Shown here: positions 1-30,697 of the stretch, one piece after another | How positions within the stretch are numbered: the first letter of the stretch is position 1 | How the letters are laid out: each line of letters begins with the position of its first letter | Origin: a virus | Virus genome (UHGV): UHGV-1292713 | DNA: 30,697 bases | Reading direction: 5' to 3' (one strand) | Program-made: the position numbers and the translations under genes | The notes under the pieces: generated by a model | Database searches by the model: none | Told to the model about the DNA's origin: nothing | The model's input: only the letters and a program-made list of their open reading frames with translations

Positions 1-632
1 GCAACCTGAGTAGCAAAAGCTGTTCATCCCCCATATTTTTGCTGGCGGGTTCTTTTTTCTACTGCCCTCCTCCCCAGGAAAAGCATTTCATTCTTTTCTC
101 ATTAATCGTTACTGGAGAGAAGGCGGGAAAAAGCCAGCTCTTTGGCCCTAAATAACAGCATGGCTTCAGTCCATACAGAATCTGATTTTCCAGCTCACAT
201 AATAACCAGATGATGCAGTTGCAAAATCTGGCAACATCGGATTATTATGCGCCTGTGAAAATTTCTTCACGTTTTATTCCTTGCCGCCCGTGCCTCCCAG
301 CGCGGGCTTTTTTATCCAAAAAATACCCCTCCGGAGAGGGGTATCATACAAGGGGATGACCATGATGCATGGTGCCGGGTGCCTCCCGGTGAGTCCGGCA
401 TCAGCATACGAACCCGCGATTATCCCAGAACTGACTGCTGATTCGCCCCGCCGCTTAGGGGGATTCACCATGCGTTTTTTTATTTACAAACTCTTCGCCA
501 GACAAACAACCATTAACTGGCTGAATTGTGAGGTATTTCAATTTTTAGAAAACTGACCAACCTCCGCTTATACGCCGGGCATGGAGCGGATACAAAAAAG
601 CCCCGCAAAAGCAGATCAGAAGGATTCGTTGT

Positions 633-671
633 AAAAAAAAAGCTGTCAGATTATCGCGCTAATCTGACAGC
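633..671 (-). terminator. Rho-independent terminator
   Basis: Perfect 12-bp inverted repeat gctgtcagatta / taatctgacagc (642-653, 660-671) with 6-nt loop; the plus-strand A9 run at 633-641 gives a U-tract after the hairpin on the minus strand. About 250 nt downstream of the 914..1975 gene. Confidence 0.7.
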
Positions 672-913
672 TACAGCAGGTATCCAAAAACATGGGTGGA
701 AACAATAAGTGAGTTAAGAAGACACGGTGTCGGATTTTTACCGATGAGCCGTTGGCGTGGTCAACCGTGACTCGCTTGTATCAACGATGAATTAATGAAG
801 CCAATCCTTTGCAGGCTATGTACAACCCACCACATCAGCCCTGCTGCATTGCAGGATACACTGTATCTGTAATCATTATACGGCACAGACATCCCACCAA
901 TAATTGAATTAAT

Positions 914-1975
914 TCACAAAATTGTATTTGCTGATAACATACTGATTTCCTGGATGGTCTGATTAAACCGCTCTGTCTCAAGCTCAACACCTAACGCCCG
1001 ACGCCCCAGCGCCATTGCTGCTTTTATTGTGGAACCGGATCCCATAAAGAAATCAGCAACCAGATCGCCGGGTCGACTACTGGCATTGATTATTTGCCTG
1101 AGCATATCCGCCGGTTTCTCACACGGATGTTTACCCGGGTAGAACTGAACGGGTTTATGCATCCAGACATCGGTATAAGGCACGGAGACTGATACGGAGA
1201 AATAGCGCCGGAGAGATTTAAACTCATCCAGCAATTCAGAATATTTGCGATTCAGTGAATCATAAGATGCCACCAACTGGTGGTGTGGTTGTTCCAGTTG
1301 TTGTTCCTGAAACTTCTCTGCCGCTATACGGGAAAACAGTGCCTGTAACTTCCGGTAGTCAGCCTCATTCGGCAACTGCCACTGACTGGCACCAAACCAG
1401 TGGGAAACCATATTTTTCTTACCTGTGGCTTCGGCAATTTGTTTTGCCGTTATACCCAGTTCGGCACGAGCATCCCTGAAATACGATATCAGCGGTGCCA
1501 TTATGTGCTGTTTGAGTTCCCTTTCTTTTGCCACATAGCCGTCACTTTTGCCGCGATATGGCCCCCGGTAATGTTCAGCAAACAGAACGCGCTCTGTGGC
1601 AGGAAAATATGCGCGCAGACTTTCTTTATTACACCCATTCCAACGTCCGGACGGCTTCGCCCAGATGATATGGTTAAGCACGTTGAAACGTTCACGCATC
1701 ATGATCTCAATATCAGATGCCAGGCGATGCCCACAGAACAGGTAAAGGCTTCCGGCAGGTTTCAACACCCGCCAGAACTGGGCCAGACAGTGGTCCAGCC
1801 ACTTAAGGTAATCTTCGTCCCCTTTCCACTGATTGTCCCAACCGTTGGGTTTCACCTTGAAGTAAGGCGGATCGGTAACAATCAGGTCAATGGAATCATC
1901 AGGCAGGGACTGAATAAAATGCAGGCAATCAGCGTTGATTAAATCAATACTGTTTATTTTTACAGTGTTTTTCAT
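914..1975 (-). CDS. DNA methyltransferase, beta-class amino-MTase (N6-adenine or N4-cytosine), orphan
   Basis: 353-aa ORF; DPPY motif near the N-terminus (IVTDPPYF) and FxGxG SAM-binding motif near the C-terminus (DFFMGSGST), the circularly permuted order typical of beta-class MTases. No adjacent restriction endonuclease ORF. Confidence 0.8.
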   Translation of the reverse strand: MKNTVKINSIDLINADCLHFIQSLPDDSIDLIVTDPPYFKVKPNGWDNQWKGDEDYLKWLDHCLAQFWRVLKPAGSLYLFCGHRLASDIEIMMRERFNVLNHIIWAKPSGRWNGCNKESLRAYFPATERVLFAEHYRGPYRGKSDGYVAKERELKQHIMAPLISYFRDARAELGITAKQIAEATGKKNMVSHWFGASQWQLPNEADYRKLQALFSRIAAEKFQEQQLEQPHHQLVASYDSLNRKYSELLDEFKSLRRYFSVSVSVPYTDVWMHKPVQFYPGKHPCEKPADMLRQIINASSRPGDLVADFFMGSGSTIKAAMALGRRALGVELETERFNQTIQEISMLSANTIL

Positions 1976-2124
1976 GGATCAGTAAGCGTAACTCTGGTAG
2001 GCTCACTCTGCTTTTGCGCTAAAGCAGTGGGCCATGGTTCGCTTGTGACCAGTAAGCATGAGCGAATGGCTGGCAGGTGCTACCAACACCCACCAGCCGC
2101 CCATTTTCACAAATTAAAAGCCCT

Positions 2125-2319
2125 TCATTGCTGAAGGCGTCTGTAACAGCCGAACTGGTAATCTGCCAGCCCCGCCATAACCAGCTGGGTCAGTATTAAC
2201 TGACAGCGTTCGCGTGAAAGGTATGTGTTTTGTGCTATCTCCCCGACTGTTGCCGGTTTGCCGTTTAATTCATTAAAAACAACTTTCGCCGTTTCTGTCA
2301 TATCTTGCTGTTTTAGCAT
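2125..2319 (-). CDS. Small hypothetical protein, possibly winged-helix DNA-binding
   Basis: 64-aa ORF with protein-like composition, between the methyltransferase and the 176-aa cargo gene; no recognisable motif. Confidence 0.4.
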   Translation of the reverse strand: MLKQQDMTETAKVVFNELNGKPATVGEIAQNTYLSRERCQLILTQLVMAGLADYQFGCYRRLQQ

Positions 2320-2442
2320 GTCTTTTTACCTTCATGGTTAACATGACATACCAATAACTCTTGTCTAAAAAGCCAGCAAGATAAAAAGTCAGTATTCACG
2401 ACCACCAGCGTGTTTACCGTACTGCACCAATGTTTAATTTAT

Positions 2443-2464
2443 AAAAAAACCGCGAGAACGCGGT
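2443..2464 (-). terminator. Rho-independent terminator downstream of the 176-aa gene
   Basis: Hairpin accgcg-agaa-cgcggt (2449-2464) with the plus-strand A-run at 2444-2449, giving a U-tract after the stem on the minus strand; about 40 nt after the stop at 2501. Confidence 0.6.
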
Positions 2465-2500
2465 AAGTATTGTTAAAAAAAAACAGTAATTTCACTCAAC

Positions 2501-3031
2501 TTATTTAATACATTCTTTTGCTTGCGCATAATAAATTTTATGAGTATTAGCAAGCTTAACGAAGTTATACTTAACTGCCCCTAACAGGGTTCCAACTCTT
2601 GTATGCCCTTCCATTAAATGAAGCCCTGTTGTATTACTTTTCAGCAAAGCTCGATCTATAAAAAATGGAGGTTCACACCATGTGCCAAAATTACACCAAT
2701 GCGCTTTTATTTCATCATCCATAAATACATCGCCTTTACGGGTTGTGAAATCTTCAACGACCTCATGCAAAAAATCAGGGTAAGTAGCATTATCCCCGAT
2801 AGTTAAAAAATTTTTAGTGGGAAGTTCAATCAATTTCCATTCGATTTGGTCAATATTAAGATCCCCATAAAGCTCCTGAAATCTGTCATAACCTGCCAAT
2901 CCATAATAAATCTCCTGAATTACAGGAGTGGGGGCGGCGATAGAATATTGCTCACGAAGTATTCTTTCAGCCTCAGGAGCTTTAAATATGGGTCTTTCTG
3001 AGAAAATAGGCAAAAGATCTCGGTATAACAT
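2501..3031 (-). CDS. Hypothetical protein, AT-rich cargo gene immediately downstream of Q and a tR'-like terminator
   Basis: 176-aa ORF with GGGGA Shine-Dalgarno 5 nt upstream of the ATG; locally AT-rich compared with flanking phage genes; no recognisable family motif. Confidence 0.6.
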   Translation of the reverse strand: MLYRDLLPIFSERPIFKAPEAERILREQYSIAAPTPVIQEIYYGLAGYDRFQELYGDLNIDQIEWKLIELPTKNFLTIGDNATYPDFLHEVVEDFTTRKGDVFMDDEIKAHWCNFGTWCEPPFFIDRALLKSNTTGLHLMEGHTRVGTLLGAVKYNFVKLANTHKIYYAQAKECIK

Positions 3032-3048
3032 CCATATCCCCGTGTAAG

Positions 3049-3080
3049 AAAAAATAATTTAACCCGCTCGGCGGCGGGTT
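3049..3080 (-). terminator. Rho-independent terminator downstream of Q (tR'-like)
   Basis: GC-rich hairpin aacccgc-cgccgag-cgggtt (3061-3080) followed on the minus strand by aaattatttttt (3049-3060). Lies about 105 nt after the Q stop and just before the RBS of the 176-aa gene. Confidence 0.55.
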
Positions 3081-3185
3081 CTTGGACTCATCAACGGTAG
3101 ACATACAAAGCCCATCGTTGGGAAAATCTTATCCATATTTTTTGAGAAATGCAAGCATCATGTCGCCATCTTCGGTGAAAATCAC

Positions 3186-3938
3186 TTATCTCGTCACCTT
3201 TCTCAATTGTGCTTCAGCGAATGCTTCTTCCTGCCAGCACTTTGTTACCAGTTTATCAATGACGTCTGCATATCCTTTGTACCACTGATAATCAGTCAGG
3301 TCTGGTACCAGCTTCTGGACATGACGTCGTGCCAGTGTGGTCGGTAAACGACTAAACCGGTTTCCATTGCAACGCCCACAAATCTTATAAACAGGCGCGC
3401 CATGAAGCCGGGTTCTTTTTTCATCCAGGACAATGCCTTTACCCTTACACCCTCTGCAAGCCGTGCTGACTTCTCCCTTACCATGGCAATGCTGACATAA
3501 TTCCTTCACCCACTCTTCCTTGATAACAGATTCCCCGCTTCTGGAGTGTTTCACCACTTCGCGCAATACACTATGAAATCCAGTACCAGCACAATGCTCA
3601 CAGCGAGCCTTACTTGCCGCAGACCTGGAATAATCAGCAAAGGCAAAACTCACAAGGTAAGGGATGATCTGTAACCGGGTTTCTTCACTCAATTTGTTCA
3701 ATGTCGGGTTATCCATTGCCATCGCGTAATTGAGCAGACCTTCAATCGCAAACTGAGGATCCTGAACACCAACTTTTGCCAGGAATAAGGCAAACCCAAG
3801 CGGTGCTTTCGACTGCACCATCCCCTGCGCAGCCATCACATCCGTAATCGTTAAACCACCTGAGCCTGTCGCCGGTGCGTCATCGCTCAATTTTGGAGAT
3901 TTTGGGGAGTAATATTTTGGTAAGGCTTCAAGGTTCAT
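3186..3938 (-). CDS. Late-gene antitermination protein Q (long, phage-82-like type)
   Basis: 250-aa ORF with clustered Cys/His zinc-binding motifs (CEHCAGTG, CQHCHGKG, CRGCKGKG, CGRCNG); sits between nin-region genes and a terminator-bracketed late cargo gene. Confidence 0.75.
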   Translation of the reverse strand: MNLEALPKYYSPKSPKLSDDAPATGSGGLTITDVMAAQGMVQSKAPLGFALFLAKVGVQDPQFAIEGLLNYAMAMDNPTLNKLSEETRLQIIPYLVSFAFADYSRSAASKARCEHCAGTGFHSVLREVVKHSRSGESVIKEEWVKELCQHCHGKGEVSTACRGCKGKGIVLDEKRTRLHGAPVYKICGRCNGNRFSRLPTTLARRHVQKLVPDLTDYQWYKGYADVIDKLVTKCWQEEAFAEAQLRKVTR

Positions 3939-3951
3939 GCTCGTTCTCCAC

Positions 3952-4947
3952 TTACGCCAGTACGCCTATTGCCAGCGCATGATCGATAAAACGAAATATC
4001 AGCTCCAGCTGGGAGCCATACATCTCTTCAAATGCCACGGTATCCGCATGCAGCTCGTCGTGATGCTTTCTGCACAAAGGCAACACAAAGAGGTCATGCG
4101 CTTTTGTACCCATTCCACCCTGACCATGGCCTATCAGGTGGTGGGGATCATCAGCAGGCTTTCCACAACATGCACACGGCTGTGTCTTAACCCAGCGCGT
4201 GTACTTTTCATTAACCCAGCGGCGACGTTTTGGGCGTAACATAAAAGACTCCGGCGACTCTGGCTCCACTTTCAGCGCCAGCACCTTTTTCGCTTTATCC
4301 TGGATAATGCTGGTGGCAGGAACCGAAGGAACAAGGTCACTCTCCCGGGTGACAGACGGCACAACCGGCTTCGGTAATCTCAGTGCCTTACGGGCTGCAC
4401 TTTCCGGTAAGGCATCCGCCAGGTCATTACGAACCAGCCACCAGCACAGTTCCGGCATTGTCACTACGTGACTGTCATCAAAACCGAGATCCCGACGCAC
4501 GACAGATAACACCCAGTGGGCACAGTTATCCGTTGCCATTGATTCCAGCCGTTCCGTGAACTGATCACGCAACTGGTTATCGCAGTGCCAACACAGACGA
4601 ATTGCGCCCGGCGCGTGTCGCATTGTGGTCATGTTCTCGCTGTGCCAGTCGGAATGAGGCCACTGACAGCCCTTTTCACGAAGTAACCAGCTTTCAAGAC
4701 ATTCCACGCCACCAGCACGACGGATCACTGCCTCATTGCGGAACACGGCCCGAACGGCAGGATCATCCGCCAGCGGTTGTGATGCCGCCGGAACGGCACC
4801 ACTGGCGAAAGATGAATAACGTTCCGGCTCAGGCTCCAGCAGGACACGCCCCTGCATAAACAGGGGCATCAGCTCTGAACCTGGCCTGAACAATACGATC
4901 CCCATACGCGGGGCAATTTCAGGGGTCAGTAGTGCTCTCACGGTCAC
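3952..4947 (-). CDS. DUF968-family phage protein with C-terminal Cys/His (HNH-like) motif
   Basis: 331-aa ORF; C-terminal CACCGK...HHLIGHGQGG...CRKHHDELH; position just upstream of Q is typical of lambdoid prophage DUF968 proteins. Confidence 0.55.
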   Translation of the reverse strand: MTVRALLTPEIAPRMGIVLFRPGSELMPLFMQGRVLLEPEPERYSSFASGAVPAASQPLADDPAVRAVFRNEAVIRRAGGVECLESWLLREKGCQWPHSDWHSENMTTMRHAPGAIRLCWHCDNQLRDQFTERLESMATDNCAHWVLSVVRRDLGFDDSHVVTMPELCWWLVRNDLADALPESAARKALRLPKPVVPSVTRESDLVPSVPATSIIQDKAKKVLALKVEPESPESFMLRPKRRRWVNEKYTRWVKTQPCACCGKPADDPHHLIGHGQGGMGTKAHDLFVLPLCRKHHDELHADTVAFEEMYGSQLELIFRFIDHALAIGVLA

Positions 4948-4948
4948 C

Positions 4949-5791
4949 TCAATGAACGGTATCGAGCAGCTTTAACAGCTCAGGGAATCGGGATTCGAAG
5001 AAATGCGGCTGCGTCTCGCGCGGATTTGCAGGACTGGTGATGTTCTTGCCGAACATGCAGCCTTTCGCCGTCAGCGACCAGAATTTTTTGATGTTGTTAA
5101 TCGCGGTACGGCTGTATCGTTCGCGTTGTTCAACGATCCCCAGCTTCACCATCTGGTGATATGCCTGATTAGCCGTCAGGCGGATACCATACTGTTTCAG
5201 CAGTGCACTCAGCGACAGCGTGGGGCGACTTGAGCCATCAGGCGCGTCAGCAGGAGCATCAATGGCATAGCGCGGTGCCAGATTCGGTAAGCCAACAGCC
5301 TCCTGAAGCTTCTGACAGGCTCCAAGCACTGATGACTTAGACAGGTTTAATTCCCGGCGCATAAAGTCCAGCAGGATCACGCCAGCCTGCATCTTGTCAG
5401 CAGCCTGCCCGGATAATTTTTCCGGTGTGCTGGTTACCATATCGAAAGTACGGATCACCTTCAGATGGAATGACGGGCTGATCCACATTGCATAGGCATA
5501 CACCAGTTCCTTGCAGACATACGTTCCTCCATTCCGCCCTTCTATTTTACTTACTGGTTTACTACCCAAATTTTGGGTAGTTTCATTGAATGAACCGACA
5601 CCCAAATTTTGGGTATCGATCAATTCCTGAACCAGCTCAGTAATCTGTTGGCTGGAAAGAAACTTTCCCGGCTCCTTAGTTCTGGCATTTGCACCAGATA
5701 CAACAGCAGCCCTGTGCAGATCGTTCAGGCTGTAACGACCATAAGCATCACGACGAACTTCAATACCATCAATGACCATCAGATTATTCAT
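4949..5791 (-). CDS. Phage antirepressor-like protein (KilA-N/AntA-like N-terminus, KilAC-like C-terminus)
   Basis: 280-aa ORF with a C-terminal region resembling the KilAC domain; nin-region position. Contains the palindrome triad at 5562-5614. Confidence 0.55.
   Translation of the reverse strand: MNNLMVIDGIEVRRDAYGRYSLNDLHRAAVVSGANARTKEPGKFLSSQQITELVQELIDTQNLGVGSFNETTQNLGSKPVSKIEGRNGGTYVCKELVYAYAMWISPSFHLKVIRTFDMVTSTPEKLSGQAADKMQAGVILLDFMRRELNLSKSSVLGACQKLQEAVGLPNLAPRYAIDAPADAPDGSSRPTLSLSALLKQYGIRLTANQAYHQMVKLGIVEQRERYSRTAINNIKKFWSLTAKGCMFGKNITSPANPRETQPHFFESRFPELLKLLDTVH
5562..5614. repeat. Three adjacent perfect palindromes inside the antirepressor coding sequence
   Basis: ctacccaaattttgggtag (5562-5580), ttcattgaatgaa (5582-5594), acccaaattttgggt (5600-5614); the two outer ones share the core cccaaattttggg and encode a duplicated TQNLG peptide. 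Confidence 0.6.
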
Positions 5792-5810
5792 ACTTCGTTT
5801 CTCCTCTTAA

Positions 5811-6200
5811 TCAGGCGGCTGCACCCGCCGGTTTCTCGTACTTACTGATAGTGATCTCGACCTTCCCTTCCGGGATAACCGGTCCCCACTCCACCAGCAT
5901 TCTTTTCACCTGACTGTCGTCTTCCCACACACCCGCATGGGTCAGGGCGTCAAACAGCGCCTTGTTATAGTTGTCCAGATCGCGGATCCGGTTATCCGGA
6001 GGAAACAACACGATCTCCACTGAAGCAGGTGCCGACGTTGGTTTCGGCAGACGACGTAACTGCTCAACTATTGCTGCGCACGCCGCGCTCTGGAATTTGC
6101 GCCCCGCTGCGCTTATCAGACTCTTACCAGCAAACGCCCCTTTGTTGGGGTGTCGCCAGTACGTGTTCACGCTGGGAGGGAAAGGCAAGATCAGCTTCAT
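5811..6200 (-). CDS. rusA: Holliday junction resolvase RusA
   Basis: 129-aa ORF with the RusA-type N-terminus (LPFPPSVNTYWRH) and acidic catalytic region (DLDNYNKALFDAL); typical nin-region position. Confidence 0.85.
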   Translation of the reverse strand: MKLILPFPPSVNTYWRHPNKGAFAGKSLISAAGRKFQSAACAAIVEQLRRLPKPTSAPASVEIVLFPPDNRIRDLDNYNKALFDALTHAGVWEDDSQVKRMLVEWGPVIPEGKVEITISKYEKPAGAAA

Positions 6201-6523
6201 ACTTTCAGGCCCCTCTCATGTAACCAGTGGGCTGCACGCAGCCTGGCGTTTTCCTCACCGGCAAGCAGTGCGCGGATAATCCCGACCGCCTCGCTGTCGT
6301 CGTCCTTCACCGCGGTATGAAGAGTTATCCCCCGGGCCACGCCACGCTTTATCGTGATGACGCTTTTTTTCTCCAGTGCGCGAAGATGCTCCACCGCTGC
6401 ATTCACCGAACGGTATCCCAGCATGGTTGCCACCTCCTGATTGGTTGGCGGAAAGCCACGTTCTTGCTGGTAAGAAATCAGCATATCCAGCACCTGCTGC
6501 TGGCATTGAGTTAACGTCGTCAT
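6197..6523 (-). CDS. LexA-N-terminal-like winged-helix DNA-binding protein
   Basis: 108-aa ORF; TQCQQQVLDML...GFPPTNQEVATMLGYRSVNAAVEHLRALEKK resembles the LexA DNA-binding domain; no S24 peptidase domain. ATGA-type overlap with the neighbouring gene. Confidence 0.5.
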   Translation of the reverse strand: MTTLTQCQQQVLDMLISYQQERGFPPTNQEVATMLGYRSVNAAVEHLRALEKKSVITIKRGVARGITLHTAVKDDDSEAVGIIRALLAGEENARLRAAHWLHERGLKV

Positions 6524-7173
6524 GCCGCCATCTCCCTGACCAGTTTTTCCGCCTGCTGGCGAACCTGCGCCAGAAAGGCCTCACCACATGCCTCAAGTTC
6601 ATCGCGCCCGATGTAGCTGATTGCCGGTCCCTTCCAGGTCTTGTCGAAAACAGCAATAGCACCAGCGAAGAAAGCGCCTGTCGGCACCTGCTTCTCGTCC
6701 TTCGGGATAAACCAGGCTGGCAGTTCAAAACCAATACGCCCGCGAATAAAAGCAATATGGTCTGCATCTTCCGGCCACCACACTTCGCTGGTGGCAGCTT
6801 TGATCAGGAAAACATAGCGCCCGCCTTTATCACGCATGGCACTGGCATGCTTCATGATGTAACGCATGCCGGTGATGTATTGCCCCTCATGCTGACTGGC
6901 GCGGCTGTACGGGGGATTACCAAAGGCAGCACCTTTAAGCTCCGCAAGACGTTCTGACCAGTCATGCGCCAGCGCGTTGTCTTCCGCAGTGTAATACGCG
7001 GCGCATTTGGCGTTATCACCATCAGTAAACAGATCCAGAACAAACGGGCCAAACAGGGTGTTAATTCCCCAGAAAATGTTGTCCGGCGTGCGCCACTGAT
7101 CGCCCACTTCCTTCAGTTCATGGGCTGGTTTGTTCCGCAGCTCCACCAGCGCCTGGCAATATTTATTACTCAT
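6520..7173 (-). CDS. Phage N6-adenine DNA methyltransferase (Dam-like, NPPY motif)
   Basis: ORF-track frame 6520..7206; start assigned to the ATG at 7173 (MSNKYCQ...), which overlaps the upstream stop. Motif FGNPPYS. 217 aa. Confidence 0.75.
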   Translation of the reverse strand: MSNKYCQALVELRNKPAHELKEVGDQWRTPDNIFWGINTLFGPFVLDLFTDGDNAKCAAYYTAEDNALAHDWSERLAELKGAAFGNPPYSRASQHEGQYITGMRYIMKHASAMRDKGGRYVFLIKAATSEVWWPEDADHIAFIRGRIGFELPAWFIPKDEKQVPTGAFFAGAIAVFDKTWKGPAISYIGRDELEACGEAFLAQVRQQAEKLVREMAA

Positions 7174-7661
7174 TAAGCCCCCACGTAATTCCCTGACAGA
7201 TACCACTCTTCACCCGATGCAGCGCGCTTGCTGCTTTTCCGTAAACACCGCTCACGACGCGCAAGAAAATTGTTTCGCTCTTGCTGGGAGTGGCTTTCAC
7301 GGAATGCCGCCATCCACACCGTTGCAGCACGACGGTATAAGCCCCTGGACTCCAGTTCTTCCGCCTGGCGGGTCAGGCACAAAATCACCCGGGGATCGTT
7401 AGTGCCGACATAGAAATTGCGCACAGGTCTGGATTCACGAACTGGTTGCGGTTCCGGCTCCTGCGGTATCTCAGTCAGCCGCGGGAAATGTCTGCGTGTA
7501 TCCCCTTCACAACGGTGAGCCACACGCCCACTCTGACGTAACTTGCTTGCTGACTGCAGAACGCGCTGTCGTGAGTAACCTGCAAAAGCATCCGCAATGT
7601 CTCCGGAAGTACACCCCGGATGGGCTTCAATGAATTTCTGAACGTCATTCAAAAGACTCAT
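7173..7661 (-). CDS. PerC-like transcriptional regulator family protein
   Basis: ORF-track frame 7173..7667; C-terminal region AEELESRGLYRRAATVWMAAFRESH matches the PerC/Pch signature as I recall it. ATG at 7661 chosen; a GTG at 7667 is also possible. Confidence 0.45.
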   Translation of the reverse strand: MSLLNDVQKFIEAHPGCTSGDIADAFAGYSRQRVLQSASKLRQSGRVAHRCEGDTRRHFPRLTEIPQEPEPQPVRESRPVRNFYVGTNDPRVILCLTRQAEELESRGLYRRAATVWMAAFRESHSQQERNNFLARRERCLRKSSKRAASGEEWYLSGNYVGA

Positions 7662-7663
7662 GA

Positions 7664-8605
7664 TCACCCCCTGAATCCTGCCGGGATCTGGCTGTAGTCC
7701 ACGTTGTCGTAACTGGCTTTGAAGTACGGGTCTTCGCGTTTTTCGGTGTACGTGCTGACGGACGGCGATAAGCGCAGGGAAAGCTCATCCCATTTTTCCC
7801 GCAGCTTCGACGGGCTGAGCACGTTACGGCACCAGAACGGATCGCGACTGACGCGGCTGTACATCTCGCAGATTTGTTTATGAGTACGACCATCCTGCAC
7901 ACACATCAGGCGAATTTCGTTTGCCCAGGCTGTCCAGTTCGGTTCTTTGGGACGAACCACCTCGCCGTCACATTCGGCGGCATGCTCGTACAGGGCGATG
8001 ATTTTTTTCCAGAGCCACTGTGCGCAGGTCAAATCATCCTGCGTCCCCCACTGGCGCTTTTTAGGGCTGAATACAACCGCATCAGGATGGCGAGTTAAAA
8101 AATCCTGTTCAGCCGTCTGCGTGTCCGGTTGCGAAGAGTCCGGACGAGAAGGTTTTTTATCTGACGGATCATGTTTTGATTTTACTGACGGATCCCCGCC
8201 AGATTCTGACGGGTGAAAACCCGCTTTTTTGCCAGATTTCGACGCATCAAATTTTGACGGGTCAGATTTTGATGCGTCAGATTTTGACGGGTCAGAATCT
8301 GACAGTTGAGAAAATGCCGCTGCCTGAAGCTTCGCAACGTTAAGCTGATAAACATTCGACGCATTGCGGTTACCCTGGCGACGCGCCTTACGCGTTAACC
8401 AGCCTTCTGCTTCCAGCCGTGCGATAGCCGTTCTGACGGTACTCATCCCCGCGCCAATCTGGCGGGCAATGGTTTCAATCGATGGCCAGCACACACCTTC
8501 GTCATTACTGAAATCAGCCAGGCGGGCCATAATTGCCACGCTGGATAATTTCATGCCTGACGCTGCGCAACCATCCCATACATAGCCGGTTAATTTAGTG
8601 CTCAT
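7664..8605 (-). CDS. Replication initiator (O-like), N-terminal helix-turn-helix, with iterons inside the gene
   Basis: 313-aa ORF; N-terminal wHTH; central low-complexity repeats (DPSKSDASKSDPSKFDASKSG) encoded by tandem ~15-bp DNA repeats; positioned after the cro/cII-like genes as in lambdoid replication modules. Confidence 0.55.
   Translation of the reverse strand: MSTKLTGYVWDGCAASGMKLSSVAIMARLADFSNDEGVCWPSIETIARQIGAGMSTVRTAIARLEAEGWLTRKARRQGNRNASNVYQLNVAKLQAAAFSQLSDSDPSKSDASKSDPSKFDASKSGKKAGFHPSESGGDPSVKSKHDPSDKKPSRPDSSQPDTQTAEQDFLTRHPDAVVFSPKKRQWGTQDDLTCAQWLWKKIIALYEHAAECDGEVVRPKEPNWTAWANEIRLMCVQDGRTHKQICEMYSRVSRDPFWCRNVLSPSKLREKWDELSLRLSPSVSTYTEKREDPYFKASYDNVDYSQIPAGFRG
8160..8306. 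repeat. Putative origin iterons (about 8 head-to-tail copies of a ~15-bp unit, consensus AGATTTTGACGGGTC)
   Basis: Direct repeats ctgacggatc, agattctgacgggtg, cagatttcgacgcatc, aaattttgacgggtc, agattttgatgcgtc, agattttgacgggtc, agaatctgacag read directly in the sequence, inside the initiator gene as for lambda ori within O. Confidence 0.6.
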
Positions 8606-8614
8606 GACCGACCT

Positions 8615-8953
8615 CTATTTCCCTGAATTTACGACGAAACTGTTCGAGCGGACTGAAGCACTCATGCTCATAGCCTTCGCGGAGGTAGATAACCCGTTGT
8701 GTTTCCGGTTCCCAACGAATGACTCTGACGGGCACTCCGTAGTGATCTTTGAACCAGCGGTTAACTTGTCGCAAAGGACTGTCTCCTTCTGCCGGTTGAA
8801 ATCCCCCACAGCCCACTCTGCAAAGCTGTGGGTTACAATTTCCCTGTCACCTGGTACATTCACTGCATAGCAATATTCCACCTTCGCTTTTCCACCCGGT
8901 ACAGGAAGCGCAATCAGTTGCGAGCGACGGTAGTGTGTTGTTAAACTGTTCAT
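8615..8953 (-). CDS. Hypothetical protein, possibly frameshifted (C-terminus may continue in the overlapping frame ending 8595)
   Basis: ATG at 8953 overlaps the TGA of the upstream gene (ATGA coupling). The N-terminal half looks protein-like and the tail degenerate, whereas overlapping ORF 8595..8816 has a protein-like C-terminus; a ccccc run near 8806-8810 lies in the overlap. Confidence 0.35.
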
Positions 8954-9519
8954 GCGTTAGTTTCTCCACAACCAGAAGCAATCGACGCCACGACGCCCGG
9001 AGCTGCACACTCGCGGGCGTCATTACTTTCTGAAATGCAAAAGATTTTGTAGACCAGTGCTGCATGCTCCTGCAGCTTCGAAATTGAGAGATACAGCTCG
9101 TCGTTAATTGCTGTCTTCTCATGCGGTTCCACCACACCGTCTTCGATTGCTGAACGAATCTGTTTTGAATAACTGCCGATCTGTTCAATGACTTCCAGCA
9201 GACGCTGGTTAATATCGGCGTTGTCCACATCCTCGACGTCAGGAAGCGACACAAAGACGCCATTTGCAGACTGCGCCACAGCATCAGCAATGAAGTGAGT
9301 GCCACCAGCACGCTGTAAAACCATTGTCCATCCCAGCGGGAAAATCTGATCGCCATCTGCACGAAGGCGGTTGAATAAAGCGTTTTCTGTTACATCGAGC
9401 CAGTCAGCCGCTTCAGCGTAACCACCCGGCAACGCCGCGATAGTTTTTCTGACAGCTTTCACGTACCACTCAGGCTGTTTTTCTATTTTCCAGTGATGCT
9501 TACCCACGATTAGCCTCAT
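8950..9519 (-). CDS. CII-like / YdaT-like regulatory protein
   Basis: 189-aa ORF immediately downstream of the cro-like gene; N-terminal region is CII-like in character. Family assignment is tentative. Confidence 0.45.
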
Positions 9520-9550
9520 CGTTCTGTGGTTAAAAATTGAAAGTGTTCTG

Positions 9551-9751
9551 CTAATCTTTCGGATAGATATCCGGTCTTAAGTCAGATTTCGTAATTGCAC
9601 CTGACGTGCATTGCTCAAGTTTTTTAGCCAGCACAAAACTGGCTTTTTTATAGCCATTGAAAACCAGCCGTAAGTAGCCAGGAGTTGAGCCAACTTTTCC
9701 GGCCAACTCGCCCTGCTGTTCTTTGGTTAAAGAGTCCCAATACGCTTTCAT
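9551..9751 (-). CDS. Cro-like / YdaS-family DNA-binding protein
   Basis: Start assigned to the ATG at 9751 (MKAYWDSLTKEQQGELAGKVGSTPGYLRLV...) with GGAGGT Shine-Dalgarno 9 nt upstream; divergent from the cI-like repressor. The ORF-track frame 9551..10054 extends upstream through non-protein-like sequence. Confidence 0.65.
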   Translation of the reverse strand: MKAYWDSLTKEQQGELAGKVGSTPGYLRLVFNGYKKASFVLAKKLEQCTSGAITKSDLRPDIYPKD

Positions 9752-9755
9752 ACAA

Positions 9756-9826
9756 TATGTACCTCCGGTGTACATATTACATGATTGAAATGAACCTTCA
9801 AGATACTTGTACCTTAACGGTACAAG
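9756..9826. promoter_or_regulatory. Divergent cro/cI control region with two TGTAC-N7-GTACA operator palindromes
   Basis: atatgtac-ctccggt-gtacatat (about 9757-9779) and cttgtacc-ttaac-ggtacaag (9806-9826) between the cro-like start (9751) and the cI-like start (9842). Confidence 0.5.
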
Positions 9827-9841
9827 GGTTTTAATTTCGTT

Positions 9842-10516
9842 ATGAAAACAATCCATGACATCCGGCGGTCTAACGCCAGAAAACTGAGAGATGGTGTTGG
9901 AGGGAATTCTTCCTTTGCCACTATGATTGATCGCGAGCCAACCCAGACCAGCAGGTTTATGGGAGATGGTGCTACTAAAAATATCGGTGACAGCATGGCA
10001 CGACACATCGAAAAATGTTTCGACCTGCCTGTCGGATGGCTCGATCAAGAACACCAGACAACGAACATCACAAAAAAACCTGATGTTTCAATCACTAATA
10101 AACAAATCACATTAGTCCCTGTCATATCATGGGTACAGGCCGGAGCATGGAAAGAAGTTGGATATTCTGAGGTTGATTTGAGCACAGCAGAAACGTATCC
10201 CTGCCCTGTACCCTGTGGGGAAATGACTTATATCTTGCGGGTGATAGGTGATTCAATGATTGATGAGTACCGCCCGGGAGACATGATTTTTGTCGATCCT
10301 GAAGTACCTGCCTGCCACGGTGACGACGTTATTGCATTGATGCACGATACAGGTGAAACCACCTTCAAAAGGTTGATAGAAGATGGGACACAGCGTTATC
10401 TCAAAGCGTTAAACCCAAACTGGCCTGAGCCTTACATTAAGATCAACGGTAATTGCTCTATAATTGGAACTGTGATTTTCTCAGGAAAACCAAGAAGATA
10501 CAAAATCAAAGCCTAA
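9842..10516 (+). CDS. cI-like prophage repressor (N-terminal HTH, C-terminal S24 LexA-type peptidase domain)
   Basis: 224-aa ORF; C-terminal RVIGDSM...GDMIFVDPEVP...GDDVIAL...TFKRL is the S24 autopeptidase signature; divergent from the cro-like gene. Confidence 0.8.
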   Translation: MKTIHDIRRSNARKLRDGVGGNSSFATMIDREPTQTSRFMGDGATKNIGDSMARHIEKCFDLPVGWLDQEHQTTNITKKPDVSITNKQITLVPVISWVQAGAWKEVGYSEVDLSTAETYPCPVPCGEMTYILRVIGDSMIDEYRPGDMIFVDPEVPACHGDDVIALMHDTGETTFKRLIEDGTQRYLKALNPNWPEPYIKINGNCSIIGTVIFSGKPRRYKIKA

Positions 10517-10528
10517 TCAATGTTTATG

Positions 10529-10552
10529 AACCTGCTTCGGCAGGTTTTTTTA
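10529..10552 (+). terminator. Rho-independent terminator after the repressor gene
   Basis: aacctgc-ttcg-gcaggtt hairpin followed by a T7 run, 13 nt after the cI-like stop. Confidence 0.65.
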
Positions 10553-10555
10553 TAC

Positions 10556-10583
10556 TTGACAATGTACCTATGAGATACATAAT
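10556..10583 (+). promoter_or_regulatory. PL-like promoter (TTGACA-N16-CATAAT) with an operator-like half-palindrome in the spacer
   Basis: Consensus -35 TTGACA at 10556-10561 and -10 CATAAT at 10578-10583; the spacer contains TGTAC-N7-ATACA, resembling the cro/cI operators. Confidence 0.5.
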
Positions 10584-10661
10584 GTACCCAAGAGAAACAA
10601 CAAACAGGCAGGACGCCCACGAAGTAGCCGCCTGGGGCATATGAAGTCCAGGATGATTCGT

Positions 10662-10691
10662 TAGCAACAAAAAAGCGCCCTACAGGACGCT
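10662..10691 (-). terminator. Rho-independent terminator for the convergent zinc-ribbon gene
   Basis: Read on the minus strand: agcgtcc-tgta-gggcgct hairpin (one G-U pair) followed by ttttttgttg; 40 nt after the stop at 10731. Confidence 0.55.
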
Positions 10692-10730
10692 TAGCTCTTT
10701 AACAATCTGGATATCCACAACAGTAGTAAT

Positions 10731-11222
10731 CTACAGATTGCCGTTAAGTTTTCTGGACAACTCCTCAATGGATGGAGGCGATACGTAATCCGGATTTTTA
10801 TTCATCAGAAACTTATTTTCACAGTGGAGGCACCTGCTTTTATGAAAAAGCTCATCTTCGCTAACCGGGAATGGTTGAAGTATCGATACTATCTTTTGTC
10901 CAAAACATTTTGGGCAAAGATGCATGGTTATGCTGCCACCGTTCACGATTACCTCCTTCGAGTATACAAAAGTACCCGACTCAAGTTGGTTAAGGATATA
11001 GCCTTCCGTCTGAGCCTCAAAGTTTTCGAATTCTGCAATTTTAGCTTTGAGAGAAGCATTTATTTCTTGATAAGAGCCCACCAGTTCAACGAGAGACACG
11101 CATTCGCGCTGAATAGACGCAAGCTTTGAGTTCAGCTCACCAATAGCCGCATTTACTTCAGCTTGAGTTTTTGCCTCGTTCATTAGTTTTGCAATCTGGG
11201 CTGTTTCACGAATAGCCGTCAT
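10731..11222 (-). CDS. Hypothetical coiled-coil protein with C-terminal zinc ribbon, at the locus where lambda carries rexAB
   Basis: Start assigned to ATG at 11222 (MTAIRETAQ...), 164 aa; the ORF-track frame extends to 11510 through non-protein-like sequence. N-terminal ~80 aa predicted coiled coil; CPKC...CLHC pair; AT-rich; own terminator; convergent with cI. Confidence 0.6.
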   Translation of the reverse strand: MTAIRETAQIAKLMNEAKTQAEVNAAIGELNSKLASIQRECVSLVELVGSYQEINASLKAKIAEFENFEAQTEGYILNQLESGTFVYSKEVIVNGGSITMHLCPKCFGQKIVSILQPFPVSEDELFHKSRCLHCENKFLMNKNPDYVSPPSIEELSRKLNGNL

Positions 11223-11534
11223 TGCTGCCGTTAATTCAGCGATCACATTGAATACTCTTATTGTTGTTGGGGATATCCAGATTAACCGAATCCTTGTTGT
11301 TGGGGAATAACCAGGTCCACCTCGCCTGATGTGGCTAAAAGCAGGCACATAACAGCTAAGTATTTTCAACCAGAGAGAATCCTTAGCGTTGTGGTGAATG
11401 CGGCTCAGCGCACGCGGGTTAAGGTTGAGGCTGACAGTCGACCTTCTGTGGATACCCACCCGCCTGGTGTGCAACCTTCGCCAGGCACCGGGAGGCACCC
11501 GGCACCACAAGTTTATGCTGTGTGTAGTCCTGGC

Positions 11535-11580
11535 GGTACCAGTTTGTACCCTTGCTTCCGGCTGGTACCGTCCTTTTTTG
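11535..11580 (+). terminator. Terminator-like hairpin in the early-left leader
   Basis: 8-bp stem ggtaccag / ctggtacc (11535-11542, 11562-11569) with 19-nt loop, followed by gtcc + T6 (11574-11579). Confidence 0.4.
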
Positions 11581-11716
11581 CAAAACAGAGAAGAGCATCA
11601 CCGGACGACGGGCTCATAACCCAATCCATCCGGGCGGCTGCCACCGCAGGTGTTCTTCTCTGTTTTGTGGAGAAACCAACCGACCTTGCAGGGTCGATAT
11701 GATGAGGAGCAGCAAA

Positions 11717-12079
11717 ATGGCTAGCGAACGCAGTACTGATGTGCAGGCATTTATCGGGGAGCTGGACGGCGGCGTATTTGAAACCAAAATCGGCGCAGTT
11801 CTCAGTGAGGTCGCTTCCGGTGTGATGAACACGAAAACCAAAGGGAAGGTCTCACTCAATCTGGAAATCGAACCGTTTGATGAGAACCGTGTGAAAATCA
11901 AACACAAACTCTCATATGTTCGCCCAACTAACCGCGGGAAAATTTCCGAAGAAGACACCACCGAAACGCCGATGTATGTCAATCGCGGTGGTCGCCTGAC
12001 TATTCTGCAGGAAGACCAGGGACAATTACTGACTCTTGCCGGTGAACCTGACGGAAAACTCCGCGCAGCAGGTCGTTAA
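11717..12079 (+). CDS. Hypothetical early-left protein (YfdP-like by recollection)
   Basis: Start at ATG 11717 (MASERSTDVQ...) with GAGGAG Shine-Dalgarno upstream; 120 aa; first gene after the structured leader. Confidence 0.55.
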   Translation: MASERSTDVQAFIGELDGGVFETKIGAVLSEVASGVMNTKTKGKVSLNLEIEPFDENRVKIKHKLSYVRPTNRGKISEEDTTETPMYVNRGGRLTILQEDQGQLLTLAGEPDGKLRAAGR

Positions 12080-12144
12080 TATCGTTCGTAATAAACTGAT
12101 TATTTATCTCATCACTGAATATCTTTATATAGTGAGGACTTATT

Positions 12145-12969
12145 ATGTCTCAGAACTTAGACGCAACCGCAATTAATCAAATCCATGCCCTTATTTCTGC
12201 TCAGGGTGTTAATGAAATTATCAGTAAGATTGGTGCCGATGCTGTGGCATTGCCTGAGAATTTCCGCATTCATGATCTGGAAAAATTTAATTTAAATCGC
12301 TTCCGTTTCCGTGGTGCACTTTCCACTGCCAGCATCGATGATTTTACCCGTTATTCTAAAGATCTTGCAGATGAAGGCACCCGCTGCTTTATCGATGCCG
12401 ATAATATGCGTGCCGTCAGTGTGCTTAACCTGGGTACTATTGATGAGCCAGGTCACGCAGATAACACTGCCACTCTCAAACTGAAAAAGACAGCACCGTT
12501 CTCTGCTCTGTTGTCTGTTAACGGCGAGCGTAACTCCCAGAAGTCACTGGCAGAATGGATCGAAGACTGGGCCGACTACCTTGTGGGCTTTGATGCTAAT
12601 GGTGACGCCATTCAAGCAACAAAAGCGGCTGCGGCAGTCCGTAAAATCACGATTGAAGCAAACCAGACCGCTGATTTTGAAGATAATGACTTCAGCGGCA
12701 AACGCTCCCTGATGGAGTCTGTCGAAGCGAAGACCAAAGACATTATGCCAGTGGCATTTGAATTTAAATGCGTTCCGTTTGAAGGTCTGAAAGAACGTCC
12801 GTTTAAATTACGCCTCAGCATTATCACTGGCGATCGTCCTGTACTGGTTCTGCGCATTATTCAGCTGGAAGCGGTGCAGGAAGAAATGGCTAACGAATTT
12901 CGTGATCTGCTTGTTGAGAAATTCAAAGACAGCAAAGTAGAAACCTTTATTGGTACTTTCACCGCCTGA
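12145..12969 (+). CDS. yfdQ: DUF2303 / YfdQ-family protein
   Basis: 274-aa ORF with GAGGA Shine-Dalgarno; size and sequence match my recollection of CPS-53 YfdQ. Not database-verified. Confidence 0.65.
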
Positions 12970-12977
12970 TTTCATTA

Positions 12978-12999
12978 CTGCAAATGCCCCTGCGGGGGC
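12978..12999 (+). terminator. Possible terminator/attenuator hairpin after the YfdQ-like gene
   Basis: Perfect 9-bp stem aaatgcccc / ggggcattt with 4-nt loop; weak U-tract. Confidence 0.3.
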
Positions 13000-13096
13000 A
13001 TTTATGGAAACGTAATTAACTCAATAATCACCGGATGGTGAGGGCTTCCTTTTACCAGAATTCAGCGCGGTGCAGTGCATATACGTGGAGAACAAA

Positions 13097-13633
13097 ATGT
13101 CATTTATTAAAACTTTTTCCGGGAAGCATTTTTATTATGACAAGATAAATAAAGACGACATCGATATTAACGATATCGCGGTTTCCCTTTCAAATATCTG
13201 TCGCTTTGCCGGTCATCTTTCGCACTTCTACAGCGTCGCCCAACATGCGGTTCTTTGCAGCCAGCTGGTGCCGCAGGAATTTGCTTTTGAAGCGTTAATG
13301 CATGATGCAACAGAAGCGTATTGCCAGGACATTCCCGCACCACTGAAACGCCTTCTTCCTGACTATAAACGGATGGAAGAAAAAATAGACGCCGTAATCC
13401 GTGAGAAATACGGGTTACCCCCAGTTATGAGTACACCCGTGAAATATGCCGATCTCATCATGCTGGCAACCGAACGCCGCGATCTCGGGCTTGATGATGG
13501 CTCTTTCTGGCCTGTACTGGAAGGCATCCCGGCAACAGAGATGTTCAACGTGATTCCACTGGCACCGGGTCATGCCTACGGGATGTTTATGGAACGTTTT
13601 AACGATTTATCGGAGTTACGCAAATGCGCATGA
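13097..13633 (+). CDS. yfdR: HD-domain phosphohydrolase (YfdR-like 5'-deoxynucleotidase)
   Basis: Start at ATG 13097 (MSFIKTFSGK...) with GGAG Shine-Dalgarno; HD motif region (HLSHFYSVAQH...HDATE); 178 aa. Confidence 0.75.
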   Translation: MSFIKTFSGKHFYYDKINKDDIDINDIAVSLSNICRFAGHLSHFYSVAQHAVLCSQLVPQEFAFEALMHDATEAYCQDIPAPLKRLLPDYKRMEEKIDAVIREKYGLPPVMSTPVKYADLIMLATERRDLGLDDGSFWPVLEGIPATEMFNVIPLAPGHAYGMFMERFNDLSELRKCA

Positions 13634-13986
13634 ATGTTTTCGAAATGGAAGGGTTTCTTCGCGGGAAATGTGTACCGCGAGATCTGAAAGTGAACGAAAC
13701 AAATGCTGAGTACCTGTTACGTAAATTCGACGCGCTTGAAGCTAAATGTGCGGCACTGGAAAACAAAATAATACCAGTGTCAGCTGAACTGCCACCAGCA
13801 AATGAAAGTGTTCTGTTATTTGATGCTAATGGAGAAGGCTGGCTGATTGGCTGGCGTTCTCTCTGGTACACCTGGGGACAAAAAGAAACCGGAGAATGGC
13901 AGTGGACATTTCAGGTCGGGGACCTTGAAAACGTCAATATCACTCACTGGGCAGTAATGCCAAAAGCACCGGAGGCTGGAGCATAA
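13624..13986 (+). CDS. Hypothetical protein (YfdS-like)
   Basis: 120-aa ORF; start overlaps the yfdR-like stop. Confidence 0.55.
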   Translation: MRMNVFEMEGFLRGKCVPRDLKVNETNAEYLLRKFDALEAKCAALENKIIPVSAELPPANESVLLFDANGEGWLIGWRSLWYTWGQKETGEWQWTFQVGDLENVNITHWAVMPKAPEAGA

Positions 13987-14291
13987 TGACCACATTTACC
14001 AATAAAGAACTGATTAAAGAAATCAAAGAACGAATCAGCAGCCTAGAGGTTCGAGACGATATTGAGCGCCGTGCTTATGAAATCGCACTCGTATCTCTGG
14101 AAGTAGAGCCAGATGAACGCGAAGCCTATGAATTATTCATGGAAAAGCGTTTCGGTGACTTAGTAGATCGTCGGAGAGCAAAAAACGGCGATAACGAATA
14201 CATGGCATGGGATATGACTCTCGGTTGGATCGTCTGGCAGCAACGAGCTGGTATCCATTTTTCAACAATGTCACAGCAAGAGGTGAAATAA
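13986..14291 (+). CDS. Hypothetical protein (YfdT-like)
   Basis: 101-aa ORF; TAATG overlap with the upstream gene. Confidence 0.55.
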   Translation: MTTFTNKELIKEIKERISSLEVRDDIERRAYEIALVSLEVEPDEREAYELFMEKRFGDLVDRRRAKNGDNEYMAWDMTLGWIVWQQRAGIHFSTMSQQEVK

Positions 14292-14662
14292 TGGAGCCAT
14301 ACAGCCTCACACTCGATGAGGCCTGTCATTTTCTCAAAATATCCAGACCGACTGCCATTAACTGGATACGCACAGGCCGCCTACAGGCAACACGTAAAGA
14401 TCCAACCAAGCAAAAATCTCCTTACCTCACAACACGGCAAGCTTGCATTGCGGCGCTTCAGTCTCCGCTGCATACTGTCCAGGTGAGCGCGGGTGATGGC
14501 ATAACAGAGGAAAGAAAATGTCACTCTTCCGCAGAAATGAAATATGGTATGCCTCGTATTCGCTCCCGGGCGGGAAACGAATTAAGGAATCTCTTGGCAC
14601 AAAGGACAAGCGGCAAGCTCAGGAGTTGCACGACAAGCGAAAAGCAGAACTCTGGCGAGTAG
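14291..14662 (+). CDS. Excisionase-like (AlpA/Xis family HTH); 3' extent uncertain
   Basis: Start at ATG 14291 ([31 protein letters not shown]...), overlapping the upstream stop. The frame stays open to 14662, overlapping the integrase start at 14518; the functional product may be shorter. Confidence 0.45.
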
Positions 14663-15681
14663 AAAAGCTAGGGGATTTACCTGATGTCACTTTTGAAGAG
14701 GCCTGCCTAAGATGGCTTGAGGAAAAAGCTGATAAAAAATCTCTCGATTCAGATAAAAGCCGGATTGAGTTCTGGCTTGAACATTTTGAGGGTATAAGGC
14801 TTAAAGATATCTCGGAGGCAAAGATTTACTCTGCTGTAAGCAGAATGCATAACAGAAAGACGAAAGAAATATGGAAACAGAAAGTTCAGGCCGCCATCAG
14901 GAAAGGTAAAGAACCGCCTGTTTATGAACCAAAGCCAGTATCAACTCAGACAAAGGCAAAGCATCTTGCCATGATAAAGGCCATTCTCCGTGCTGCAGAA
15001 CGCGACTGGAAGTGGCTGGAAAAAGCGCCTGTCATCAAGATACCAGCGGTCAGAAACAAGCGAGTCAGATGGCTGGAAAAGGAGGAAGCAAAACGCCTTA
15101 TTGATGAGTGCCCCGAACCACTGAAATCTGTCGTCAAGTTTGCGCTGGCAACTGGTCTGAGAAAGTCGAACATCATAAATCTGGAATGGCAACAAATCGA
15201 CATGCAGCGACGAGTTGCCTGGGTGAATCCAGAAGAGAGCAAATCAAACCGCGCCATTGGTGTGGCGCTGAACGATACCGCCTGTAAAGTGTTGCGTGAT
15301 CAAATAGGCAAGCATCACAAATGGGTGTTTGTACATACCAAGGCGGCTAAGCGAGCAGATGGAACATCAACGCCTGCGGTCAGGAAGATGCGCATCGACA
15401 GCAAGACATCATGGCTATCAGCTTGTCGTCGTGCAGGAATTGAAGATTTCCGTTTCCATGACCTCAGACACACCTGGGCAAGCTGGCTGATCCAGTCAGG
15501 CGTCCCATTATCTGTGCTTCAGGAAATGGGCGGATGGGAGTCCATAGAAATGGTTCGTAGGTATGCTCACCTTGCGCCTAATCATTTGACAGAGCATGCA
15601 AGGAAAATAGACGACATTTTTGGTGATAATGTCCCAAATATGTCCCACTGTGGAATTATGGAGGATATAAAGAAGGCGTAA
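14518..15681 (+). CDS. int: Tyrosine site-specific integrase (DLP12 IntD-like, tRNA-Arg-targeting)
   Basis: 387-aa ORF with the C-terminal catalytic signature ([10 protein letters not shown]...VRRYAHL); immediately followed by a tRNA-Arg 3' fragment. Confidence 0.9.
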
Positions 15682-15696
15682 CTGATTGAATTGTAA

Positions 15697-15741
15697 TGGC
15701 GCGCCCTGCAGGATTCGAACCTGCGGCCCACGACTTAGAAG
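15697..15741 (-). other. Attachment-site core: 3' 45 nt of tRNA-Arg(UCU) (argU-like), partial tRNA
   Basis: Reverse complement reads cttctaagtcgtgggccgcaggttcgaatcctgcagggcgcgcca, i.e. anticodon loop with TCT, T-arm GCAGG-TTCGAAT-CCTGC, acceptor 3' strand and CCA. The 5' half of the tRNA is absent; the sequence diverges after the anticodon loop. Confidence 0.75.
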
Positions 15742-16163
15742 TTCCTAGAACGACATTTTAAGTCAACAAATTACCGCGCCATCTCTGCGCTCACACGTCC
15801 CACTACCTCAAAACATGTAAAGCCTTGCAAGCCATTGTGAGGCCTTATGTGTCTCAGTTTTGTCCCTCTTTTTTGTACTAAAAAACATAGCAATTGAGGA
15901 TAAACCTCATGCTATTTTCGCTTATATGCCTTTAAAGGCATGGCGCTTAAATAGATAAAAACACCACAAAAGCATAAAAAACCACACAGTAAAACCGCAA
16001 CATAAAACAATAACAGATAATTAAACCAAAAACAGATAGCGCATTGTGATAATCATTCAATACTAAACAAAATATAAACAGTGGAGCAATATGTGATTGA
16101 CTCATTAAGTTAGATATAAAAAATACATATTCAATCATTAAAACGATTGAATGGAGAACTTTT

Positions 16164-17117
16164 ATGCGGGCGAAACTTCTGGGAATAGTTCTGACAACCC
16201 CTATTGCGATCAGCTCTTTTGCTTCTACCGAGACTATATCGTTTACTCCTGACAACATCAATGCGGACATTAGTCTTGGAACTCTGAGCGGAAAAACAAA
16301 AGAGCGCGTTTATCTAGCTGAAGAAGGAGGCCGAAAAGTCAGTCAACTCGACTGGAAATTCAATAACGCTGCAATTATTAAAGGTGCAATTAATTGGGAT
16401 TTGATGCCCCAGATATCTATTGGGGCTGCGGGCTGGACTACTCTCGGCAGCCGAGGTGGCAATATGGTCGATCAGGACTGGATGGATTCCAGTAACCCCG
16501 GAACCTGGACAGATGAAAGTAGGCACCCTGATACACAACTCAATTATGCCAACGAATTTGATCTGAATATCAAAGGCTGGCTCCTCAACGAACCCAATTA
16601 CCGCCTGGGACTCATGGCCGGATATCAGGAAAGCCGTTATAGCTTTACAGCCAGAGGTGGTTCCTATATCTACAGTTCTGAGGAGGGATTCAGAGATGAT
16701 ATCGGCTCCTTCCCGAATGGAGAAAGAGCAATCGGCTACAAACAACGTTTTAAAATGCCCTACATTGGCTTGACTGGAAGTTATCGTTATGAAGATTTTG
16801 AGCTAGGTGGCACATTTAAATACAGCGGCTGGGTGGAAGCATCTGATAACGATGAGCACTATGACCCAGGAAAAAGAATCACTTATCGCAGTAAAGTCAA
16901 AGACCAAAATTACTATTCTGTTGCAGTCAATGCAGGTTATTACGTAACACCTAACGCAAAGGTTTATGTTGAAGGCGCATGGAATCGGGTTACGAATAAA
17001 AAAGGTAATACTTCACTTTATGATCACAATGATAACACTTCAGACTACAGCAAAAATGGTGCAGGCATAGAAAACTATAACTTCATCACTACTGCTGGTC
17101 TTAAGTACACCTTTTAA
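16164..17117 (+). CDS. ompT: Outer membrane protease OmpT (omptin family)
   Basis: 317-aa ORF with signal peptide; sequence matches my recollection of E. coli OmpT essentially throughout. Confidence 0.9.
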   Translation: MRAKLLGIVLTTPIAISSFASTETISFTPDNINADISLGTLSGKTKERVYLAEEGGRKVSQLDWKFNNAAIIKGAINWDLMPQISIGAAGWTTLGSRGGNMVDQDWMDSSNPGTWTDESRHPDTQLNYANEFDLNIKGWLLNEPNYRLGLMAGYQESRYSFTARGGSYIYSSEEGFRDDIGSFPNGERAIGYKQRFKMPYIGLTGSYRYEDFELGGTFKYSGWVEASDNDEHYDPGKRITYRSKVKDQNYYSVAVNAGYYVTPNAKVYVEGAWNRVTNKKGNTSLYDHNDNTSDYSKNGAGIENYNFITTAGLKYTF

Positions 17118-17303
17118 CGAAGTTAACCAGATTTTCTCCCCGGTGGTATTGTATAACCCCGGGGAATTTGTTTACAGTTACAAGTAGGCAATATCCACTA
17201 ATTTTGTAAGCATTTAACCTATGTCATAACGTGTAATCTCTTACCGCAACACAAGACCTCAATATATTCAAATCTTATCTTTATTCCGATATTCAGAGAC
17301 ACA

Positions 17304-18788
17304 ATGCGAAAAATAATTACTCATTTCAAAGTTGTTTTAACGTTACTTCTACCAGTAACCGTATCTGCCCAGCAGATACAGTGGCAATCCTGTATGGCCA
17401 GTCAATTCAACCACTGGTTTGGTGAGGAAAAACCGTCTCCTGACTTACTATGTGGTTATTTGTCTGTTCCATTAAAATATACAGACACAGGCGGAGATGC
17501 TTCTTATGAAAAAAAATCACAAGTCAAACTAGCGTTGACAAAATTGCCGGCAAAAAGCAAGCATAAAGGAAGTATCCTGATAATAAGTGGTGGTCCCGGG
17601 TTACCAGGCATAAATCCTTATATTAACTTTGACTGGCCAGTCACAAATCTTCGTGAGTCATGGGATATTATTGGATTTGATCCTCGAGGCGTCGGACAGT
17701 CCACTCCGACAATAAACTGCCGGCAATCAGATACAGAGACTCAGGAAAACATAACCGAAAAGCAACAAGTATTAAATAAAATTAATGCCTGTATCCATAA
17801 TACCGGAGCCGAAGTCATTCGCCATATCGGCTCTAACGAGGCTGTATACGATATTGATCGTATTAGGCAAGCCTTGGGGGATAAACAACTGACAGCCGTG
17901 GCGTATTCGTATGGAACTCAAATTGCAGCCTTATATGCAGAACGTTTTCCCTACAACGTAAGATCTATCGTTCTTGATGGAGTCGTCGATATCGATGACC
18001 TGGAGGACAACTTCACATGGCAACTCAAACAGGCACAGAGTTATCAGGAAACGTTTGATCGCTTTGCATCCTGGTGTGCGCGTACAAAAAGTTGCCCGCT
18101 TTCTTCAGACAGAGATAAGGCAATAACTCAGTTCCATGAGCTATTATCAAAATTACATCACAAACCTTTATTAGACAGTAAGGGAGAAAATATATCTTCA
18201 GATGAACTCATATCATTAACAACAGACCTTCTGCTATGGCGTTCATCATGGCCAACCCTTGCAACTGCCATACGCCAGTTCTCTCAGGGGATTGTCAGTA
18301 ATGAAATTGAAACTGCGCTCAGTGCTCCGATAGCCTCAGAAGAGTCAAGCGATGCTTCGGGGGTAATCCTCTGTGTAGATCAGGGGGATGAGCAATTAAC
18401 ACCAGAAGAGCGAAAATCCCGAAAAGACGCTCTTGCGAATGCCTTCCCGGCTATTAACTTTGACAATGGACGTTCCGATTCACCTGATTTTTGTGAATTA
18501 TGGCCAATACATAGCGACCTGAACAAAACTCGCCTGAAAAATACTGTTCTGCCCTCTGGTTTACTGTTTGTAGCACACAAATACGACCCAACAACGCCCT
18601 GGATTAATGCCCGTAAGATGGCAGAGAAATTTTCCAGCCCGTTACTAACAATAAATGGTGATGGGCATACATTAGCTCTCACCGGAGTTAATTTATGTGT
18701 AGATAAAGCAGTTGTACATCACCTGATCACTCCACAAAAAATAGAAAATATATACTGCCCAGGAAATTCTGAAGCAGAAATACAATAA
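17304..18788 (+). CDS. Secreted alpha/beta-fold hydrolase (S33/TAP-like peptidase family)
   Basis: 494-aa ORF with N-terminal signal peptide (…LLLPVTVSAQQ); nucleophile elbow Y-S-Y-G-T; family call is approximate. Confidence 0.6.
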   Translation: MRKIITHFKVVLTLLLPVTVSAQQIQWQSCMASQFNHWFGEEKPSPDLLCGYLSVPLKYTDTGGDASYEKKSQVKLALTKLPAKSKHKGSILIISGGPGLPGINPYINFDWPVTNLRESWDIIGFDPRGVGQSTPTINCRQSDTETQENITEKQQVLNKINACIHNTGAEVIRHIGSNEAVYDIDRIRQALGDKQLTAVAYSYGTQIAALYAERFPYNVRSIVLDGVVDIDDLEDNFTWQLKQAQSYQETFDRFASWCARTKSCPLSSDRDKAITQFHELLSKLHHKPLLDSKGENISSDELISLTTDLLLWRSSWPTLATAIRQFSQGIVSNEIETALSAPIASEESSDASGVILCVDQGDEQLTPEERKSRKDALANAFPAINFDNGRSDSPDFCELWPIHSDLNKTRLKNTVLPSGLLFVAHKYDPTTPWINARKMAEKFSSPLLTINGDGHTLALTGVNLCVDKAVVHHLITPQKIENIYCPGNSEAEIQ

Positions 18789-18809
18789 TTTCAAAATATT
18801 CCGCTATTT

Positions 18810-18858
18810 GCTCCCAATGCAAAACATATATTGCATTGGGAGCATATTCATATTTTTG
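18810..18858 (+). terminator. Rho-independent terminator after the hydrolase gene
   Basis: Perfect 12-bp stem gctcccaatgca / tgcattgggagc (18810-18821, 18832-18843) followed by a T-rich tract. Confidence 0.55.
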
Positions 18859-18971
18859 TTATTATTGTATGAAATCGTCTCATGTACACGGTCCTTTTTT
18901 CGCCGAAAACTGATATTACTTTAATCAAAAGTTGACGTGCCAGATTCGAAGTAAATTTATAAAATATCAAA

Positions 18972-19277
18972 TCAATATACATTTTGCACCTTCGAGATAG
19001 TAATGACTGTTACTGTAACATGAGTTACAAACAGCTTCATACCCAGAGCTACTGATGTATCAACTCGATTCAACAATACCCGATATTTATTCCATGCCTC
19101 CAGCAACGATCTTTCTTCCTCCGTTGCGATTTCCAGATCTACAGCATCCTGCAGTGGCGCAATATACTCACTGAATTCCTGGATGTAGAACTGTGTAGTG
19201 ACGGTCTTCCAGCCATTCGGCTCCTGCTGTATCGAAGCATACCAGGCTATTTCAATATCGCTATGCTGCGGCAGCAT
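18972..19277 (-). pseudogene. Tail fibre assembly protein remnant (C-terminal fragment, tfaX-like)
   Basis: The 101-aa ORF shares the C-terminal segment [14 protein letters not shown]...[17 protein letters not shown] with the intact tfa at 21790..22365; lacks the N-terminal domain. Confidence 0.65.
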
Positions 19278-19333
19278 TTAACCCCTTGTAATTCATCGCC
19301 ATAATTGATTTAATTCACAAATAAAACTATAAC

Positions 19334-20002
19334 ATGGTGAAATTAATGAAAAAAAACACAGATGATGGGGCTAAAATTTACACACCACTTACCCTAAAGC
19401 TTTATGACTGGTGGGTTTTGGGAGTATCAAATCGGCTTGCATGGGGATGTCCTACAAAGGAACACCTTCTTCCACACTTTCTGGAACATTTAGGTAACAA
19501 CCATCTGGATATTGGTGTTGGAACTGGGTTTTACCTTACTCACGTACCTGAGAGTAGTCTGATATCTTTAATGGATTTGAACGAAGCTAGCCTGAACGCG
19601 GCATCTACAAGGGCTGGGGAATCAAAAATTAAACATAAAATTAACCATGATGTTTTTGAACCTTATCCCGCGGCGTTACATGGTCAATTTGATTCCATTT
19701 CCATGTTTTACCTTCTTCACTGCCTGCCTGGAAATATATCTACAAAAAGCTGTGTAATACGCAATGCGGCGCAGGCCTTAACTGACGATGGAACTCTATA
19801 CGGAGCCACAATTCTTGGCGATGGAGTTGTGCACAATAGCTTCGGTCAAAAACTGATGCGCATTTACAATCAGAAAGGCATCTTTTCAAACACAAAAGAT
19901 TCCGAAGAAGGCTTAACACATATACTCTCAGAGCATTTCGAGAATGTTAAAACCAAGGTTCAAGGTACTGTAGTAATGTTTTCCGCTTCAGGGAAAAAAT
20001 AG
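19334..20002 (+). CDS. Class I SAM-dependent methyltransferase (YbcY-like by recollection)
   Basis: 222-aa ORF with motif I LDIGVGTGFY. Confidence 0.7.
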   Translation: MVKLMKKNTDDGAKIYTPLTLKLYDWWVLGVSNRLAWGCPTKEHLLPHFLEHLGNNHLDIGVGTGFYLTHVPESSLISLMDLNEASLNAASTRAGESKIKHKINHDVFEPYPAALHGQFDSISMFYLLHCLPGNISTKSCVIRNAAQALTDDGTLYGATILGDGVVHNSFGQKLMRIYNQKGIFSNTKDSEEGLTHILSEHFENVKTKVQGTVVMFSASGKK

Positions 20003-20007
20003 CATCC

Positions 20008-20048
20008 AACCGCAGCACGTTCTTGCATAAGGCGTGTCTGCGGTTTTT
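20008..20048 (+). terminator. Rho-independent terminator after the SAM-MTase gene
   Basis: accgcagcacg / cgtgtctgcggt hairpin (one bulge) followed by T5. Confidence 0.55.
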
Positions 20049-20549
20049 CAACTATTCAGATACATCACTCCCATCACATTCATTCCTCCGCATCATAGGC
20101 ATATAGACTATATCACCTTGATATTTTTCTTCTTCAGATAAAAACTGTTATCTATGTATACTTTTAAACCCAATCCGTGTAGAGTCTCTGCATAAGATAG
20201 TTTGCAGTTGCCACTTCAGCTTGCGCCATAAACCGCCTGATTTTTGCTGCCACCTGTTAGCATTCCTGTATACCTGAAACGACAATGTTTATCTACGAAC
20301 TTTAAGAACCCCCAGGATAAAAATTGTCAACTATATCATATATAACACATTACTAATTCGAGGCTATATGAACAGCATACTGATAATCACTTCGCTCCTT
20401 ATCATATTCAGCATTTTTAGTCATGCTCTAATAAAATTAGGGATTGGCATATCCAATAACCCAGACAAAACCGATGTATAAGTCAACATATACTGAATCA
20501 GACATACAATATCGCAATGAAAATCAATAATATTTTAAGGAATATCTTC

Positions 20550-20783
20550 ATGAAATCAAAAGACACCCTAAAGTGGTTCCCTGCGCAGCTTCCTGAAGTA
20601 AGAATTATCCTAGGGGATGCTGTAATGGAAGTAGCAAAACAGGGAAGACCTATCAATACCAGAACATTGCTTGATCACATTGAAGGAAACATAAAGAAAA
20701 AGTCATGGCTGGATAACAAAGAATTATTACAAACAGCGATATCAGTTCTTAAAGACAACAAAAATTTAAATGGTAAAATGTAA
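20550..20783 (+). CDS. Small hypothetical protein in AT-rich gene-poor segment
   Basis: Start assigned to ATG 20550 (MKSKDTLKW...) with AAGGA Shine-Dalgarno 8 nt upstream; 77 aa; no recognisable motif. Confidence 0.3.
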   Translation: MKSKDTLKWFPAQLPEVRIILGDAVMEVAKQGRPINTRTLLDHIEGNIKKKSWLDNKELLQTAISVLKDNKNLNGKM

Positions 20784-21101
20784 TATAATAAACTTACTTT
20801 TTTATCATTTTTCCACTTTAACAACATTTTGCTCCACTTTTCCACGACCAAACAACTTGAAATCTGGTTAAAATAACACGCAACACTATTCTTCTTCCTT
20901 GAGTCCGCCCGGAACTCGAAAAACAAACCGAGTTAAGGCCATTTTTCACAAAATCGATTTTGGATCTCACCAAAATTACGGGGTTGCATACGCATTCGTT
21001 TATTTTCGAACGTGTACATACAAATATGTACAAAAATAATCAAAATTATTTTCTGAGATGCATTATGATATGTACACCAATTTCGTATAGAAGATCTCAC
21101 T

Positions 21102-21692
21102 ATGTCTCGAATTTATGCTTACTGTCGGGTATCAACTCTGGAACAAACAACCAAAAATCAACGTCGGGAAATCGAAAGTGCAGGTTTTAACATCAAATCT
21201 CAGCAAATAATTGAAGAACAAATTAGCGGCTCAGCAGCAACCAGTGAGCGTCCTGGTTTTAACCAGTTGCTTGATCGACTGAAAAGAGGTGATGCATTGA
21301 TTGTCACAAAACTGGATCGCCTCGGTTGTAATCCAATGGATATCAGTAAAACGGTGGAACAACTGACCAAAGCAGGTATCAAAGTGCATTGCTTAGCATT
21401 GGGGGGCGTTGACCTGACCAGTCCACCTGGAAAAATGATGATGCAAGTAATTTCAGCAGTCGCTGAATTTGAGCGAGACCTTTTACTTGAGCGTACTCAT
21501 TCAGGGATATTAAGAGCACGGGGCGCAGGAAAGCGATTTGGTCGCCCACCTGTGTTAAATGATGAACAAATACAGAGGGTACTAGAGCAAATTAAGTCAG
21601 GTATAAATATAAGTGACATTGCCCAAGAATTCAAAACCTCGCGGCAAACCATTTTAAGAGCTAAAGCAAAAAATCAGACACCTGATATATAA
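21102..21692 (+). CDS. Serine recombinase (resolvase/invertase family, Pin/Gin/Hin-like)
   Basis: 196-aa ORF; N-terminal catalytic region YCRVSTLEQ, resolvase core and C-terminal HTH; located beside the tail fibre / tfa genes. Confidence 0.85.
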
Positions 21693-21789
21693 AAATAATC
21701 TCGGTGTGAGATTCCTTACGTTTTCCAAGCCCCCCTTCCTAGCCTTAAATGGAAAGATACTTCTAATTATAGAATTTATATATCTTACC

Positions 21790-22365
21790 CTACGGTAGGG
21801 CTGGCCATTCAATATCCGGTGCAGTTGATGTATCAACACGATTCAGCAACACCCGATACTTTTTCCAGGCTTCCAGCAACAAGGTTTCTTTCTCCGTTGC
21901 GATCTCCAGATCCACAGCATCCTGAAGCGGCGCTATATGCTCACTGGCTACCTGCATCAGGCTGTTTTTTGTTTCTTCCGCCTCCCGGATCCGGAACAGT
22001 TTTTCTGCTTCCGTATCCTTCACCCAGGCTGTGCCGTTCCACTTCTGAAACTCCCCTTCCGGGGATAACCAGGTGACATTTTCCGGTAATGAGCCGAGTT
22101 CAGAAATAAATAACGCGTCGCCGGAAGCCACGTCATAAACCGTTTTACCCCGATGATCTTCAACGAGATGCCACGATGACTCATCACTGTTGAAAACAGC
22201 CACGAAACCAGCCGGAATATCTGGCGGTGCAATATCGGTACTGTTTGCTGGCAGACCTGTATGAGGCGGAATATATGCATCACCTTCACCAATAAATTCA
22301 TTAGTTCCGGACAGCAGATTATAAATTTTTATGGTCCGTGGTTGTTCACTCATTCTGAATGCCAT
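21790..22365 (-). CDS. tfa: Tail fibre assembly protein (Tfa)
   Basis: 191-aa ORF overlapping the stf stop (TAATG); conserved Tfa C-terminus. Confidence 0.8.
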
Positions 22366-25300
22366 TATGCAAGCCTCACAATATAGTTAAATGCGATGTT
22401 TTTGACGGTGTTTTCCGCGTTACCAGCAGCGTTAACGGTGATGGTGTGTCCATGTGAGCCAATCGCAACCGAGTGCGTATGAGCACCAATACCGACAGTA
22501 TGTGCGTGAGCACCTGCAGATGCAGCTGTGCCGCTGACACTATGAGTGTGCGCTCCTGCAGCACTTGTATTCACACTGGCCGCAGACACTACCTTATGTA
22601 CTGACCCATTTTGTGACCACTGGCTGACTGCTGATGCGCCTGTGACACTATGAGTATGGTTTCCGGCACTTGCGGCTGTACCGCTCACACTGTGCGTATG
22701 CGCCCCGATGTTATTCGTGGATTTAGTGCCGTAATCAAACGACGATGTGGTTTTCGTCCCCAAATCCGTACTGGATGCGCTGGCGCTGTGGGTGTGCGAT
22801 TTAATGCCGTCCTGTTCCTGAGACAATACAGCCCGACCACTGGCAGGTTTGCCCTTAATCGTCCAGCCACGCATATCAGGGATCACGCCTGACGGATAAG
22901 CGGCTGCAAGTTTCGGGTATGCAGATTTGTCAAAAGTCTGCCCCTGCATCAGGGCATAACCAGACGGAACGGTATCTGATGGCCACGGGATTGGTGCACC
23001 GACTGGATAAAACTCTGCAGGAGGATGAGCTGAGGTGTAAAGCTGCGCCCACGGCGACCAGTTTGCGTCGGTCGTATCCCGTCGTGAACGAATAAATGCC
23101 GGAGCATGAGCACCGCTTGTACCACTCCAGCCGATGAGTAACTCACCTTCGCCAACGGCTGTCATCCCTTTCAGGTGAATGATATTTCCATACACTGTTG
23201 GATATCCGTTGTTATACACCTCGTATAACTCAAGACCTGTTGCCCCCTGCGTATTGTCTGTCAGCGCGATTACCCGACCTTTTGAAGCCAGATTAACTGA
23301 TGATACTGCTGTTCCACCTGACGGTAACGCCCCGATCTCTGATGCCGTTGGCTTATTTCTGGAGTTATAGTCCCTTCGCCAGCCAGGTGAATAATCTGTT
23401 CCGTGATTAATATAGGTAAGCTGAGCGTTAGTTGTTCCACCACCAGTGGAGGTGGTCGGTGTGGTAATGCGGATCGTCATCGCTGACTTTATCCCCATTA
23501 CTTCAATGACAGCTCCGGCGAGATGAATATTACCGCAGCCAGTATCAGTAATGATTTTATTATTGCCATAAGACCAGGAACCCTTGCACATCCAGTATGG
23601 ATGGTTAAATGCTCCCTGAGAATCCAGCCACTCGATAAACTGTGCAGTCGTCCAGTCTCCTGTTGTTGTGCTTACTGACCCACAGAAGGCGCGGCAGGCA
23701 CCAATATTTTTCGTAAAGGTGTCTTTGCCAGGGATATCCGCACCGTTCTGATCTTTCTGCAGACGTTTCTCAGCATTGTCATTGGCTGCTTTTACTGCCT
23801 TTGGCGTTGCCGCCAGCGTTTCAGACGTGCTGTTGGTCGCGCTGCTGAGCTGAACTATCCCTTTCTGTGCTGTCGTTGCATCCTGTGCGGTGTATTTCCC
23901 GTTAGCCAGGTCATACGCGGCCTTAACTGCTTTTGGCGTTGCCGCCAGTGACTCGGAAGTGCTGTCGATCGCACTGCTGAGCTGTACTATCCCCTTTTTC
24001 GTCGTGCTCGCATCCTCAAGCGCCACGGCGGATGCAATATCCTCTGCCCGTTTTGCTGCTGTCTCAGCGCGCGTTGCCGCGGATTCTGCTGTACTTTTGC
24101 TCTGTGCTGCCGCCGTCGCACTGCCAGCTGCCTCTGTCGCCTTCGTGGATGCCGTCGTGGCGCTGCCCTTCGCTGCTGACGCCTGTCTGGTCGCCTCATC
24201 TTTTGAAGCAGACGCAGATGATGCCGATGACGCCGCCGAACTGGCTGACGATGCGGCTGCCGTTTTTGAGGATTCTGCACTGGTTTCCGACGCTTTCGCA
24301 TTCGTTTCGGATGTCTTCGCTGCGGATGCAGACCTCGCTGCTGCGCTGGCCTGTTCAGCGGCTTCGCCAGCCTTCGTTGTAGCTGTTGAAGCGGACGATG
24401 CAGCGCTTTCTGCCGATTTTCCGGCGGCAGTGGCACTGGCTGAGGCCTGCCCGGCACTTGTTGACGCTGCACTGGCAGACGACGCAGCCGCTGTTTTTGA
24501 GCCTGCTGCTGCGGAGGCACTCTGTTCCGCTGCCGTTTCAGAAGCCTTGGCGTTCGTCTCGGACGTTTTTGCCGCCTTCGCGGAATTTCCTGCCGCCGTA
24601 GCCGAGGAAGCTGCGCTGCTGGCGCTCGAGGCTGCGTTCGTTTCTGATGATTTTGCCGCCTCTTTTGAAGCCGACGCATCCCGTGCTGAAGTGGCTGCTT
24701 CTGACGCTTTCGTGGTCGCGGTGGATGCAGAAGTGGCTGCTGATTGTTGTGACGCTGCCGCATTCGTTTCTGACGTTTTTGCCGTAGCGGCACTGGTGGC
24801 CGCCGCGCTTTTTGAGGACTCTGCAGCGGCAGCACTTTTTGATGCTTCAGTGGCCTTTGCTGATGCCGTTCCTGCGCTGGAAGACGCTGACTGAGCCGAC
24901 GAAGCGGCCTGTCCGGCTGACGTGCTGGCTGCGCGTGCTGAGCCTGCAGCATCAGTCGCATGGGTTGCCGCCTCACGGGCTGATGTGCTGGCATCGCTGG
25001 CTGACTTCTTCGCGGCTGCTGTGTTCTGTGCCACCGCGGACGCGTTACGCGCCACCTCTTCCACCATCAGTTCAAAACGTCTCAGTGCCTCCGGACGGGC
25101 ATCATCCTCCGTCATGGCACCGAGAAAATCATTCAGCGTACCGGGTTGAGAATCTTCATACACGGTGATGGTCCCGGCATGTGACGGCGGGAATCCCTCC
25201 ACCAACAGAATAACGCTGTACTGACCGTACTCAACGTCCATACTGTAACGCCCGGCTTCATCCGGATTTTCTGAGGCCAGCGTGTTCACCACCACCGTGT

Positions 25301-25391
25301 TGCTGTTACGTTTTGCTTTCAGCTGGATTGTGCAGTTCTGTACCGGTTTTCCTGTGCCGTCTTTCAGTACACCTGAAATCTTTACTGCCAT
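22365..25391 (-). CDS. stf: Side tail fibre protein (lambda Stf-like), with Ala/Ser-rich repeat region and C-terminal HTHS repeats
   Basis: Start assigned to ATG 25391 ([12 protein letters not shown]..., as in lambda Stf as I recall it); the ORF track begins 2 codons upstream at a GTG. Long Ala/Ser/Thr-rich low-complexity core and GAHTHSVSG repeats near the C-terminus. Confidence 0.85.
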
Positions 25392-25402
25392 ATTCACCCC
25401 AC

Positions 25403-25428
25403 AAAAAAGCCCGCCTGAACCGGCGGGC
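25403..25428 (-). terminator. Rho-independent terminator between lom and stf
   Basis: gcccgcc-ggttca-ggcgggc hairpin on the minus strand followed by T6 (plus-strand A-run 25403-25408). Confidence 0.6.
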
Positions 25429-25455
25429 TGTCATAACACTGTGTTACCTGGCTAA

Positions 25456-26055
25456 TCAGAATTTATAACCGACACCCACGATGAAACCGTCAGTGCGCCA
25501 GTCACCACTGCCTGAGCCTTCATAAGCAATATCAATGGCCACGGATTCGGTCGGGTTAAACTGCACGCCAGCCCCCCACGCCAGAGACGTGTTGCTGTGG
25601 CGACCGTCATCACTTCCGGTCAGCACATCGTGCTTTTTCCCCTTGTTGTCAGTTACGCGGATATAATCTCCGGAGAAAGTCGAAACACGGCTGTAAGCCA
25701 CACCCGCCATCGCATACGCGCTGAACCATTCATTCACGCGCACAGACGGCCCCGCCATCACGCTGAACCAGCGGTTACGCACGGAATCTTCATGCCAGCG
25801 GGTATCGCTGTAATGAGTCAGCTGGCGATTCTTGTCTTCTGCATAGCTGAATGACGTCACCATCCCCAGCGTGTCCGTAAACTCATAACGGTATTTCACG
25901 TTAATCCCGTTAAGATCATCACTGCCGGGAACGTTGGTCCGGGCATGAAGATACCCCGCGCTCAGCGTGGACTGATGTTCAGACGCCCATGCAGGCGCAC
26001 AGGATACGGCCAGACAAATGGCTGCGGACAAAATGGCGGCATAAAGTTTACGCAT
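25456..26055 (-). CDS. lom: Lom/Ail/PagC-family outer membrane beta-barrel protein
   Basis: 199-aa ORF with signal peptide; C-terminus AYEGSGSGDWRTDGFIVGVGYKF matches lambda Lom as I recall it; sits between J and stf as in lambda. Confidence 0.85.
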   Translation of the reverse strand: MRKLYAAILSAAICLAVSCAPAWASEHQSTLSAGYLHARTNVPGSDDLNGINVKYRYEFTDTLGMVTSFSYAEDKNRQLTHYSDTRWHEDSVRNRWFSVMAGPSVRVNEWFSAYAMAGVAYSRVSTFSGDYIRVTDNKGKKHDVLTGSDDGRHSNTSLAWGAGVQFNPTESVAIDIAYEGSGSGDWRTDGFIVGVGYKF

Positions 26056-26078
26056 AATTACCTCTCGCTTTTCTGCAA

Positions 26079-26103
26079 TAAAAAAGGCGTCATTTCTGAC
26101 GCC
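26079..26103 (-). terminator. Rho-independent terminator between J and lom
   Basis: ggcgtca-gaaa-tgacgcc hairpin on the minus strand followed by ttttttatt. Confidence 0.6.
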
Positions 26104-26121
26104 CGTTATGGGTTATAAAAT

Positions 26122-29523
<3,402 letters not shown>

Positions 29524-29580
29524 TCATGCTCCATAAACGATAAAACCGCCCGGAGGCGGTTTCACATAAAACATTTTGCA

Positions 29581-30252
29581 TCAGCGACCAATCACCACAA
29601 CCTGACCACCATCCCCTTCGTCTGCCGTGCTGATCTCCTGAGAAACCACGCGTGACCCCACGCGCATTTCACCGTACAGAACCGGCAGAACATTACCCTG
29701 GGCAACCATGTTATCCAGGGAGGAGAAATAGGTGTTCTGTTTGCCGTTATCCGTTGTCTGTGTACGGGGAGTTCTGGCTTTCGGTGCCAGCATCTGCGCC
29801 ACACCACCGAGCACCATACTGGCACCGAGAGAAAACAGGATGCCGGTCATACCACCGGCCCCAATGGCTGCCCCCCATGCTGCAAGGGTGGCTCCGGCGG
29901 TAAAGAATGATCCGGCAATGGCGGCAGCCCCCAGGACAATCTGGAATACGCCACCTGACTTGGCCCCGGCGACTCTGGGAACAATATGAATCACAGCGCC
30001 ATCAGGCAGAGTCTCATGTAACTGCGCCGTTAACCCGGACGTGCTGACGTCCCGCCCGGCAATCCGTACCTGATACCAGCCGTCGCTCAGTTTCTGACGA
30101 AACATCGGGAGCTGTGTGGCCAGTGCGCGGATGGCTTCAGCCCCCGTTTTCACACGAAGGTCGATGCGGCGGCCAAATCGTTGCAAATCCCCGTAAAGGC
30201 AGATGCGCGCCATGCCCGGTGACGCCAGAGGGAGTGTGTGCGTCGCTGCCAT
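29581..30252 (-). CDS. I: Tail assembly protein I
   Basis: 223-aa ORF, the same length as lambda I; glycine-rich hydrophobic C-terminal half; immediately upstream of J. Confidence 0.85.
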   Translation of the reverse strand: MAATHTLPLASPGMARICLYGDLQRFGRRIDLRVKTGAEAIRALATQLPMFRQKLSDGWYQVRIAGRDVSTSGLTAQLHETLPDGAVIHIVPRVAGAKSGGVFQIVLGAAAIAGSFFTAGATLAAWGAAIGAGGMTGILFSLGASMVLGGVAQMLAPKARTPRTQTTDNGKQNTYFSSLDNMVAQGNVLPVLYGEMRVGSRVVSQEISTADEGDGGQVVVIGR

Positions 30253-30697
30253 TTGTCGGTATACCTCTCTCGTTTGCTCAGTTGTTCAGGAATATGGTGC
30301 AGCAGCTCGCCATCACCACAGTAAATGGCGGCATGATTCGGCACCGATGAACCAAAACAGCACAGCAGCACATCGCCCGGTTGTGCTGATGACAACGGCA
30401 CCTGATACAGCCCTGTGGCCTCCAGATTATCCAGATAGAGATTCTGACCGTGACGCCACCAGTCATCCTCGCGATGAAAATCCGGCATCTCAATCCCCGC
30501 CAGATGATAAGCATCCCGGAACAGCGTGTAACAGTCCGTCACCCCGTGCTCAAAGCGCCGCCCGGTGAGAGTGCGTCGCTGCCATTTGTCGGTATACCTC
30601 TCTCGTTTGCTCAGTTGTTCAGGAATATGGTGCAGCAGCTCGCCATCACCACAGTAAATGGCGGCATGATTCGGCACCGATGAACCAAAACAGCACA
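30150..30697 (-). CDS. K: Tail assembly protein K (NlpC/P60-type), 5' end beyond the window, carrying an internal in-frame repeat
   Basis: Translation matches lambda K C-terminal region as I recall it (LTGRRFEHGVTDCYTLFRDAYHLAG...NHAAIYCGDGELLHHIP...); overlaps the start of I; the frame remains open to the window edge. Confidence 0.7.
   Translation of the reverse strand, partial: CCFGSSVPNHAAIYCGDGELLHHIPEQLSKRERYTDKWQRRTLTGRRFEHGVTDCYTLFRDAYHLAGIEMPDFHREDDWWRHGQNLYLDNLEATGLYQVPLSSAQPGDVLLCCFGSSVPNHAAIYCGDGELLHHIPEQLSKRERYTDKWQRRTHSLWRHRAWRASAFTGICNDLAAASTFV
30571..30697. repeat. 127-bp perfect direct repeat of 30238..30364 (I start / K C-terminal region), period 333 bp
   Basis: Identical strings gtgcgtcgctgccatttgtcggtatacctctctcgtttgctcagttgttcaggaatatggtgcagcagctcgccatcaccacagtaaatggcggcatgattcggcaccgatgaaccaaaacagcaca at both positions; the second copy runs to the window end. 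Confidence 0.85.

Follow-up and report, generated by a model that had tools for sequence, protein, structure and literature searches.

The window that we analysed is the whole stretch of 30,697 nucleotides taken from the virus genome UHGV-1292713. We observed that it carries two methyltransferase genes in one prophage arm, which extends from the late operon at position 1 as far as the integrase gene (14518-15681), and that these genes, together with a small ORF of 64 aa, have exactly the coordinates given in the earlier note and are all encoded on the minus strand (Table 1). One methyltransferase gene lies just downstream of the antiterminator gene Q and the other in the nin-type early region; the earlier note had placed them in the late cargo region and the nin region. 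That note had proposed two orphan amino-methyltransferases of different kinds, with a DPPY motif in the first and an NPPY motif in the second. Profile matches and motifs bear this out: the two genes are intact, belong to different families and lie in one lambdoid prophage, and their catalytic motifs are complete on alignment.

Table 1. Features of the late and early regions of the prophage arm
Feature	Coordinates	Strand	Remarks
Strong terminator-like hairpin downstream of methyltransferase gene	641..672	-	13-bp stem, T9 tail
EcoGII-like beta-class N6-adenine DNA methyltransferase	914..1975	-	353 aa; late operon gene no. 2
Conserved structured leader, between winged-helix ORF and methyltransferase start codon	1976..2124	-	RNAalifold
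Stand-alone winged-helix protein, SfV orf47 homologue, conserved partner upstream of methyltransferase	2125..2319	-	64 aa
Terminator-like hairpin, T7 tail, downstream of 176-aa insert	2449..2464	-	scan match ACCGCGTTCTCGCGGT then TTTTTTT
176-aa protein, insert (moron) between Q-proximal terminator hairpin and winged-helix ORF	2501..3031	-	function not assigned
Hairpin equivalent to SfV terminator downstream of Q (tR'-like)	3061..3080	-	T-tract replaced by insert
Antitermination protein Q	3186..3938	-	PF03589 Antiterm, E 1.7e-53; controls read-through into late operon
Phage Dam-type N6-adenine methyltransferase	6520..7173	-	217 aa; early right (nin-type) operon

The protein encoded at 914-1975 matched the complete PF01555 model (N6_N4_Mtase) with residues 29-340 (E 4.6e-42; 144.9 bits, cut-off 26.7). 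DPPY occupies residues 35-38 and FFMGSG residues 309-314, about 270 residues apart, and the order of DPPY, central recognition domain and C-terminal FxGxG is that of the beta-class. [quoted passage not shown] The protein was also 94.9% identical to orf48 of phage SfV, and 87% and 68% identical to the reconstructed ancestors Anc291 and SUPREM, both of which methylate DNA in vitro (PMC11551740; sequences in Supplementary Table S3). Judged by sequence, it is a member of the M.EcoGI/M.EcoGII family and an orthologue-level relative of these enzymes, which makes it most likely that it methylates adenines with little or no sequence specificity.

The databases name this exact protein 'site-specific DNA-methyltransferase' or 'Modification methylase RsrI', and the nearest solved structures are those of site-specific enzymes, e.g. 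M.RsrI and M.MboIIA. Taken at face value, these names would make it a solitary methyltransferase with a motif of its own, protecting only against particular restriction systems, and its target recognition domain is indeed not wholly identical to that of M.EcoGII. The names, however, are automatic, and the likeness to site-specific enzymes is limited to the catalytic core (residues 9-115 and 282-334) and skips the central domain. In an alignment with N15 gp52 and the Morganella phage homologues the protein was conserved, and strongly so in the central target recognition domain, a pattern unlike diversifying specificity. M.EcoGI, M.EcoGII and the two ancestors that bracket the protein act broadly on DNA and RNA (PMC5778455; PMC11551740). 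A site-specific enzyme is, on this evidence, unlikely.

M.EcoGII and M.EcoGI are non-specific N6-adenine methyltransferases from prophages of E. coli O104:H4 C227-11 (Murray et al. 2018, PMC5778455). Up to 99% of adenines can be methylated in vitro, so that many restriction enzymes are blocked; in the native lysogen the genes are silent, and overexpression slows growth (PMC5778455). A 99% homologue in ST131 likewise had undetectable transcription (PMC4659465). E. coli prophages hold a very large number of family members, among them one in phage 1720a-02 (PMC5778455), a phage that matches the window too.

The second protein, of 217 aa counted from an ATG (228 aa if a GTG 11 codons further upstream is used), matched PF05869 (Dam) with E 1.1e-45 and 155.7 bits (cut-off 28.1) over profile positions 3-167 of 169, and the NCBIfam equivalog TIGR01712 (phage_N6A_met) with 255.3 bits (cut-off 97.05). 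The profile matches of both methyltransferases go far beyond what chance would give. The second protein carries FGNPPYS at residues 84-90, which aligns with NNPPYS of orf32 of phage VT2-Sakai. As 215 of its 217 residues (99.1%) are identical to those of the SfV Dam (orf41), it is, by this comparison, essentially the SfV Dam methylase. The SfV orf41 product is reportedly a functional Dam. The expected target of the window enzyme is GATC, because of this near-identity and because GATC is listed for M.EcoVT2Dam of phage VT2-Sakai (REBASE entry, as given in Table 3 of PMC6602927). We take orf32 to be M.EcoVT2Dam; it is the only annotated methyltransferase in the first 30 kb, the part examined, of the 60.9-kb record. 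GATC is also the site already methylated by host Dam. The prophage contains 59 GATC sites, compared with 61 expected from composition, a frequency with no sign of Dam sites having been favoured or avoided by selection.

We also considered whether both genes could be decaying remnants of a defective prophage, with no active enzyme. The last ~12 residues of the EcoGII-like protein differ from those of SfV, the homology ending at position ~957, and many Stx2a phages keep only a short remnant of this gene. In the window, however, both frames keep their full length and every motif, and the variable tail lies beyond the last conserved block. The exact 353-aa and 217-aa sequences were each present on at least 1000 public contigs, the counts being lower bounds. 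We regard decay as very improbable.

The neighbours of the two genes are a PerC-like regulator, a LexA DNA-binding-domain protein, RusA, a KilA-N protein and DUF968, and further Q, the 176-aa protein and the 64-aa winged-helix ORF. The earlier note had described both methyltransferases as lacking an adjacent endonuclease, and this was confirmed: profile searches of the flanking genes and PADLOC found no restriction endonuclease gene adjoining either of them. The methyltransferase models of PADLOC matched only these two genes, and its one additional hit was a chance-level CARF match (E 0.0029) to the LexA-like protein. A type II restriction-modification system was rejected, since the classified neighbours of both genes belong to other families and no endonuclease is present. 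SfV and most of the methyltransferase-carrying relatives lack the 176-aa neighbour.

We then compared the late operon with that of SfV, where the order is Q, terminator, small ORF (orf47), methyltransferase (orf48), terminator and holin/lysis genes. The Q-proximal hairpin of the window reads AACCCGCCGCCGAGCGGGTT then AAATTATTTT, and its SfV counterpart, annotated as a putative rho-independent terminator, reads AACCCGCCGCTGAGCGGGTTTTTTTG. In the window, but not in SfV, 630 bp with the 176-aa gene are inserted between this hairpin and the orf47 homologue; this gene is not part of the methyltransferase cassette. As the insert replaces the T-tract of the Q-proximal hairpin, it is uncertain where transcription stops in the lysogen. 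A second terminator, the T7-tailed hairpin at the 3' end of the DNA missing from SfV, remains in the window downstream of the insert. In SfV and N15 a terminator is annotated between the methyltransferase and holin genes, and the hairpin at 641..672 likewise lies downstream of the window's methyltransferase gene. Phage vB_EcoM-720R4 and the Morganella phage show the order Q, small ORF, methyltransferase, holin, and N15 has small ORFs, methyltransferase and holin with a terminator on each side of the methyltransferase. In an Stx2 phage, the copy nearest to M.EcoGII (93.4%, tblastn) comes next after Q and a small ORF, and is followed by tRNAs and stx2.

The 64-aa ORF, which the earlier note had described as a possible helix-turn-helix protein and controller-like regulator, encodes a winged helix of the DNA-binding type with 95.3% identity to SfV orf47. 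A controller (C) protein of the Xre type was rejected, as the protein is a winged helix, a profile search gave no HTH_3 match, and there is no endonuclease to control. When the 64-aa ORF was used as the search query, it was followed by the methyltransferase in 57 of the 61 loci; with the methyltransferase as the query, the two were linked in 76 of 79. This tight linkage leaves room for a regulatory or accessory role of the 64-aa ORF.

The stretch between the 64-aa ORF and the methyltransferase start codon is a conserved structured leader. RNAalifold on 20 sequences from different genera predicted 34 pairs, with compensatory changes in 10; 500 shuffles gave a mean of 3.0 (sd 1.2) with none reaching 10, and slid controls gave 5 or fewer. 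The single-sequence MFE was -58.7 kcal/mol (z -2.64). In one predicted helix the 10 nt just before the methyltransferase AUG are paired, and direct reading of the sequence found no Shine-Dalgarno upstream of this AUG. Pairing next to a start codon that has no Shine-Dalgarno might help to restrain synthesis of the methyltransferase, and the winged-helix protein could serve as a repressor or bind either RNA or DNA that is heavily modified with m6A. The winged-helix gene and the structured leader make up a conserved cassette with the EcoGII-like gene, and we infer that they may limit or time the production of this enzyme, which is harmful to the host. More tentatively, and in our view less likely than not, the winged-helix gene, the ~150-nt leader and the EcoGII-like gene might form one three-part cassette, mobile between prophages with different Q, that together restrains or times a host-toxic enzyme. 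The leader has no match in Rfam, and neither it nor a role of the winged-helix protein appeared in Rfam or in the literature searched, the literature searches being aimed at neither element. What may be new is that an EcoGII-like methyltransferase nearly always follows this 64-aa ORF, with a conserved structured RNA leader between them.

We consider it likely that the window represents an SfV/mEp460-type lambdoid prophage of E. coli with two solitary N6-adenine methyltransferases, a non-specific late enzyme and an early GATC Dam, acting at different times of the lytic cycle. Placed behind the Q-controlled late promoter and terminator, the EcoGII-like gene should be silent in the lysogen, and its product would be made only after Q antitermination. 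At this late stage the replicated phage DNA would become heavily methylated ahead of packaging, and the packaged DNA would resist the many restriction enzymes that cannot cut sites containing m6A. The dam gene lies in the early right operon, its start overlapping the upstream stop (TAATG) and its stop the downstream start (ATGA). From this position and translational coupling Dam should be made early, and it would maintain full GATC methylation of the phage DNA during its fast replication. The earlier note had suggested protection against host restriction; PMC5778455 drew the same inference for the M.EcoGII family, and such a benefit is probable for this prophage.

One or both enzymes might instead be mainly regulatory, acting on replication, packaging, the stability of lysogeny or induction via GATC, or methylating RNA. 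Host Dam is said to be needed for stable 933W lysogeny, a point that counts for such a role, and as E. coli already has Dam, the phage Dam would add no new protection in its usual host. RNA and DNA:RNA hybrids are in vitro substrates of M.EcoGII (PMC5778455), and an Stx-phage MT-A70 enzyme annotated as a DNA adenine methyltransferase was found to methylate 16S rRNA and to raise the induction frequency (PMC10810198). The rRNA enzyme, however, is of a different family, with a DPPW motif and a required partner subunit, and the position of the EcoGII-like gene behind Q, beside the lysis genes, suits an enzyme that acts on progeny DNA. We think a mainly regulatory function quite unlikely, and note that regulatory and anti-restriction roles are compatible with each other.

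The preferred reading, with a late non-specific enzyme and an early Dam, bears on how these enzymes can be assayed. The earlier note had suggested comparing the methylomes of a lysogen and a cured strain, and mapping the modified motif of each enzyme after expression. As the EcoGII-like enzyme is likely to be motif-less and lysogen-silent, and the Dam target would be the host's own GATC, the first comparison would probably be blank and would wrongly tell against the observation. No new motif would then appear even with both enzymes active, so this comparison is not a valid test; motif mapping for the EcoGII-like enzyme would most likely return no motif.

As a discovery the pair carries little weight, since it is annotated in SfV and many of its relatives, and the M.EcoGII family is biochemically characterised and used as a laboratory reagent. 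Its value is interpretive: where annotation says 'site-specific' or 'RsrI-like', the enzyme is most likely a motif-less adenine methyltransferase made only in the lytic cycle, and surveys of lysogen methylomes will for these reasons miss it. Phage DNA from such prophages may broadly resist m6A-blocked restriction enzymes and be sensitive to those that require m6A. For the question of how phages control a harmful methyltransferase, the conserved winged-helix gene and the structured leader are a small, testable lead.

Among the close known systems is SfV (U82619 / NC_003444; Allison et al. 2002), with which the window shares the order of Q, terminator, orf47, orf48, terminator and lysis genes. 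In contrast to SfV, the module downstream of the window methyltransferase consists of the STnc100 sRNA and a different lysis cassette. The Dam genes have the same neighbours, PerC-like orf40 upstream and LexA-DNA-binding-domain orf42 downstream, and the annotated promoter region is 99% identical; the window Dam differs from orf41 by two conservative substitutions. The SfV depositors named dam 'DNA adenine methylase', and orf48 is called 'DNA methyltransferase' in the RefSeq copy. The same methyltransferase pair is found in SfV, mEp460, 1720a-02 and Stx2c phages; the pairing is thus already known, and reporting it is correct but ordinary.

Like M.EcoGII, the late enzyme is a beta-class PF01555 protein of similar size (353 and 349 aa), the likeness extending through the central recognition domain, and its gene is prophage-borne with no endonuclease partner. 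Unlike M.EcoGII, about 20% of its residues differ and the last ~12 are unrelated; activity and non-specificity of this allele are predictions. About 23% of the target recognition domain positions differ, and its specificity could be narrower. The window Dam resembles VT2-Sakai orf32 in being a PF05869 protein with an aligned NPPY, encoded in the nin region of a lambdoid phage; it differs in sharing only 31% identity, and in having 217 aa against 175, with an additional C-terminal extension. C proteins, found in type II restriction-modification systems, have the Xre-type helix-turn-helix fold and act on an endonuclease operon. The 64-aa ORF is similar to them in encoding a small DNA-binding-type protein just upstream of a modification-related gene, but it encodes a winged helix, and the gene downstream is a methyltransferase and not an endonuclease.

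Over its left 15.7 kb the window carries a lambdoid prophage right arm in reversed orientation, with all of the arm's genes on the minus strand. The three coordinate pairs that the earlier note had assigned to the two methyltransferases and the small ORF proved exact. In E. coli genomes identical over positions 1-3200, the holin and the remaining lysis and head genes follow next leftwards. Among complete E. coli genomes, none spanned the window on its own, the best one reaching 72% of positions 5001-30000.

Genes of the prophage right arm, listed in the direction of transcription
Feature	Position	Strand
O-like replication protein	7664-8605	-
PerC/YfdN-like protein	7173-7667	-
Dam-type methyltransferase	6520-7173	-
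LexA DNA-binding-domain-only protein	6197-6523	-
RusA	5811-6200	-
KilA-N protein	4949-5791	-
DUF968	3952-4947	-
Antiterminator Q	3186-3938	-
176-aa protein, function unknown	2501-3031	-
64-aa ORF	2125-2319	-
PF01555 methyltransferase	914-1975	-

The 353-aa protein encoded by the first methyltransferase gene matched PF01555 from end to end (E 4.6e-42), and its DPPY (residues 35-38) and FFMGSG (residues 309-314) motifs stand in the beta-class order. The earlier note had named missing catalytic residues as evidence against its reading; we observed the motifs in both ORFs, DPPY in the first and NPPY in the second. Solved structures aligned only to the catalytic core of the first protein, in two separate pieces that skip the central domain. 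It is 94.9% identical to SfV orf48, and approximately 80% identical to M.EcoGII over 348 residues (77% within the central recognition domain), the percentages being approximate as the M.EcoGII sequence (PMC11551740, Supplementary Table S1) was machine-read with small errors. The protein is bracketed by reconstructed ancestors (87% and 68% identity), which were also active on DNA (PMC11551740). M.EcoGII and M.EcoGI, paralogues with 95% identity, methylate adenine whatever the surrounding sequence; both are unexpressed in the native lysogen and harmful when overexpressed (PMC5778455). They are members of 'a very large family' found in E. coli prophages, among them phage 1720a-02 (PMC5778455), which also matches the window. 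In ST131, RT-PCR results led to the prediction that a 99% M.EcoGI homologue was inactive under the tested conditions (PMC4659465). We therefore assigned the gene to the M.EcoGI/M.EcoGII family, and its enzyme is predicted to act without sequence specificity. The rRNA methyltransferase of Stx phages (PMC10810198), evaluated as a possible relative, belongs to another family (MT-A70, with a DPPW motif).

The SfV-type homology ends at about 914-957, inside the last dozen codons of this gene, so that the 12-residue tail of the protein differs and its length is 353 aa as against 350 aa. The module downstream of the gene is swapped relative to SfV-type phages. In the stretch from the methyltransferase terminator (641-672) to the lysis genes, Rfam matched the sRNA STnc100 (314-502, minus strand; 114.5 bits against a gathering score of 47), which has its own terminator-like hairpin at its end (322-345).

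The 217-aa protein of the second methyltransferase gene scored far above the curated cut-off for both PF05869 and the NCBIfam equivalog TIGR01712. It is identical at 215 of 217 residues to the product of an SfV gene that its depositors named dam, 'DNA adenine methylase', and the promoter region annotated at SfV dam is 99% identical in the window. SfV reportedly encodes multiple DNA methylases, and its orf41 is said in the SfV genome paper to have been confirmed as a Dam methylase. The orf32 product of VT2-Sakai, which we take to be M.EcoVT2Dam, falls in the same Pfam family (31% identical). REBASE-based tables give M.EcoVT2Dam a GATC specificity (PMC6602927). A site count found GATC neither depleted nor enriched in the prophage, and a sequence search found no solved structure for the Dam family. 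The Dam gene overlaps both of its neighbours, with its start codon on the stop of the gene before it (TAATG) and its stop codon on the start of the gene after it (ATGA), and therefore belongs to the early right operon. The downstream partner in this translational coupling is a 108-aa homologue of SfV orf42, consisting of a LexA DNA-binding domain alone, without the peptidase domain. This protein could bind SOS boxes in an uncleavable manner.

Both methyltransferases are, as far as sequence can tell, without an endonuclease partner. The statement in the earlier note that no endonuclease lies adjacent held up, as the neighbouring genes fall in families that have no relation to restriction enzymes. 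Apart from one chance-level CARF match (E 0.0029) on the LexA-like protein, the two methyltransferases were the only PADLOC matches. The only neighbour of unknown function is the 176-aa protein, an insert that is absent from SfV and present in only 6 of 80 related viral loci. The DUF968/HNH protein was rejected as a partner, being found also in a prophage that has no Dam gene. The Dam gene is missing entirely from one prophage that is identical to the window across positions 1-3200, and the two methyltransferases are therefore independent modules.

We also examined the gene order around the EcoGII-like gene. In SfV the order is Q, terminator, small ORF, methyltransferase, terminator and holin, and the genes are in the same order in vB_EcoM-720R4 and a Morganella phage; phage N15 has terminator, methyltransferase, terminator and holin, and in an Stx2 phage the methyltransferase is followed by tRNAs and stx2. 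This conserved order places the gene in the Q-dependent late transcript, which would explain why its characterized homologues are silent in lysogens. The enzyme would then act on replicated DNA just ahead of packaging, and Dam would be synthesized earlier, from the early operon. An anti-restriction benefit was inferred in the M.EcoGII paper (PMC5778455), and is plausible for these phages.

In Stx2a phages (VT2-Sakai 20457-20543 and many others), what is left of the EcoGII-like gene between Q and the tRNA-stx2 cluster is a short remnant (residues about 316-344), and some Stx2 and Stx2c phages have the complete gene at this site. The methyltransferase position is therefore directly followed by the tRNA-stx cluster. 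The annotation of N15 gene 52 uses an internal start (855 nt); taken from an ATG further upstream, at locus position 2501 (frame 2501-3589), the frame aligns with EcoGII-like proteins and gives a full-length protein 56% identical to the 353-aa protein. About 2 kb downstream is gene 58, a cytosine methyltransferase gene.

The earlier note had proposed comparing the methylomes of lysogen and cured strain. This would probably reveal no difference, since the first enzyme would be silent and have no motif, and the second would act at the site of the host Dam. Thus, the lack of a new methylated motif, which the note took as contrary evidence, would be seen even with both enzymes active.

The small ORF, which encodes a 64-aa winged-helix protein, is tightly linked to the methyltransferase gene. 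When species-representative genomes were searched with this protein, a same-strand EcoGII-like gene followed at a distance of 119-422 nt downstream in 57 of the 61 loci, in genera including Kluyvera, Citrobacter, Salmonella, Klebsiella, Proteus, Providencia, Morganella, Mangrovibacter, Xenorhabdus and Photorhabdus. In a search of viral loci with the methyltransferase, the small ORF was upstream in 76 of 79, and the Q family of the window was found in only 33 of 80. The intergenic leader (1976-2124, minus strand) is conserved, and it appears to be structured: 10 of its 34 predicted pairs had compensatory changes, as against 3.0 ± 1.2 in shuffles (0 of 500 reached 10) and at most 5 in slid controls. 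One helix covers the ten bases directly before the AUG, in which no Shine-Dalgarno sequence was seen on direct reading. The leader is shorter in Xenorhabdus and Photorhabdus, where the first hairpin is followed by a terminator-like T-run. Rfam gave no match to the leader, and no PDB sequence was significantly matched in a profile search with the winged-helix protein. We infer that the cassette of winged-helix gene and leader may restrain the methyltransferase.

In the region 14518-30677, the integrase (14518-15681) has no tRNA gene after it; a related prophage has tRNA-Arg 15 bp past intD. Past the integrase are low-GC genes, annotated in the genomes that match best as ompT, a porin and a hydrolase, and then an IS009 RNA match (21824-22022, minus strand). 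Tail-fibre-sized and J-sized ORFs occupy 22365-29520 on the minus strand, annotated as tail fibre and gpJ in matching genomes. These tail-type ORFs may be part of a second prophage.

The winged-helix and leader cassette, absent from Rfam and from the literature covered by searches not aimed at it, is the only mildly new element. The two-methyltransferase finding is real, correctly located and ordinary; the pair, its positions and its families are already public from SfV, mEp460, 1720a-02, Stx2c phages and the M.EcoGI/GII literature.

Follow-up and report, generated by a model that had tools for sequence, protein, structure and literature searches.

The locus studied here raises the question of how a single AT-rich gene, coding for a protein of 176 amino acids (ORF176), came to lie directly behind the phage antiterminator gene Q, how it is transcribed from this place and what its product may do. 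The window, i.e. the whole stretch of DNA that was analysed, is the UHGV virus genome UHGV-1292713 with a length of 30,697 nucleotides. An original prediction had placed the gene between two intrinsic terminators, at the position where Stx-converting phages carry stx, and had taken it for acquired cargo under the control of Q. The order of transcription in the window is DUF968 gene, Q, a 154-nt spacer, ORF176, a hairpin with T7, ORF64 and an N6/N4 DNA methyltransferase gene, all on the minus strand, and the features of the locus are as follows.

4947-3952, minus strand: DUF968 gene.
3186..3938, minus strand: Q antiterminator gene, coding for a 250-aa protein of the lambda-Q family that contains a Cys-rich insertion of 48 aa (PF03589, 1.7e-53).
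3126..3154, minus strand: putative late promoter PR', with -35 TTGCAT (3154-3149), 17-nt spacer and -10 TAAGAT (3131-3126), from its lambda-like layout.
3111..3119, minus strand: putative pause element AACGATGGG, 6 nt past the -10, from direct comparison with lambda.
3061..3080, minus strand: tR' hairpin AACCCGC-CGCCGA-GCGGGTT, with the T tract replaced by AAATTATTTTTT (3060-3049), from the terminator scan and relatives.
2436..3060, minus strand: putative inserted AT-rich cassette (moron) of about 625 bp, comprising 5' UTR with ribosome-binding site, ORF176, 3' UTR and terminator, from the empty-site alignment.
3037..3041, minus strand: ribosome-binding site GGGGA, 5 nt upstream of the ORF176 ATG, from the sequence.
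2501..3031, minus strand: ORF176, a 20.5-kDa acidic cytoplasmic protein of 176 aa with an ATG start.
2442..2464, minus strand: cassette-borne terminator ACCGCG-TTCT-CGCGGT (2464-2449) followed by T7 (2448-2442), from the terminator scan.
2319-2125, minus strand: ORF64 (64 aa).
1975-914, minus strand: N6/N4 DNA methyltransferase gene.

The predicted arrangement, a 176-aa frame at 2501..3031 downstream of Q and bracketed by two hairpins, is borne out, as both hairpins were recovered in the terminator scan. The gene also occupies the Stx-type position that had been proposed, between Q/PR'/tR' and the lysis cassette and on the same strand. The start Met is supported by the homologues, which begin at the same Met. 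Terminator-like sites are abundant in this part of the window, with 23 found in positions 1-6000 versus 6.1 +/- 2.8 in shuffled sequences.

The presence of Q, which had been part of the prediction, is confirmed by the profile match, and the protein shows 35% identity to lambda Q over its full length (BLASTP E 4e-43). Alignment to lambda Q places the Cys-rich insertion, which lambda Q lacks, at residues about 122-169. Lambda PR', as read from NC_001416, consists of TTGACT, 17 nt, TAAATT, 6 nt and AACGATGGG, and in the window TTGCAT, 17 nt, TAAGAT and 6 nt are followed by the same 9-mer, sequence and spacing of this element being identical in the two phages. In lambda, where PR' is constitutive, Q loads at a sigma70-dependent promoter-proximal pause which is caused by AACGAT, a -10-like element. 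In the window the promoter scores below the threshold of the promoter scan. A weak -35/-10 candidate had been noted here between Q and the hairpin on the minus strand; its promoter elements are present, but on sequence grounds it is to be read as the conserved late promoter PR', because conservation of the lambda-like block of PR' and AACGATGGG extends to each of the four related prophages that were aligned and to the 96%-identical variant described below. The leader thus resembles the PR'-6S RNA-tR' leader of lambda in its homologous Q, in its equal promoter geometry and in the identical AACGATGGG at equal distance. It differs in that its length up to the hairpin is only about 40-60 nt, whereas the lambda 6S RNA has a length of 194 nt, and in that it has effectively been expanded to hold a protein-coding gene.

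The two hairpins are of unequal quality. The upstream one has a stem of 7 bp (dG -10.6) and lies about 40 nt beyond PR', and its tail is AAATTATTTTTT, with no contiguous T tract. In TransTermHP-style scoring, the tail of this hairpin reaches -2.2 (-3.4 with a shorter stem), in comparison to -4.6 for lambda tR' and -4.9 to -5.7 for the tR' hairpin of the empty-site relative BS15R-A. The original prediction of a tR'-like terminator upstream of the gene therefore holds in part, the hairpin resembling a terminator of reduced strength. The second terminator, which had been called strong, is indeed so, with a stem dG of -9.2 (z -3.0) and a tail score of -5.3 to -5.7, as good as that of lambda tR'. 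An allele of the cassette with 96% identity is found in 8 genomes, and in the one which was aligned (PS1Thumoskin9) an extra stem mismatch lowers the stability of the tR' hairpin to dG -6.8 versus -10.6, with PR', the pause element and the cassette terminator unchanged. The upstream hairpin of the window would then be a weakened or vestigial tR', perhaps no longer under selection, and the cassette terminator probably substitutes for it functionally, shielding the downstream late genes. A GC hairpin with an AU-rich tail may nevertheless retain considerable termination, and this counts against leaky expression in the lysogen.

The origin of this arrangement is suggested by related prophages. The boundaries of the cassette were set by alignment with the empty site of BS15R-A and with the alternative cargo of M45. 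BS15R-A shares Q, PR', tR', ORF64 and the methyltransferase with the window, but no cargo lies between its hairpin and ORF64. At the same site M45 carries another gene, of 141 aa, on either side of which the entire tR' stands as a direct repeat; in NU14 the site is taken by a gene of 111 aa with the holin directly after it, and K-12 Qin has cspB/cspF. The tR' stem of BS15R-A, M45 and NU14 is followed by T7 or T5, giving a proper tR'. The window is homologous to the empty site up to the very end of the tR' stem, where AAATTATTTTTT, the ribosome-binding site and the ATG follow, and again from about 13 nt past the T7 of the cassette terminator. These alignments show that the cassette was inserted exactly after the tR' stem, that the T7 tract was replaced by AAATTATTTTTT and that the cassette supplied a strong terminator of its own. 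With an empty site in BS15R-A and different cargo in M45, NU14 and K-12 Qin, the site is regarded as a cargo hot spot.

The segment is AT-rich, as had been predicted, with 36.9% GC in ORF176 (GC3 28%) in comparison to 47.8% in Q (GC3 45%) and 48.7% in the window, and the near-identical stretch 2432-3060 has 35.8% GC. This composition, together with the empty site in an otherwise near-identical prophage, supports the claim of acquired cargo, and ORF176 is accordingly classed as an acquired single-gene moron in the late-operon leader of a lambda-type E. coli prophage. The cassette is present in 90 of the 5426 E. coli genomes searched (1.7%), and the ORF176 frame is intact in every one of these. 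No match was found by blastn against 50,697 phage records, and tblastn gave one match, a Salmonella prophage record. The genetic architecture of the cassette locus is, on these comparisons, well supported.

The Q-to-lysis interval is the home of lambdoid prophage conversion genes, Stx included, so the phenomenon of a moron in this hot spot is known. ORF176 resembles the other morons of the interval (stx; cspB/cspF in K-12 Qin) in its slot after Q/PR'/tR' and before the holin, in its foreign base composition, in its presence/absence polymorphism and in having its own terminator. On the other hand, the ORF176 cassette has no room for a promoter of its own, its insertion has removed the tR' T tract so that the gene lies inside the PR' leader and not behind an intact tR', and its product is cytoplasmic, being neither a secreted toxin nor a membrane protein.

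A promoter of the cassette 3' of the hairpin was considered and rejected, as only 29 nt, including the ribosome-binding site, lie between the end of the hairpin and the ATG. With no room for its own promoter, ORF176 would be transcribed from PR' or by upstream read-through. In the lysogen, polymerase starting at PR' would partly read through the weakened hairpin and yield an mRNA of roughly 680 nt ending at the cassette terminator, which would prevent expression of ORF64, of the methyltransferase and of the lysis genes; from this leader we infer that ORF176 is expressed in the lysogenic state. After induction, the Q-modified polymerase would ignore both terminators, and ORF176 would come first among the late genes and be the most abundant of them. 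The gene had been described as monocistronic, and this would apply only without Q, since a Q-modified polymerase would continue past it through ORF64 and the methyltransferase to the lysis genes. Strict dependence of ORF176 on Q is doubtful in this window because the tR' T tract has been replaced by cassette sequence.

The placement of the gene in other hosts was examined in 25 IMG/VR contigs, 24 of them enterobacterial. In all 24 enterobacterial viral contigs the gene follows immediately after Q, which is of the lambda type in 13 and of the PF06323 type, with no detectable similarity to lambda-type Q, in 11. In Klebsiella, an intact hairpin with T6 precedes the gene and a second terminator lies between the gene and the holin. 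In Salmonella, a degenerate hairpin precedes the gene and a T7 terminator follows it. In Hafnia, the gene starts 35 nt after Q with no hairpin between them, and a tR'-like hairpin lies about 900 nt further on. With the hairpin intact in Klebsiella and missing in Hafnia, the weakened tR' would be specific to this E. coli cassette. The earlier picture of two intact terminators fits the Klebsiella prophage better than this one.

The protein itself belongs to a family which is poorly covered by existing resources. ORF176 is acidic (pI 5.4), and neither a signal peptide nor a membrane segment was detected in it; a secreted or membrane product was rejected on a maximum 19-residue hydropathy of 0.55. 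Nothing supports a Stx-like toxin. Neither ORF176 nor the family profiles matched anything in Pfam, NCBIfam, PADLOC or the PDB sequences, none of the 117 family members matched Pfam, and no family of the PADLOC 2.0 defence-protein models was assigned to ORF176. Its sole match in PHROGs is phrog_8867, with function unassigned there, and no publication turned up in a literature search with its RefSeq protein accession. Homologues with an identity of about 50% come from Escherichia, Salmonella, Klebsiella, Citrobacter, Enterobacter, Kluyvera and Hafnia. When 1.84 billion representatives were searched with a profile, 286 clusters were obtained at E<=1e-3, mostly of 165-185 aa, and a second search added marine Gammaproteobacteria, Halarcobacter and others. 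Over 105 sequences the residues W112, W118, P122, L139, E141, G142, H143, R145 and G151 are invariant. The longer family members have no recurrent fused Pfam domain. The weak matches of a few members to CUE and DUF1281 were dismissed as noise, and the neighbours of the Psychromonas and Thalassomonas homologues were rejected as paralogues.

The original prediction had found no recognisable motif in the protein, and this point has to be revised, as a ParB/Srx-type fold with an EGHTR motif is predicted. The family motif PPxFI...LHLxEGHTRxGxLxG resembles the strand-loop-strand-helix of ParB which bears GERRxRA. The AF2 model of ORF176 has a pLDDT of 92.3 and a pTM of 0.88, and its predicted structural core is similar to solved ParB-N and sulfiredoxin domains. 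A first, independent and weaker AF2 model (16 sequences, pLDDT 80) gave weak but consistently ParB/Srx matches, with a Foldseek E of 0.17 that is short of significance. When hhalign was run with a ParB-N alignment which had been assembled from PDB sequences, EGHTR was set on GERR, at a non-significant E of 0.06 and a probability under 1%; against human sulfiredoxin the result was non-significant and the motif was not aligned. PF02195 matched neither ORF176 nor the family, and the family profile matched no PDB sequence. Taken together, these models give moderate support to a divergent ParB/Srx-fold domain at about residues 58-176, preceded by a predicted four-helix region at about 1-57. The domain carries the conserved W112, W118, P122 and E141-G142-H143-T144-R145, and with similarly moderate support G142 and R145 are predicted to fall on the GxxR phosphate-binding motif (Box II), where the strand passes into the helix. 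By register reasoning, as distinct from a computed alignment, the invariant H143 would take the position of the glutamate in ParB GERR, which is catalytic there, and of the sulfiredoxin cysteine. A sulfiredoxin function was rejected, as there is no catalytic Cys; by the same reasoning, with R145 matched to the arginine of GGCHR, His143 would stand at the equivalent of the Cys in that motif.

Roles as switches, kinases, defence sensors and even toxins have recently been demonstrated for members of the ParB/Srx superfamily. In comparison to PadC, pNOB8 ParB-N, sulfiredoxin, SerK/SbnI, the DUF262 of BrxU/SspE, Osa and ToxB, ORF176 has the motif E-G-H-T-R in place of GERR, GGCHR or DGQQR, lacks Box III, HTH, a nuclease partner domain and the catalytic Cys, and has a unique N-terminal four-helix region. 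The ORF176 family is detected neither by PF02195 nor by any other Pfam model. A survey of ParB-fold proteins which noted short single-domain phage members was seeded with this very profile, PF02195, which fails to detect the ORF176 family (PMC12704722). What is new at this locus is thus an uncharacterised branch of a known fold superfamily.

Outside the enterobacterial phages, distant family members are found in settings of several kinds. In Endozoicomonas, the cassette is followed by an attC-like imperfect palindrome GCATAAC...GTTATGC, which recurs behind adjacent genes. One family gene is located in a type I R-M operon, where it lies between hsdS and hsdR and overlaps the hsdS stop; the copy of Accumulibacter adjoins a reverse transcriptase and HsdR, and that of Halomonas BREX PglZ/BrxL. 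Other distant copies lie beside integrases or transposases. Such copies, attC-flanked, within hsdS-hsdR or beside BREX or a reverse transcriptase, resemble integron-cassette and defence-island cargo, from which ORF176 differs in having no PADLOC match and several members in having housekeeping neighbours. As several distant homologues are found among housekeeping genes, the association with defence islands is anecdotal and not statistical. No conserved partner gene was found across the contexts examined, and ORF176 presumably works alone. An obligatory partnership with the downstream methyltransferase was rejected, as each occurs without the other: the methyltransferase without ORF176 in BS15R-A, and ORF176 without the methyltransferase in Klebsiella, Salmonella and the non-phage contexts.

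The explanation which we favour, with slightly better than even confidence, joins these observations in a moron seated on tR', with leaky expression from PR' which is boosted by Q, coding for an NTP-dependent phage-conflict protein. In this explanation ORF176 would be a self-contained NTP-binding or NTP-hydrolysing protein in phage-host conflict, and the most plausible benefit would be the protection of the lysogen against other phages. We infer such a conflict role to be the most likely one, as a best guess from the predicted fold with its invariant nucleotide-pocket motif and from the single-gene mobility of the family in late leaders, an integron-type array and R-M/BREX surroundings. In a wider form, which is put forward only tentatively, the family would be an unrecognised module in which one protein, on a minimal ParB/Srx NTPase fold, suffices for defence or abortive infection, spreading as morons, integron cassettes and R-M inserts, and here it would have captured the PR' leader for low constitutive expression in lysogens with a boost by Q.

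Among the alternatives, the one which survives best is that ORF176 is a strictly Q-dependent late gene, silent in lysogens behind a hairpin that still terminates, and serves the phage itself as an anti-defence protein or as a helper in DNA protection or modification. We consider it possible but rather unlikely. Its timing is consistent with the gene lying directly after Q in 24/24 enterobacterial viral contigs and with the intact terminators on both sides in the Klebsiella relative, whereas in the window the tR' T tract has been replaced and the hairpin has decayed further in the sister lineage. A phage-serving role would suit the methyltransferase, which in the loci of E. coli and Hafnia is the second gene downstream, as fusions of ParB-fold domains to N6_N4 methyltransferases are frequent in phages and prophages (PMC12704722), but the independent occurrence of the two genes argues against a methyltransferase helper, and the integron-cassette and R-M-operon copies are host-side contexts.

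Alternatively, the product may be an ATPase effector akin to the CDI toxin ToxB that arrests growth, either in abortive infection or to shut down the host late in the lytic cycle. In a preprint, ToxB is described as a minimal ParB-fold ATPase and a potent ATP-dependent CDI toxin, so that strong toxicity is within reach of a minimal ParB fold (bioRxiv 10.64898/2026.05.05.722872). The tight bracketing by terminators would also suit a product which is harmful if over-expressed. This reading is nevertheless improbable, as neither the cassette nor any context examined has an adjacent immunity or antitoxin gene, and in some bacteria the gene stably stands alone beside housekeeping genes. A hitch-hiking or decaying ORF without current function and with hairpins formed by chance, which would agree with the annotation as only hypothetical and with the presence in just 1.7% of E. 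coli genomes, is highly improbable in view of the intact frame in 90/90 genomes, the about 50% identity across genera with invariant residues over 105 sequences, the confident fold prediction and the homology of the hairpins to tR' in relatives.

Returning to the favoured explanation of a moron on tR' with leaky, Q-boosted expression, the locus offers a view at the level of base pairs of how cargo may be slotted onto tR', with a replacement terminator that would keep the lysis genes silent, and the cargo possibly gains Q-independent expression from a constitutive late promoter. It also adds a family invisible to Pfam to the expanding ParB/Srx NTP-binding superfamily. The placement of the gene behind two unrelated Q families, together with the integron and R-M contexts, makes it a well-defined candidate for functional work.

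Some minor observations concern the downstream genes. The orf-64 of lambda was rejected as a homologue of ORF64 of the window, the two being not homologous, and tRNA genes of the kind found in Stx phages were looked for and are absent. More strong minus-strand terminators are present between the methyltransferase and the holin, at 672-641 and 345-322, and they fit a Q-dependent late operon.

The cargo site behind the late promoter PR' has been found to carry different genes in related prophages, and the tR' hairpin recurs with them. In the E. coli M45 prophage (L003), an alternative cargo gene of 141 amino acids is bracketed by a direct repeat which comprises the entire tR' hairpin together with its T tract. 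As the M45 cargo is flanked in this manner, the terminator is suggested to have been used or duplicated during cargo exchange or insertion. The tR'-like hairpin, AA(A)CCCGC-N5/6-GCGGGTT(T), is near-identical even between prophages with Q proteins of unrelated families, namely a lambda-type Q in E. coli and a PF06323 Q in Klebsiella and Hafnia. The copies concerned are as follows:

A2 (alignment of related prophages) columns ~120-150 and ~835-865, minus strand: tR' direct repeat of the M45 prophage
L027 (Klebsiella) 4951-4972: tR'-like hairpin
L015 (Hafnia) 7425-7445: tR'-like hairpin
Window 3061-3080: tR'-like hairpin

The Q protein of the window (3186-3938, minus strand) was found to have a 48-residue insertion at residues ~122-169 in comparison to lambda Q. 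This insertion contains additional CxxC/CxxCxGxG motifs and gives a weak match to the DnaJ central domain (2.8e-07), and it is predicted to form a second zinc-finger-like module.

The surroundings of the homologues of the 176-residue cargo protein were also explored. Near the family gene, ORFs of 197 amino acids are called on the opposite strand in the Hafnia (L015-L017) and Klebsiella (L027, L028) loci, and no Pfam match was found for these ORFs at either set of loci. In Endozoicomonas sp. 8E (L024), attC-like palindromes lie immediately 3' of the family gene and also 3' of the nearby GNAT and TacT genes; this arrangement is suggestive of an integron cassette array broken up by IS elements. 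A distant family member at L031 sits in a type I R-M operon, where its start runs 14 nt into the end of hsdS, and T5orf172, Abi_2 and YgjP-like genes are found close to it.

L015 6622-7215, minus strand: 197-aa ORF
L027 6967-7560, minus strand: 197-aa ORF
L024 6536-6612, 4854-4924, 9535-9605 and ~10992-11022: attC-like imperfect palindromes, GCATAAC...GTTATGC
L031 6001-6510: distant family member between hsdS and hsdR

In the rest of the window, a putative integrase is followed by ORFs of non-phage appearance and then by long ORFs, and the window seems to take in one end of a prophage along with a portion of a different element.

14518-15681, plus strand: 387-aa ORF, putative integrase
22365-29520, minus strand: long ORFs of 1010 and 1132 aa, tail-fibre- or host-specificity-like in appearance
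314-502, minus strand: match to sRNA STnc100 (RF02076) in Rfam, 114.5 bits (gathering score 47)
21824-22022, minus strand: match to IS009 (RF02111) in Rfam, 216 bits

The STnc100 match is placed between the lysis genes and the methyltransferase gene, amid many terminator-like hairpins (672-641, 345-322), and the IS009 match falls within the window's latter half, away from the cargo cassette.

Follow-up and report, generated by a model that had tools for sequence, protein, structure and literature searches.

Several described systems place short DNA elements inside the gene of the protein concerned. The dyad-symmetric iterons of the lambda origin lie inside gene O, in part encoding a flexible linker, and are allele-specific among lambdoid phages, so that the site and the specificity of the protein are passed on together as one cassette; the complete ori comprises four iterons and an A/T-rich block, and O is the replication initiator. 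Clerget and Boccard reportedly described in 1996 that Roi of phage HK022 binds within its own gene. In E. coli, quasi-palindrome correction is an established mutational process. The BstA-aba self-immunity system of prophage BTP1 (Owen et al. 2021, PMC8585504) combines a prophage protein whose DNA-binding domain is KilA-N(-like) and a short DNA element inside its own locus. This element, aba, exerts its effect as DNA, the active form being neither RNA nor peptide, and each variant has its own cognate version of it; it is 63 bp long, spans the start codon, and depends on terminal direct CCCGCC repeats instead of an inverted repeat (PMC8585504). Mitochondrial genes of Nematomorpha contain perfect inverted repeats with both arms translated; these repeats occur in large numbers, are up to 284 bp long, and are scattered (PMC6649704).

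The locus analysed here is a KilA-N gene with inverted repeats about 170-230 nt into its open reading frame (ORF), located on a viral genome of 30,697 nucleotides (UHGV-1292713; 30.7 kb, henceforth called the window). With BstA-aba, it shares a single site per phage and differs in the position and inverted-repeat architecture of the element; no comparable palindrome was found in the KilA-N-like part of the bstA gene. The window gene lies in the early-right (nin-like) region and, unlike bstA, not beside the repressor, and membership of its product in the BstA family was rejected on the basis of PADLOC, in which PDC-S22 was the only match (E 2e-8, residues 70-119) and BstA models gave none. Judged from sequence, the DNA-level signature and the variant-specific sequences found here are no more than compatible with an element that, like aba, acts as DNA and suppresses its cognate protein alone. 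The likeness to lambda O consists in dyad sites within the coding sequence of a DNA-binding protein, at a flexible part. In contrast to lambda ori, KilA-N genes usually carry one palindrome (one to three in the allele type of the window), and we know of no KilA-N protein that serves as an initiator; an iteron-type origin, i.e., at least three sites plus an A/T-rich block in an initiator gene, was discarded on account of this usually single palindrome and of the annotation of P1 KilA as non-essential to replication. Roi is likewise the DNA-binding product of a nin-region gene of a lambdoid phage, reported to bind its own coding sequence, but homology of the ORF to Roi, with the palindromes as its self-binding site, was dismissed since the N-terminal half of Roi is unrelated by eye; the roi gene contains no inverted repeat with arms >6 bp. 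As in the Nematomorpha genes and in quasi-palindrome correction, copying at the DNA level rather than the protein could keep the symmetry, although in the KilA-N case a single short element is concerned, which occupies a homologous position in one gene family of many phages. Intrinsic terminators and structured RNAs are resembled in the G+C-richer stem, the A/T-rich loop, and, in some members, AAA...TTT at the stem ends.

All three inverted repeats of the window lie inside the minus-strand ORF 4949-5791 (Table 1). Its product matched Pfam KilA-N (PF04383) over residues 7-120 (E 6.4e-21, 74.7 bits versus a cut-off of 23.8) and PHROG family phrog_129 (E 5e-119). The gene is neighboured by rusA (5811-6200) and a DUF968/HNH-like gene (3952-4947; Pfam labels) in a nin-like region of a lambdoid prophage, with a gene order shared with mEp460, PhiR63_1, and SfV. 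The label "antirepressor" given in the initial annotation was not borne out: Pfam returned KilA-N only and no antirepressor domain (ANT/KilAC, Bro-N), NCBIfam returned no match, and the match to the PHROG anti-repressor family was marginal (E 9e-4, no stretch passing by itself). KilA-N is a predicted DNA-binding domain (PMC8585504). In an AlphaFold model of mediocre quality (mean pLDDT 67), the element encodes a low-confidence loop with pLDDT <50 at residues 65-76. Foldseek against the PDB yielded nothing significant (weak matches to Mbp1 and winged-helix proteins, E above 0.3), and a PDB sequence search with the protein yielded no match.

Table 1. Features of the KilA-N gene and its inverted repeats (positions in the window; copies numbered in reading order)
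Feature	Position	Strand	Basis and details
KilA-N domain protein gene, 280 aa	4949-5791	-	ORF list; Pfam; PHROG
Strongly folding single-strand stretch, either orientation	5545-5635	-	RNA folding energies
Core copy 2	5561-5581	.	Perfect 10+1+10 inverted repeat; encodes T-T-Q-N-L-G-S
In-frame tandem repeat, period 36 nt, 1.44 units	5564-5615	-	Direct 16-nt repeat and DNA alignment of alleles
Weak spacer repeat TTCATT-G-AATGAA	5584-5596	.	6+1+6; encodes S-F-N-E; in the spacer of the 36-bp unit
Core copy 1	5600-5614	.	Perfect 7+1+7, ACCCAAA-T-TTTGGGT (+ strand); encodes T-Q-N-L-G

The presence of three inverted repeats, as initially annotated, was confirmed by the sequence and by a repeat finder. 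Their sizes had been given as 19, 13, and 15 bp; the latter two are right, and the first repeat is 21 nt long, i.e., one base longer on each side. The arms are perfect as claimed, but all three repeats are of odd length and are hence not strict palindromes but inverted repeats around a single unpaired base. Positions 5561-5581 read ACTACCCAAA-T-TTTGGGTAGT on the plus strand and ACTACCCAAA-A-TTTGGGTAGT on the coding strand. Copy 1 extends imperfectly to 14+1+14 (5593-5621) with three G.T mismatches, a span across which allele Ec1120 has one mismatch only. Two of the repeats do share a core, which is longer than stated and comprises 16 nt (ACCCAAATTTTGGGTA, at 5564 and 5600, spacing 36 nt). At up to three mismatches, these are its only copies in the 30.7-kb window (observed count reached in 0 of 100 shuffles), and the proposed check for further core copies hence came out negative. 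The 10-bp-arm repeat at 5561-5581 is the longest inverted repeat of the window, one such occurring in 7.5% of dinucleotide shuffles; its DNA hairpin reaches -7.7 and -8.0 kcal/mol on the two strands (z about -4.7). Arms of 7 bp were found at chance level (6 observed versus 4.3 +/- 2.0 in shuffles), arms of 6 bp are common (26 versus 16.4 +/- 3.8), and none of 200 shuffles contained a cluster of three inverted repeats in 60 nt. Taken by itself, the middle repeat is marginal and at chance level (DNA hairpin of -1.5 kcal/mol, equalled by 11 of 200 shuffles), and it recurs because the 36-bp unit containing it recurs.

The two strong palindromes of the window constitute 1.4 units of a 36-bp in-frame repeat (unit on the coding strand: TACCCAAAATTTGGGTGTCGGTTCATTCAATGAAAC). 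Among E. coli alleles, the core is present once, twice, or three times between identical flanks (protein and DNA alignment), with a length series of 268 aa (P0032), 280 aa (window protein), and 292 aa (P0001), and Tandem Repeats Finder reported a period of 36 with 2.4 copies and 100% matches for L183. As the units stand head to tail and alleles that are otherwise identical differ in unit number, the region is an in-frame variable-number tandem repeat. What had been taken for an array of sites is in truth this repeat with one to three cores; most relatives carry a single one, and the middle palindrome does not exceed chance. The duplication in the window may have arisen by unequal recombination between the 16-nt repeats, which would yield a 36-bp in-frame repeat of variable copy number. 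Residues 30-85 of the E. coli alleles are unrelated while the remainder is near-identical, and the palindrome always travels with this cassette. The flanking triplets of the TQNLG element covary (ACT/AGT, GAT/ATC, AAC/GTT), and a Salmonella hybrid allele (L007) carries a near-perfect TQNLG palindrome beside a foreign cassette.

Across 40 non-redundant homologues, the best inverted repeat of the entire gene was located at the homologous place in 31 (target region 10% of the gene; binomial p 9e-24), and in a larger set it was located there in 85 of 96 distinct sequences. The best repeat likewise sits there in Salmonella phage Bp96115, Acinetobacter phage 4316, a Vibrio phage, a P22-like ant gene, and P1 kilA, where it is of the form 14+4+14; elsewhere in the individual genes, other variable parts included, nothing comparable is present. 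The family spans Enterobacterales, Janthinobacterium, Xanthomonas-group bacteria, and Acinetobacter phages with KilA-N domains only about 30-40% identical, and comprises more than 25 unrelated arm sequences, mostly as a single palindrome per gene. The span of the element is constant at about 24 +/- 3 bp regardless of arm or spacer length, the spacer being of length zero in 11 of 32 elements, and the centre is recurrent in composition and A/T-rich (0.75 versus 0.59 in the arms, p 0.007). About a fifth of the lineages, including the viable SfV and Stx2c-converting phages, carry a degraded repeat only, and the element is therefore not essential. Further copies or half-sites above expectation were detected neither in the window nor in the genomes of mEp460 and Acinetobacter phage 4316. 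The suggestion of an operator, partition, or recombination site is thus not supported by any other copy in the window or the two complete phage genomes; dispersed palindromic repeats (REP/MITE/RPE-like) were rejected for want of a second copy in the same sequences. A site-specific recombinase core site is resembled in architecture only and was rejected as well, with arms unrelated between lineages and no partner site in the genomes searched. The palindrome of Proteus L109 is the exact reverse complement of that of L108, and P22-like ant genes have a mosaic junction just 3' of the element; together with the variable core number, these DNA-level rearrangements centre on the element. The core in the window is the local form of a family-wide element whose symmetry is kept while its sequence is free to change. 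A symmetric nucleotide element superimposed on coding sequence, as initially proposed, was thus found in dozens of homologues with unrelated DNA and peptides, and where retention of the protein without the palindrome had been named as the contrary outcome, the inverse was observed, i.e., the palindrome is kept and the loop peptide is not.

Superimposition is likewise upheld by the symmetry in excess of synonymous-codon shuffles and by compensatory changes on both sides of the centre. In 32 unrelated elements, the frequency of Watson-Crick pairing at positions 4-11 from the centre was 84-97%, each position showing 3-4 pair types, compared to 30-46% in a permuted-partner control. Both-sided changes in the Bp96115 family include UA to CG and GC to UA, and the single mismatch of P1 kilA is corrected in 5 loci. 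Such compensatory changes alter amino acids freely; a synonymous double change separates L152 (arms GCAGGAA and TTCCTGC) from L168 (GCCGGAA and TTCCGGC). The inverted-repeat score was 8.4 as opposed to a mean of 5.4 in synonymous-codon shuffles, and in 16 of 40 genes it was reached by at most 2 of 200 such shuffles. From these comparisons, the constraint on the nucleotides exceeds the needs of the peptide.

We tentatively favour a DNA-level cis element that forms a hairpin or cruciform, is duplicated in this allele, and is conserved across a broad KilA-N gene family. It would consist of about 22-24 bp of dyad-symmetric DNA whose centre is A/T-rich and whose arms are Watson-Crick-complementary at positions 4-11 from the centre, and would always be placed in the DNA for a surface loop of poor order that connects a helix (residues 48-62 here) to the next beta-hairpin, where the protein could therefore tolerate any peptide the palindrome dictates. 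The constraint would fall on intrastrand DNA pairing, i.e., on a hairpin in single-stranded DNA or a cruciform extruded from supercoiled DNA, so that the element would act in cis as a structure-specific site. In the most speculative step, the KilA-N protein as a predicted DNA binder, or the replication/recombination machinery, would act on the element as a self-mark or autoregulatory site, with a logic resembling that of the BstA-aba pair. It seems improbable that the KilA-N class in general, including P1 KilA and the "Ant" proteins of KilA-N type in P22-like phages, carries a cognate DNA mark in the middle of its own gene (hairpin, cruciform, or dyad site) that is recognised by the protein for autoregulation or for distinguishing its own replicating genome from foreign DNA. 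Cruciform extrusion in vivo is not assured for palindromes of 21-30 bp, and the zero-length spacers are required by neither hairpin nor cruciform; they could stem from a conserved AAT/ATT centre codon or from template-switch homogenisation rather than from function.

Perfect Watson-Crick stems also make good RNA hairpins, which counts against a DNA-level reading, as does the fact that in copy 1 of the window, three G.U pairs lengthen the stem on the sense strand alone. An mRNA hairpin about 170-200 nt into the coding region of the KilA-N transcript could control expression, e.g., via RNase III processing, mRNA stability, or pausing of ribosome or RNA polymerase. KilA-type proteins can be toxic to the host (P1 KilA is lethal on expression; PMC9948254). 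Stems of 8-14 bp are stable as RNA, sense RNA from 5545-5635 has a folding energy of -38.8 kcal/mol (z -7.5) compared to -29.6 kcal/mol (z -5.2) for the antisense RNA, and the stem extensions in E. coli TQNLG alleles pair G.U on the sense strand. This bias, however, was gone in the wider sample: among 778 stem positions of 71 distinct elements, 7 mismatches were G.U, 12 A.C, and 30 other (small counts from elements that are not fully independent), and a model in which 80% of the tolerated transition mismatches are G.U was rejected (p 5e-5). Family-wide folding was equal for sense and antisense (-13.9 versus -14.0 kcal/mol, p 0.8), and self-complementary centres are over-represented, though no loop needs them. 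G.T pairs thus appear to be tolerated no better than other mismatches and the two strands appear equivalent. A terminator-like site was found on neither strand of 5545-5635, nor a U-tract at the elements of the window; Rfam 15 at gathering score gave no match to the element (only IS009 and STnc100, elsewhere in the window), and a local Rfam scan by E-value gave chance-level matches only (E above 1, unrelated microRNA and frameshift models). A slippery site or ribosome hopping at the repeated core was rejected on the sequence, the heptamer being poor as a shifty site and an intervening stop codon being absent. The RNA hairpin, an option of the initial annotation, is consequently disfavoured by the missing G.U excess and the strand-symmetric folding, and we regard it as unlikely. 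A by-product of the peptide or of chance is barely credible and already contradicted. On this view, the palindrome would follow solely from the self-complementary codons that T-Q-N-L-G happens to use (ACC/GGT, CAA/TTG), the repeat being an ordinary duplication; indeed, ACC CAA AAT TTG GGT is self-complementary codon by codon, inverted repeats with 7-bp arms are expected by chance, and synonymous changes (CAG, CTG) in mEp460 and strain Ec10 weaken inner pairs. Yet in most homologues, the peptides encoded by the palindromes at this site are unrelated, the symmetry is not recovered in synonymous shuffles, the flanking triplets covary, and the positional enrichment (p as above) remains.

Under an allele-specific operator, each KilA-N variant would bind, as a dimer, the palindrome of its own gene as the cognate duplex site, specificity determinants and site would both reside in the hypervariable cassette (residues about 30-85), and two cores would allow cooperative binding, following the logic of lambda O with its iterons or of BstA-aba pairs. 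Such cassettes are typical of specificity regions, and the palindrome moves with the cassette in all cases; the constant span, the symmetry running through the centre in a third of cases, the predicted DNA-binding domain, and the one site per genome also agree with an operator. However, the more than 25 unrelated arms occur together with a helix that is fairly well conserved (QTxELIxEI) and with few classes of residues 30-47, no residues apart from those encoded by the site vary as fast as it does, the Salmonella hybrid pairs its palindrome with a foreign cassette, and symmetric covariation at every arm position is a signature of base pairing and not of protein contacts, which makes such an operator quite unlikely. 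A functionless palindrome that maintains itself is doubtful but deserves more weight: intramolecular template switching in the course of replication would keep a quasi-palindrome in a structurally permissive loop symmetric, in that a change in one arm would be reverted or copied to the other arm before a second arrives. As template switching would outpace second mutations, the sequence would drift while symmetry persists, and duplication, deletion, flipping, and mosaic recombination at the site would be promoted by the same hairpin. Accounted for in this way are the exclusive Watson-Crick pairing without strand bias, the zero-length spacers of many elements, the exact flip in Proteus, the one to three cores among alleles, the mosaic junctions adjoining the element, a low-confidence loop accepting 12-aa insertions and deletions, the decay in about 20% of lineages with no obvious harm, and the freedom of compensatory changes to alter amino acids, and the correction process itself is established. 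Persistence at one homologous position over distant lineages is nevertheless hard to square with a neutral, deletion-prone sequence, and the lack of anything comparable in the rest of each gene and the recurrent composition of the centre also speak against such a palindrome.

KilA-N is among the commonest domains in accessory genes of phages and prophages, although very little is known of what the proteins do, and P1 KilA has for decades been listed as "lethal, function unknown". In the accessible KilA-N/kilA literature, searched for palindromes, hairpins, or inverted repeats, the element is not described, and a structural DNA element hidden in the KilA-N coding region has apparently not been described previously. 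A palindrome held at one gene position across distant phages, at the expense of the peptide, would represent a cis-acting element invisible to gene annotation and offers a concrete handle for experiments on KilA-N genes. If it is without function, it would be an unusually clear bacterial case of a self-maintaining coding palindrome that drives hypervariability, mosaic junctions, and copy-number change. Either way, caution is warranted against reading the hypervariable loop of KilA-N proteins as the outcome of protein-level selection alone. Should the element indeed serve as a self-mark, the BstA-aba principle would be generalised to a very large family, with the mark written into the codons of a sacrificial loop.

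The three palindromes of 19, 13 and 15 bp that the initial annotation had placed inside a reading frame are all present and lie within the minus-strand ORF 4949-5791 (280 aa), but the first spans 21 nt, and all three have a single unpaired base at the centre and so fall short of strict palindromes. The core ascribed to two of them was recovered as the 16-nt ACCCAAATTTTGGGTA, located at 5564 and 5600 with a spacing of 36 nt; no further copy was found in the window at ≤3 mismatches (0/100 shuffles). Among the inverted repeats of the window, the one with 10-bp arms is longest, and 7.5% of shuffles contained such a repeat; the 7-bp and 6-bp arms were each unremarkable alone in the shuffle comparison, and the trio inside 60 nt was obtained in 0/200 shuffles. 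As DNA hairpins, both cores had energies between -6.6 and -8.0 kcal/mol on each strand.

Inverted repeats in the window and in other KilA-N genes (window readings are of the + strand; a slash separates directly adjoining arms)
Feature	Window position	Inverted repeat	Arm + spacer + arm (nt)
Window, repeat 1	5561-5581	ACTACCCAAA-T-TTTGGGTAGT	10+1+10 (21 nt)
Window, repeat 2 (middle)	5584-5596	TTCATT-G-AATGAA	6+1+6
Window, repeat 3	5600-5614	ACCCAAA-T-TTTGGGT	7+1+7
p11B/569R4		CGAGTTGCA-GATT-TGCAACTCG	
SfIV		ACTACGGGA-GAT-TCCCGTAGT	
E. coli allele Ec1120		GACCGATACCCAAA-A-TTTGGGTGTCGGTC	
Salmonella hybrid allele (L007), first		CCGAGGGCGGAA/TTCCACCCTCGG	
Salmonella hybrid allele (L007), second		GATACCCAAA-A-TTTGGGTATC	
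L152 (Tepidiphilus)		TGCCAAAGCAGGAA/TTCCTGCTTTGGCA	14+14
L164 (Janthinobacterium)		AAACTCTGCGCC/GGCGCAGAGTTT	12+12
L149		AAATACACAGA/TCTGTGTATTT	11+11
L150		TTAAATACGG-AAAATC-CCGTATTTAA	10+6+10
P1 kilA		AAAGAAACTATGCA-GAAT-TGCATAGTTTCGTT	
Acinetobacter phage 4316		ACCGAAGCGGGA-AA-TCCCGCTTCGGT	

The two cores together form a tandem repeat of variable copy number. Near-identical E. coli proteins contain one (P0032, 268 aa), two (window) or three cores (P0001, 292 aa), the DNA of these alleles differs solely by whole 36-nt units, and the three-core allele was resolved by Tandem Repeats Finder as period 36, 2.4 copies, 100% matches. In mEp460 (protein 90% identical), the gene is exactly 36 nt shorter at this place, and its single core carries the synonymous change CAA to CAG. 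Some allele of the gene was present in 2,131 of 5,426 complete E. coli genomes, and multi-core alleles in approximately 146. The middle palindrome is a mere portion of the repeat unit's spacer; its hairpin energy is only -1.5 kcal/mol, equalled by 11/200 shuffles.

The ORF protein was assigned to phrog_129, and its residues 7-120 form a KilA-N domain (E 6e-21). It matched no ANT/KilAC or Bro-N domain, NCBIfam model or BstA model, and "antirepressor," as the gene had been called, is therefore an unverified label. The gene occupies the nin-like region of a lambdoid prophage, with rusA on one side and a DUF968/HNH-like gene on the other, an arrangement found also in phages mEp460, PhiR63_1, and SfV. 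The coding-strand sequence of the core is ACC CAA AAT TTG GGT (T-Q-N-L-G), and DTQNLGVGSFNETTQNLGSKP is present in the protein. In an AlphaFold model of modest quality (mean pLDDT 67; most of the N-terminal domain 80-89), the repeat-encoded stretch is a low-confidence loop (pLDDT <50 at residues 65-76) flanked by helix 48-62 and strand 80-83; the PDB yielded no relative.

Several further features were recorded in and around these genes. A 10-nt tandem repeat (2.3 copies, 5760-5781) encodes MVIDGIEV at the 5' end of the gene and recurs in locus L183. Upstream of rusA lie the genes for a protein of 108 aa that has a LexA-like DNA-binding domain (6197-6523, minus strand) and for a Dam-type N6-adenine methyltransferase (6520-7206, minus strand), in an order common to mEp460 and PhiR63_1. 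RusA and KilA-N Pfam domains occur in single ORFs of 401-405 aa (P0033-P0037, P0042, P0053, P0057, P0004), which look like fusions of the two genes, 20 nt apart in the window; these and a 339-aa variant with an internally duplicated C-terminal part may be assembly or stop-loss variants. Rfam gathering-score matches in the window were IS009 (RF02111, 21824-22022, minus strand, 216 bits) and the sRNA STnc100 (RF02076, 314-502, minus strand, 114 bits). In APSE-2 (L011, locus 1166-1349), the KilA-N gene is directly followed by two annotated sRNAs, an Hfq-binding isrK and an antisense sRNA of c4 type, and in P1 c4 and ant also adjoin kilA. The gene of Acinetobacter phage 4316 (L186, 11824-12681) stands alone between tail genes, bordered on either side by non-coding gaps, a setting that resembles that of a moron or accessory gene and differs from the nin-like region of the window.

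The window core represents the local version of an element found across the family. Among E. coli alleles, the gene is near-identical outside residues 30-85 and unrelated within, and every cassette bears an inverted repeat of its own in the corresponding position. Homologues were sampled from IMG/VR and one genome per species (160 loci; 96 distinct, 40 non-redundant sequences; skewed towards Proteobacteria) and scored by a simple measure of our own (+1 per pair, -1.5 per mismatch). The highest-scoring inverted repeat of the whole gene lay within the variable segment in 85 of 96 distinct genes, and within a window of 10% of the gene in 31 of 40 non-redundant genes (binomial p 9e-24). Loci L152, L164, L149 and L150 exemplify remote hosts. 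KilA-N genes at a greater distance share the feature, namely those of P1 and Acinetobacter phage 4316, a P22-like ant gene, and those of a Vibrio phage and Salmonella phage Bp96115, and two units were found in further lineages (L168, L160, L007); an equivalent was absent from the BstA gene of BTP1 and from HK022 roi.

A constraint at the nucleotide level is well supported. At positions 4-11 from the centre, Watson-Crick pairing held in 84-97% of the 32 unrelated elements compared, bearing out a symmetric element superimposed on coding sequence, with three or four pair types per position and background pairing reached at position 14; when partners were permuted among genes, pairing was only 30-46%. 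The symmetry also exceeded that of within-gene synonymous-codon shuffles (mean score 8.4 observed, 5.4 shuffled), the observed score being reached by ≤2/200 shuffles in 16 of 40 genes; chance or a by-product of the peptide is excluded. Flanking triplets around the TQNLG core covary (ACT/AGT, GAT/ATC, AAC/GTT), L152 and L168 keep their pairing through synonymous Ala and Pro differences, and in the Bp96115 family GTGC...GCAC became GCTC...GAGC, changing both sides as well as the peptide (RNAalifold: both-sided changes in 2/8 pairs). Among P1-like kilA genes (L188-L267), 72 loci have a 14+4+14 repeat with one A.G mismatch, five loci (e.g., L196) have a perfect repeat through a G to T change, and two others have single new mismatches.

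The element is a single site: searches of the window and of the mEp460 and Acinetobacter phage 4316 genomes gave no further copy beyond expectation, whether complete or as a half-site. It is also a focus of rearrangement, as seen in the 36-bp copy-number polymorphism and the two different units of hybrid allele L007. The 22-nt imperfect palindromes of Proteus columbae and Proteus hauseri (L108/L109), CGCTCCTGAGATCACAGGAGCG in one and CGCTCCTGTGATCTCAGGAGCG in the other, are exact reverse complements (A.A mismatch to T.T, peptide EIT to VIS), as though the centre of the palindrome had been flipped. Among P22-like ant relatives (Emek ant; IMG/VR L386-L443), 58/80 match residues 75-296 only, which puts a mosaic junction immediately 3' of the palindrome; their alternative N-terminal cassette has its own repeat, AAGGGAGTAACTT-T-AAGTTACACCCTT, approximately 47 nt upstream of the junction. 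In a Vibrio anguillarum phage group (e.g., Va_90-11-287_p41, L181, 589-1508; hits H45-H51), annotation divides the KilA-N gene into two overlapping CDS, and its tblastn match is split into two pieces; the L181 frame breaks approximately 25 nt downstream of palindrome GCTCCTCA-GATA-TGAGGAGC, which could be a real frameshift, a programmed frameshift, or a recurrent error at a hairpin.

An mRNA hairpin was suspected at first, as the sense RNA of the window segment has a stable fold (-38.8 kcal/mol, z -7.5; antisense weaker at -29.6 kcal/mol, z -5.2) and stem extensions in E. coli alleles are built with sense-strand G.U pairs. The wider sample had neither G.U excess nor strand bias: mismatches in 71 distinct elements (778 stem positions) comprised 7 G.U, 12 A.C, and 30 others, G.U and A.C did not differ (p 0.36), a model with G.U as 80% of tolerated transition mismatches was rejected (p 5e-5), and sense and antisense folding energies were equal (-13.9 and -14.0 kcal/mol, p 0.8). 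At the window element, no terminator-like tail and no Rfam family were found. Pairing is thus constrained equivalently on both strands, which points to DNA, as an ssDNA hairpin or cruciform; this DNA-level constraint is moderately supported, the counts being small and the elements not fully independent. Elements span 23.9 ± 2.8 bp, 11 of 32 have a zero-length spacer, and the centre, usually an AAT, ATT or GAT codon, is A/T-rich (0.75 versus 0.59 in the arms, p 0.007). An mRNA hairpin is accordingly improbable and ranks below the strongest rival, a functionless palindrome maintained by its own template-switch conversion. The latter accounts for Watson-Crick-only pairing, zero-length spacers, the L108/L109 flip and rearrangements, and the approximately 20% of decayed cases, but accounts less well for persistence at one homologous site over such divergence, and we consider it rather unlikely. 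Also below it, and slightly less probable than the mRNA hairpin, is an allele-specific operator, against which it speaks that the only residues varying as fast as the site are those encoded by the site itself.

Sites within their own gene are also found in lambda O, where the ori iterons lie inside gene O, and in HK022, where Roi is reported to bind inside roi; both differ from the KilA-N element in architecture or homology. No published palindrome in KilA-N/kilA genes was found in the literature searched; an earlier mention in older P1 papers is possible. The closest concept is BstA-aba of prophage BTP1, in which a short DNA element, variant-specific and situated in the protein's own locus, neutralises a prophage protein whose domain is KilA-N-like, aba spanning the start codon and requiring terminal direct repeats (PMC8585504); bstA, however, has no palindrome at the equivalent position, and the window protein is outside the BstA family. 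On evidence that is entirely computational, our preferred but tentative reading is a structure-forming cis element at the DNA level, which would serve as a structure-specific site and which the protein would tolerate owing to its location in the codons of a disordered loop; the candidate partner of most interest would be the KilA-N protein itself.

Follow-up and report, generated by a model that had tools for sequence, protein, structure and literature searches.

The segment from 8155 to 8307 of the analysed window, a stretch of 30,697 nucleotides from the viral genome UHGV-1292713, is in all likelihood the replication origin of a lambdoid prophage, located within the gene of its own initiator and operating by the mechanism proposed below. 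It carries an array of repeats whose conservation, followed through about 80 related prophages, is that of DNA and not of protein, which makes the repeats very probably the binding sites of the initiator. In its design the module is textbook lambda. The initiator and its iteron family are undescribed in the literature that was searched.

The gene containing the repeats encodes a protein of 313 amino acids. A reading of the sequence alone (the sequence-only reading) had taken this protein for an O-like replication initiator, and the domain searches bear this out: PHROG 391 ('replication initiation O-like') matches it over the full length, Pfam HTH_36 matches residues 23–70, and the C-terminal domain is of the lambda-O type. 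The domain boundaries given in Table 1 come from an AlphaFold2 model built on 33 homologues, in which a winged helix, a disordered linker, and a helical C-domain follow one another, with a disordered tail at the end. When the N-domain model is compared with the PDB by Foldseek, only MarR/ArsR-type winged helices are matched, several of them solved on DNA. MarR/ArsR winged helices bind palindromes as dimers. The N-domain has no Pfam match to the Phage_rep_O model; HTH_36, GntR, and other winged-helix models are reported instead. A sequence search of the PDB with the initiator gave weak MarR winged-helix matches only and no DnaT or initiator structure, and an NCBIfam search with the same protein gave nothing useful. 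By tblastn, the C-domain has 39% identity with lambda-type O proteins, and it aligns with residues 161–299 of lambda O at 36% identity. The motifs WG..EDL..AEW, PN..WAN.IRLM..DGR.H, and FW..NVLSP.KLR.KW are common to the C-domain and lambda O, and the tblastn match to lambda O is confined to this domain. Because the repeats fall between the DNA-binding domain and the lambda-O-type C-domain, they encode exactly the disordered linker.

Table 1. Features of the initiator gene, its putative origin, and neighbouring genes (window positions; strand given for genes and protein domains).
Feature	Position	Strand	Evidence or remark
Replication initiator, 313 aa	7664..8605	-	PHROG 391 E 4e-135; Pfam HTH_36 E 4e-11
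Winged helix, aa 1–98	8312–8605	-	AlphaFold2 pLDDT 70–87
Disordered linker, aa 99–163	8117–8311	-	AlphaFold2 pLDDT 32–44 (residues 102–161)
Lambda-O-type helical C-domain, aa 164–278	7772–8116	-	AlphaFold2 pLDDT 76–92; disordered tail after
C-terminal tail REDPYFKASYDNVDYSQIPAGFRG	7667..7738	-	Last 9 residues compared with E. coli DnaT C-terminus
Five head-to-tail 15-bp units	8233..8307		Coding strand TCTGAC-nCn-TCA-RAA; imperfect dyad GTCARAATCTGAC at centre of each
A/T-tract spacer between tandem units and dyad	8214..8232		Coding strand GCAAAAAAGCGGGTTTTCA
19-bp dyad CCCGCCAGATTCTGACGGG, best-conserved site	8195..8213		Coding strand CCCGTCAGAATCTGGCGGG
Half-site CTGACGGATC with Dam site (GATC)	8185..8194		Coding strand GATCCGTCAG
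Second GATC half-site CTGACGGATC	8161..8170		Coding strand GATCCGTCAG
Candidate unwinding region, least stable 30 bp of gene	8155..8184		Nearest-neighbour free energy -34.2 kcal/mol; predicted
Small DUF4222 gene, overlaps initiator start codon	8595..8774	-	Pfam DUF4222 E 3e-19
Phage Dam-type N6-adenine methyltransferase, downstream, same operon	6520..7206	-	Pfam Dam E 1e-45

Eight repeat elements lie inside the initiator gene, namely five contiguous units, one dyad, and two half-sites. Together they span 8161–8307, or nucleotides 298–445 of the gene (codons 100–149). Their placement within the O-like gene and their translation as ..SDSDPSKSDASKSDPSKFDASKSG.., both part of the sequence-only reading, are confirmed from the sequence. 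That reading had also described eight head-to-tail repeats of about 15 bp; the count of eight stands, but only five of the elements are arranged head-to-tail and the other three are spaced out. The distances between successive CTGAC cores are 24, 20, 33, 15, 15, 15, and 15 bp. When the gene is read from its start, the five overlapping weak dyads come first, then the A/T tract, the strong dyad, and the two GATC half-sites. Every unit possesses an internal dyad symmetry (GTCA-RAATC-TGAC on the coding strand), a feature that the sequence-only reading had not mentioned. With up to three mismatches allowed, the 15-mer CAGATTTTGACGGGT has six matches, all of them in 8200–8301; the expectation for the whole 30.7-kb window is 0.9, and six matches were reached in 0 of 100 shuffles. 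The repeats are non-random and far above chance. A promoter scan of 7600–8700 found no sigma-70-like promoter. One of three terminator-like matches, at 8210–8223, was discarded, as it lies on the non-coding strand and is merely the GGGTGAAAACCCG-TTTTTT spacer.

Conservation of the array was followed by scanning for the N-domain with one genome per species. The scan yielded 80 loci from more than 30 enterobacterial genera, and 70 of these were used for codon analysis. Repeats are present in every full-length homologue examined. Among phage homologues, an array with a 15-bp period is found in the same place in Klebsiella phage 1 LV-2017, Citrobacter phiNP, Yersinia YeP3, and E. coli phiP27. At the invariant residues of the winged-helix domain, the commonest codon makes up only 54% of the codons used in the 70 homologues and four to six codons occur per column, which indicates that the synonymous sites of this domain are saturated. 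In contrast, within the block F-D/H-P-S/P-E-S-G-G-D-P-S-V-x-S, the codons TTT, GAC, TCA, GAA, TCT, GAT, CCG, TCA, GTA, and TCA are 94–100% invariant in the same 70 homologues. The codons of the dyad are 84–100% invariant, the exception being the wobble base of one Gly codon. A region of about 60 bp (8161–8220) is mostly conserved at 90% or more, and the TTTT adjoining the dyad is conserved among homologues at no less than 90%. The 76 sequences compared contain 28 different forms of the dyad itself, and divergent clades show a symmetric G-to-T/C-to-A change.

Codon choice in the linker differs from that in the rest of the same genes. The first GATC (8185–8194) arises from an Asp codon for which all 77 of 77 homologues use GAT. 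In the tandem units, most Asp codons are GAC (270 vs 110), and outside the linker Asp is GAT in 620 cases vs GAC in 494. At least two GATC sequences occur within 60 nucleotides in 68 of 76 homologues. Ser is encoded by TCA or TCT at 83% of linker codons vs 36% elsewhere, and Lys by AAA at 96% vs 67%. In a matrix of 406 tandem units, third codon positions are conserved (0.67–0.87) and the middle codon varies non-synonymously (P, A, T, G), a pattern that is the opposite of protein-level constraint. Moreover, TTTGACCCTTCAGAATCTGG is kept in a shifted reading frame, read V-L-T-L-Q-N-L, in phiP27 and in one further locus (L077). The density of the core motif is 18 per kb in the linker vs 0.06 per kb in the remainder of the same genes. 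The sequence-only reading had proposed a comparison of the repeats across prophages and had named conservation of the protein alone as the result that would speak against an origin. The opposite is seen in about 75 homologues, where the repeat block is kept at synonymous sites. As judged from these comparisons, the linker DNA is under purifying selection in its own right.

The number of tandem units is variable and ranges from 2 to 10 across genera. Deletion alleles of 282, 287, and 288 amino acids, one of which is present on 128 contigs, have almost no tandem units and keep the dyad and GATC block. Because these alleles keep only that block, the core of the array seems to be the dyad and GATC block, to which the tandem units would be accessory. 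These units may be needed only for modulation or not at all, or else the prophages with deletion alleles may be defective.

The repeats travel with the N-domain of the initiator. One and the same N-domain, together with its repeats, occurs in combination with no fewer than three C-termini that are unrelated to one another. Conversely, the C-terminal half of the mEp460_4F5 gene is 96% identical in nucleotides as far as window position 8163 and is combined with another N-domain and with repeats of a 23-bp period, and mEp460 has a third N-domain with a third set of repeats, of a 24-bp period. Thus, when the C-domain is swapped the repeats are kept, and when the N-domain is swapped they are replaced. 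In the most divergent N-domains (52–62% identity), the core CAGAATCTG is invariant and in place, and the flanks of the core shift symmetrically in divergent initiators, from acccgtCAGAATCTGacgggt to acctcCAGAATCTGgaggt (acccgt...acgggt to acctc...gaggt). This pattern of swapping and covariation is that expected of a dimeric initiator with its iterons, and we infer that the N-domain binds the repeat sites.

It is reasonable to ask whether the repeats could be explained by the protein or the mRNA instead. They might be slippage-prone, low-complexity code for a flexible Ser/Asp/Lys linker, with copies that are alike through recent duplication or gene conversion and with no function as DNA. The encoded segment is indeed predicted to be disordered. 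Near-identical alleles (303, 313, 318, and 323 aa) differ in copy number in steps of 5 amino acids, which points to slippage, and Tandem Repeats Finder (period 15, 8233–8296) sees just 4.3 copies with an 81% match. Slippage cannot, however, homogenise the best-conserved part of the array, which is a single-copy dyad with GATC half-sites, and a recent horizontal sweep would have made the flanking synonymous sites equally identical, whereas they differ. Codon identity is held over more than 30 genera beside a domain that is synonymously saturated, the most variable positions of the units are non-synonymous, and the motif survives the change of frame in two homologues. A linker without any DNA function is thus highly improbable. 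It is also very unlikely that the array acts at the RNA level, through hairpins in the initiator mRNA that control translation or stability, and is not an origin. The mRNA strand of 8140–8315 folds at -53.8 kcal/mol (z = -5.6 vs shuffles), but a low folding energy arises from any palindromic array of protein sites. The T/C change at dyad position 5 retains a G-U or G-C pair, and the pair 4-16 occurs as G-C, T-A, and C-G; yet two of the nine pairs of the dyad are often unpaired, 4-16 in 16 of the 28 distinct sequences and 1-19 in 9 of the 28. A hairpin makes no use of the direct-repeat half-sites or of the invariant GATC. Different N-domains bring wholly different repeats to the same place, which fits protein-DNA specificity and not a shared mRNA device.

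Another explanation accepts that the sites are bound by protein and assigns them a purpose other than firing, such as autoregulation or a roadblock in the early-right operon, or binding by a DUF4222, CII-like, or PerC-like protein. Proteins of this winged-helix fold are mostly transcription regulators, and no strong A+T-rich unwinding element is seen. DUF4222 is a frequent neighbour, with its gene immediately upstream of the initiator gene at 66 of about 85 loci, a position that is annotated likewise by RefSeq. However, DUF4222 is not universal, and the PerC-like and LexA-domain genes are each found in only 18 of the approximately 85 loci, whereas the repeats occur in all full-length homologues examined. 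In addition, both the annotation and the build of the family are those of a replication initiator, including a C-terminus of the lambda-O or DnaT type, and a DnaC, DnaB, or lambda-P gene lies directly downstream in some loci. Sites of this kind without a part in initiation are therefore unlikely. Iterons commonly double as origin and autoregulatory sites, so this explanation largely overlaps with that of an origin.

The preferred reading remains that of an origin within the initiator gene. The lambda-type arrangement advanced in the sequence-only reading is one with which the layout, the conservation at the DNA level, and the domain swaps all agree as far as computation reaches, and the origin is putative. 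That the origin fires, where it unwinds, and how the helicase is recruited we infer as follows. Once the initiator is translated, its N-terminal winged-helix domain, probably as a dimer, would bind dyad-symmetric sites that have the core CAGAATCTG and the flanks CCCGY and RCGGG. These would comprise the 19-bp dyad as the strong site, the five overlapping units, which are weaker and recur every 15 bp, and the two half-sites. At a spacing of 15 bp, neighbouring 19-bp sites overlap by 4 bp, and simultaneous full occupancy by dimers is for this reason uncertain. Several bound initiators would assemble a nucleoprotein complex, like lambda O in the O-some, and this complex would strain the adjoining least stable stretch (8155–8184), which is A-rich and flanked by GATC, and so lead to its opening. 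The stretch adjoins the dyad region, comes after the iterons when the gene is read from its start, and is bracketed by the two GATC half-sites. Its free energy ranks at the 95.5th percentile for the window, and its A+T content is only moderately high (GC 0.43–0.48). The C-terminal half of the initiator would then recruit the host replicative helicase. Since no phage loader is encoded, the host DnaB-DnaC would be used, possibly through a DnaT-like C-terminal peptide. A disordered linker tolerates almost any sequence, and the DNA encoding it would therefore be free to evolve as binding sites. Literature on the origin in SfII, SfIV, or SfV and on HTH_36 iterons was searched, and nothing mapping this origin was found.

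The apparent lack of a helicase-loader gene, already remarked upon in the sequence-only reading, holds throughout the window. Searches by tblastn with E. coli DnaC, phiP27 DnaC and DnaB, and lambda P gave no match anywhere in the window, and Pfam scans of its other large ORFs revealed no loader. The Pfam content of these ORFs consists of methylases, Q, DUF968/HNH, KilA-N, RusA, a LexA-type domain, PerC-like, CII, Cro, CI, and integrase, followed by unrelated genes. The PerC-like gene downstream was considered as a hidden loader and rejected, as it matches transcription-activator families and has the limited distribution given above. Among 78 complete homologues, 69 are without a DnaC-like or lambda-P-like gene within 3 kb, and nine have one.

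The C-terminal tail of the initiator resembles that of a host protein of replication restart. The initiator ends in SQIPAGFRG and E. coli DnaT in SQIPPGFRG; eight of the nine residues are identical, both peptides are at the extreme C-terminus, and BLASTP against E. coli DnaT aligned these last nine residues only. Most of the related initiators without a loader end in the DnaT peptide IPxGFRG. The tail is common to three types of otherwise unrelated C-domains, and the 76 bp over it are 97–99% identical in many phages whose initiator genes are otherwise different. A terminal tail with no loader gene nearby is found in 46 of 78 initiators. In five of the 78, IPxGF is present (two terminal, three internal) and a DnaC homologue follows directly, an order that mirrors the dnaT-dnaC operon; in two, a lambda-P gene follows directly, and both are without the motif. 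The relation between tail and loader is a correlation only. It is conceivable, though we hold this with considerable reserve, that ..(V)DYSxIPxGFRG is a portable docking motif for loading of the host helicase, through DnaB-DnaC or through a restart protein such as PriA. According to a 2026 preprimosome structure paper, the recruitment of DnaB-DnaC by DnaT 'remains unknown' (PMC13377028), and the extreme C-terminal peptide is mentioned neither in that paper (PMC13377028) nor in a review of DnaT. Literature searches with the literal tail peptides found nothing specific. The idea that the lambda-O-type C-domain is a homologue of the C-terminal domain of DnaT was abandoned, since profile comparisons of the three C-domain types and DnaT detect the shared tail only.

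Among known systems, the putative origin is closest in design to lambda ori. Four iterons are annotated inside lambda O at nucleotides 349–433, and the corresponding region here is 298–445 of the initiator gene. In both cases, several dyad-symmetric sites of about 19 bp are followed, in the direction of the gene, by a less stable stretch, which here is a candidate for unwinding. The C-domains are homologous (36–39% identity), and origin specificity goes with the N-domain in both. The origins in phi80 gene 15, P22 gene 18, and phage 82 are of the same lambda-type kind. The differences lie in the details. The iteron sequence here, CCCGYCAGAATCTGRCGGG, is unrelated to that of lambda, ATCCCTCAAAACGAGGGAT; lambda has four sites about 20–24 bp apart, whereas five overlapping sites at a spacing of 15 bp are present here. 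Two invariant GATC half-sites are present here, and the marked A+T block of lambda is missing. The N-domain is HTH_36 here and not Phage_rep_O, no P gene follows the initiator, and the DnaT-like end is absent from lambda O.

The putative origin is also comparable to iteron-type plasmid and P1 origins, in that its repeats, probably bound by the initiator, lie beside a short A-rich stretch bracketed by conserved GATC. Dam-dependent GATC repeats are known from P1 oriR and the oriC 13-mers. A further likeness is that the operon often includes a gene for a Dam-type methylase: at about 50 of 85 loci, an adenine methyltransferase gene follows within 3 kb. In contrast to P1-type Dam-dependent origins, only two GATC sites are present here. 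A link between the Dam-type methyltransferase and the conserved GATC sites is possible but speculative.

The likeness to DnaT varies within the initiator family. E. coli DnaT and the initiator of the window both end in IPxGFRG, and some members of the family have a C-domain that is about 30% identical to DnaT residues 101–179. The globular C-domain encoded in the window, by contrast, is of the lambda-O type, and its profile comparison with DnaT-type sequences finds the tail only. In DopC, as Brezellec et al. 2017 (PMC5509034) described it, an HTH_36 N-domain is likewise combined with a C-terminus of the DnaT type. These authors found no iterons in the dopC locus (PMC5509034), whereas the initiator locus here has iterons that are present and conserved.

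The same gene, at 98–100% nucleotide identity and with the same repeats, is carried by Shigella SfII and SfIV, by E. coli PhiR29_1 and Kati, and by the CPS-53/e14-like prophage module, whose genes appear in RefSeq as yfdN, ymfL, ymfT, and ymfK. SfII and SfIV carry the module at 98.6–98.9% identity, and in SfIV the module is likewise without a loader. As SfIV was isolated as an inducible phage (PMC3851460), the module evidently works in real phages. In those records the gene is labelled only 'replication protein O', 'primosomal protein', or 'helix-turn-helix domain-containing protein', with no origin marked, and the SfIV genome paper contains no discussion of an origin.

Of 5426 complete E. coli genomes, 1576 (29%) carry the initiator gene. 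The module is thus very common, and it also occurs in Shigella serotype-converting phages, yet it is annotated without an origin. Definition of the origin singles out a definite segment that can be cloned as an origin and on which prophage induction can be followed by marker frequency. The linker is a clear example of dual coding, in which DNA-binding sites are contained in a disordered protein linker, and cases of this kind could be detected by annotation pipelines through conservation at synonymous sites. The naturally covarying pairs of initiator and iteron lend themselves to the study of winged-helix specificity, and an initiator of the lambda-O type that works without P is a natural system bearing on the recruitment of the host DnaB-DnaC. 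If the docking reading of the tail is true, the origins of this initiator family would load the host helicase without a phage loader of the P or DnaC type, and the same peptide would be the element by which DnaT recruits DnaB-DnaC in replication restart.

The initiator ends in a DnaT-like tail, ..VDYSQIPAGFRG, in which eight of nine positions are those of the last nine residues of E. coli DnaT. The same tail closes the initiators of the homologous loci L010, L012, L084 and L086, and it is common to three unrelated types of C-terminal domain. It occurs mainly in initiators that have no helicase-loader gene nearby (46 loci) or are directly followed by a DnaC gene (5 loci); it is absent from initiators followed by a lambda-P gene (2 loci). 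In 21 loci (L004, L020, L043, L056, L061 and others), the loader-less initiators belong to a second class that lacks the GFRG tail. These proteins end in a conserved extension of about 50 aa, ..(R/K)xxW(N/A)xIWxxxxxQ.., which may be an alternative partner-binding module.

The final 76 bp of the initiator gene (7664-7739) are 97-99% identical in many phages, including SfV, mEp460, cdtI and Stx2c phages, while the rest of the gene differs. A sharply defined mosaic junction lies here, at the initiator tail and the beginning of the PerC-like gene. Towards the other end of the initiator gene, two overlapping ORFs in different frames occupy 8595-8953 (-), each with a family match. The DUF4222 ORF overlaps the start codon of the initiator gene; among about 85 loci, 66 carry it. 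In its C-terminal half, the 112-aa ORF has a low-complexity appearance. The pair may be a genuine overlap, or else reflect a frameshift or a mis-call.

Features of the initiator region and of the remainder of the window
Feature	Position	Strand	Remarks
Dam-type methyltransferase gene	6520-7206	-	phage gene; same operon as initiator, downstream
Initiator C-terminal tail	7667-7738	-	DnaT-like
DUF4222 ORF	8595-8816	-	RefSeq start 8774; Pfam E 3e-19
112-aa ORF	8615-8953	-	PHROG 1170 E 6e-70; gp40 in SfIV annotation
Integrase gene	14518-15681		prophage end
Omptin gene	16164-17117		beyond integrase
Hydrolase, then methyltransferase			between omptin and Pin-type invertase genes
Pin-type invertase	21102-21692		
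Tail-fibre assembly, tail-fibre, Lom, J genes	within 14518-30697	-	after Pin-type invertase

The tail-gene set on the minus strand is therefore the tail end of a second prophage, and this tail end begins after the Pin-type invertase.

Natural initiator alleles bear on the tandem units of the putative origin. Four of them (P0015, P0017, P0029 and P0034; 282-293 aa) have lost nearly all units by repeat-to-repeat deletion, and one short Salmonella allele is found on 128 contigs. This leaves two readings: the tandem units can be dispensed with, or the prophages with short alleles have crippled putative origins. The putative origin block has two GATC sites (8161-8194), held by an invariant GAT codon (77/77), and in about 50 of 85 loci the operon also contains a phage Dam-type methyltransferase gene, downstream of the initiator. 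Origin control is sensitive to methylation at P1 oriR and at oriC; by analogy, the fixed GATC sites and the downstream methyltransferase hint at methylation-sensitive control of the putative origin.

Follow-up and report, generated by a model that had tools for sequence, protein, structure and literature searches.

An e14/SfV-type lambdoid immunity region and its predicted TGTACC-N5-GGTACA operators

We are confident, though short of certain, that positions 9752-10583 of the 30.7-kb virus sequence analysed here (30,697 nucleotides, the whole of which we call the window) form the immunity module, or lysis-lysogeny switch, of a lambdoid prophage of the e14/SfV type. The palindromes that it carries are very probably the operators of its repressor/Cro pair, a reading in which binding is deduced from co-occurrence, and comparison of related loci gives them the predicted consensus TGTACC-N5-GGTACA with a conserved half-site of 6 bp. 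A first-pass annotation of this DNA had described two palindromes and one half-palindrome; all of these are present, but the predicted layout has a strong, a weak and a strong site at OR and a strong and a weaker one at OL, three plus two instead of two plus one, the additional sites lying at 9791-9807 and 10583-10599. The features are as follows.

9551-9751, minus strand: cro-like gene, 66 aa, homologue of e14 ymfT/croE with a YdaS-family HTH; RefSeq label ymfT
9758-9774: predicted operator O_R-a (like lambda OR1), TGTACCTCCGGTGTACA, exact TGTAC-N7-GTACA
9762-9766, minus strand: putative cro Shine-Dalgarno GGAGG, 10 nt before the ATG at 9751, read from the sequence
9774-9801, minus strand: putative PR, TTGAAG (9801-9796), N16, TAATAT (9779-9774), read from the sequence
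9791-9807: candidate operator O_R-b, TGAACCTTCAAGATACT, weaker (7/10), over the PR -35, centred at -43 from the PRM start
9807-9842, plus strand: putative PRM, TTGTAC (9807-9812), N17, TTTAAT (9830-9835), N6, start at the A of the ATG at 9842
9808-9824: predicted operator O_R-c, TGTACCTTAACGGTACA, exact TGTACC-N5-GGTACA, spanning -34 to -18 of PRM
9842-10516, plus strand: cI-like repressor gene, 224 aa, ymfK/cohE homologue with an N-terminal HTH and a C-terminal S24 self-cleaving domain
10528-10551, plus strand: intrinsic cI terminator, hairpin and T-run (scanner)
10556-10583, plus strand: PL-like promoter, TTGACA (10556-10561), N16, CATAAT (10578-10583), 11/12 to consensus (scanner)
10563-10579: predicted operator O_L1, TGTACCTATGAGATACA, 9/10 with one mismatch, in the PL spacer
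10583-10599: predicted operator O_L2, TGTACCCAAGAGAAACA, 8/10, spanning -7 to about +10 of PL

The assignment to the e14/SfV type draws on both nucleotide matches and gene content. A megablast search with 9400-10800 returned 100% matches in many E. coli chromosomes, where the genes are labelled ymfK (LexA family), ymfT (YdaS family) and ymfL, and some match to this interval was found in 2646 of 5426 complete E. coli genomes. Among phages, the region matched the PhiR29 phages at 99.9%, Shigella phages SfIV and SfV at 98%, and Ayreon, 2H10, cdtI and a series of Stx2c-converting phages at about 95%. In the alignment with e14 of MG1655, everything between the start codons of cro and cI was 100% identical and the PL/O_L region nearly so, with one spacer base differing; the gene order ymfK/cohE, ymfT/croE, ymfL, taken from the ORF list and RefSeq labels, also matches e14. 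The two elements differ in their flanking cargo, since e14 has ymfJ where this prophage has a convergent ORF (10731-11222) after PL, and in their ends, which lie beside ompT here and in icd for e14. Compared with SfV, the spacers differ by a few bases and the right arm of O_R-a reads ATACA in that phage (9/10).

Public records already cover parts of this switch. The SfV GenBank record holds a regulatory feature, 'putative operator region', that corresponds to window positions 9757-9825 and runs from the first palindrome to the second, and the record of phage Ayreon carries a 'promoter' feature equivalent to 10556-10583. The e14/SfV immunity region is thus known and annotated in GenBank, ordinary for its kind and very common in E. 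coli. In the literature, the e14 cohE product is described as a CI-like, SOS-responsive repressor. We found no binding or reporter experiment on an e14/SfV-type repressor in the accessible literature, and in a search combining the TGTACC motif with operator, repressor and phage, the top-ranked paper contained TGTACC in a primer alone.

The repressor has the composition expected of a self-cleaving CI. Its C-terminus matched Pfam Peptidase_S24 (PF00717; 1.5e-26, 92.8 bits against a cut-off of 23.3) and the solved structures of the lambda CI C-terminal domain, UmuD and LexA. The sequence contains VQAGAW, GDSM and FKRL, in which, going by what is known of LexA and CI, we take the Ala-Gly of the first to be the cleavage site and the Ser and Lys of the other two to be the corresponding residues. 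The protein is 100% identical to the SfIV cI and 98.7-99.6% identical to those of 2H10 and the Stx2c phages, and over the first 88 residues it shares 98.9% identity with the cI of SfV. For the N-terminal domain, the sole match among solved structures was a weak one (PDB 5d50, 'Repressor', E = 0.0018), and sequence similarity to lambda CI was not detectable. On the minus strand, the 66-aa cro-like protein gave YdaS_toxin and HTH_3 matches in Pfam that were weak and below the curated cut-offs; the next gene (8950-9519) encodes a YmfL/CII(CP76)-type regulator, with an NCBIfam phage_reg_YmfL match above the cut-off (8e-50).

The first-pass annotation had placed two TGTAC-N7-GTACA palindromes between the divergent cro-like and cI-like genes, and both are there, at 9758-9774 and 9808-9824, within the 90 bp of intergenic DNA (9752-9841) that separates the minus-strand ORF at 9551-9751 from the plus-strand ORF at 9842-10516. 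The two are the only exact copies of the motif in the window, against 0.00 expected over 100 shuffles, and chance is excluded as the source of the palindromes. Both extend beyond the core motif: the full O_R-a palindrome covers 9754-9778 (AATATGTAC-N7-GTACATATT) and that of O_R-c 9806-9826 (CTTGTACC-N5-GGTACAAG). A motif search over the whole element, a check proposed beforehand, returned besides these two exact copies one copy with a single mismatch (10563-10579), the only one of its kind in the window, and a copy with two mismatches at 10583-10599. All five predicted operator sites fall inside two promoter regions. Within cI, the operator-like TGTACCCTGTGGGGAAA at 10207-10223 encodes the conserved peptide PCPVPCG, and its GTA codon varies synonymously among relatives, so that we regard it as a chance match.

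At the cro side, O_R-a spans about -7 to +10 of the putative PR and encloses the cro Shine-Dalgarno, and the PR -10 ends in a T that is also the operator's first base. This PR scores 8/12, under the threshold of the promoter scanner, which did not call it; the same geometry nevertheless recurs in relatives, for instance in EPP-1, where TTGCAG-16-CATAAT abuts the operator. The predicted PR start would fall near 9767-9769 on the minus strand, and that of PL near 10590 on the plus strand. Another palindrome in the same stretch, TTGAA-N7-TTCAA at 9785-9801, was considered as a middle operator or Cro site and rejected: it is broken in SfV, and the relatives do not keep it. It is incidental, reflecting the PR -35, and the real middle site is predicted at 9791-9807.

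The strongest argument for operators comes from a comparative footprint. Relatives were found with the N-terminal 75-88 residues of the repressor as query, and the footprint set (49-100% identity) comprised 32 loci, that is, 29 species-representative genome loci and 3 phages, with about 93 kb scanned. The genome loci came from E. coli, Atlantibacter, Leclercia, Pantoea, Enterobacter, Klebsiella, Kluyvera, Rahnella, Serratia, Proteus, Edwardsiella, Morganella, Salinicola, Pseudomonas, Amphritea and others. Among phage relatives, N-terminal identity was 62% for Edwardsiella phage EPP-1, 55-59% for several Pseudomonas phages, and 41% for both the H-19B-type Stx phages and Ralstonia phages.

With at most one mismatch allowed, O_R-a is centred at -76/-77 from the cI ATG in 24/32 loci, and five more keep the 50 bp to O_R-c where the cI start is offset. 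By the same measure, O_R-c is centred at -26/-27 in 24/32 loci and lies 2-23 nt further upstream in six more; two Morganella loci have degenerate OR sites, with two mismatches in O_R-c. In each of the 29 loci that yielded both sites, the distance between them is 50 bp, or 51 in two Pseudomonas phages. A further site recurs about 729 nt into the locus, within the TTGACA-16-CATAAT just past the cI terminator. Only two off-position matches occurred in the roughly 93 kb of relatives. Thus the search of related loci that had been suggested together with the operator reading found sites at the same positions in nearly all 32, and supports that reading as far as sequence can.

Column profiles of the sites show TGTACC and GGTACA to be near-invariant, whereas the central bases vary freely, with one exception: in the spacer of O_R-a, CTCC is kept as the complement of the cro Shine-Dalgarno, and nearly all relatives have CCTCC. 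The weaker sites follow the same pattern. O_R-b was found by scoring the aligned relatives at every offset: in 30 distinct relatives, it averages 6.1/10 at -17 from O_R-c against a background of 2.4 +/- 0.8; in the Pseudomonas and Salinicola group, the offset shortens to 16 bp. The left half of O_R-b reads TGAACC or TGTACC in nearly every case, and the right half resembles GTACT; part of this conservation comes from the PR -35 (CTTG), but the half-site lies outside that hexamer. O_L1 is a perfect palindrome at the same position in many relatives, and O_L2 has a conserved left half, TGTACC (10583-10588), and reaches 9/10 in the Edwardsiella and Trabulsiella loci.

Inverted repeats of this kind might also act as RNA hairpins, that is, as terminators or attenuators, and the scanner does flag 9806-9826 as a terminator-like element (8 pairs, then GGTTTTAATT). 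However, the arms are invariant in relatives, compensatory changes are absent and the loop varies, which is the pattern of a protein site and not of an RNA stem. The sites also lie upstream of transcription starts or at them, and the imperfect O_L1, O_L2 and O_R-b keep half-site identity, not pairing. The true cI terminator behaves in the opposite way, since in relatives the stem pairing and T-run are kept while the stem sequences differ. We therefore consider hairpins a very improbable explanation of the repeats.

Direct control of the switch by host LexA, with the palindromes serving as LexA boxes, seems to us scarcely credible, even less so than hairpins. In its favour are the SOS inducibility of the element and a superficial likeness of the motif to CTGT-N8-ACAG, but the spacing of the motif is wrong (TGT-N11-ACA versus TGT-N8-ACA), and neither promoter region holds a LexA-box match with one mismatch or fewer. 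Moreover, the literature describes the SOS-inducible division inhibitor of e14 as free of LexA repression.

As to which phage protein binds, the relatives that carry the sites share the recognition-helix motif REPTQxSR. The most closely related repressor to have been studied experimentally is, as we understand it, the cI of the Shiga-toxin phage H-19B. It has an N-terminal domain of the same family (about 41% identity over residues 6-81) but another recognition helix, and TGTAC-type sites were not found in its OR, nor in Ralstonia RSK1, which likewise combines about 41% identity with another recognition helix. The cro-like gene (31-100% identity across the set) is co-inherited with cI and the operators as faithfully as cI itself, so co-occurrence alone cannot separate the two proteins. 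The palindromes could then be targets chiefly or solely of the Cro-like YdaS-family protein, or of some other phage or host factor, with the S24 repressor recognising another sequence. We find this unlikely: the sites recur at PL beside cI, about 800 bp away from cro, no promoter that a prophage repressor has to silence lacks them, and the sequence and its relatives reveal no other conserved repeat in the intergenic region. In lambdoid switches, Cro and CI share operators, so binding by Cro is more a complement than a rival to binding by the repressor.

Considering the palindromes as operators of the repressor/Cro pair, we turn to the promoters that they overlay. The first-pass annotation had proposed a leaderless, PRM-type cI transcript, and this holds. 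Published dRNA-seq gives K-12 ymfK a leader length of 0 (Table S3) and counts it among only five leaderless E. coli mRNAs, with a class I TSS (Romero et al. 2014, PMC4681348); since the sequence here is identical, the start is A9842. The -10 element needs more care. The proposed TAATTT is present (9832-9837, followed by CGTT and the ATG at 9842), 4 nt before the start codon, but TTTAAT at 9830-9835, which matches TATAAT at 5/6 and lies 6 nt before the ATG, the canonical distance, is favoured across relatives: it is the frame from -12 to -7 that agrees best with TATAAT there, with a mean match of 3.76 against 2.41 for the TAATTT frame. Most relatives have T, C or G rather than A at -11 of this element, which is unusual. 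An A at this position of the -10 hexamer is usually essential, and the lack of it in most relatives makes PRM a tentative assignment or a promoter that may depend on an activator.

Repressor bound at O_R-c, given its place between -34 and -18, should block PRM, which would suggest negative autoregulation. PRM is nonetheless active in K-12 lysogens despite the perfect O_R-c, which points to partial occupancy or to an affinity ranking that differs from match counts. In lambda-type positive autoregulation, CI at OR2, about -42, stimulates PRM, and the weakest site is the one that overlaps PRM. Here the site centred at -43 from PRM is O_R-b, the weakest by sequence, and the PRM-overlapping O_R-c is a perfect palindrome.

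Immediately downstream of the cI terminator, the half-palindrome that had been noticed between the TTGACA and CATAAT hexamers (N16) was recovered at 10563-10579, with 9/10 positions matching. The promoter itself deserves the description near-consensus that it had been given (11/12); TTGACA-N16-CATAAT is conserved across Enterobacterales relatives and points at the early-left genes. Its CATAAT abuts O_L2, in the same geometry as O_R-a at PR. Our data support a PL-like promoter that is conserved and, judging by these sites, would be gated by the repressor. After it come the convergent ORF at 10731-11222 and other early-left genes: DUF2303, YfdR-like and DUF551 genes, then an excisionase-type HTH gene (xis) and an integrase gene (14518-15681). 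The gene ompT lies beyond the integrase, so the prophage ends there. A PL that reads toward xis and int fits the SOS-induced excision of e14-type elements after repressor cleavage. For the conserved leader that follows PL (10590-10735), no Rfam family was found, and its fold z-score of -1.1 was not significant.

Taken together, these features suggest the following working of the switch, in which the binding protein, the order of site filling, the negative autoregulation and the PR start are what we infer; the sequences with their positions and conservation, the protein domains and the K-12 transcription start are established. The repressor would bind as a dimer to the 17-bp TGTACC-N5-GGTACA operators. 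At O_R-a, it would occupy the -10 and the start site of PR together with the ribosome-binding site of cro; the weaker O_R-b would sit on the PR -35, and O_R-c between the two hexamers of PRM, the promoter of the repressor itself. O_L1 and O_L2 would cover the spacer and start of PL, from which transcription runs into the early-left genes. In a lysogen, the repressor would shut PR and PL and limit its own synthesis through O_R-c, its mRNA being leaderless and starting at the A of the ATG. Upon DNA damage, RecA-stimulated self-cleavage of the repressor would free the operators, and the Cro-like YdaS-family protein would then presumably shut PRM via the same sites.

This switch resembles that of lambda in its divergent cI and cro, its 17-bp twofold-symmetric operators on back-to-back promoters, its S24 self-cleaving repressor, the leaderless cI mRNA from PRM, and a PL that lies downstream of cI in the same direction with its own operators. 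The placement of the middle OR site is also alike, about -43 from PRM here and about -42 for lambda OR2. On the other hand, the operator sequence is unrelated, the sites are spaced by 33 and 17 bp as against 24 and 23 in lambda, PRM carries the perfect-consensus site while the weak one is in the middle, and OL has two predicted sites where lambda has three. Cro is of the YdaS family here, and the CII-like gene is of the ymfL/CP76 type. N and cIII are absent from SfV and SfIV, according to the authors of the SfIV paper.

Conceptually, this is a standard lambdoid switch, with nothing new in kind. What is gained is an explicit predicted consensus, TGTACC-N5-GGTACA, and a map of three plus two sites, for a module that roughly half of complete E. 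coli genomes contain, entirely or partially, and that is carried by K-12 e14, Shigella serotype-converting phages, and Stx2c- and CDT-converting phages. The map may be of use in predicting superinfection immunity among these phages and in reading the SOS-induced functions of e14, YmfM/SfiC and excision, and the repressor/operator pair may serve as one orthogonal to those of lambda, 434 and P22.

The sites had also been proposed to define the operator specificity of this immunity group. The operator part of that proposal stands, but the motif is common to repressors from several bacterial orders whose DNA-binding domains are 49-100% identical, and this invariance of the half-site raises the question of how the family sets immunity specificity. 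One joint reading, which we offer tentatively and think rather doubtful as a whole, is that the half-site TGTACC and the three-site geometry are invariant across Enterobacterales, Pseudomonas, Salinicola and Amphritea despite DNA-binding domains that are 49-100% identical, that specificity lies in the non-contacted spacer or in C-terminal cooperativity, or else that all these elements form one broad homoimmune group, and that the switch logic differs from that of lambda, with a consensus operator on PRM and a conserved PRM -10 lacking A at -11. If specificity were indeed determined in that way, it would not be set by half-site recognition, unlike in classical lambdoid phages. If instead there were one broad homoimmune group, e14 would protect K-12 against SfV-, Stx2c- and cdtI-type phages.

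We found that sequence conservation at this locus extends past the putative TGTAC operators into the leader following PL, the promoter at 10556-10583 (+) that reads into the early-left genes ending in xis and int. The features of this segment are:

10584-10665, + strand: conserved PL leader of about 80 nt, beginning GTACCCAAGAGAAACAACAAACAGGCAGGACGCCCAC
10692-10673, - strand: terminator belonging to the convergent ORF
10731-11222, - strand: ORF convergent with PL, its N-terminus coiled-coil and its C-terminus rich in Cys
11366-11581, + strand: match to the sRNA family STnc100, sub-threshold in Rfam

Both e14 and SfV keep the leader, as do several further enterobacterial relatives. An Rfam search of the leader returned no match, and folding it gave no significant structure. 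Candidate roles for the leader include a nut- or put-like element, a small ORF or an sRNA. According to the SfIV paper, the N gene is absent from both SfV and SfIV.

The convergent ORF, for which only a weak Pfam match was obtained, looks like a moron inserted into the PL leader, its position being occupied instead by ymfJ in the K-12 prophage e14 and by orf33 in SfV. PL transcripts would need antisense read-through across this ORF. Between it and the first early-left gene after PL lies non-coding DNA containing the STnc100-like stretch, which was matched over the full-length model (E = 2.6e-6) with a score of 39 bits, below the gathering score of 47.

At PRM, the promoter of the cI-like repressor gene, the -10 element (9830-9835) and the homologous positions in the related loci L004-L037 are kept as TnTAAT, position -11 holding T, C or G, and not A, in 23 of the 29 distinct relatives. 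A non-A residue here is unusual for a sigma-70 promoter, although PRM is active in K-12 lysogens. In the C-terminal region of the repressor itself, a YPCPVPC motif with two Cys (10195-10225; cI residues about 119-128) is strictly conserved among the enterobacterial relatives; we know of no counterpart in lambda CI or LexA.

The right part of the window contains:

14518-15681: prophage integrase gene
16164-17117: omptin (ompT-like) gene, following the integrase gene
22365-29520, - strand: large tail-type ORFs, right of the omptin gene

The succession of integrase and omptin genes places the right prophage boundary between these two, and the tail-type ORFs may be part of a second element. The 17-mer TGAACCAAAACAGCACA is present in two identical copies 333 bp apart (30348-30364 and 30681-30697), which suggests a direct repeat at the right window end.

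In E. coli SCPM-O-B-8794 (L009), the cro-like ORF upstream of 1410 extends into downstream sequence as a 230-aa fusion, probably because the prophage is decaying and has suffered a deletion or frameshift. Downstream of the cI homologue of Pseudomonas phage BR133a (L005), the TGTAC sites are absent and two copies of a different palindrome, TCTGTATATACAGA/TGTATATACA, stand in their place (2327-2340 and 2375-2384 of that locus); the early-left promoter of this phage may be gated by a different regulator.

Follow-up and report, generated by a model that had tools for sequence, protein, structure and literature searches.

A divergent Rip1-family gene in the lambda sieB slot of an SfV/e14-type temperate phage, a probable single-protein abortive-infection module

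Described prophage exclusion genes and the locus in the window

Phage lambda offers two points of comparison for accessory genes of the immunity region. The rexAB genes, situated between cI and PL, share with cI their transcription from PRM/PRE; their products constitute a prophage-encoded abortive-infection system of the immunity region that involves loss of membrane integrity. The second, sieB (34482-35036, plus strand, convergent with N), is a prophage-expressed exclusion gene encoding a membrane protein with hydrophobic N-terminal segments. The HK446 Rip1 and HK620 hkaP genes are likewise located antisense within the PL operon, beside N, and the end of the HK446 gene overlaps N. The function of Rip1 is reviewed in PMC13434031 (section 5), citing Patel et al. 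(2026, Nature 651:1060): for the members from HK446 and Pseudomonas, a trigger-dependent membrane pore and an anti-phage phenotype were reported, the protein being harmless alone (PMC13434031; title of PDB entry 9oox), and the N-terminal amphipathic helix was identified as the pore-forming part (PMC13434031). PDB entry 9oox contains HK446 Rip1 bound to the small terminase of T6.

The locus described here belongs to the virus genome UHGV-1292713, of which a stretch of 30,697 nucleotides (the window) was analyzed, and its phage context is that of an SfV/e14-type temperate phage. The features of the locus are as follows:

9842..10516, plus strand: cI-like repressor gene (YmfK/LexA-family, Peptidase_S24), convergent with the Rip1-family gene
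10528..10547, plus strand: terminator of the cI-like repressor gene
10556..10583, plus strand: PL-like early-left promoter, TTGACA-16-CATAAT, directed into the 3' end of the Rip1-family gene
10563-10579 and 10583-10599, plus strand: two OL operator copies, TGTAC-N7-RWACA, overlapping the PL-like promoter
10665..11317, minus strand: exchangeable cassette (moron) that runs from the terminator through the gene, with an inverted-repeat arm on either side, into the proximal upstream region
10673..10692, minus strand: intrinsic terminator belonging to the Rip1-family gene, AAGCGUCC-UGUA-GGGCGCUU and then a U-run
10704..10729, no strand: 3' arm of the inverted repeat, directly after the stop codon, with GGATATCCAGATTGTTAAAGAGC
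10731..11246, minus strand: Rip1-family gene for a 171-aa protein, starting with GTG at 11246 and stopping with TAG at 10733-10731
11247..11347, minus strand: conserved sieB-type upstream region (promoter and/or 5' UTR), about 100-110 nt
11255..11259, minus strand: Shine-Dalgarno-like AAGAG, 8 nt ahead of the GTG start
11258..11283, no strand: 5' arm of the inverted repeat, containing AATCTGGATATCC
11261..11274, minus strand: direct repeat copy 1, ATCCCCAACAACAA (11257-11278 in the preliminary description)
11294..11307, minus strand: direct repeat copy 2, TTCCCCAACAACAA, set 33 nt farther upstream than copy 1 (previously 11292-11312)
11317..11347, minus strand: TGCCTG(T)CTTTTnnCCACnTCAGGCnnGGTGG, the invariant 31-nt element with which the upstream region ends distally

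Terminators, promoter, repeats and open reading frame all exceeded chance expectation wherever chance could be computed.

The gene, its product and the relation to Rip1

An open reading frame of 164 aa at 10731..11222 had been proposed in the preliminary description. The frame is present, but its length requires correction: the ATG-initiated frame encodes 163 aa plus the stop codon, and the true start is the GTG at 11246, giving 171 aa. This start was chosen because the N-terminus MIAELxAAM is common to 33 homologues, because RefSeq annotates a 516-nt CDS in O157:H7, and because AAGAG, whose GAG is invariant in 13 loci, lies 8 nt upstream. A second, antisense open frame on the plus strand (10824-11129), which PL would transcribe in sense, is probably artefactual: its codons are the exact complements of those of the real CDS, so that it stays open whenever TTA, CTA and TCA codons are missing. 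The gene had been called AT-rich against GC-richer flanks, which holds for the right flank (GC 0.428 in the CDS versus 0.551) but not for the other side, where the cI gene (0.446) and the PL leader (0.439) have a similar composition.

Wherever it has been annotated, the gene product is labelled 'hypothetical protein', and the preliminary description, which did not recognize the family, had suggested HMM and structure-based searches. Both led to Rip1. A phmmer search of the PDB returned a single match, chain 9oox_L, 'ring interacting pore 1 (Rip1)' (E 2.7e-7; query residues 14-150 against 28-159), and a profile built from 34 homologues extended this to a full-length alignment (E 1.5e-19; residues 5-151 against 15-160 of the 164-residue chain) in which both CxxC pairs match CAQC and CHRC of HK446 Rip1. 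In a direct BLASTP comparison the protein was 27% identical to HK446_037 (E 4e-11). Furthermore, PHROG 1244 takes in the window protein, HK446 Rip1, HK620 HkaP and JBD30_030 alike, each with an end-to-end match (E 1e-51 to 1e-61). When the AlphaFold model was compared with the PDB using Foldseek, only 9oox_L and 9oox_M fell below E 0.1 (probability 1.00; target-normalized TM-score 0.52-0.70; 28% identity), the next match being at E 0.1. The family, PHROG 1244/Rip1, was published in 2026 in Nature, and the earlier guess of an exclusion or defence gene is now supported by clear homology to an experimentally characterized prophage anti-phage protein. Scans of the protein against Pfam, NCBIfam and PADLOC (2023) yielded sub-threshold coiled-coil and zinc-ribbon noise only, blanks that fit the description of the family in 2026 and add no independent support.

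The coiled coil and zinc ribbon anticipated from the sequence have their counterparts in the AlphaFold2 model (pLDDT 90.6), which predicts helices at residues 3-24 and 28-79 followed by a beta-rich Cys4 domain at residues 84-150. The two CxxC pairs of this C-terminal, predicted zinc-ribbon-like domain supply the four cysteines (C111, C114, C139 and C142), which are invariant in 34 sequences and belong to a set of 13 invariant alignment columns, although homologues reach down to 41% identity. The C-terminal tail (residues 150-171) is clade-specific. The N-terminal helices are amphipathic without strong hydrophobicity, and the strongest amphipathic window covers residues 7-24 both here (muH 0.44) and in HK446 Rip1 (muH 0.42). 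Judged by these comparisons, the gene is a divergent member of the Rip1 family, and hence another instance of a defence already described, not a novel type of system.

The resemblance to HK446 Rip1 covers protein size (171 versus 164 aa), the succession of an amphipathic helix at the N-terminus, a long helix and a beta-rich C-terminal domain containing two CxxC pairs, and the genetic setting: a single gene of a temperate lambdoid phage, located past PL and on the other strand, preceded by an upstream region with the identical invariant 31-nt element and a CCCC[A/T]ACA repeat pair. The two nevertheless differ in that identity is only 27-28%, placing the window protein in a separate clade; in that no N gene lies between PL and the Rip1-family gene in the window; and in that the window cassette ends in a terminator of its own and carries a 26-nt inverted repeat around the ORF, which HK446 does not have. 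The family is also shared with Mu-like temperate phages of Pseudomonas (JBD30_030, DMS3, MP42, D3112 orf25; tblastn, 29% identity over 89% of the protein; PHROG 1244, E 2.7e-61), which differ in host clade and GC content. There, too, it is a single gene on the strand opposite to its neighbours, but the genomic position is another one: the genes on either side of JBD30_030 are annotated only as hypothetical, and the review locates Pseudomonas Rip1 outside the immunity region, with the small terminase gene on one side and the large terminase gene on the other (PMC13434031). Altogether the family comprises 2728 clusters at 50% identity, with close relatives of the window protein in Escherichia, Salmonella, Citrobacter, Klebsiella and other Enterobacterales.

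An exchangeable cassette in the sieB slot

The gene had been placed at a rexAB-equivalent locus. This position is rejected by the gene order, which runs from cI (ending at 10516) through its terminator (10528-10547) and PL/OL (10556-10599) to a single gene on the opposite strand, so that PL/OL separates cI from the gene. Instead, the gene occupies the slot of lambda sieB and HK446 Rip1, just beyond the repressor-controlled PL and antisense to it. The cI terminator and the PL-like promoter had both been noted before; the former was located as given above, and the latter (11 of 12 consensus positions) is overlapped by the two operator copies. Elsewhere in the 30.7 kb scanned, the operator motif occurs only at 9758 and 9808, in the cI/cro intergenic region; 6 matches were observed versus 0.26 expected.

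With RexAB, a two-gene system encoded with the cI transcript between cI and PL, the window gene accordingly shares neither position nor strand; the proteins are unrelated, and Pfam revealed no Rex homology of the window protein. The kinship with lambda SieB concerns the slot antisense to the PL operon and the homologous upstream region with its 31-nt element and paired repeats, but again not the protein, for which Pfam gave no SieB match at E<=1. Consistent with this, BLAST clustering of slot cargo resolved SieB (30 loci) and Rip1-like proteins (8 loci) as separate components.

The upstream region is 84-91% identical across loci, compared with 64-72% for the CDS, and is homologous to the regions preceding lambda sieB, HK446 Rip1, HK620 hkaP, an 81-aa ORF of SfV and an ECs1072-family gene of E. 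coli D2. At least 120 viral contigs contain the 24-nt core of the 31-nt element, and the cargo that it precedes comprises at least 26 different protein families. The two direct repeats already reported could be refined to a minus-strand core, T/A-TCCCCAACAACAA (the CCCCAACAACAA repeats), which is kept in 12 related loci, and an analogous pair, ACCCCTACAG, occurs with similar spacing in lambda, HK446 and HK620. No RNA covariation was detected in the upstream region: RNAalifold on 13 loci gave -7.9 kcal/mol without a compensatory pair, which disfavours a structured RNA, and the conservation was therefore treated as one of primary sequence. An Rfam scan of the cassette and PL leader identified no family, with STnc100 appearing below threshold and outside the cassette. 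Ten other cargo families of the slot were searched against Pfam and PADLOC with nothing informative except one weak PDC-M14A match, to a 76-aa double-CxxC protein that is another cargo of the slot.

Borders of exchange are apparent from the comparison with relatives. Homology to SfV stops at 10662 and returns at 11317, that to E. coli D2 stops at 10710 and returns at 11263, and both carry unrelated cargo in between. The segment thus has the features of a moron, namely its own terminator, a conserved upstream region and a cargo that is replaced in relatives. The terminator, previously assigned to 10662-10691, was indeed found and placed at 10692..10673 of the minus strand; it forms 8 pairs with a 4-nt loop and is kept in related loci. 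The gene stands alone, with this terminator and no co-oriented partner, as it does in four other prophage types; its orientation relative to upstream region and terminator is identical in 14 of 14 loci, and the position convergent with the repressor recurs in Kosakonia, Enterobacter and Scandinavium prophages of other immunity types. Of 5426 complete E. coli genomes, 686 (about 13%), O157:H7 among them, contain the cassette over at least 80% of its length, which makes a probable function, pore-forming abortive infection of the Rip1 type as suggested by homology, relevant to the prediction of phage susceptibility and the choice of therapy phages.

A 26-nt inverted repeat with arms that are 85% complementary brackets the ORF; the exact 13-mer within it has just two copies in the window, one inverted relative to the other. 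The GGATATCCAGATTGTTAAAGAGC of the 3' arm is kept in 11 of 13 related loci, and in E. coli D2 the repeat is retained around different cargo. Inspection by eye of the arms in about 13 loci showed single-arm changes that break pairing and no compensatory ones, and the arms bear no evident resemblance to hix/gix-type invertase sites; neither a selected RNA helix nor invertase sites are thus supported.

Proposed mechanism and alternative explanations

The gene most probably encodes a divergent Rip1-family protein that serves the prophage as a single-protein abortive-infection defence. By homology to HK446 Rip1, and following the mechanism published for Rip1, the protein would be made in the lysogen and be harmless alone. 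During late gene expression of an infecting phage, a ring-shaped oligomer of small terminase or portal could act as the template around which the C-terminal zinc-ribbon domains of about 12 subunits would gather, and the N-terminal amphipathic helices would then form a pore in the inner membrane, so that the cell is permeabilized or lysed ahead of progeny maturation. A role in exclusion or abortive infection would be what the gene has in common with SieB; with RexAB it would share an abortive-infection role in the immunity region, with membrane integrity lost at the end. With an identity of 27-28%, the trigger, and even the activity, could differ from those of HK446 Rip1.

A consensus scan for sigma-70 promoters on the gene's strand found none, and manual candidates such as TTCCCC-17-TAATCT are weak; for this reason we infer expression in the lysogen solely from the relatedness of the upstream region to the one that precedes lambda sieB. 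Upon induction, antisense transcription from PL would cross the whole cassette and could lower expression. Such silencing fits the recurrence of family members on the strand opposite to the surrounding operon (HK446, HK620, JBD30) and the regulation of P22 sieB (SieB/Esc), the same-named gene in a related phage, by the antisense RNA sas (PMC12197685). The conserved upstream region offers a tractable case for how such genes stay on in lysogens and how induction handles them.

As an alternative, the protein could be a true Rip1 homologue with another role for the resident phage, for instance modulation of its own DNA packaging or of its lysis timing through binding to its own small terminase or portal ring, or exclusion without a pore. 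The low identity to HK446 Rip1 (27%), the clade-specific tail and the size and diversity of the family (2728 clusters) would accommodate such a role, as would the settings of its Pseudomonas members, JBD30_030 lying on the opposite strand between two genes annotated only as hypothetical and Pseudomonas Rip1, according to the review, being flanked by the genes for the two terminase subunits, small and large (PMC13434031). We nonetheless regard it as unlikely, as a self-terminated, opposite-strand cassette in the sieB slot is typical of accessory genes expressed in the lysogen and not of lytic-cycle genes, and the protein keeps its full-length architecture as well as the amphipathic helix at its N-terminus. 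Moreover, sibling SfV-type phages carry unrelated cargo at this place, which shows the gene to be dispensable for the phage.

Immunity-region position is the basis for a different proposal, a membrane-depolarizing abortive infection of the SieB/Rex type that would be triggered early or midway through infection and involve no ring sensing. Its appeal lies in the slot and upstream region held in common with lambda sieB and in HK620 hkaP having been annotated, on position, as a 'putative superinfection exclusion protein'. The protein, however, has no sequence relation to SieB, RexA or RexB and falls into a separate cargo cluster, the gene lies past PL on the other strand without cI co-transcription, and the strong Rip1 homology accounts for the whole protein, which makes this proposal very improbable. 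That the ORF is an inert or decaying passenger between flanks that are the functional part (regulatory DNA or RNA of the PL leader, or recombination sites) is barely credible, since, for all the stronger conservation of the upstream ~110 nt (84-91% versus 64-72%) and the identical flanks around unrelated cargo, the ORF is intact at full family length, keeps 13 invariant columns including the four cysteines among homologues down to 41% identity, has a high-confidence fold matching Rip1 and is carried with its cassette by 686 of 5426 complete E. coli genomes.

The slot of the gene is that of sieB and not of rexAB, and its upstream region, common to sieB, Rip1 and many unknown small genes, might be used as a sequence handle in searches for more prophage defence genes. 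More tentatively, the sieB-type upstream region and the inverted repeat may together form a lambdoid 'socket' for expressing, regulating and swapping single-gene abortive-infection modules antisense to PL. Regulation in the socket might proceed through pairing of 5' and 3' ends, a 3'UTR-derived RNA or antisense transcription from PL. If the socket exists, the 20-odd uncharacterized small cargo families behind the 31-nt element would be undiscovered defence genes, and the divergent Rip1 clade would sense a ring protein other than that of HK446 Rip1. Finally, a candidate for a 3'UTR-derived RNA can be read from the cassette, consisting of GGAUAUCCAGAUU... and the terminator.

The Rip1 family and the product of the minus-strand gene

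Pfam, NCBIfam and PADLOC scans of the product of the minus-strand ORF 10731..11246 returned nothing useful, and PHROGs placed it in phrog_1244, a family of 'unknown function' (E 2.4e-58). The sole significant phmmer match among PDB sequences was 9oox chain L, 'ring interacting pore 1 (Rip1)' (E 2.7e-7), from the entry titled 'Escherichia phage HK446 Rip1 in complex with the Enterobacteria phage T6 small terminase'. This chain is HK446_037, to whose translation the window protein is 27% identical by BLASTP (E 4e-11). A profile of 34 homologues matched 9oox_L at E 1.5e-19, with profile positions 5-151 on residues 15-160 of 164 and both CxxC pairs aligned. The AlphaFold2 model (mean pLDDT 90.6) has two helices (3-24 and 28-79) and, after them, a beta-rich domain (84-150). 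When this model was used for the structure search proposed in the preliminary description, 9oox_L and 9oox_M were the only Foldseek matches in the PDB better than E 0.1 (probability 1.00, target-normalised TM-score up to 0.70, 28% identity). HK446 Rip1, HK620 HkaP and Pseudomonas JBD30_030 each give full-length matches to phrog_1244, the four cysteines (C111, C114, C139, C142) are invariant in the 34-sequence alignment, and the most amphipathic 18-residue stretch is 7-24 in the window protein and in HK446 Rip1 alike. Judged by sequence and predicted fold, a gene whose family had at first gone unrecognised is thus a divergent Rip1 member, carried in a common E. coli cassette. By profile, the family extends to 2728 clusters (50% identity) at E<=1e-3 and 986 at E<=1e-10.

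The ORF had been described as encoding 164 aa from ATG 11222; the ORF is real, but its start is most likely GTG 11246, giving 171 aa. The eight added residues, MIAELTAA, are kept in 33 homologues, the PHROG profile reaches 8 positions past ATG 11222, the 516-nt form of the gene is the RefSeq annotation, and AAGAG lies 8 nt 5' of the GTG. The gene has its own terminator, as described, at 10692-10673. With GC contents of 0.428 in the CDS, 0.446 in cI, 0.439 in the PL leader and 0.551 in the right flank, the reported AT-richness against GC-richer flanks holds on the right, while the cI and PL-leader side is close to the CDS value. The GenBank record of PhiR49_1 carries an over-long CDS of 243 aa for this gene (window 10731-11510, minus; 3232-3960 in the PhiR49_1 locus), with a start that falls in the non-coding upstream region. 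A 101-aa ORF at 10824-11129 (plus), antisense to the gene and sense to PL, has a similar counterpart in one comparison locus (L008); it stands in exact codon-complement register with the CDS, so that codon usage in the real gene most likely accounts for it.

Published accounts (PMC13434031; PMC12908700) of the work of Patel et al. (2026, Nature 651:1060) describe Rip1 as a single prophage-encoded protein that is both sensor and effector and is non-toxic alone; Pseudomonas phages escape it by portal mutations, and E. coli phages by small terminase mutations. In the cryo-EM structure that they report, 12 Rip1 subunits surround an 11-mer small terminase ring, which is contacted by the C-terminal half, the N-terminal part being an amphipathic helix; the complex is a pore that lets dye out of liposomes and perforates cells, and therefore causes premature lysis of infected cells. 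By homology, this mechanism is the most likely one for the window protein, and the best explanation, which we consider probable, is a prophage-expressed abortive-infection protein of Rip1 type, triggered by a phage ring and perforating the inner membrane. Expressed from the prophage and harmless alone, it would use its Cys4 domain to assemble on a superinfecting phage's ring, either small terminase or portal, and its N-terminal helices would then perforate the inner membrane. That the homologue has an altered role serving the resident phage seems unlikely. The family was named and its mechanism described in 2026, and the main question about this gene has a known answer; what stays of interest is the upstream region shared among genes of the sieB slot, together with the inverted repeat and the numerous uncharacterised cargo genes that follow the shared element.

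Position of the gene relative to PL/OL

The window derives from a lambdoid temperate phage of SfV/e14 type. It shares 99.4% identity with Escherichia phages PhiR49_1 and PhiR29 across 10500-11720; on either side of that region the matches are to SfV, SfIV, SfII and ST64B. The local order is as follows.

Replication genes and cro-like gene (cro at 9551-9751), minus strand
9842-10516, plus strand: cI-like repressor gene (Peptidase_S24)
10528-10547: cI terminator, after the end of cI
10556-10583: near-consensus promoter TTGACA-16-CATAAT (11/12 match)
10631-10652: hairpin with conserved flanks (10606-10660), about 45 nt downstream of the PL -10
10731-11246, minus strand: Rip1-family gene
11317-11347: 31-nt element
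11366-11581, plus strand: STnc100-like region, full-length sub-threshold match to Rfam RF02076
From 11717, plus strand: yfdP, yfdQ, yfdR, one more early-left gene and integrase
14518-15681: integrase ORF, then plus-strand ORFs of 317 and 494 aa (14518-18788 in all)

By comparison with SfV genomes, the size and position of the last two ORFs suggest gtrB and a type-specific glucosyltransferase, which would imply the gene order of a phage genome and not of a prophage.

The PL-like promoter of the preliminary description was borne out by its match to consensus and by two copies of TGTAC-N7-RWACA that overlap it. The 30.7-kb window has 6 matches to this motif, against 0.26 expected, and all the others fall in a pair of palindromic sites in the cI-cro interval; the promoter is therefore a repressor-controlled PL/OL. 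The cro-like gene has a sub-threshold Pfam match to the YdaS/HTH family (E 1.5e-5; 25.1 bits, cut-off 30). The immunity region, including 9551-9751 and 8950-9519 (both minus), is of e14 type, with the RefSeq names YmfK/YmfT/YmfL and 17-bp palindromic operators, TGTAC-N7-GTACA.

Placement at the rexAB position was not upheld. Whereas lambda rexAB lies between cI and OL/PL and is read together with cI, the window gene lies beyond PL/OL on the opposite strand. Its positional counterpart is lambda sieB (34482-35036, plus), which converges on N and is read antisense to the PL operon. HK446 Rip1 sits exactly where sieB does, is convergent with N and overlaps the end of N; in HK620, hkaP, long annotated as a 'putative superinfection exclusion protein', is also in the sieB slot, but hkaQ intervenes before N. 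The JBD30 homologue is on the strand opposite to its neighbours, those in Kosakonia, Enterobacter and Scandinavium prophages are convergent with the repressor gene, even where, in one prophage, the repressor is an unrelated 138-aa HTH protein, and the O157:H7 copy belongs to a Rac-like prophage, with racR on one side of it and the early-left genes on the other. A mechanism like that of SieB or Rex is suggested by this position only, and we regard it as very unlikely beside Rip1-type action.

An exchangeable cassette behind a shared upstream region

Comparison with SfV and E. coli D2 identifies 10665-11317 as an exchangeable cassette. SfV homology ends at 10662 and resumes at 11317, with unrelated ORFs between, and E. 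coli D2 has an 'ECs1072 family' gene at this position. Among 5426 complete E. coli genomes, 686 carry 80% or more of it. Two sibling cargoes, in both of which Pfam and PADLOC found no match, are candidates for exclusion functions:

2587-3199 of the E. coli D2 locus (L020): ECs1072 family phage-associated protein, 144 aa, in the same slot
2690-3148 of the SfV locus (L004): 81-aa protein (MTFDEKELDNAINK...), represented in 17 viral contigs

In E. coli D2 a 68-aa plus-strand ORF partly overlaps the 3' end of the 144-aa gene.

The approximately 105 nt 5' of the start codon are 84-91% identical among loci whose CDS identity is just 64-72%. Within them fall the two direct repeats noted previously (core TCCCCAACAACAA, spaced 33 nt), and at the distal end lies an invariant 31-nt element, TGCCTG(T)CTTTTnnCCACnTCAGGCnnGGTGG. 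The element, with an analogous ACCCCTACAG repeat pair at similar spacing, precedes lambda sieB, HK446 Rip1 and HK620 hkaP; it is found without repeats at the SfV 81-aa ORF and with window-type CCCCAACAAC repeats at the E. coli D2 ECs1072 gene. It was located in lambda (L022, 34393-34430) and in comparison loci L002, L004, L005, L020 and L023-L142. The repeats thus belong to a widely shared 'sieB-slot' expression region. A 24-nt core of the element occurs in at least 120 IMG/VR contigs, where the first downstream ORF belongs to at least 26 unrelated families (SieB 30, the 81-aa family 17, a 76-aa double-CxxC family 10, Rip1-like 8, ECs1072-like 5, and others); ten of these families were scanned and received no Pfam or PADLOC assignment. 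Neither a sigma-70 consensus on the gene's strand nor covariation-supported RNA structure was found in the upstream region, and the literature searched gave no description of the element as promoter part, 5' stem-loop or protein site. That the ORF is an inert passenger between functional flanks is scarcely credible.

A 26-nt inverted repeat (10704-10729/11258-11283, 85% complementary) surrounds the ORF; each arm carries one copy of the 13-mer AATCTGGATATCC, which the window has nowhere else. Eleven of 13 loci retain the outer portion of the 3' arm with the terminator after it, and a comparable repeat in the same frame surrounds the ECs1072-family gene of E. coli D2. Cargo exchange junctions lie at or beside the arms. 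By inspection we saw neither compensatory changes between the arms nor inverted cargo, and several roles therefore remain as candidates: pairing of the 5' and 3' ends of the RNA, an RNA made from the 3'UTR, protein binding or recombination.

The PL leader and antisense transcription

The PL-leader hairpin has a CCTGG/CCAGG stem and a conserved 12-nt loop, GGCAUAUGAAGU, with a conserved AGGCAGGACGCCCACGAAGTAGCCGCC ahead of it. Across 10 loci, other immunity types included, three of its five stem pairs show compensatory changes; 88% of stem cells are paired (20-50% in slid controls), and 10 cells are double-changed against 3.5+-1.4 in shuffles (0/500). Rfam gave no match for the hairpin, and the interval from PL to yfdP has no N gene. 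The hairpin may act in antitermination or processing, as a nut- or put-like signal of phages of the e14/SfV/ST64B type that lack N; the covariation fits either strand.

Between the cassette and yfdP lies a conserved non-coding leader that is GC-rich (0.55), and the STnc100-like region (39 bits, gathering score 47, E 1.3e-6) sits within it. This region ends in a long hairpin (GGTACCAG...CTGGTACC) and a T-run that look like a plus-strand terminator, with a fold z-score of only -1.7. Small 'hypothetical proteins' annotated within the PL leader and this region in the PhiR49_1 record are probably not genes.

Expression of the Rip1-family gene in the lysogen is what we infer from the autonomous cassette and the homology of its upstream region to that of sieB. 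In both lambda and P22, sieB is expressed from the prophage. For P22 sieB, prophage expression (PMC10883804) and control by the sas antisense RNA (PMC12197685) have been described. After induction, PL transcription can reach yfdP at 11717 only by reading through the entire cassette in antisense, and could reduce cassette expression through transcriptional interference or duplex RNA; silencing of the gene in this way is plausible. PL transcripts would also need to pass the terminator-like end of the STnc100-like region.

Follow-up and report, generated by a model that had tools for sequence, protein, structure and literature searches.

A non-coding leader RNA related to STnc100 in the early-left operon of a lambdoid Escherichia coli prophage

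Background

The closest described relatives of the locus reported here are STnc100, PasD and EcOnc27, prophage-borne intergenic RNAs that lie downstream of Q or stx near the lysis genes. In published work, PasD1/2 and EcOnc27/sRNA103 are Hfq-bound, northern-validated and terminator-bearing, and have been recovered in RIL-seq or CLASH chimeras. A cis-acting RNA of another kind is known downstream of the early promoters of the N-less lambdoid phage HK022. This put RNA binds the zinc-binding domain of the polymerase beta-prime subunit and makes transcription terminator-resistant. It forms two stems, is ~70 nt long and lies where the transcript begins (PMC9378689). Phage LLS is reported to have no N homologue, and put-like control is suspected for phages of this class (PMC12315714).

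The locus analyzed here belongs to a lambdoid prophage of E. coli and was studied within a 30.7-kb stretch of DNA, which we call the window. A preliminary description of the region had noted dense RNA structure, starting at 11440, at the expected place of an N gene, and had offered a nut- or put-like antitermination RNA, a regulated attenuator or an sRNA as explanations. Our analysis shows that the structured region is real but begins earlier, at ~11355. The segment from there to 11716 on the + strand, ~800 nt downstream of PL, is a non-coding leader RNA of the early-left operon, built from three modules.

Results and discussion

Setting of the leader RNA in the early-left region

The features of the region are collected in Table 1. 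A near-consensus promoter lies immediately 3' to the terminator hairpin of the cI-type repressor gene and is oriented to fire rightward. With its overlapping operator-like repeats it is the repressor-controlled PL. From the inserted cassette to the core of the leader RNA, the promoter scan revealed no consensus promoter, so that PL is the simplest source of its transcription. The leader is followed in order by yfdP (ATG at 11717), yfdQ (DUF2303), the yfdR phosphatase gene, a DUF551 gene, excisionase and integrase. Pfam and PHROG comparisons revealed no N-type antiterminator among the ORFs tested, namely those of the leader, that of the cassette and those of the early-left region as far as xis. 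The earlier expectation of an N gene at this point was therefore a fair one: given the order of cI, PL, leader and yfdP to int, with no match to N, the leader occupies the place of nutL and N in lambda. The rrn-type boxA match in the PL leader is the only sequence in the whole window that comes so near to the rrn boxA. The boxA-like tactctta that had been pointed out at 11253-11260 is indeed present; it lies inside the inserted cassette, beside the inverted repeat of the latter, and is not the relevant boxA.

Table 1. Coordinates of the leader RNA, its modules and neighbouring features in the window
Feature	Position	Strand	Basis or remark
Canonical STnc100 copy, late operon	362-492 (Rfam span 314-502)	-	Paralogue of module A; Rfam 114.5 bits
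Q-type antiterminator	3186-3938		Rightward operon
cI-type repressor (Peptidase_S24)	9842-10516	+	Followed by terminator hairpin 10528-10547
PL, sigma-70 promoter TTGACA-16-CATAAT	10556-10583	+	Promoter scan, 11/12 match; context, outside the finding proper
Two operator-like repeats, AATGTACC..	10561-10579, 10581-10599	+	Overlap PL; match cI-cro intergenic copy 9757-9807
Conserved ~65-nt RNA element	10598-10666		Between PL and leader RNA
rrn-type boxA match, 12/13	10693-10705		~680 nt 5' of core
Inserted cassette gene, phrog_1244	10731-11246	-	Own terminator; cassette flanked by 26-nt inverted repeat
P0 hairpin	11355-11360 (GCUAAG) with 11382-11387 (CUUAGC)	+	Minimum-energy fold, comparison of relatives
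Module A, five-helix core	11389-11510	+	STnc100/PasD homology, covariation
P1	11389-11396 with 11503-11510	+	Followed by junction AAU
P2	11400-11404 with 11410-11415	+
P3, variable domain	11416-11461	+
P4, 8 bp	11462-11469 with 11479-11486	+	Contains gcctgg 11462-11467 / ccaggc 11481-11486
P5, CCGGG-AGGCA-CCCGG	11488-11502	+
Single-stranded linker UGCUGUGUGUAGUC, 14 nt	11516-11529	+	Unpaired in fold
Intrinsic terminator, 11-bp stem	11532-11542 with 11562-11572; U6 11574-11579; whole 11532-11580	+
Module B, 19-bp helix closing a three-way junction	11581-11599 with 11649-11667	+	Fold, covariation
Module B, inner helices	11601-11605 with 11629-11633; 11610-11612 with 11620-11622; 11634-11637 with 11644-11647	+
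Conserved UGGAGAAAC motif, then hairpin 11679-11698, then yfdP ribosome-binding site	11668-11716	+	ATG 11717

Homology of the five-helix core to STnc100

At gathering thresholds Rfam reported nothing in the 11355-11716 region, and no tRNA or tmRNA was found. In a permissive search the STnc100 model (RF02076) aligned with 11366-11581 (+) at 39.0 bits (E=7e-7), below its gathering cut-off of 47 bits; a closing helix, an AAU junction and the block CACCGGGAGGCACCCGGCACCA are common to the two. The homologues in ST64B (Salmonella) and phiES15 (Cronobacter), which are ~76% identical, scored 35.1 and 40.6 bits against the same model, and for the three divergent homologues together the range was 35-41 bits (E 1e-4 to 7e-7). 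More than 120 related loci were collected from viral contigs and 12 more from species-representative genomes, with Escherichia, Shigella, Lelliottia, Pseudescherichia, Pantoea and Buttiauxella represented. A covariance model, R1, built from 17 diverse sequences of the early-left subfamily only, gave 117 bits for module A of the window, 103 bits for the K-12 e14 prophage and 53.6 bits (E=7e-14) for canonical STnc100. Since R1 detects canonical STnc100 reciprocally, the homology is solid despite the sub-threshold Rfam score. By these sequence comparisons, module A is a divergent STnc100/PasD variant, below the Rfam cut-off, at a new genomic position. The window also carries a canonical copy in its late operon, where Q and a DNA methyltransferase gene precede it and the lysis genes follow.

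The folding and covariance analysis proposed with the preliminary description was done on the core and on module B. In 40 distinct relatives, 91.7% of the pair cells of the core are standard pairs and 18 of the 28 pairs have changed on both sides, counts that lean toward the modelled structure because the alignment was fitted to it. The covariation score was matched by none of 500 shuffles, and slid controls pair at 28-45%. P3 was left unmodelled because MAFFT did not align the variable middle section of the core structurally. In P4, seven of the eight pairs have changed on both sides in the 40 relatives. P1, P2, P5 and the junction are nearly invariant, at unpaired as well as paired positions; in LLS and Kp4866, P5 is replaced by the compensated form GGUGG-AGGCA-CCACC with its loop kept. 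G-U pairs in the core and in module B place the RNA on the + strand. As a single sequence, the core with its terminator folds in a weakly unusual manner (z = -1.7), and the minimum-energy fold, P0 included, has the same architecture as the comparative structure. The three helices singled out earlier can all be read directly from the sequence, and two of them, P4 and the module B helix, have undergone compensatory change in related phages.

The linker, the terminator and their likeness to RprA

Core and terminator are joined by a short linker identical to nt 62-75 of E. coli RprA (local alignment score 28; shuffles have a mean of 14.8 and an sd of 2.1). The identity with RprA is longer in some relatives, extending over 26 nt and the terminator in LLS and over 19 nt in phiES15; in K-12 e14 and Kp4866 it covers 16 nt. 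Both in RprA (RF00034) and in the leader RNA this segment sits just 5' to the terminator, but RprA lacks the five-helix core and only the 3' domain is common to the two. The Rfam RprA model gave no report on the window copy and 41 bits for phiES15, against a gathering cut-off of 70. The linker is a candidate seed or Hfq-contact segment. Its identity with RprA in the 3' domain would tie prophage induction to a host sRNA, regulated by Rcs, that belongs to the RpoS, biofilm and envelope-stress network, by mimicry or by common descent.

In the terminator, a C and the U6 tract follow a stem whose core is the hairpin noted earlier (ggtaccag, 11535-11542, with ctggtacc, 11562-11569). Its loop of 19 nt makes it atypical. 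The position of the terminator is conserved but not its sequence: ST64B, phiES15, LLS, Kp4866 and the L048 type (one of the subtypes, numbered with L, among the collected loci) all have a hairpin and a U-run at this point. It is absent from the L127/L137, L138, L132, L136, L039 and L111 subtypes, in which the first gene begins 30-70 nt after the core.

Module B and the start of yfdP

The 16-bp long-range helix of the preliminary description, in which caaaacagagaagagc (11581-11596) pairs with gttcttctctgttttg (11652-11667), is the larger part of a 19-bp helix that can be extended to 24 bp with mismatches. Folded as a single sequence, module B is far more stable than its shuffles (z = -3.9, 0 of 200). 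The helix is paired at 95.8% in 10 distinct relatives, with both sides changed in 5 of the 19 pairs, a result matched by none of 500 shuffles. In cdtI, mEp460 and Stx2c phages the stretch in common with the window is limited to 11531-11720. Judged from this distribution, the terminator and module B behave as one portable cassette. The hairpin in front of the yfdP ribosome-binding site is kept in position and differs in sequence in ST64B, LLS and Buttiauxella. In Buttiauxella and the L127 type the core is directly followed by the ..GUGGAGAA.. motif, the hairpin and the yfdP start.

Module B most plausibly serves to process or stabilise the yfdP message at its 5' end, for instance as an RNase III site. 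It resembles the RNase III sites of phage leaders, such as those of the lambda N leader and sib, in being a long, near-perfect helix that separates a regulatory RNA from the first gene; unlike them, it caps a three-way junction and is not a simple hairpin.

Coding status

PGAP labels 11391-11702 as a frameshifted hypothetical protein, and the homologous stretch of the e14 prophage in E. coli K-12 is annotated as protein YmfH. A 123-aa ORF in this region also matches phrog_33599. The corresponding view, that a YmfH-like protein gene has become frameshifted in the present strain, is most improbable. The spacing between the invariant blocks of the core takes ten values among the relatives, from 108 to 123 nt and in all three classes modulo 3, and in six of these ten length classes no forward frame is free of stop codons. 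No frame is thus conserved across the core. The PHROG match is confined to residues 82-117, the part that lies over module B, where the changes are compensatory in the helix; module B has no in-frame ATG, and its ten variants share no open frame. The terminator, moreover, falls in the middle of the ORF, and no Pfam family was found for any ORF overlapping the leader. A conserved reading frame was accordingly not found, and we reject the protein-coding interpretation (YmfH/phrog_33599). The earlier statement that the region holds no convincing ORF is correct. The phrog_33599 match is explained by the calling of ORFs across module B, which is conserved, and both 'ymfH' of K-12 and the frameshifted PGAP protein are spurious ORF calls.

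Possible functions of the leader RNA

The interpretation that we favour, and regard as probable though well short of certain, is that the leader couples the terminator-generated production of an Hfq-type sRNA to gating of the early-left operon. Rightward transcription from the repressor-controlled PL would yield the leader RNA, and a stop at the terminator would release an RNA of ~190-225 nt. Like the relatives studied by experiment, this RNA would be expected to use its 3' hairpin and U-tail for Hfq binding, and its action would be in trans, through base pairing. Transcription into yfdP, yfdQ, yfdR, xis and int would be gated by the same terminator; transcripts that read through it would carry module B and express yfdP through xis/int. 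The sRNA option of the preliminary description thus gains support from the homology to STnc100/PasD, together with the terminator and the RprA-like 3' domain. The leader RNA is like STnc100, PasD and EcOnc27 in its closing helix, AAU junction, first hairpin, P5 abutting the 3' strand of P1, variable middle and intrinsic terminator, as well as in being prophage-borne and intergenic. It differs from them in its location in a PL early-left leader, in its 5' extension (P0 or a boxA-like sequence), in the RprA-like linker and in the presence of module B after the terminator; some of its early-left relatives lack a terminator, and its Rfam score is below the cut-off. In K-12, the e14 genes 'ymfH', xisE and intE are induced by SOS or DNA damage (PMC11228462), which indicates that the region is transcribed and that the terminator is passed without N. 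A literature search on ymfH or yfdP in connection with sRNA found nothing relevant.

Several observations fit less easily with production of an sRNA. Apart from the sub-threshold STnc100 score, the most conserved parts are P1, P2, P5 and the junction rather than the linker, and invariance even at paired positions is more readily explained by a partner that recognises the folded RNA than by an sRNA acting through a seed. As described above, the terminator is missing from several subtypes, and in most divergent subtypes a boxA-like motif is found 3-5 nt 5' to P1. These features bring in a serious rival, which we judge possible rather than likely: a nut-like element acting in cis, in which boxA and the five-helix core would recruit the Nus factors of the host, NusB/NusE with their partners, to the polymerase as it elongates. 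The PL leader, long and untranslated, would then be shielded from Rho, and tL and later terminators would be passed without N. The terminated RNA would be a by-product. This possibility is compatible with the sRNA interpretation. The motif, A(G/A)UGCUCU(U/C), has a fixed register, is single-stranded and follows a hairpin; it occurs in the L015, L039, L048, L060, L086, L091, L097, L111 and L127 subtypes and in cdtI, Kp4866, Pantoea and Buttiauxella, with the full UGCUCUUU in three of the boxA-bearing relatives. A canonical GCTCTTTAACAA is located 680-950 nt 5' to the core in the window and in ~40 of ~95 E. coli-type loci. The core is always sense-oriented ahead of the first gene of the operon, even where no terminator follows it, and the ORFs tested from the leader and cassette through xis include no N-like protein. 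Phage LLS, reported to be N-less, has the same core, an RprA-like terminator and module B. The leader is untranslated over ~1.1 kb, and e14 reads through to xis/int. The resemblance to lambda nut and the rrn leader thus lies in the boxA-like UGCUCU(U/C) directly 5' to a structured RNA in most relatives and in the canonical GCUCUUUAACAA of the window's PL leader; unlike lambda nut, the locus lacks both a boxB-type pentaloop hairpin and an N gene, and the adjacent boxA is degenerate in the window copy. In the window, as in ST64B, phiES15 and LLS, the position of boxA is in fact taken by the 3' strand of P0. Searches with R1 and a second model, R2, found neither another core nor a PL-proximal element in the PR operon, and the late-operon STnc100 copies lack boxA. 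In ST64B and LLS a terminator-like hairpin precedes the core, which therefore cannot be the sole antiterminator. It also counts against a nut-like role that rrn-type boxA complexes act mainly against Rho and less against intrinsic terminators. The remaining explanations are far less probable. That the leader is a homologue of HK022 put was suggested by its similar position, downstream of PL in an N-less phage, and by the proposal of put-like RNA for the phage class (PMC12315714). The putL and putR sequences of HK022 (NC_002166), when read against the leader, have no motif in common with it, and neither R1 nor R2 matches the HK022 immunity region, putL and putR included, at E values up to 10. 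The core is moreover a ~120-nt five-helix junction ~800 nt from PL with no copy in the PR operon, unlike put in sequence, structural model, size, architecture and distance from PL. Homology to put is largely refuted on these grounds, and we give it hardly any weight. The attenuator fares no better: base-pair probabilities in five homologues are 0.75-1.0 for P1 and 0.71-0.99 for the terminal hairpin. The two coexist at high probability, and there is thus no attenuator-type competition; no competing fold and no mutually exclusive pairing of a sensor helix with the terminator were seen in these probabilities, and we reject this mechanism. A riboswitch-like sensor, in which the core would bind a metabolite or factor of the host as an aptamer and the expression platforms would be interchangeable, is also improbable. 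The core is indeed kept ahead of a terminator in the window, ST64B, phiES15, LLS and L048 types and ahead of an SD-AUG within 30-70 nt in L132, L136, L138 and L127, and the invariance of P1, P2 and P5 at unpaired and paired positions would suit an aptamer. No conserved helix competes with P1 or the terminator, however, the downstream genes are functionally unrelated, neither curated nor permissive Rfam searches gave a riboswitch match, and members of the family behave as Hfq-bound sRNAs.

Whichever way the leader RNA acts, an STnc100-type RNA is placed exactly where N-less lambdoid phages must solve the problem of early antitermination. A broader proposal, which we put forward only as a speculation and consider rather unlikely, is that the core and boxA are the RNA component of a device that works without N, by recruiting host Nus factors or by sensing the state of the host. 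Such a device would let N-less phages of the LLS, ST64B, SfIV and e14 type pass tL from PL into xis/int; STnc100 and PasD would be its terminated by-products, and RprA a trimmed descendant, or the donor, of its 3' domain. The question of early antitermination has been raised for LLS and its relatives (PMC12315714), and the modules defined here offer concrete targets for mutation.

Occurrence in E. coli genomes

Matches to 11360-11585 were found in 2770 of 5426 complete E. coli genomes, in 1829 of them over at least 80% of the length. By this sequence match, the element or parts of it are present in more than half of the complete E. coli genomes, including K-12 with its e14 prophage. To read the region as an RNA would correct thousands of 'hypothetical' or 'frameshifted' gene calls.

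The early-left leader

Directly downstream of PL, the repressor-controlled early-left promoter, lies a conserved RNA element of about 65 nt (see the table). It is closed by an ACGAA/UUCGU helix, which in the related locus L053 is replaced by CCACC/GGUGG, and also has a small hairpin, GGC-AGGAC-GCC; for its stem-loop, five sequence versions were found. In a comparison of 18 sequences, pairing held in 92% of cells and 8 of 14 pairs covaried, a score reached by none of 500 shuffles. At least seven different promoter/operator types precede the element. It is a candidate functional analogue of put, although comparison of HK022 put with the model of the element found no similarity. The phages without this element have in common a different conserved untranslated stretch of about 300 nt, between PL and the boxA-core segment. 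In this group of phages, the leader behind PL has the look of a mosaic in which several conserved non-coding modules are combined.

The boxA-like sequence AGCTCTTTAACAA is found some 100 nt from the start of the PL transcript. No other site in the window is as near to rrn boxA; the runner-up, at 20812, has more mismatches. Among the approximately 95 E. coli-type loci, about 40 have an rrn-type boxA upstream of the core, the STnc100-like five-helix RNA. The hairpin 5' to AGCTCTTTAACAA is the antisense of the terminator of an inserted cassette, which is bounded by a 26-nt inverted repeat. Since this cassette lies in the path of PL with its gene on the minus strand, transcription from PL has to run through it in the antisense direction. 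The window shares a conserved 33-nt block, CCACCTCGCCTGATGTGGCTAAAAGCAGGCACA, with phiES15, K-12 e14 and LLS. The phiES15 and K-12 copies read, on their minus strand, as a promoter for the inserted minus-strand gene (-35/-10 TTAGCC-N16-TATACT); the LLS copy sits shortly 3' to PL.

Features of the prophage window and of comparison sequences
Feature	Sequence	Coordinates	Strand	Remarks
Conserved ~65-nt RNA element	window	10598-10666	+	directly 3' of PL
Inserted cassette	window	10673-11283		minus-strand gene, own terminator, flanking inverted repeat
Cassette terminator	window	10692-10673	-	
boxA-like AGCTCTTTAACAA	window	10693-10705	+	12/13 match to rrn boxA
Inverted repeat	window	10704-10729; 11258-11283		26 nt
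Cassette gene	window	10731-11246	-	phrog_1244
33-nt block CCACCTCGCCTGATGTGGCTAAAAGCAGGCACA	window	11318-11350		
	phiES15 (L005)	2397-2430		
	K-12 e14 (L008)	2458-2490		
	LLS (L130)	1146-1178		
~300-nt untranslated stretch	cdtI (L006)	2100-2360		
	Kp4866-6 (L129)	1000-1260		
Canonical STnc100	window	314-502	-	114.5 bits
Core copy ('ymfH')	K-12 e14 (L008)	2511-2655		93% identity
Tandem core copies, 370 nt apart	related locus L039	6305-6456; 6676-6826	-	114.6; 36.3 bits
rprA	E. coli (L007)	173-278		
isrK / C4-type antisense RNA	ST64B (L004)	21-97	-	64 bits, above Rfam threshold
	cdtI (L006)	26-102	-	60 bits, above Rfam threshold
IS009 RNA (Rfam)	window	21824-22022	-	216 bits, full length
phrog_33599 match	window	11574-11682		62 aa

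Related RNAs in the prophage and elsewhere

The canonical STnc100 has a DNA methyltransferase gene (914-1975) on one side and the lysis genes on the other, and the Q antiterminator gene is about 2.7 kb upstream of it. With the core as its paralogue, the prophage thus has two copies, and each long antiterminated operon contains one of them. The K-12 e14 copy of the core has lesions in helix P5 (CCGGG-GGCACCCGA), which is invariant elsewhere; as e14 is a defective prophage, this copy may be in decay. The tandem cores of L039 lie 3' to a methylase gene and 5' to genes for a small membrane protein and an SPFH-like protein, a non-lambdoid-looking context.

Nucleotides 52-106 of RprA align with the 3' strand of P1, the linker and the terminator of the phage RNAs. 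Nucleotides 31-45 (GCAUGGAAAUCCCC) resemble the P1/P2 start of STnc100 (GCAUGGUGAAUCCCC), a similarity not significant alone. RprA is possibly a trimmed-down relative of this family of phage RNAs; alternatively, the family may have received its 3' domain from RprA.

In ST64B and cdtI the isrK / C4-type matches fall within the region of the replication genes; for the window, no such match was reported. The phrog_33599 match is confined to the portion of a 123-aa ORF over module B, the conserved helix and three-way junction, and this family appears to have been built from ORF calls on a conserved RNA structure.

Follow-up and report, generated by a model that had tools for sequence, protein, structure and literature searches.

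A partial tRNA-Arg gene beside the integrase gene as the putative attachment site of a DLP12-type, ompT-carrying lambdoid phage of Escherichia coli

In a stretch of 30,697 nucleotides of the virus genome UHGV-1292713 (the whole stretch analysed, hereafter the window), an integrase gene is followed within a few bases by what looks like the 3′ part of a tRNA-Arg gene, and phage-type DNA lies on both sides. This raises two questions, namely whether the tRNA fragment is the site at which the phage recombines with the bacterial chromosome, and in which form of the phage, free or integrated, such an arrangement would be found. From sequence comparison, we consider the site to be the attP of a DLP12-type, ompT-carrying lambdoid phage of E. 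coli. The features around it are the following, by window coordinates.

14291-14662, plus strand: xis (excisionase), 123 aa; Pfam HTH_17 match on the enclosing ORF and homology to Xis of phage L
14518-15681, plus strand: int, full-length tyrosine integrase of 387 aa; PF00589, E = 5.5e-47
15502-15507, plus strand: further GTCCCA copy, from the motif search
15631-15636 and 15642-15647, plus strand: two GTCCCA repeats at the 3′ end within int, which by conservation and enrichment are candidates for arm-type Int sites of the int-side arm
15695-15741, no strand assigned: common core of 47 bp, the same in attP, attB, attL and attR; four-way comparison, the three junctions of strain E28 and the breakpoints of 16 loci
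15697-15741, minus strand: 3′ 45 nt of argU, anticodon loop to CCA; 45/45 to nt 33-77 of K-12 argU
15735-15741, minus strand: heptamer CTTCTAA of the anticodon loop, where the core borders on the cargo side; the presumed strand-exchange (overlap) region
15742-15870, plus strand: cargo-side arm of attP, about 130 nt kept with phage L, BIS08P22 and SfIV despite a different tRNA core
15761-15773, 15797-15802 and 15862-15867, plus strand, in the cargo-side arm: motif matches to an IHF-like site, GTCCCA and GTCCCT, respectively

Read on the minus strand, positions 15697-15741 are CTTCTAAGTCGTGGGCCGCAGGTTCGAATCCTGCAGGGCGCGCCA, identical without any mismatch (45/45) to nt 33-77 of argU, the 77-nt gene for tRNA-Arg(UCU) of E. 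coli K-12. By cloverleaf count, its first base opens the anticodon loop (CTTCTAA) and its last bases are the 3′ CCA. It is present as a single copy in the window with up to three mismatches allowed (chance expectation 0), while the 32-nt 5′ half of argU was not found in the window even at three mismatches. The original prediction had described exactly this, only the 3′ 45 nt of an argU-like tRNA beside int and no 5′ half, and both points held. It had also taken these 45 nt as the att core. The length of the tRNA part proved exact, but the block common to the phage and the bacterial site is 47 bp long (15695-15741) and consists of the 45 tRNA bases and 2 bases past the CCA.

Two public records offer another reading, namely that the phage carries here a degraded or unusual tRNA gene instead of an attachment site. 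The record of phage Kati (PP925833.1) annotates a tRNA-Pro of 84 nt at 3108-3191, corresponding to window 15697-15780, and the record of phage Turner also lists a tRNA-Pro under the match. Moreover, 7 nt at 15775-15781 can pair with the 3′ end, and ARAGORN does call a tRNA-like fold, though only with its threshold lowered to 80 %. At default settings, ARAGORN called no tRNA in the whole window, and the Rfam tRNA model scored the fragment region at 19.7 bits against a gathering score of 29; by both programs, and by its missing 5′ half, the fragment is not a complete cloverleaf of the kind tRNA models recognise. The fold is no better than that of shuffled sequence (z = -1.4). The upstream flank has a homologue in phages that target thrW, where it is unable to pair with the tRNA 3′ end, and the breakpoints of integrated prophages described below mark the block as a recombination site. 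On the grounds of ARAGORN, Rfam, folding and the flank of the thrW phages we discarded the 84-nt stretch as a degenerate full tRNA. The tRNA-gene reading is extremely improbable, and the tRNA-Pro annotation in Kati and Turner is probably a false call.

The attachment-site reading makes a definite statement about integrated relatives, and the cryptic prophage DLP12 of K-12 allowed it to be followed base by base. Its attL consists of the 5′ half of argU, the core and an int-side flank (...attgaattgt, plus strand) that is identical to the window; its attR consists of a cargo-side flank (ttcctagaacgacattttaagtcaacaa...), which differs from the window at one base, then the core and the chromosome toward envY. 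The junction in the window is exactly the recombinant predicted from these two, attL x attR. The bacterial site is available from E. coli VE-T9, in which the locus is free of prophage (envY, argU, fimZ) and has exactly 47 bp in common with the window. In RefSeq, DLP12 starts at 564755, the same argU base as the start of the window fragment, and the K-12 prophage extends from within argU to just past ompT.

The same limits were obtained from the 16 integrated loci that we fetched. At the 13 attR-type loci, homology to the window starts at 15695, and at the three attL-type loci (K-12, E28 and one draft genome) it ends at the edge of the core; therefore, recombination must take place within 15695-15741, and the prophage boundaries for this phage family are fixed at these positions. 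The CCA end of the fragment faces int, and in attL of both K-12 and E28 an intact argU precedes the int-side flank known from the window. The reservation that the fragment might not be the target of the integrase thus found no support in the attL x attR recombinant, in the attB of VE-T9 or in the 16 breakpoints. The 47-bp core also agrees with the published likeness of the DLP12 attR to 47 bp of argU (PMC6379469).

Regarding the recombination genes, both are intact in the window. The stop codon of int is separated from the argU fragment by 15 nt, and the R...HxxR...Y motifs can be read in the translation. The integrase is 99.2 % identical to IntD of DLP12 and 72 % identical to the Int of phage L/P22, which is of equal length. 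The upstream xis overlaps the start of int by 145 nt, an overlap that is the same in phage L, and its product is 71.5 % identical over the full length to the annotated Xis of this P22-like phage. With an adjacent integrase, a block that would regenerate the tRNA 3′ end, a Campbell-type relation to attB, attL and attR, and xis upstream of int, the site looks like an argU-class lambdoid attP.

The homologue of xis in strain E28 (locus coordinates 19892-19957) was marked by PGAP as a truncated 66-nt 'helix-turn-helix' pseudogene, and xisD of K-12 is likewise listed as a pseudogene. The xis ORF homologous to the PGAP pseudogene is in fact full length. This entry and, probably, the 'tRNA-Pro' of Kati and Turner are annotation errors in public records.

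Sites of this type have been described before for DLP12, for epsilon34 and, in a thrW version, for P22/L. Phage L (Lederbergvirus, MW013502) resembles the window in having xis overlapping int, a 387-aa Int and a 15-nt spacer, followed by a 'tRNA-like fragment' on the opposite strand with a 'P22 attP site' inside it and cargo beyond. The arms of the two are homologous, the GTCCCA repeats included, whereas the core of phage L consists of 46 nt taken from thrW, not 45 nt from argU, its Int is 72 % identical and, in place of ompT, its cargo is the conversion genes gtrABC. For epsilon34, an argU segment of 43 bp was reported shortly after the end of int, together with an integrase closest to the one of DLP12, and the same interpretation was drawn (PMC2629481). 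Like the window, epsilon34 and BIS08P22, both of the P22 family, carry the argU 3′ segment directly downstream of int, and the att region of BIS08P22 aligns with the window across the core, which differs at 2 positions. Unlike the E. coli phage discussed here, these two have Salmonella hosts and podovirus virions, and the reported core is 43 bp.

We aligned the window with BIS08P22 (argU type), phage L and SfIV (both thrW type) over their att regions. On the int side, the block GTCCCAAAT(A/T)TGTCCCA is the same in all four phages save one base, while the adjacent codons diverge. The conserved stretches on the cargo side include CTGCGCTCACACGTCCCA and AAAGCCTTGCAAGCC. Across the four phages, the tRNA-derived core is thus swapped between argU and thrW types and both arms stay homologous. 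The plus strand of the whole 30.7-kb window contains 8 copies of the hexamer GTCCCA, 4 of which lie within 300 nt around att (15502-15802). This enrichment, together with the conservation, suggests that the repeats are arm-type Int sites. Matches to the IHF consensus with one mismatch each were found at 15761-15773 and 15691-15679. The integrase is likely to need IHF and likely to bind the GTCCCA repeats of both arms.

Two further elements were noticed near the core. A perfect 10-nt direct repeat, ACGACATTTT, flanks it at 15611-15620 (in the 3′ end of int) and 15750-15759; as an att site the repeat was rejected, having only a loose counterpart in a related attP (ACTCGATTTT / ACTACCTTTT in phage L). 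Two overlapping hairpins, each with a T-rich tail, are located at 15822-15856 on the plus strand, just past attP in the direction downstream of int. P22-like relatives have kept them, and at the homologous place phage L has an annotated terminator on the other strand. The hairpins adjoin int only in the attP arrangement, which by analogy recalls, and may resemble, the sib/tI retroregulation of lambda.

From these elements the following course of integration can be proposed. In the unintegrated phage, the gene order would be J, tail fibre, cargo with ompT, attP, int, xis and early genes. The tyrosine integrase would exchange strands between the 47-bp core of the phage and the identical stretch of chromosomal argU, and the phage map would be split at the core. 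As the comparisons show, the 5′ half of the chromosomal argU is then joined to the phage-borne 3′ part (attL), so that argU stays intact beside int, and the displaced original 3′ part is left beside ompT (attR). As in other members of the family, Int bound to arm sites would form an intasome with IHF, and Xis, encoded just upstream of int, would direct excision as the reverse reaction.

Concerning the position of the crossover, the block of identity begins exactly at the first base of the anticodon loop, and in phage L it begins one base before the loop of thrW. Integrases whose crossover falls in the anticodon loop typically show this pattern. If the 7-bp overlap is the anticodon loop, identity is expected to start exactly there and must extend to the end of the gene. 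We infer that the crossover most likely lies within the 7 bases of the anticodon loop, where the core borders on the cargo side. An attP in a tRNA gene is textbook biology and the site is already present in deposited phage genomes; it does illustrate neatly how Campbell-type integration into a tRNA gene proceeds and how the phage restores the gene that it splits.

The second question concerned the DNA on the far side of the core. The original prediction stated that it runs into cargo and tail genes rather than chromosome, and this is what the genes there show.

16164-17117, plus strand: ompT (omptin outer-membrane protease), first cargo gene beside attP; Pfam Omptin, E = 2.8e-130
17304-18788, plus strand: alpha/beta hydrolase, 494 aa (Pfam)
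18972-19277, minus strand: tail-fibre-assembly remnant (Pfam)
19334-20002, plus strand: SAM methyltransferase (Pfam)
21102-21692, plus strand: Pin-type invertase (Pfam)
21790-22365, minus strand: tfa, tail-fibre assembly (Pfam)
22365-25397, minus strand: side tail fibre, 1010 aa (Pfam)
25456-26055, minus strand: lom (Pfam)
26122-29520, minus strand: J (Pfam)

The position of ompT is matched beside attR in DLP12 of K-12 and beside attP in phage ev243, and the order of the cargo genes at 17304-20002 recurs in ev243, in E28 and in many E. coli prophages. A protease usually regarded as 'housekeeping' thus travels as phage cargo, and so do the hydrolase and the methyltransferase beside attP. The exact neighbourhood of J is found in E. 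coli prophages at 99.9 % identity over window 16121-30575. No protein identical to the side tail-fibre protein, taken as 1010 or as 1008 aa, was on record. The left part of the window is occupied by lambdoid early genes and extends to Q and a porin gene. No chromosomal gene was found within the window on either side of att; both of its ends lie inside phage DNA and reach neither cos nor chromosome.

In single prophages the arrangement is different. There ompT is followed by envY, ybcH and nfrA, as was the case at all ten places returned for the OmpT protein of the window, and int is followed by intact argU and fimZ. The exact OmpT protein was found in more than 26,000 blocks of an assembly collection, and in all places shown it is encoded beside attR. 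When the cI, ompT and J proteins were looked up, nothing but ordinary single prophages or unrelated mosaics came back. By contrast, the int-attP-ompT junction of the window is present in mid-record in the linear records of the phages ev243, 2G7b, Kati and Turner, at 98.9-99.6 % identity. The int-core-ompT junction was also recovered from one metagenome contig of 1.8 kb; a search of IMG/VR and of the GTDB representative genomes with the 73-nt junction gave no match. The tail end and the int end meeting across att is the arrangement expected of any unintegrated lambdoid genome.

The prediction had left three forms side by side, the attP form of the phage, a tandem lysogen and a wrapped circular assembly, and had set them against a single integrated prophage. 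The junction is indeed shared with the four phages and with one tandem lysogen, that of E28. We assign a probability of about 0.8 to the window being unintegrated phage DNA, a circular or wrapped assembly included, and a free or circular state of this DNA molecule is what we infer. Near-identical modules are present both in virion-derived phage genomes and in integrated prophages, which would agree with Int-dependent integration and Xis-dependent excision.

A junction of this kind might also be produced on paper, if attL and attR of a single prophage were falsely joined through the core that they share. The two sites do contain an exact repeat that an assembler could pass through. This repeat is only 47 bp long, which is shorter than the usual assembly k-mers, and the junction was found independently in the four phage genomes, in the metagenome contig and in E28. 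Because of the short repeat and the independent recurrence, an assembly artefact is highly improbable; such a false join would in any case still yield the true attP sequence.

In the tandem-lysogen reading, the window would come from a bacterial chromosome with a double or multiple lysogen and would be its middle junction, formed when a second copy enters the argU regenerated at attL of the first one. The tail end of one phage would then adjoin the int gene of the following one across an attP-like junction. One such array exists in strain E28 (NZ_CM143889.1, 3694451-3783981), where one phage of about 45 kb is present as a tandem double lysogen at argU, in the order envY, ompT ... int, att, ompT ... 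int, argU, fimZ. The two copies encode the same proteins under identical accessions and have the same frameshifted J and tail-assembly pseudogenes, and the array could be a genuine double lysogen or a duplication from long-read assembly. Its middle junction is 99.6 % identical to the window over 14400-17200 and has a full-length int, and the early region also resembles that of the window. Moreover, chromosomal prophages match the right arm of the window at 99.9 % identity.

To see how common this is, we searched 5426 complete E. coli genomes with a 261-nt query across the junction, with at least 80 % of the query covered. An attP-type junction is kept in 81 of them, which would speak for a chromosomal source, but E28 alone holds the junction together with a full-length int. 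This frequency, 1/5426, favours the phage form over the chromosome as the source of the window. Among the junction-spanning matches listed, int is cut at about codon 190 and, in the one examined, stands next to a tail-fibre-assembly remnant. In the window, on the other hand, int, xis and the arms are all complete, as they are in the four virion-derived phage genomes. The array of E28 is flanked by envY and by argU/fimZ, whereas the window is without any chromosomal sequence. Taken together, a tandem lysogen as the source of the window is unlikely, if clearly less so than an artefact or a tRNA gene. Equally unlikely is a chromosomal source in which an active DLP12-type phage with ompT forms an intact tandem polylysogen at argU, as in E28; if this were the case, the window would capture repeated integration into a tRNA gene that is regenerated by every copy.

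Besides E28, 80 of the 5426 complete genomes (about 1.5 %) carry an attP-type junction without a full-length int, and in the matches listed it is a fossil in which, besides the core and ompT, the 3′ ~60 % of int is left. In strain 2014C-3338 (NZ_CP027452.1, 5696-10017, homologous to window 15088-17200), the int stub abuts the tail-fibre-assembly remnant and a second ompT is located nearby. This junction seems to be what remains after phages had integrated at argU in succession and an internal deletion had occurred. It appears that repeated integration has left truncated int-att-ompT fossils in most of the ~80 genomes, with a duplicated ompT in at least one of them (2014C-3338).

Returning to the unintegrated phage as the preferred source, we compared the window with its closest known relatives. 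DLP12 is alike in its Int (99.2 %), in the 47-bp core and int-side flank, which are identical, and in ompT as the first gene inside attR. It differs in being integrated and heavily decayed, with an xisD pseudogene, IS elements and no head or tail genes, whereas the window has intact xis, int and tail genes and its ends are joined as attP. The phages ev243, 2G7b (genus Nesevirus), Kati and Turner have the block from int through attP and ompT to the hydrolase and the methyltransferase at 98.7-99.5 % identity, and differ from the window in the early/immunity region and in parts of the tail-fibre region. When 25 kb of the window were compared, coverage reached 61 % with the best phage record and 77 % with the best E. 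coli genome. The 61 % of the best phage record indicates that the window is another mosaic member of the group and none of these four phages. In ev243, the order is head, tail, J, lom, tail fibre, methyltransferase, hydrolase, ompT, att, int, early genes and lysis, which is the vegetative map of lambda. With the missing head, tail-shaft and lysis genes added to the 30.7 kb of the window, the genome would be about 46-48 kb long, like those of these phages. Among the papers searched there was no relevant mention of ev243, 2G7b or Nesevirus, and the paper on Nef/KingRac concerned ssrA and ttcA, not argU.

Some minor observations were made away from the att site. The layout of pin and the tail-fibre genes resembles that of pinR in the Rac prophage. 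A Pin-invertible tail-fibre segment was sought in 18800-25500, where we found no convincing inverted repeats and no alternative fibre cassette, the one candidate pair being of 21 nt at 81 %. Rfam gave a match to the sRNA STnc100 at 314-502 on the minus strand (114.5 bits), near the Q/porin end, and another one in the early region at 11366-11581 on the plus strand with 39 bits, which is below the gathering score. The Rfam family IS009 matched twice on the minus strand, at 21824-22022 in tfa (216 bits) and at 19051-19254 in the tfa remnant (109 bits). This 'sRNA' family appears to be modelled on the coding sequence of tfa.

What the first reader, a model, noticed from the sequence alone, without database searches (positions are those of the whole stretch)
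16164..20002. Cargo block between att and the tail fibre genes: ompT, secreted alpha/beta hydrolase, SAM methyltransferase
Three host-interaction-type genes with their own signals (signal peptides, terminators) occupy the b-region-equivalent position. ompT is a known protease of antimicrobial peptides; the adjacent 494-aa secreted hydrolase is not a gene I can name and may be a co-acquired envelope or virulence factor. The AT-rich ompT upstream region (15750-16160) has no credible ORF.
Basis: partly seen in the sequence, partly recalled or inferred. Interest (0 to 1): 0.45.

Follow-up and report, generated by a model that had tools for sequence, protein, structure and literature searches.

The report
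Phage cargo: OmpT plus Hip1-like hydrolase
This is an ordinary accessory-gene block of a lambda-like E. coli phage, already annotated in public records, but its unnamed secreted hydrolase is an intact relative of the tuberculosis protease Hip1 that travels next to OmpT-type proteases on phages and plasmids.

Summary
Between the phage attachment site (45-nt argU fragment, 15698-15742) and the tail-fibre genes lie three intact genes, each followed by its own hairpin: ompT (16164-17117), a 494-aa exported alpha/beta hydrolase (17304-18788) and a class I SAM methyltransferase (19334-20002). The block has 41% G+C against 56% in the tail genes.

None of it is new sequence. It is 99.6% identical to phages Turner, ev243 and 2G7b. 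It matches the right end of K-12 DLP12, where appY replaces the hydrolase, and of O157:H7 Sakai prophage Sp8 (ECs_1662/1663).

The hydrolase can now be named. It is a full-length homologue of M. tuberculosis Hip1 (tripeptidyl-peptidase/TAP group of MEROPS S33). The Ser202-Asp428-His455 triad and oxyanion-hole residues are invariant, ten Cys are conserved, it has a Sec signal peptide, and dN/dS is about 0.13.

It travels with ompT: 1221 of 1230 E. coli genomes with a full-length copy have it directly after ompT. A diverged omptin-hydrolase pair recurs in three plasmid-type lineages, including ompP on IncF plasmids.

I infer an envelope serine peptidase working alongside the omptin; this is untested. 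The methyltransferase is an uncharacterised small-molecule or lipid type. Verdict: known kind, modest interest.

The parts
15698..15742 (.). attP core: 45 nt identical to the reverse complement of the 3' end of tRNA-Arg argU
   Evidence: Sequence read. Aligns with attR of K-12 DLP12 and with the argU-side remnant in AR_451. ARAGORN finds no complete tRNA in the window. The match to argU itself rests on my own knowledge of its sequence.
15743..16163 (+). ompT promoter and leader region (AT-rich, non-coding)
   Evidence: Nearly identical to the K-12 DLP12 region upstream of ompT. The proximal ~130 nt are conserved even in the EDL933 and pH22 plasmid copies. One promoter-like match at 16097-16124.
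16164..17117 (+). ompT, omptin outer-membrane aspartyl protease
   Evidence: Pfam Omptin 2.8e-130; NCBIfam NF008222 708 bits. D83/D85/D210/H212 and a 20-aa signal peptide are present. 99% identical to K-12 and EDL933 OmpT.
17137..17165 (+). hairpin after ompT (probable terminator or attenuator), followed by UUUGUUU
   Evidence: RNA fold -19.8 kcal/mol, z -2.56. The hairpin is conserved downstream of all four omptin lineages (alignment A4).
17168..19047 (+). hydrolase cassette: the segment exchanged for the appY cassette in K-12 DLP12 and phage Kati
   Evidence: blastn module map. Annotations of K-12 and Kati.
17189..17303 (+). conserved 115-nt leader upstream of the hydrolase gene, a candidate for its own promoter
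   Evidence: Retained with the hydrolase on a plasmid that lacks any omptin (L005). Conserved in three of the four omptin-linked lineages and deleted in the IncF ompP lineage. Promoter function is inferred, not shown.
17304..18788 (+). exported Hip1/TAP-like serine hydrolase (MEROPS S33 tripeptidyl-peptidase/Hip1 group), 494 aa
   Evidence: PDB phmmer: Hip1, E=3.5e-51, full length. AF2 model pLDDT 89; Foldseek top hits are Hip1, TM 0.77-0.80. S202/D428/H455, G97, Y203 and T431 invariant, with 10 conserved Cys. dN/dS 0.12-0.16.
18809..18844 (+). 14-bp hairpin after the hydrolase gene (terminator-like)
   Evidence: -24.4 kcal/mol, z -5.05. It is kept with the gene on plasmids L004 and L005.
18972..19277 (-). 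tail-fibre-assembly remnant (tfaX-like, C-terminal part only)
   Evidence: Pfam Caudo_TAP matches profile positions 75-121 only. It forms an 82-86% direct repeat with the intact tfa at 21812-21957. Corresponds to tfaX of K-12.
19334..20002 (+). class I SAM-dependent methyltransferase, the intact counterpart of the K-12 pseudogene ybcY
   Evidence: Pfam Methyltransf_12/23/25/11. 97% DNA identity to the K-12 ybcY region. AF2 pLDDT 90; nearest structures are small-molecule or lipid methyltransferases. No DNA-methyltransferase (D/N/S)PP(Y/F) motif.
20008..20050 (+). intrinsic terminator after the methyltransferase gene (stem plus UUUUU)
   Evidence: -20.7 kcal/mol, z -4.94. Homology to K-12, ev243 and EDL933 ends at 20043-20046, at the foot of this hairpin.

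Best explanation
The region is the b-region accessory ('moron') block of a mosaic lambda-like phage that integrates at argU and is related to DLP12. Its genes point away from attP and run antisense to the tail operon. Each has its own terminator, so they can be expressed from the prophage independently of lytic transcription.

1. ompT is the known outer-membrane protease that cuts cationic antimicrobial peptides.

2. The 494-aa gene encodes a Sec-exported, disulfide-rich serine hydrolase of the Hip1/tripeptidyl-peptidase (TAP) group of MEROPS family S33. It has a complete Ser202-Asp428-His455 triad and oxyanion hole. I infer that it is an active periplasmic or envelope peptidase, with esterase side activity as in Hip1. 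I further infer that it works in the same envelope-proteolysis or peptide-defence context as the omptin, for example by trimming peptide fragments that pass the outer membrane. The basis is that an omptin-hydrolase pair is kept together and under purifying selection in four diverged lineages on phages and plasmids.

3. The third gene is a cytoplasmic small-molecule or lipid-type SAM methyltransferase (YbcY) of unknown substrate. It rides with a tail-fibre-assembly remnant.

What is shown: gene identities, family membership by sequence and predicted fold, conserved catalytic residues, the export signal, linkage statistics, purifying selection, and transcription of the O157 copy in a lysogen.

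What is inferred: peptidase (rather than esterase) activity, final location in the cell, and any functional coupling to the omptin.
For: Position and module structure:
- attP core, ORFs, hairpins and low G+C.
- 99.6% identity to phages Turner, ev243 and 2G7b.
- The same architecture occurs in K-12 DLP12 and phage Kati with appY in place of the hydrolase, and in Sakai prophage Sp8.

Hydrolase family:
- Pfam Abhydrolase_1 plus the TAP-like domain.
- Hip1 at E=3.5e-51 over residues 21-475, with the catalytic Ser, Asp and His motifs aligned.
- AF2 model with pLDDT 89 and pTM 0.89. Foldseek top six hits are all Hip1, TM 0.75-0.81, followed by TnmK1/2.
- Invariant S202, D428, H455, G97, Y203 and T431, and ten conserved Cys, across 35 homologues of 28-82% identity.
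- Hip1 has the triad S228/D463/H490 and an oxyanion hole formed by G110 and Y229. It has 11 Cys with 5 predicted disulfides, and shows both protease and esterase activity (PMC4022732, PMC13041806).
- Hip1 and the tripeptidyl-peptidases form one of the genuine-peptidase clusters of S33 (PMC11878206).

Linkage:
- The hydrolase is in 1254 of 5426 E. coli genomes. 1230 have a copy covering at least 80% of the gene, and 1221 have ompT and hydrolase contiguous.
- Diverged pairs also occur on ColV-like plasmid pH22 (omptin 89.6% / hydrolase 96.0% aa identity), on conjugative-plasmid-like metagenome contigs (79.2% / 82.0%), and on IncF plasmids with ompP (70.3% / 76.4%).
- ompP and its hydrolase are contiguous in 156 of 186 matching PLSDB plasmids.

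Selection and expression:
- Hydrolase dN/dS is 0.12-0.16.
- ECs1662 (the hydrolase) and ECs1663 (ompT) are both expressed in growing O157 Sakai. Both fall about 6-fold at entry into stationary phase and sit in the same expression cluster (PMC2241611).

Neighbourhood logic:
- The slot after other OmpT-like omptins holds envelope or peptide-resistance genes: hlyF plus mig-14 after ArlC, and a MacAB-TolC-like pump in E. albertii.
Against: - No biochemical or genetic data exist for this protein or for any gammaproteobacterial homologue. I found no paper that mentions it.
- S33-type folds include many non-peptidases (PMC11878206), and TnmK1/2 in the same fold group are biosynthetic enzymes. RAST calls it a 'lactone hydrolase'.
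- Homologues of about 53% identity in Salmonella, Budvicia and Serratia are not next to an omptin, and one E. coli plasmid carries the gene alone. The pairing is therefore not obligatory.
- ompT functions without the hydrolase in K-12 and UPEC, where the hydrolase is replaced or deleted.
- Tight linkage in closely related elements can be hitch-hiking. Only four lineages support co-divergence.
- The shared expression cluster is the largest one (1078 ORFs), so it is weak evidence for co-regulation.
- A terminator-like hairpin lies between ompT and the hydrolase gene.
Confidence: 0.6

Rival explanations
1. The hydrolase is an exported esterase, lipase or lactonase acting on a non-peptide substrate, such as an acylated envelope component, a host lipid or a lactone. 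Its position after omptin genes is hitch-hiking in a cargo hot spot, not functional coupling.
For: - Hip1 itself hydrolyses p-nitrophenyl butyrate and was long annotated as carboxylesterase A.
- Most S33-type sequences are not peptidases (PMC11878206).
- RAST names it a 'putative lactone hydrolase'.
- The gene occurs without an omptin on a deer E. coli plasmid and in Salmonella, Budvicia and Serratia.
- The slot after ompT is demonstrably exchangeable: appY, a deletion, or hlyF-mig14.
Against: - The best sequence and fold matches are to the peptidase cluster (Hip1, TAP-like domain) rather than to lipases or epoxide hydrolases, which score far lower.
- Hip1 residues lining the peptide-binding site and oxyanion hole (G110, Y229, T466) are invariant here.
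- The pair has been kept together through divergence down to about 70-76% aa identity, with both genes under purifying selection.
Confidence: 0.25
2. The hydrolase, or the block as a whole, serves the phage as an anti-phage or superinfection-exclusion function acting at the cell envelope.
For: - PADLOC-DB contains a model 'C3a206, TAP-like protein' that matches the protein over its full length, E=6.8e-56.
- Prophage regions next to att commonly carry defence genes (general knowledge).
- The methyltransferase gives a weak hit to the MADS component mad2, E=7e-4.
Against: - No other defence component is detected in the block.
- The protein is exported and disulfide-rich, unlike intracellular defence effectors.
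- The same gene pair sits on F-type and ColV-type plasmids among virulence and fitness genes.
- The mad2 hit is marginal and covers only the generic SAM-binding fold.
Confidence: 0.07
3. The hydrolase is a TnmK-like non-hydrolytic or biosynthetic alpha/beta-fold enzyme, or a decaying passenger gene with no current function.
For: - TnmK1/2 are the next structural neighbours, TM 0.76-0.81.
- The neighbouring tail-fibre-assembly fragment shows that the area has undergone decay.
Against: - TnmK1 matches at only E=4e-18, against 3.5e-51 for Hip1.
- No biosynthetic genes are nearby.
- The full triad is invariant.
- dN/dS is about 0.13 over dS up to 1.15.
- The ORF was annotated without a pseudogene flag in every listed row of a spread sample of the genome hits.
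Confidence: 0.04

Closest known systems
Mycobacterium tuberculosis Hip1 (Rv2224c / CaeA) and the Streptomyces tripeptidyl aminopeptidases Tap/SlpD/SlpE (MEROPS S33, Pfam PF00561 + PF08386)
   Same: - Full-length homology (E=3.5e-51) and the same predicted fold, including the helical lid (TM about 0.8).
- The same Ser-Asp-His triad, oxyanion-hole Gly and Tyr, and the Thr next to the catalytic Asp.
- An exported protein with about 10 conserved Cys, against 5 predicted disulfides in Hip1.
   Different: - Only 26-28% identical to Hip1.
- The host is Gram-negative, so the likely compartment is the periplasm.
- Carried on phages and plasmids rather than being a chromosomal core gene.
- No known substrate. 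Hip1's substrate GroEL2 and its role in macrophages cannot be transferred to this protein.
- Activity is untested.
Right end of E. coli K-12 cryptic prophage DLP12 (tfaD-ybcY-tfaX-appY-ompT-attR) and O157:H7 Sakai prophage Sp8 (ECs_1656-1663)
   Same: - Same argU att core as K-12 DLP12, same ompT with its upstream region, and same tfaX remnant and ybcY methyltransferase, at 96-99% DNA identity.
- Sp8 has the same ompT-hydrolase pair, with an ISEc8 inserted after it.
   Different: - K-12 has appY where this phage has the hydrolase, and its ybcY is a pseudogene.
- Here the block sits in what looks like an intact phage genome arrangement (int-attP-cargo-tail fibres) and all three genes are intact.
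- A 1.76-kb segment (20044-21802) carrying the 88-aa ORF and the Pin-like invertase lies between the methyltransferase and the tail-fibre assembly gene.
Lambda b-region / moron genes (lom, bor) and plasmid omptin loci (ompP on F; arlC/ompTp-hlyF-mig14 on ColV plasmids)
   Same: - Accessory genes with low G+C and their own terminators, expressed from the lysogen and acting on the cell envelope.
- An omptin followed by a variable envelope-related partner gene.
   Different: The partner here is a Hip1-like hydrolase. To my knowledge and in my searches it has not been studied in any of these loci, although it also sits after ompP on F-type plasmids.

Membership tests
Omptin (Pfam PF01278; OmpT-like subfamily) | Full-length match above the curated cutoff | tested here: met
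   Pfam 433.9 bits (cutoff 22.6); NCBIfam NF008222 708 bits (cutoff 537).
Omptin (Pfam PF01278; OmpT-like subfamily) | Catalytic Asp83/Asp85 and Asp210/His212 (mature numbering) and a Sec signal peptide | tested here: met
   All four residues are present in their motifs VDQDW and NDEHY. The 20-aa signal peptide ends SFA|STE. The residue numbering is from my own knowledge of OmpT.
Hip1 / tripeptidyl-peptidase (TAP) group of MEROPS S33 | Alpha/beta-hydrolase core plus the TAP-like C-terminal domain (PF08386), homologous over the full length | tested here: met
   PF00561 115.9 bits and PF08386 54.2 bits, both above cutoff. Hip1 E=3.5e-51 over residues 21-475.
Hip1 / tripeptidyl-peptidase (TAP) group of MEROPS S33 | Ser-Asp-His catalytic triad with nucleophile elbow, and oxyanion-hole residues | tested here: met
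   S202 (AYSYG), D428 (YDPTTP) and H455 (GDGHT) align with Hip1 S228/D463/H490. G97 and Y203 align with Hip1 G110 and Y229. All are invariant in 35 homologues.
Hip1 / tripeptidyl-peptidase (TAP) group of MEROPS S33 | Hip1-like three-dimensional fold with lid domain | tested here: met
   AF2 pLDDT 89.1. The Foldseek top six PDB hits are all Hip1 entries, TM 0.75-0.81. This is a predicted model, not an experimental structure.
Hip1 / tripeptidyl-peptidase (TAP) group of MEROPS S33 | Exported, disulfide-stabilised protein | tested here: inconclusive
   An SPase-I-type signal peptide was identified by inspection and hydropathy. Exactly 10 Cys are present, all invariant or nearly so. No dedicated signal-peptide predictor was available, and neither the disulfide pairing nor the location has been measured.
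Hip1 / tripeptidyl-peptidase (TAP) group of MEROPS S33 | Peptidase activity (tripeptidyl or endopeptidase) | not testable with these tools
   Requires an enzyme assay.
Prophage moron / lambda b-region cargo | Located between attP and the tail-fibre genes, variable among related phages, atypical composition | tested here: met
   attP at 15698-15742 and tail-fibre genes from 21790. Kati carries appY instead, and Tritos has no such block. 40.8% against 55.7% G+C.
Prophage moron / lambda b-region cargo | Autonomous transcription unit (own promoter and terminator), expressed in the lysogen | tested here: inconclusive
   Hairpin terminators follow all three genes. Promoters are only consensus-level matches, no more frequent than chance. 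Microarray data show that ECs1662 and ECs1663 are expressed in growing O157 Sakai, but that is a different copy of the block.
Class I SAM-dependent methyltransferase (YbcY family) | Rossmann-like SAM-binding fold with motif I (DxGxGxG) | tested here: met
   Four Pfam methyltransferase models above cutoff. LDIGVGTG with D59, G61, G63 and G65 invariant. AF2 pLDDT 90; all top PDB hits are class I methyltransferases.
Class I SAM-dependent methyltransferase (YbcY family) | DNA methyltransferase catalytic motif (D/N/S)PP(Y/F/W) | tested here: not met
   The motif is absent. The nearest structures are lipid or small-molecule methyltransferases: PE N-methyltransferase 8ys9, JHAMT and PfPMT, TM about 0.6. 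It should therefore not be filed as a restriction-modification or DNA methylase.
Anti-phage defence system (PADLOC) | A complete set of components of a known system in the locus | tested here: not met
   Only an isolated match to the model 'TAP-like protein C3a206', plus a marginal mad2 hit. There are no partner genes.

The most novel reading that the evidence does not exclude
OmpT-type omptins and this Hip1-like exported serine peptidase form a conserved two-enzyme envelope proteolysis module. Phages (DLP12-like, Sp8) and plasmids (F/ompP, ColV-like) spread it through E. coli. On this reading the hydrolase is an unrecognised contributor to antimicrobial-peptide resistance or host interaction in EHEC O157:H7 and many other strains, a Gram-negative counterpart of the M. 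tuberculosis virulence protease Hip1.
Probability: 0.3. Interest if true: 0.55.

Novelty: new member of a known kind. Interest (0 to 1): 0.36.

Why it matters
OmpT is a widely used virulence marker and a studied defence against antimicrobial peptides. The gene directly behind it in about 40% of ompT-positive complete E. coli genomes (1221 of about 3111) has, as far as I could find, never been examined. That set includes O157:H7 EDL933 and Sakai, and a paralogue sits behind ompP on F-type plasmids.

Recognising it as an intact, exported homologue of Hip1 under purifying selection gives a concrete, cheap-to-test hypothesis: a second protease acting with the omptin. It also cautions that ompT or ompP clones and knock-outs may include or disturb this neighbour. 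For example, the published ompP cloning primer ompP_cr encodes SGGPGLPG, which lies inside the hydrolase gene.

For phage biology the block is a textbook case of modular cargo exchange. Hydrolase, appY or a deletion occupies the same slot next to att.

Tried and rejected
- Complete tRNA at att. ARAGORN finds none. The 'tRNA-Pro' annotated in phages Turner and Kati is the argU 3' fragment.
- Coding potential of 15750-16160. Only an unsupported antisense ORF that overlaps ompT.
- Consensus promoter and terminator scan. Not above shuffled expectation. I relied on folding z-scores instead.
- Rfam. Only IS009 hits inside the tail-fibre assembly coding sequence, plus sub-threshold noise.
- Literature. 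Searches for ompT + hydrolase/DLP12/appY, for Z1930/Z1932/ECs1662/ECs1664/WP_001226373, and for ompT + Hip1/TAP found nothing on this protein except a microarray table entry. The arlA/arlB/arlC search was swamped by archaellum papers.
- Genome-wide locus scan with the hydrolase alignment. It returned mostly Actinobacteria because of the peptide pattern chosen. None of those loci has an omptin nearby, so it says little about Enterobacterales.
- Hydrolase remnants next to arlC, next to the E. albertii omptin, or in K-12, Kati or UPEC-like loci. None found.
- Invertible segment for the Pin-like invertase. No convincing inverted repeats in 15600-26000.
- Defence-system reading. Rejected as the main explanation.
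- DNA-methylase reading of the methyltransferase. Rejected.
- Technical note. Fetched loci reached the scripting sandbox with a delay and bundled into a few files, which cost.

Full report
**1. The observation**

The three ORFs are present exactly as described.
- ompT, 16164-17117 (+), 317 aa.
- A 494-aa ORF, 17304-18788 (+).
- A 222-aa ORF, 19334-20002 (+).

Upstream lie an excisionase-like gene and a 387-aa tyrosine integrase (14518-15681). Immediately after the integrase, at 15698-15742, is a 45-nt stretch that is the reverse complement of the 3' end of tRNA-Arg argU (the argU sequence is from my own knowledge). The same stretch forms attR of K-12 DLP12 in alignment A2. ARAGORN finds no whole tRNA, so this is the attP core.

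Downstream, on the minus strand, are a tail-fibre assembly gene (21790-22365) and a 1010-aa tail-fibre gene (22365-25397). The block is therefore in the lambda b-region position.

Its G+C content is 40.8%, against 55.7% for the tail region.

Each of the three genes is followed by a stable hairpin:
- 17137-17165, z -2.6.
- 18809-18844, z -5.1.
- 20008-20045 followed by UUUUU, z -4.9.

A plain consensus scan was not above chance.

The AT-rich stretch 15750-16160 is almost base-for-base the K-12 sequence between attR and ompT, that is, the ompT promoter and leader. Its last ~130 nt are conserved in every ompT-like copy compared.

**2. Where the sequence comes from**

The 5-kb block is 99.6% identical to Escherichia phages Turner, ev243 (genus Nesevirus) and 2G7b, and 98.6-99.5% identical to several ECOR-derived PhiR phages. 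RefSeq already labels the ev243 genes 'OmpT', 'alpha/beta hydrolase' and 'class I SAM-dependent methyltransferase'. All three proteins have PHROG families of unknown function. The window as a whole is a mosaic: no deposited phage covers 80% of its first 25 kb.

A blastn module map, read together with the annotations, shows how the block is assembled.
- 15695-17167 (att core, ompT, ompT hairpin) is shared with K-12 DLP12 and with phage Kati.
- 17168-19047 is a hydrolase cassette. In K-12 and Kati it is replaced by an appY cassette.
- 19048-20043 (a tfaX-like tail-fibre-assembly remnant plus the methyltransferase, which is the intact form of the K-12 pseudogene ybcY) is shared again.
- UPEC-like chromosomes such as AR_451 keep only ompT, the methyltransferase, a tail-fibre-assembly remnant and an integrase remnant next to argU. 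Compared with this window they lack exactly 17274-19250, and the junction shows TTCAA(A)T microhomology. That locus therefore derives from a hydrolase-bearing arrangement.
- In O157:H7 Sakai the pair is ECs_1663 (ompT) and ECs_1662 ('hydrolase'), at the right end of lambda-like prophage Sp8, with ISEc8 inserted after it. EDL933 has the same arrangement.
- Phage Tritos, which has a different integrase, has no such block.

**3. What the hydrolase is**

- Pfam gives Abhydrolase_1 plus the TAP-like C-terminal domain.
- Against PDB sequences, the best matches are the M. tuberculosis protease Hip1 (Rv2224c, 'carboxylesterase A'; 7sfm, 8e5w, 5ugq) at E=3.5e-51 over residues 21-475. TnmK1/2 and prolyl aminopeptidases score far lower.
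- An AlphaFold model built from 35 homologues has pLDDT 89 and pTM 0.89. Its top six Foldseek hits in the PDB are all Hip1 (TM 0.75-0.81), followed by TnmK1/2.
- In the 35-sequence alignment (28-82% identity to the query), S202, D428 and H455 are invariant, as are G97, Y203 and T431. Ten Cys are invariant or nearly so, and the protein has exactly ten.
- These residues correspond to the published Hip1 triad S228/D463/H490, the oxyanion hole G110/Y229, and T466. They also match Hip1's 11 Cys and 5 predicted disulfides (PMC4022732, PMC13041806).
- Hip1 and the Streptomyces tripeptidyl-peptidases form one of the few genuine-peptidase clusters inside MEROPS S33 (PMC11878206).
- The N-terminus (MRKIITHFKVVLTLLLPVTVSA|QQ) is a typical SPase I signal with no lipobox. 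The model is disordered there.

**4. Does it travel with ompT?**

Yes.
- The gene is in 1254 of 5426 complete E. coli genomes, and 1230 have a copy covering at least 80% of it.
- A query spanning ompT plus the hydrolase is covered at 80% or more in a single place in 1221 genomes. Nearly every full-length copy therefore lies directly after ompT.
- About 3111 genomes match ompT itself.

The pairing also survives deep divergence.

| Lineage | Omptin aa identity to window | Hydrolase aa identity to window |
|---|---|---|
| ColV-like plasmid pH22 | 89.6% | 96.0% |
| Conjugative-plasmid-like metagenome contigs | 79.2% | 82.0% |
| IncF plasmids (ompP) | 70.3% | 76.4% |

- ompP and its hydrolase are contiguous in 156 of 186 matching PLSDB plasmids.
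- Both genes are under purifying selection. Hydrolase dN/dS is 0.12-0.16 with dS up to 1.15; omptin dN/dS is 0.07-0.18.
- The hairpin after the omptin gene is conserved in all four lineages. A 115-nt leader before the hydrolase is conserved in three of them, and also in a plasmid that carries the hydrolase alone. It is deleted in the IncF lineage, where only 92 nt separate the genes.

The pairing is not universal.
- Homologues of about 53% identity in Salmonella, Budvicia and Serratia have no omptin neighbour.
- ArlC/OmpTp on ColV plasmids is followed by hlyF and mig-14.
- An E. albertii omptin is followed by a MacAB-TolC-like pump.
- No hydrolase remnant is found at those loci.
- Plasmids carrying Pla, Kop, Cpa, Epo or IcsP come from genera that are absent, or in the case of Shigella nearly absent (2 records against 135), from the hydrolase hit list.

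**5. Expression**

In a growth-phase microarray study of O157:H7 Sakai, ECs1662 and ECs1663 both fall about 6-fold (log2 -2.53 and -2.72) at the transition to stationary phase, and both are in expression cluster 1 (PMC2241611). One search confirms that ECs_1662 is the hydrolase. This shows that the gene is transcribed in a lysogen. Because cluster 1 is the largest cluster, it is only weak evidence for co-regulation.

**6. The methyltransferase**

It has the class I SAM fold and motif I. It lacks a signal peptide and the DNA-methylase (D/N/S)PP(Y/F) motif. Homologues are widespread, unnamed prophage-type genes in Enterobacterales. The AF2 model (pLDDT 90) is closest to small-molecule or lipid methyltransferases: a bacterial phosphatidylethanolamine N-methyltransferase (8ys9, TM 0.61-0.65), JHAMT and phosphoethanolamine methyltransferases. 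There is also a sub-threshold NCBIfam PmtA hit. This supports 'small-molecule or lipid methyltransferase, substrate unknown' and nothing more.

**7. Mechanism proposed**

The block is a set of autonomous accessory genes read away from att and insulated by terminators. OmpT cleaves cationic peptides at the cell surface; this is established knowledge (see also PMC6854850).

I infer that the hydrolase is an active exported serine peptidase of the Hip1/TAP type, acting in the periplasm or envelope in the same functional context. The most economical idea is further degradation of peptide fragments or processing of envelope proteins. The inference rests on three things:
- family membership;
- the conserved catalytic machinery;
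- the conserved, selected pairing with omptins, whose downstream slot elsewhere holds other envelope or peptide-resistance genes.

Rival readings are an esterase or lactonase with mere hitch-hiking, an envelope-level anti-phage function suggested by a PADLOC 'TAP-like' model, and a TnmK-like or decaying gene. They are weighed in the structured fields.

**8. Novelty and verdict**

The block, its genes and its phage are already in the databases, and the architecture is that of DLP12 and Sp8. Two things appear not to be in the literature I could search:
- the identification of the ompT-adjacent hydrolase as a Hip1 homologue;
- the recognition that an omptin-hydrolase pair is conserved across phage and plasmid lineages, including ompP on F-type plasmids.

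That makes it a new member of a known enzyme family in a known kind of cargo locus. It offers a testable but unproven functional link. Interest is modest.

Noticed in passing
window 20368-20481 (+): A 37-aa strongly hydrophobic ORF ([37 protein letters not shown]) matches phrog_35882, function unknown. It looks like a small membrane peptide or type-I-toxin-like gene.
   Followed up: partly
window 20517-20783 (+) and 21102-21692 (+): An 88-aa ORF (phrog_2718; from memory it resembles the K-12 cold-shock prophage proteins YnaE/YdfK) sits next to a Pin/Gin-type serine DNA invertase. I found no inverted crossover sites and no alternative tail-fibre segment in 15600-26000, so the invertase seems to lack an invertible segment here.
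   Followed up: partly
window 21824-22022 (-) and 19051-19254 (-): The Rfam 'IS009' sRNA family matches inside the tail-fibre assembly gene (216 bits, above the gathering score) and inside its remnant (109 bits, below it), on the coding strand. The family probably models coding sequence.
   Followed up: no
window 19039-19184 and 21812-21957: An 82-86% direct repeat of the tail-fibre-assembly C-terminal coding region brackets the methyltransferase, the small ORFs and the invertase. It suggests the cargo was assembled by recombination between tail-fibre assembly genes.
   Followed up: partly
window 17274-19250 versus L007 (E. coli AR_451, UPEC-like ompT locus): UPEC-like chromosomes keep ompT and an intact methyltransferase next to argU, but lack exactly this 1977-bp segment (the hydrolase plus most of the tail-fibre-assembly remnant). 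The junction has TTCAA(A)T microhomology, so their ompT locus derives from a hydrolase-bearing prophage.
   Followed up: yes
window 15698-15742; L002 3097-3180; L009 2598-2681: Phages Turner and Kati annotate an 84-nt 'tRNA-Pro' right after the integrase. ARAGORN finds no tRNA in the window. The sequence is the argU 3' fragment that forms the att core.
   Followed up: yes
window 17304-18788: PADLOC-DB holds a model (PDLC01094, 'C3a206, TAP-like protein') that matches the hydrolase over its full length, E=6.8e-56. I could not establish which candidate defence system that model belongs to.
   Followed up: no
L010 3886-6425 (IncF plasmid pECC-1470_100) and PMC6854850: F-type plasmids carry ompP immediately followed (92-nt gap) by a 499-aa paralogue of the hydrolase. 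The published ompP cloning primer ompP_cr encodes SGGPGLPG, the hydrolase's oxyanion-loop motif, so that ompP clone probably included the 5' part of the hydrolase gene.
   Followed up: partly
window 22365-25397 (-): The 1010-aa tail-fibre protein has a long Ala/Ser/Thr-rich low-complexity central region and several short tandem repeat families, including His-containing GAHTHS-like repeats near the C-terminus.
   Followed up: no
window 1-25000: No deposited phage covers 80% of the first 25 kb. The best matches (2H10, PhiR29_1, SfV, Kati, Ayreon) each cover 41-49%, so the window is a mosaic lambdoid genome.
   Followed up: no
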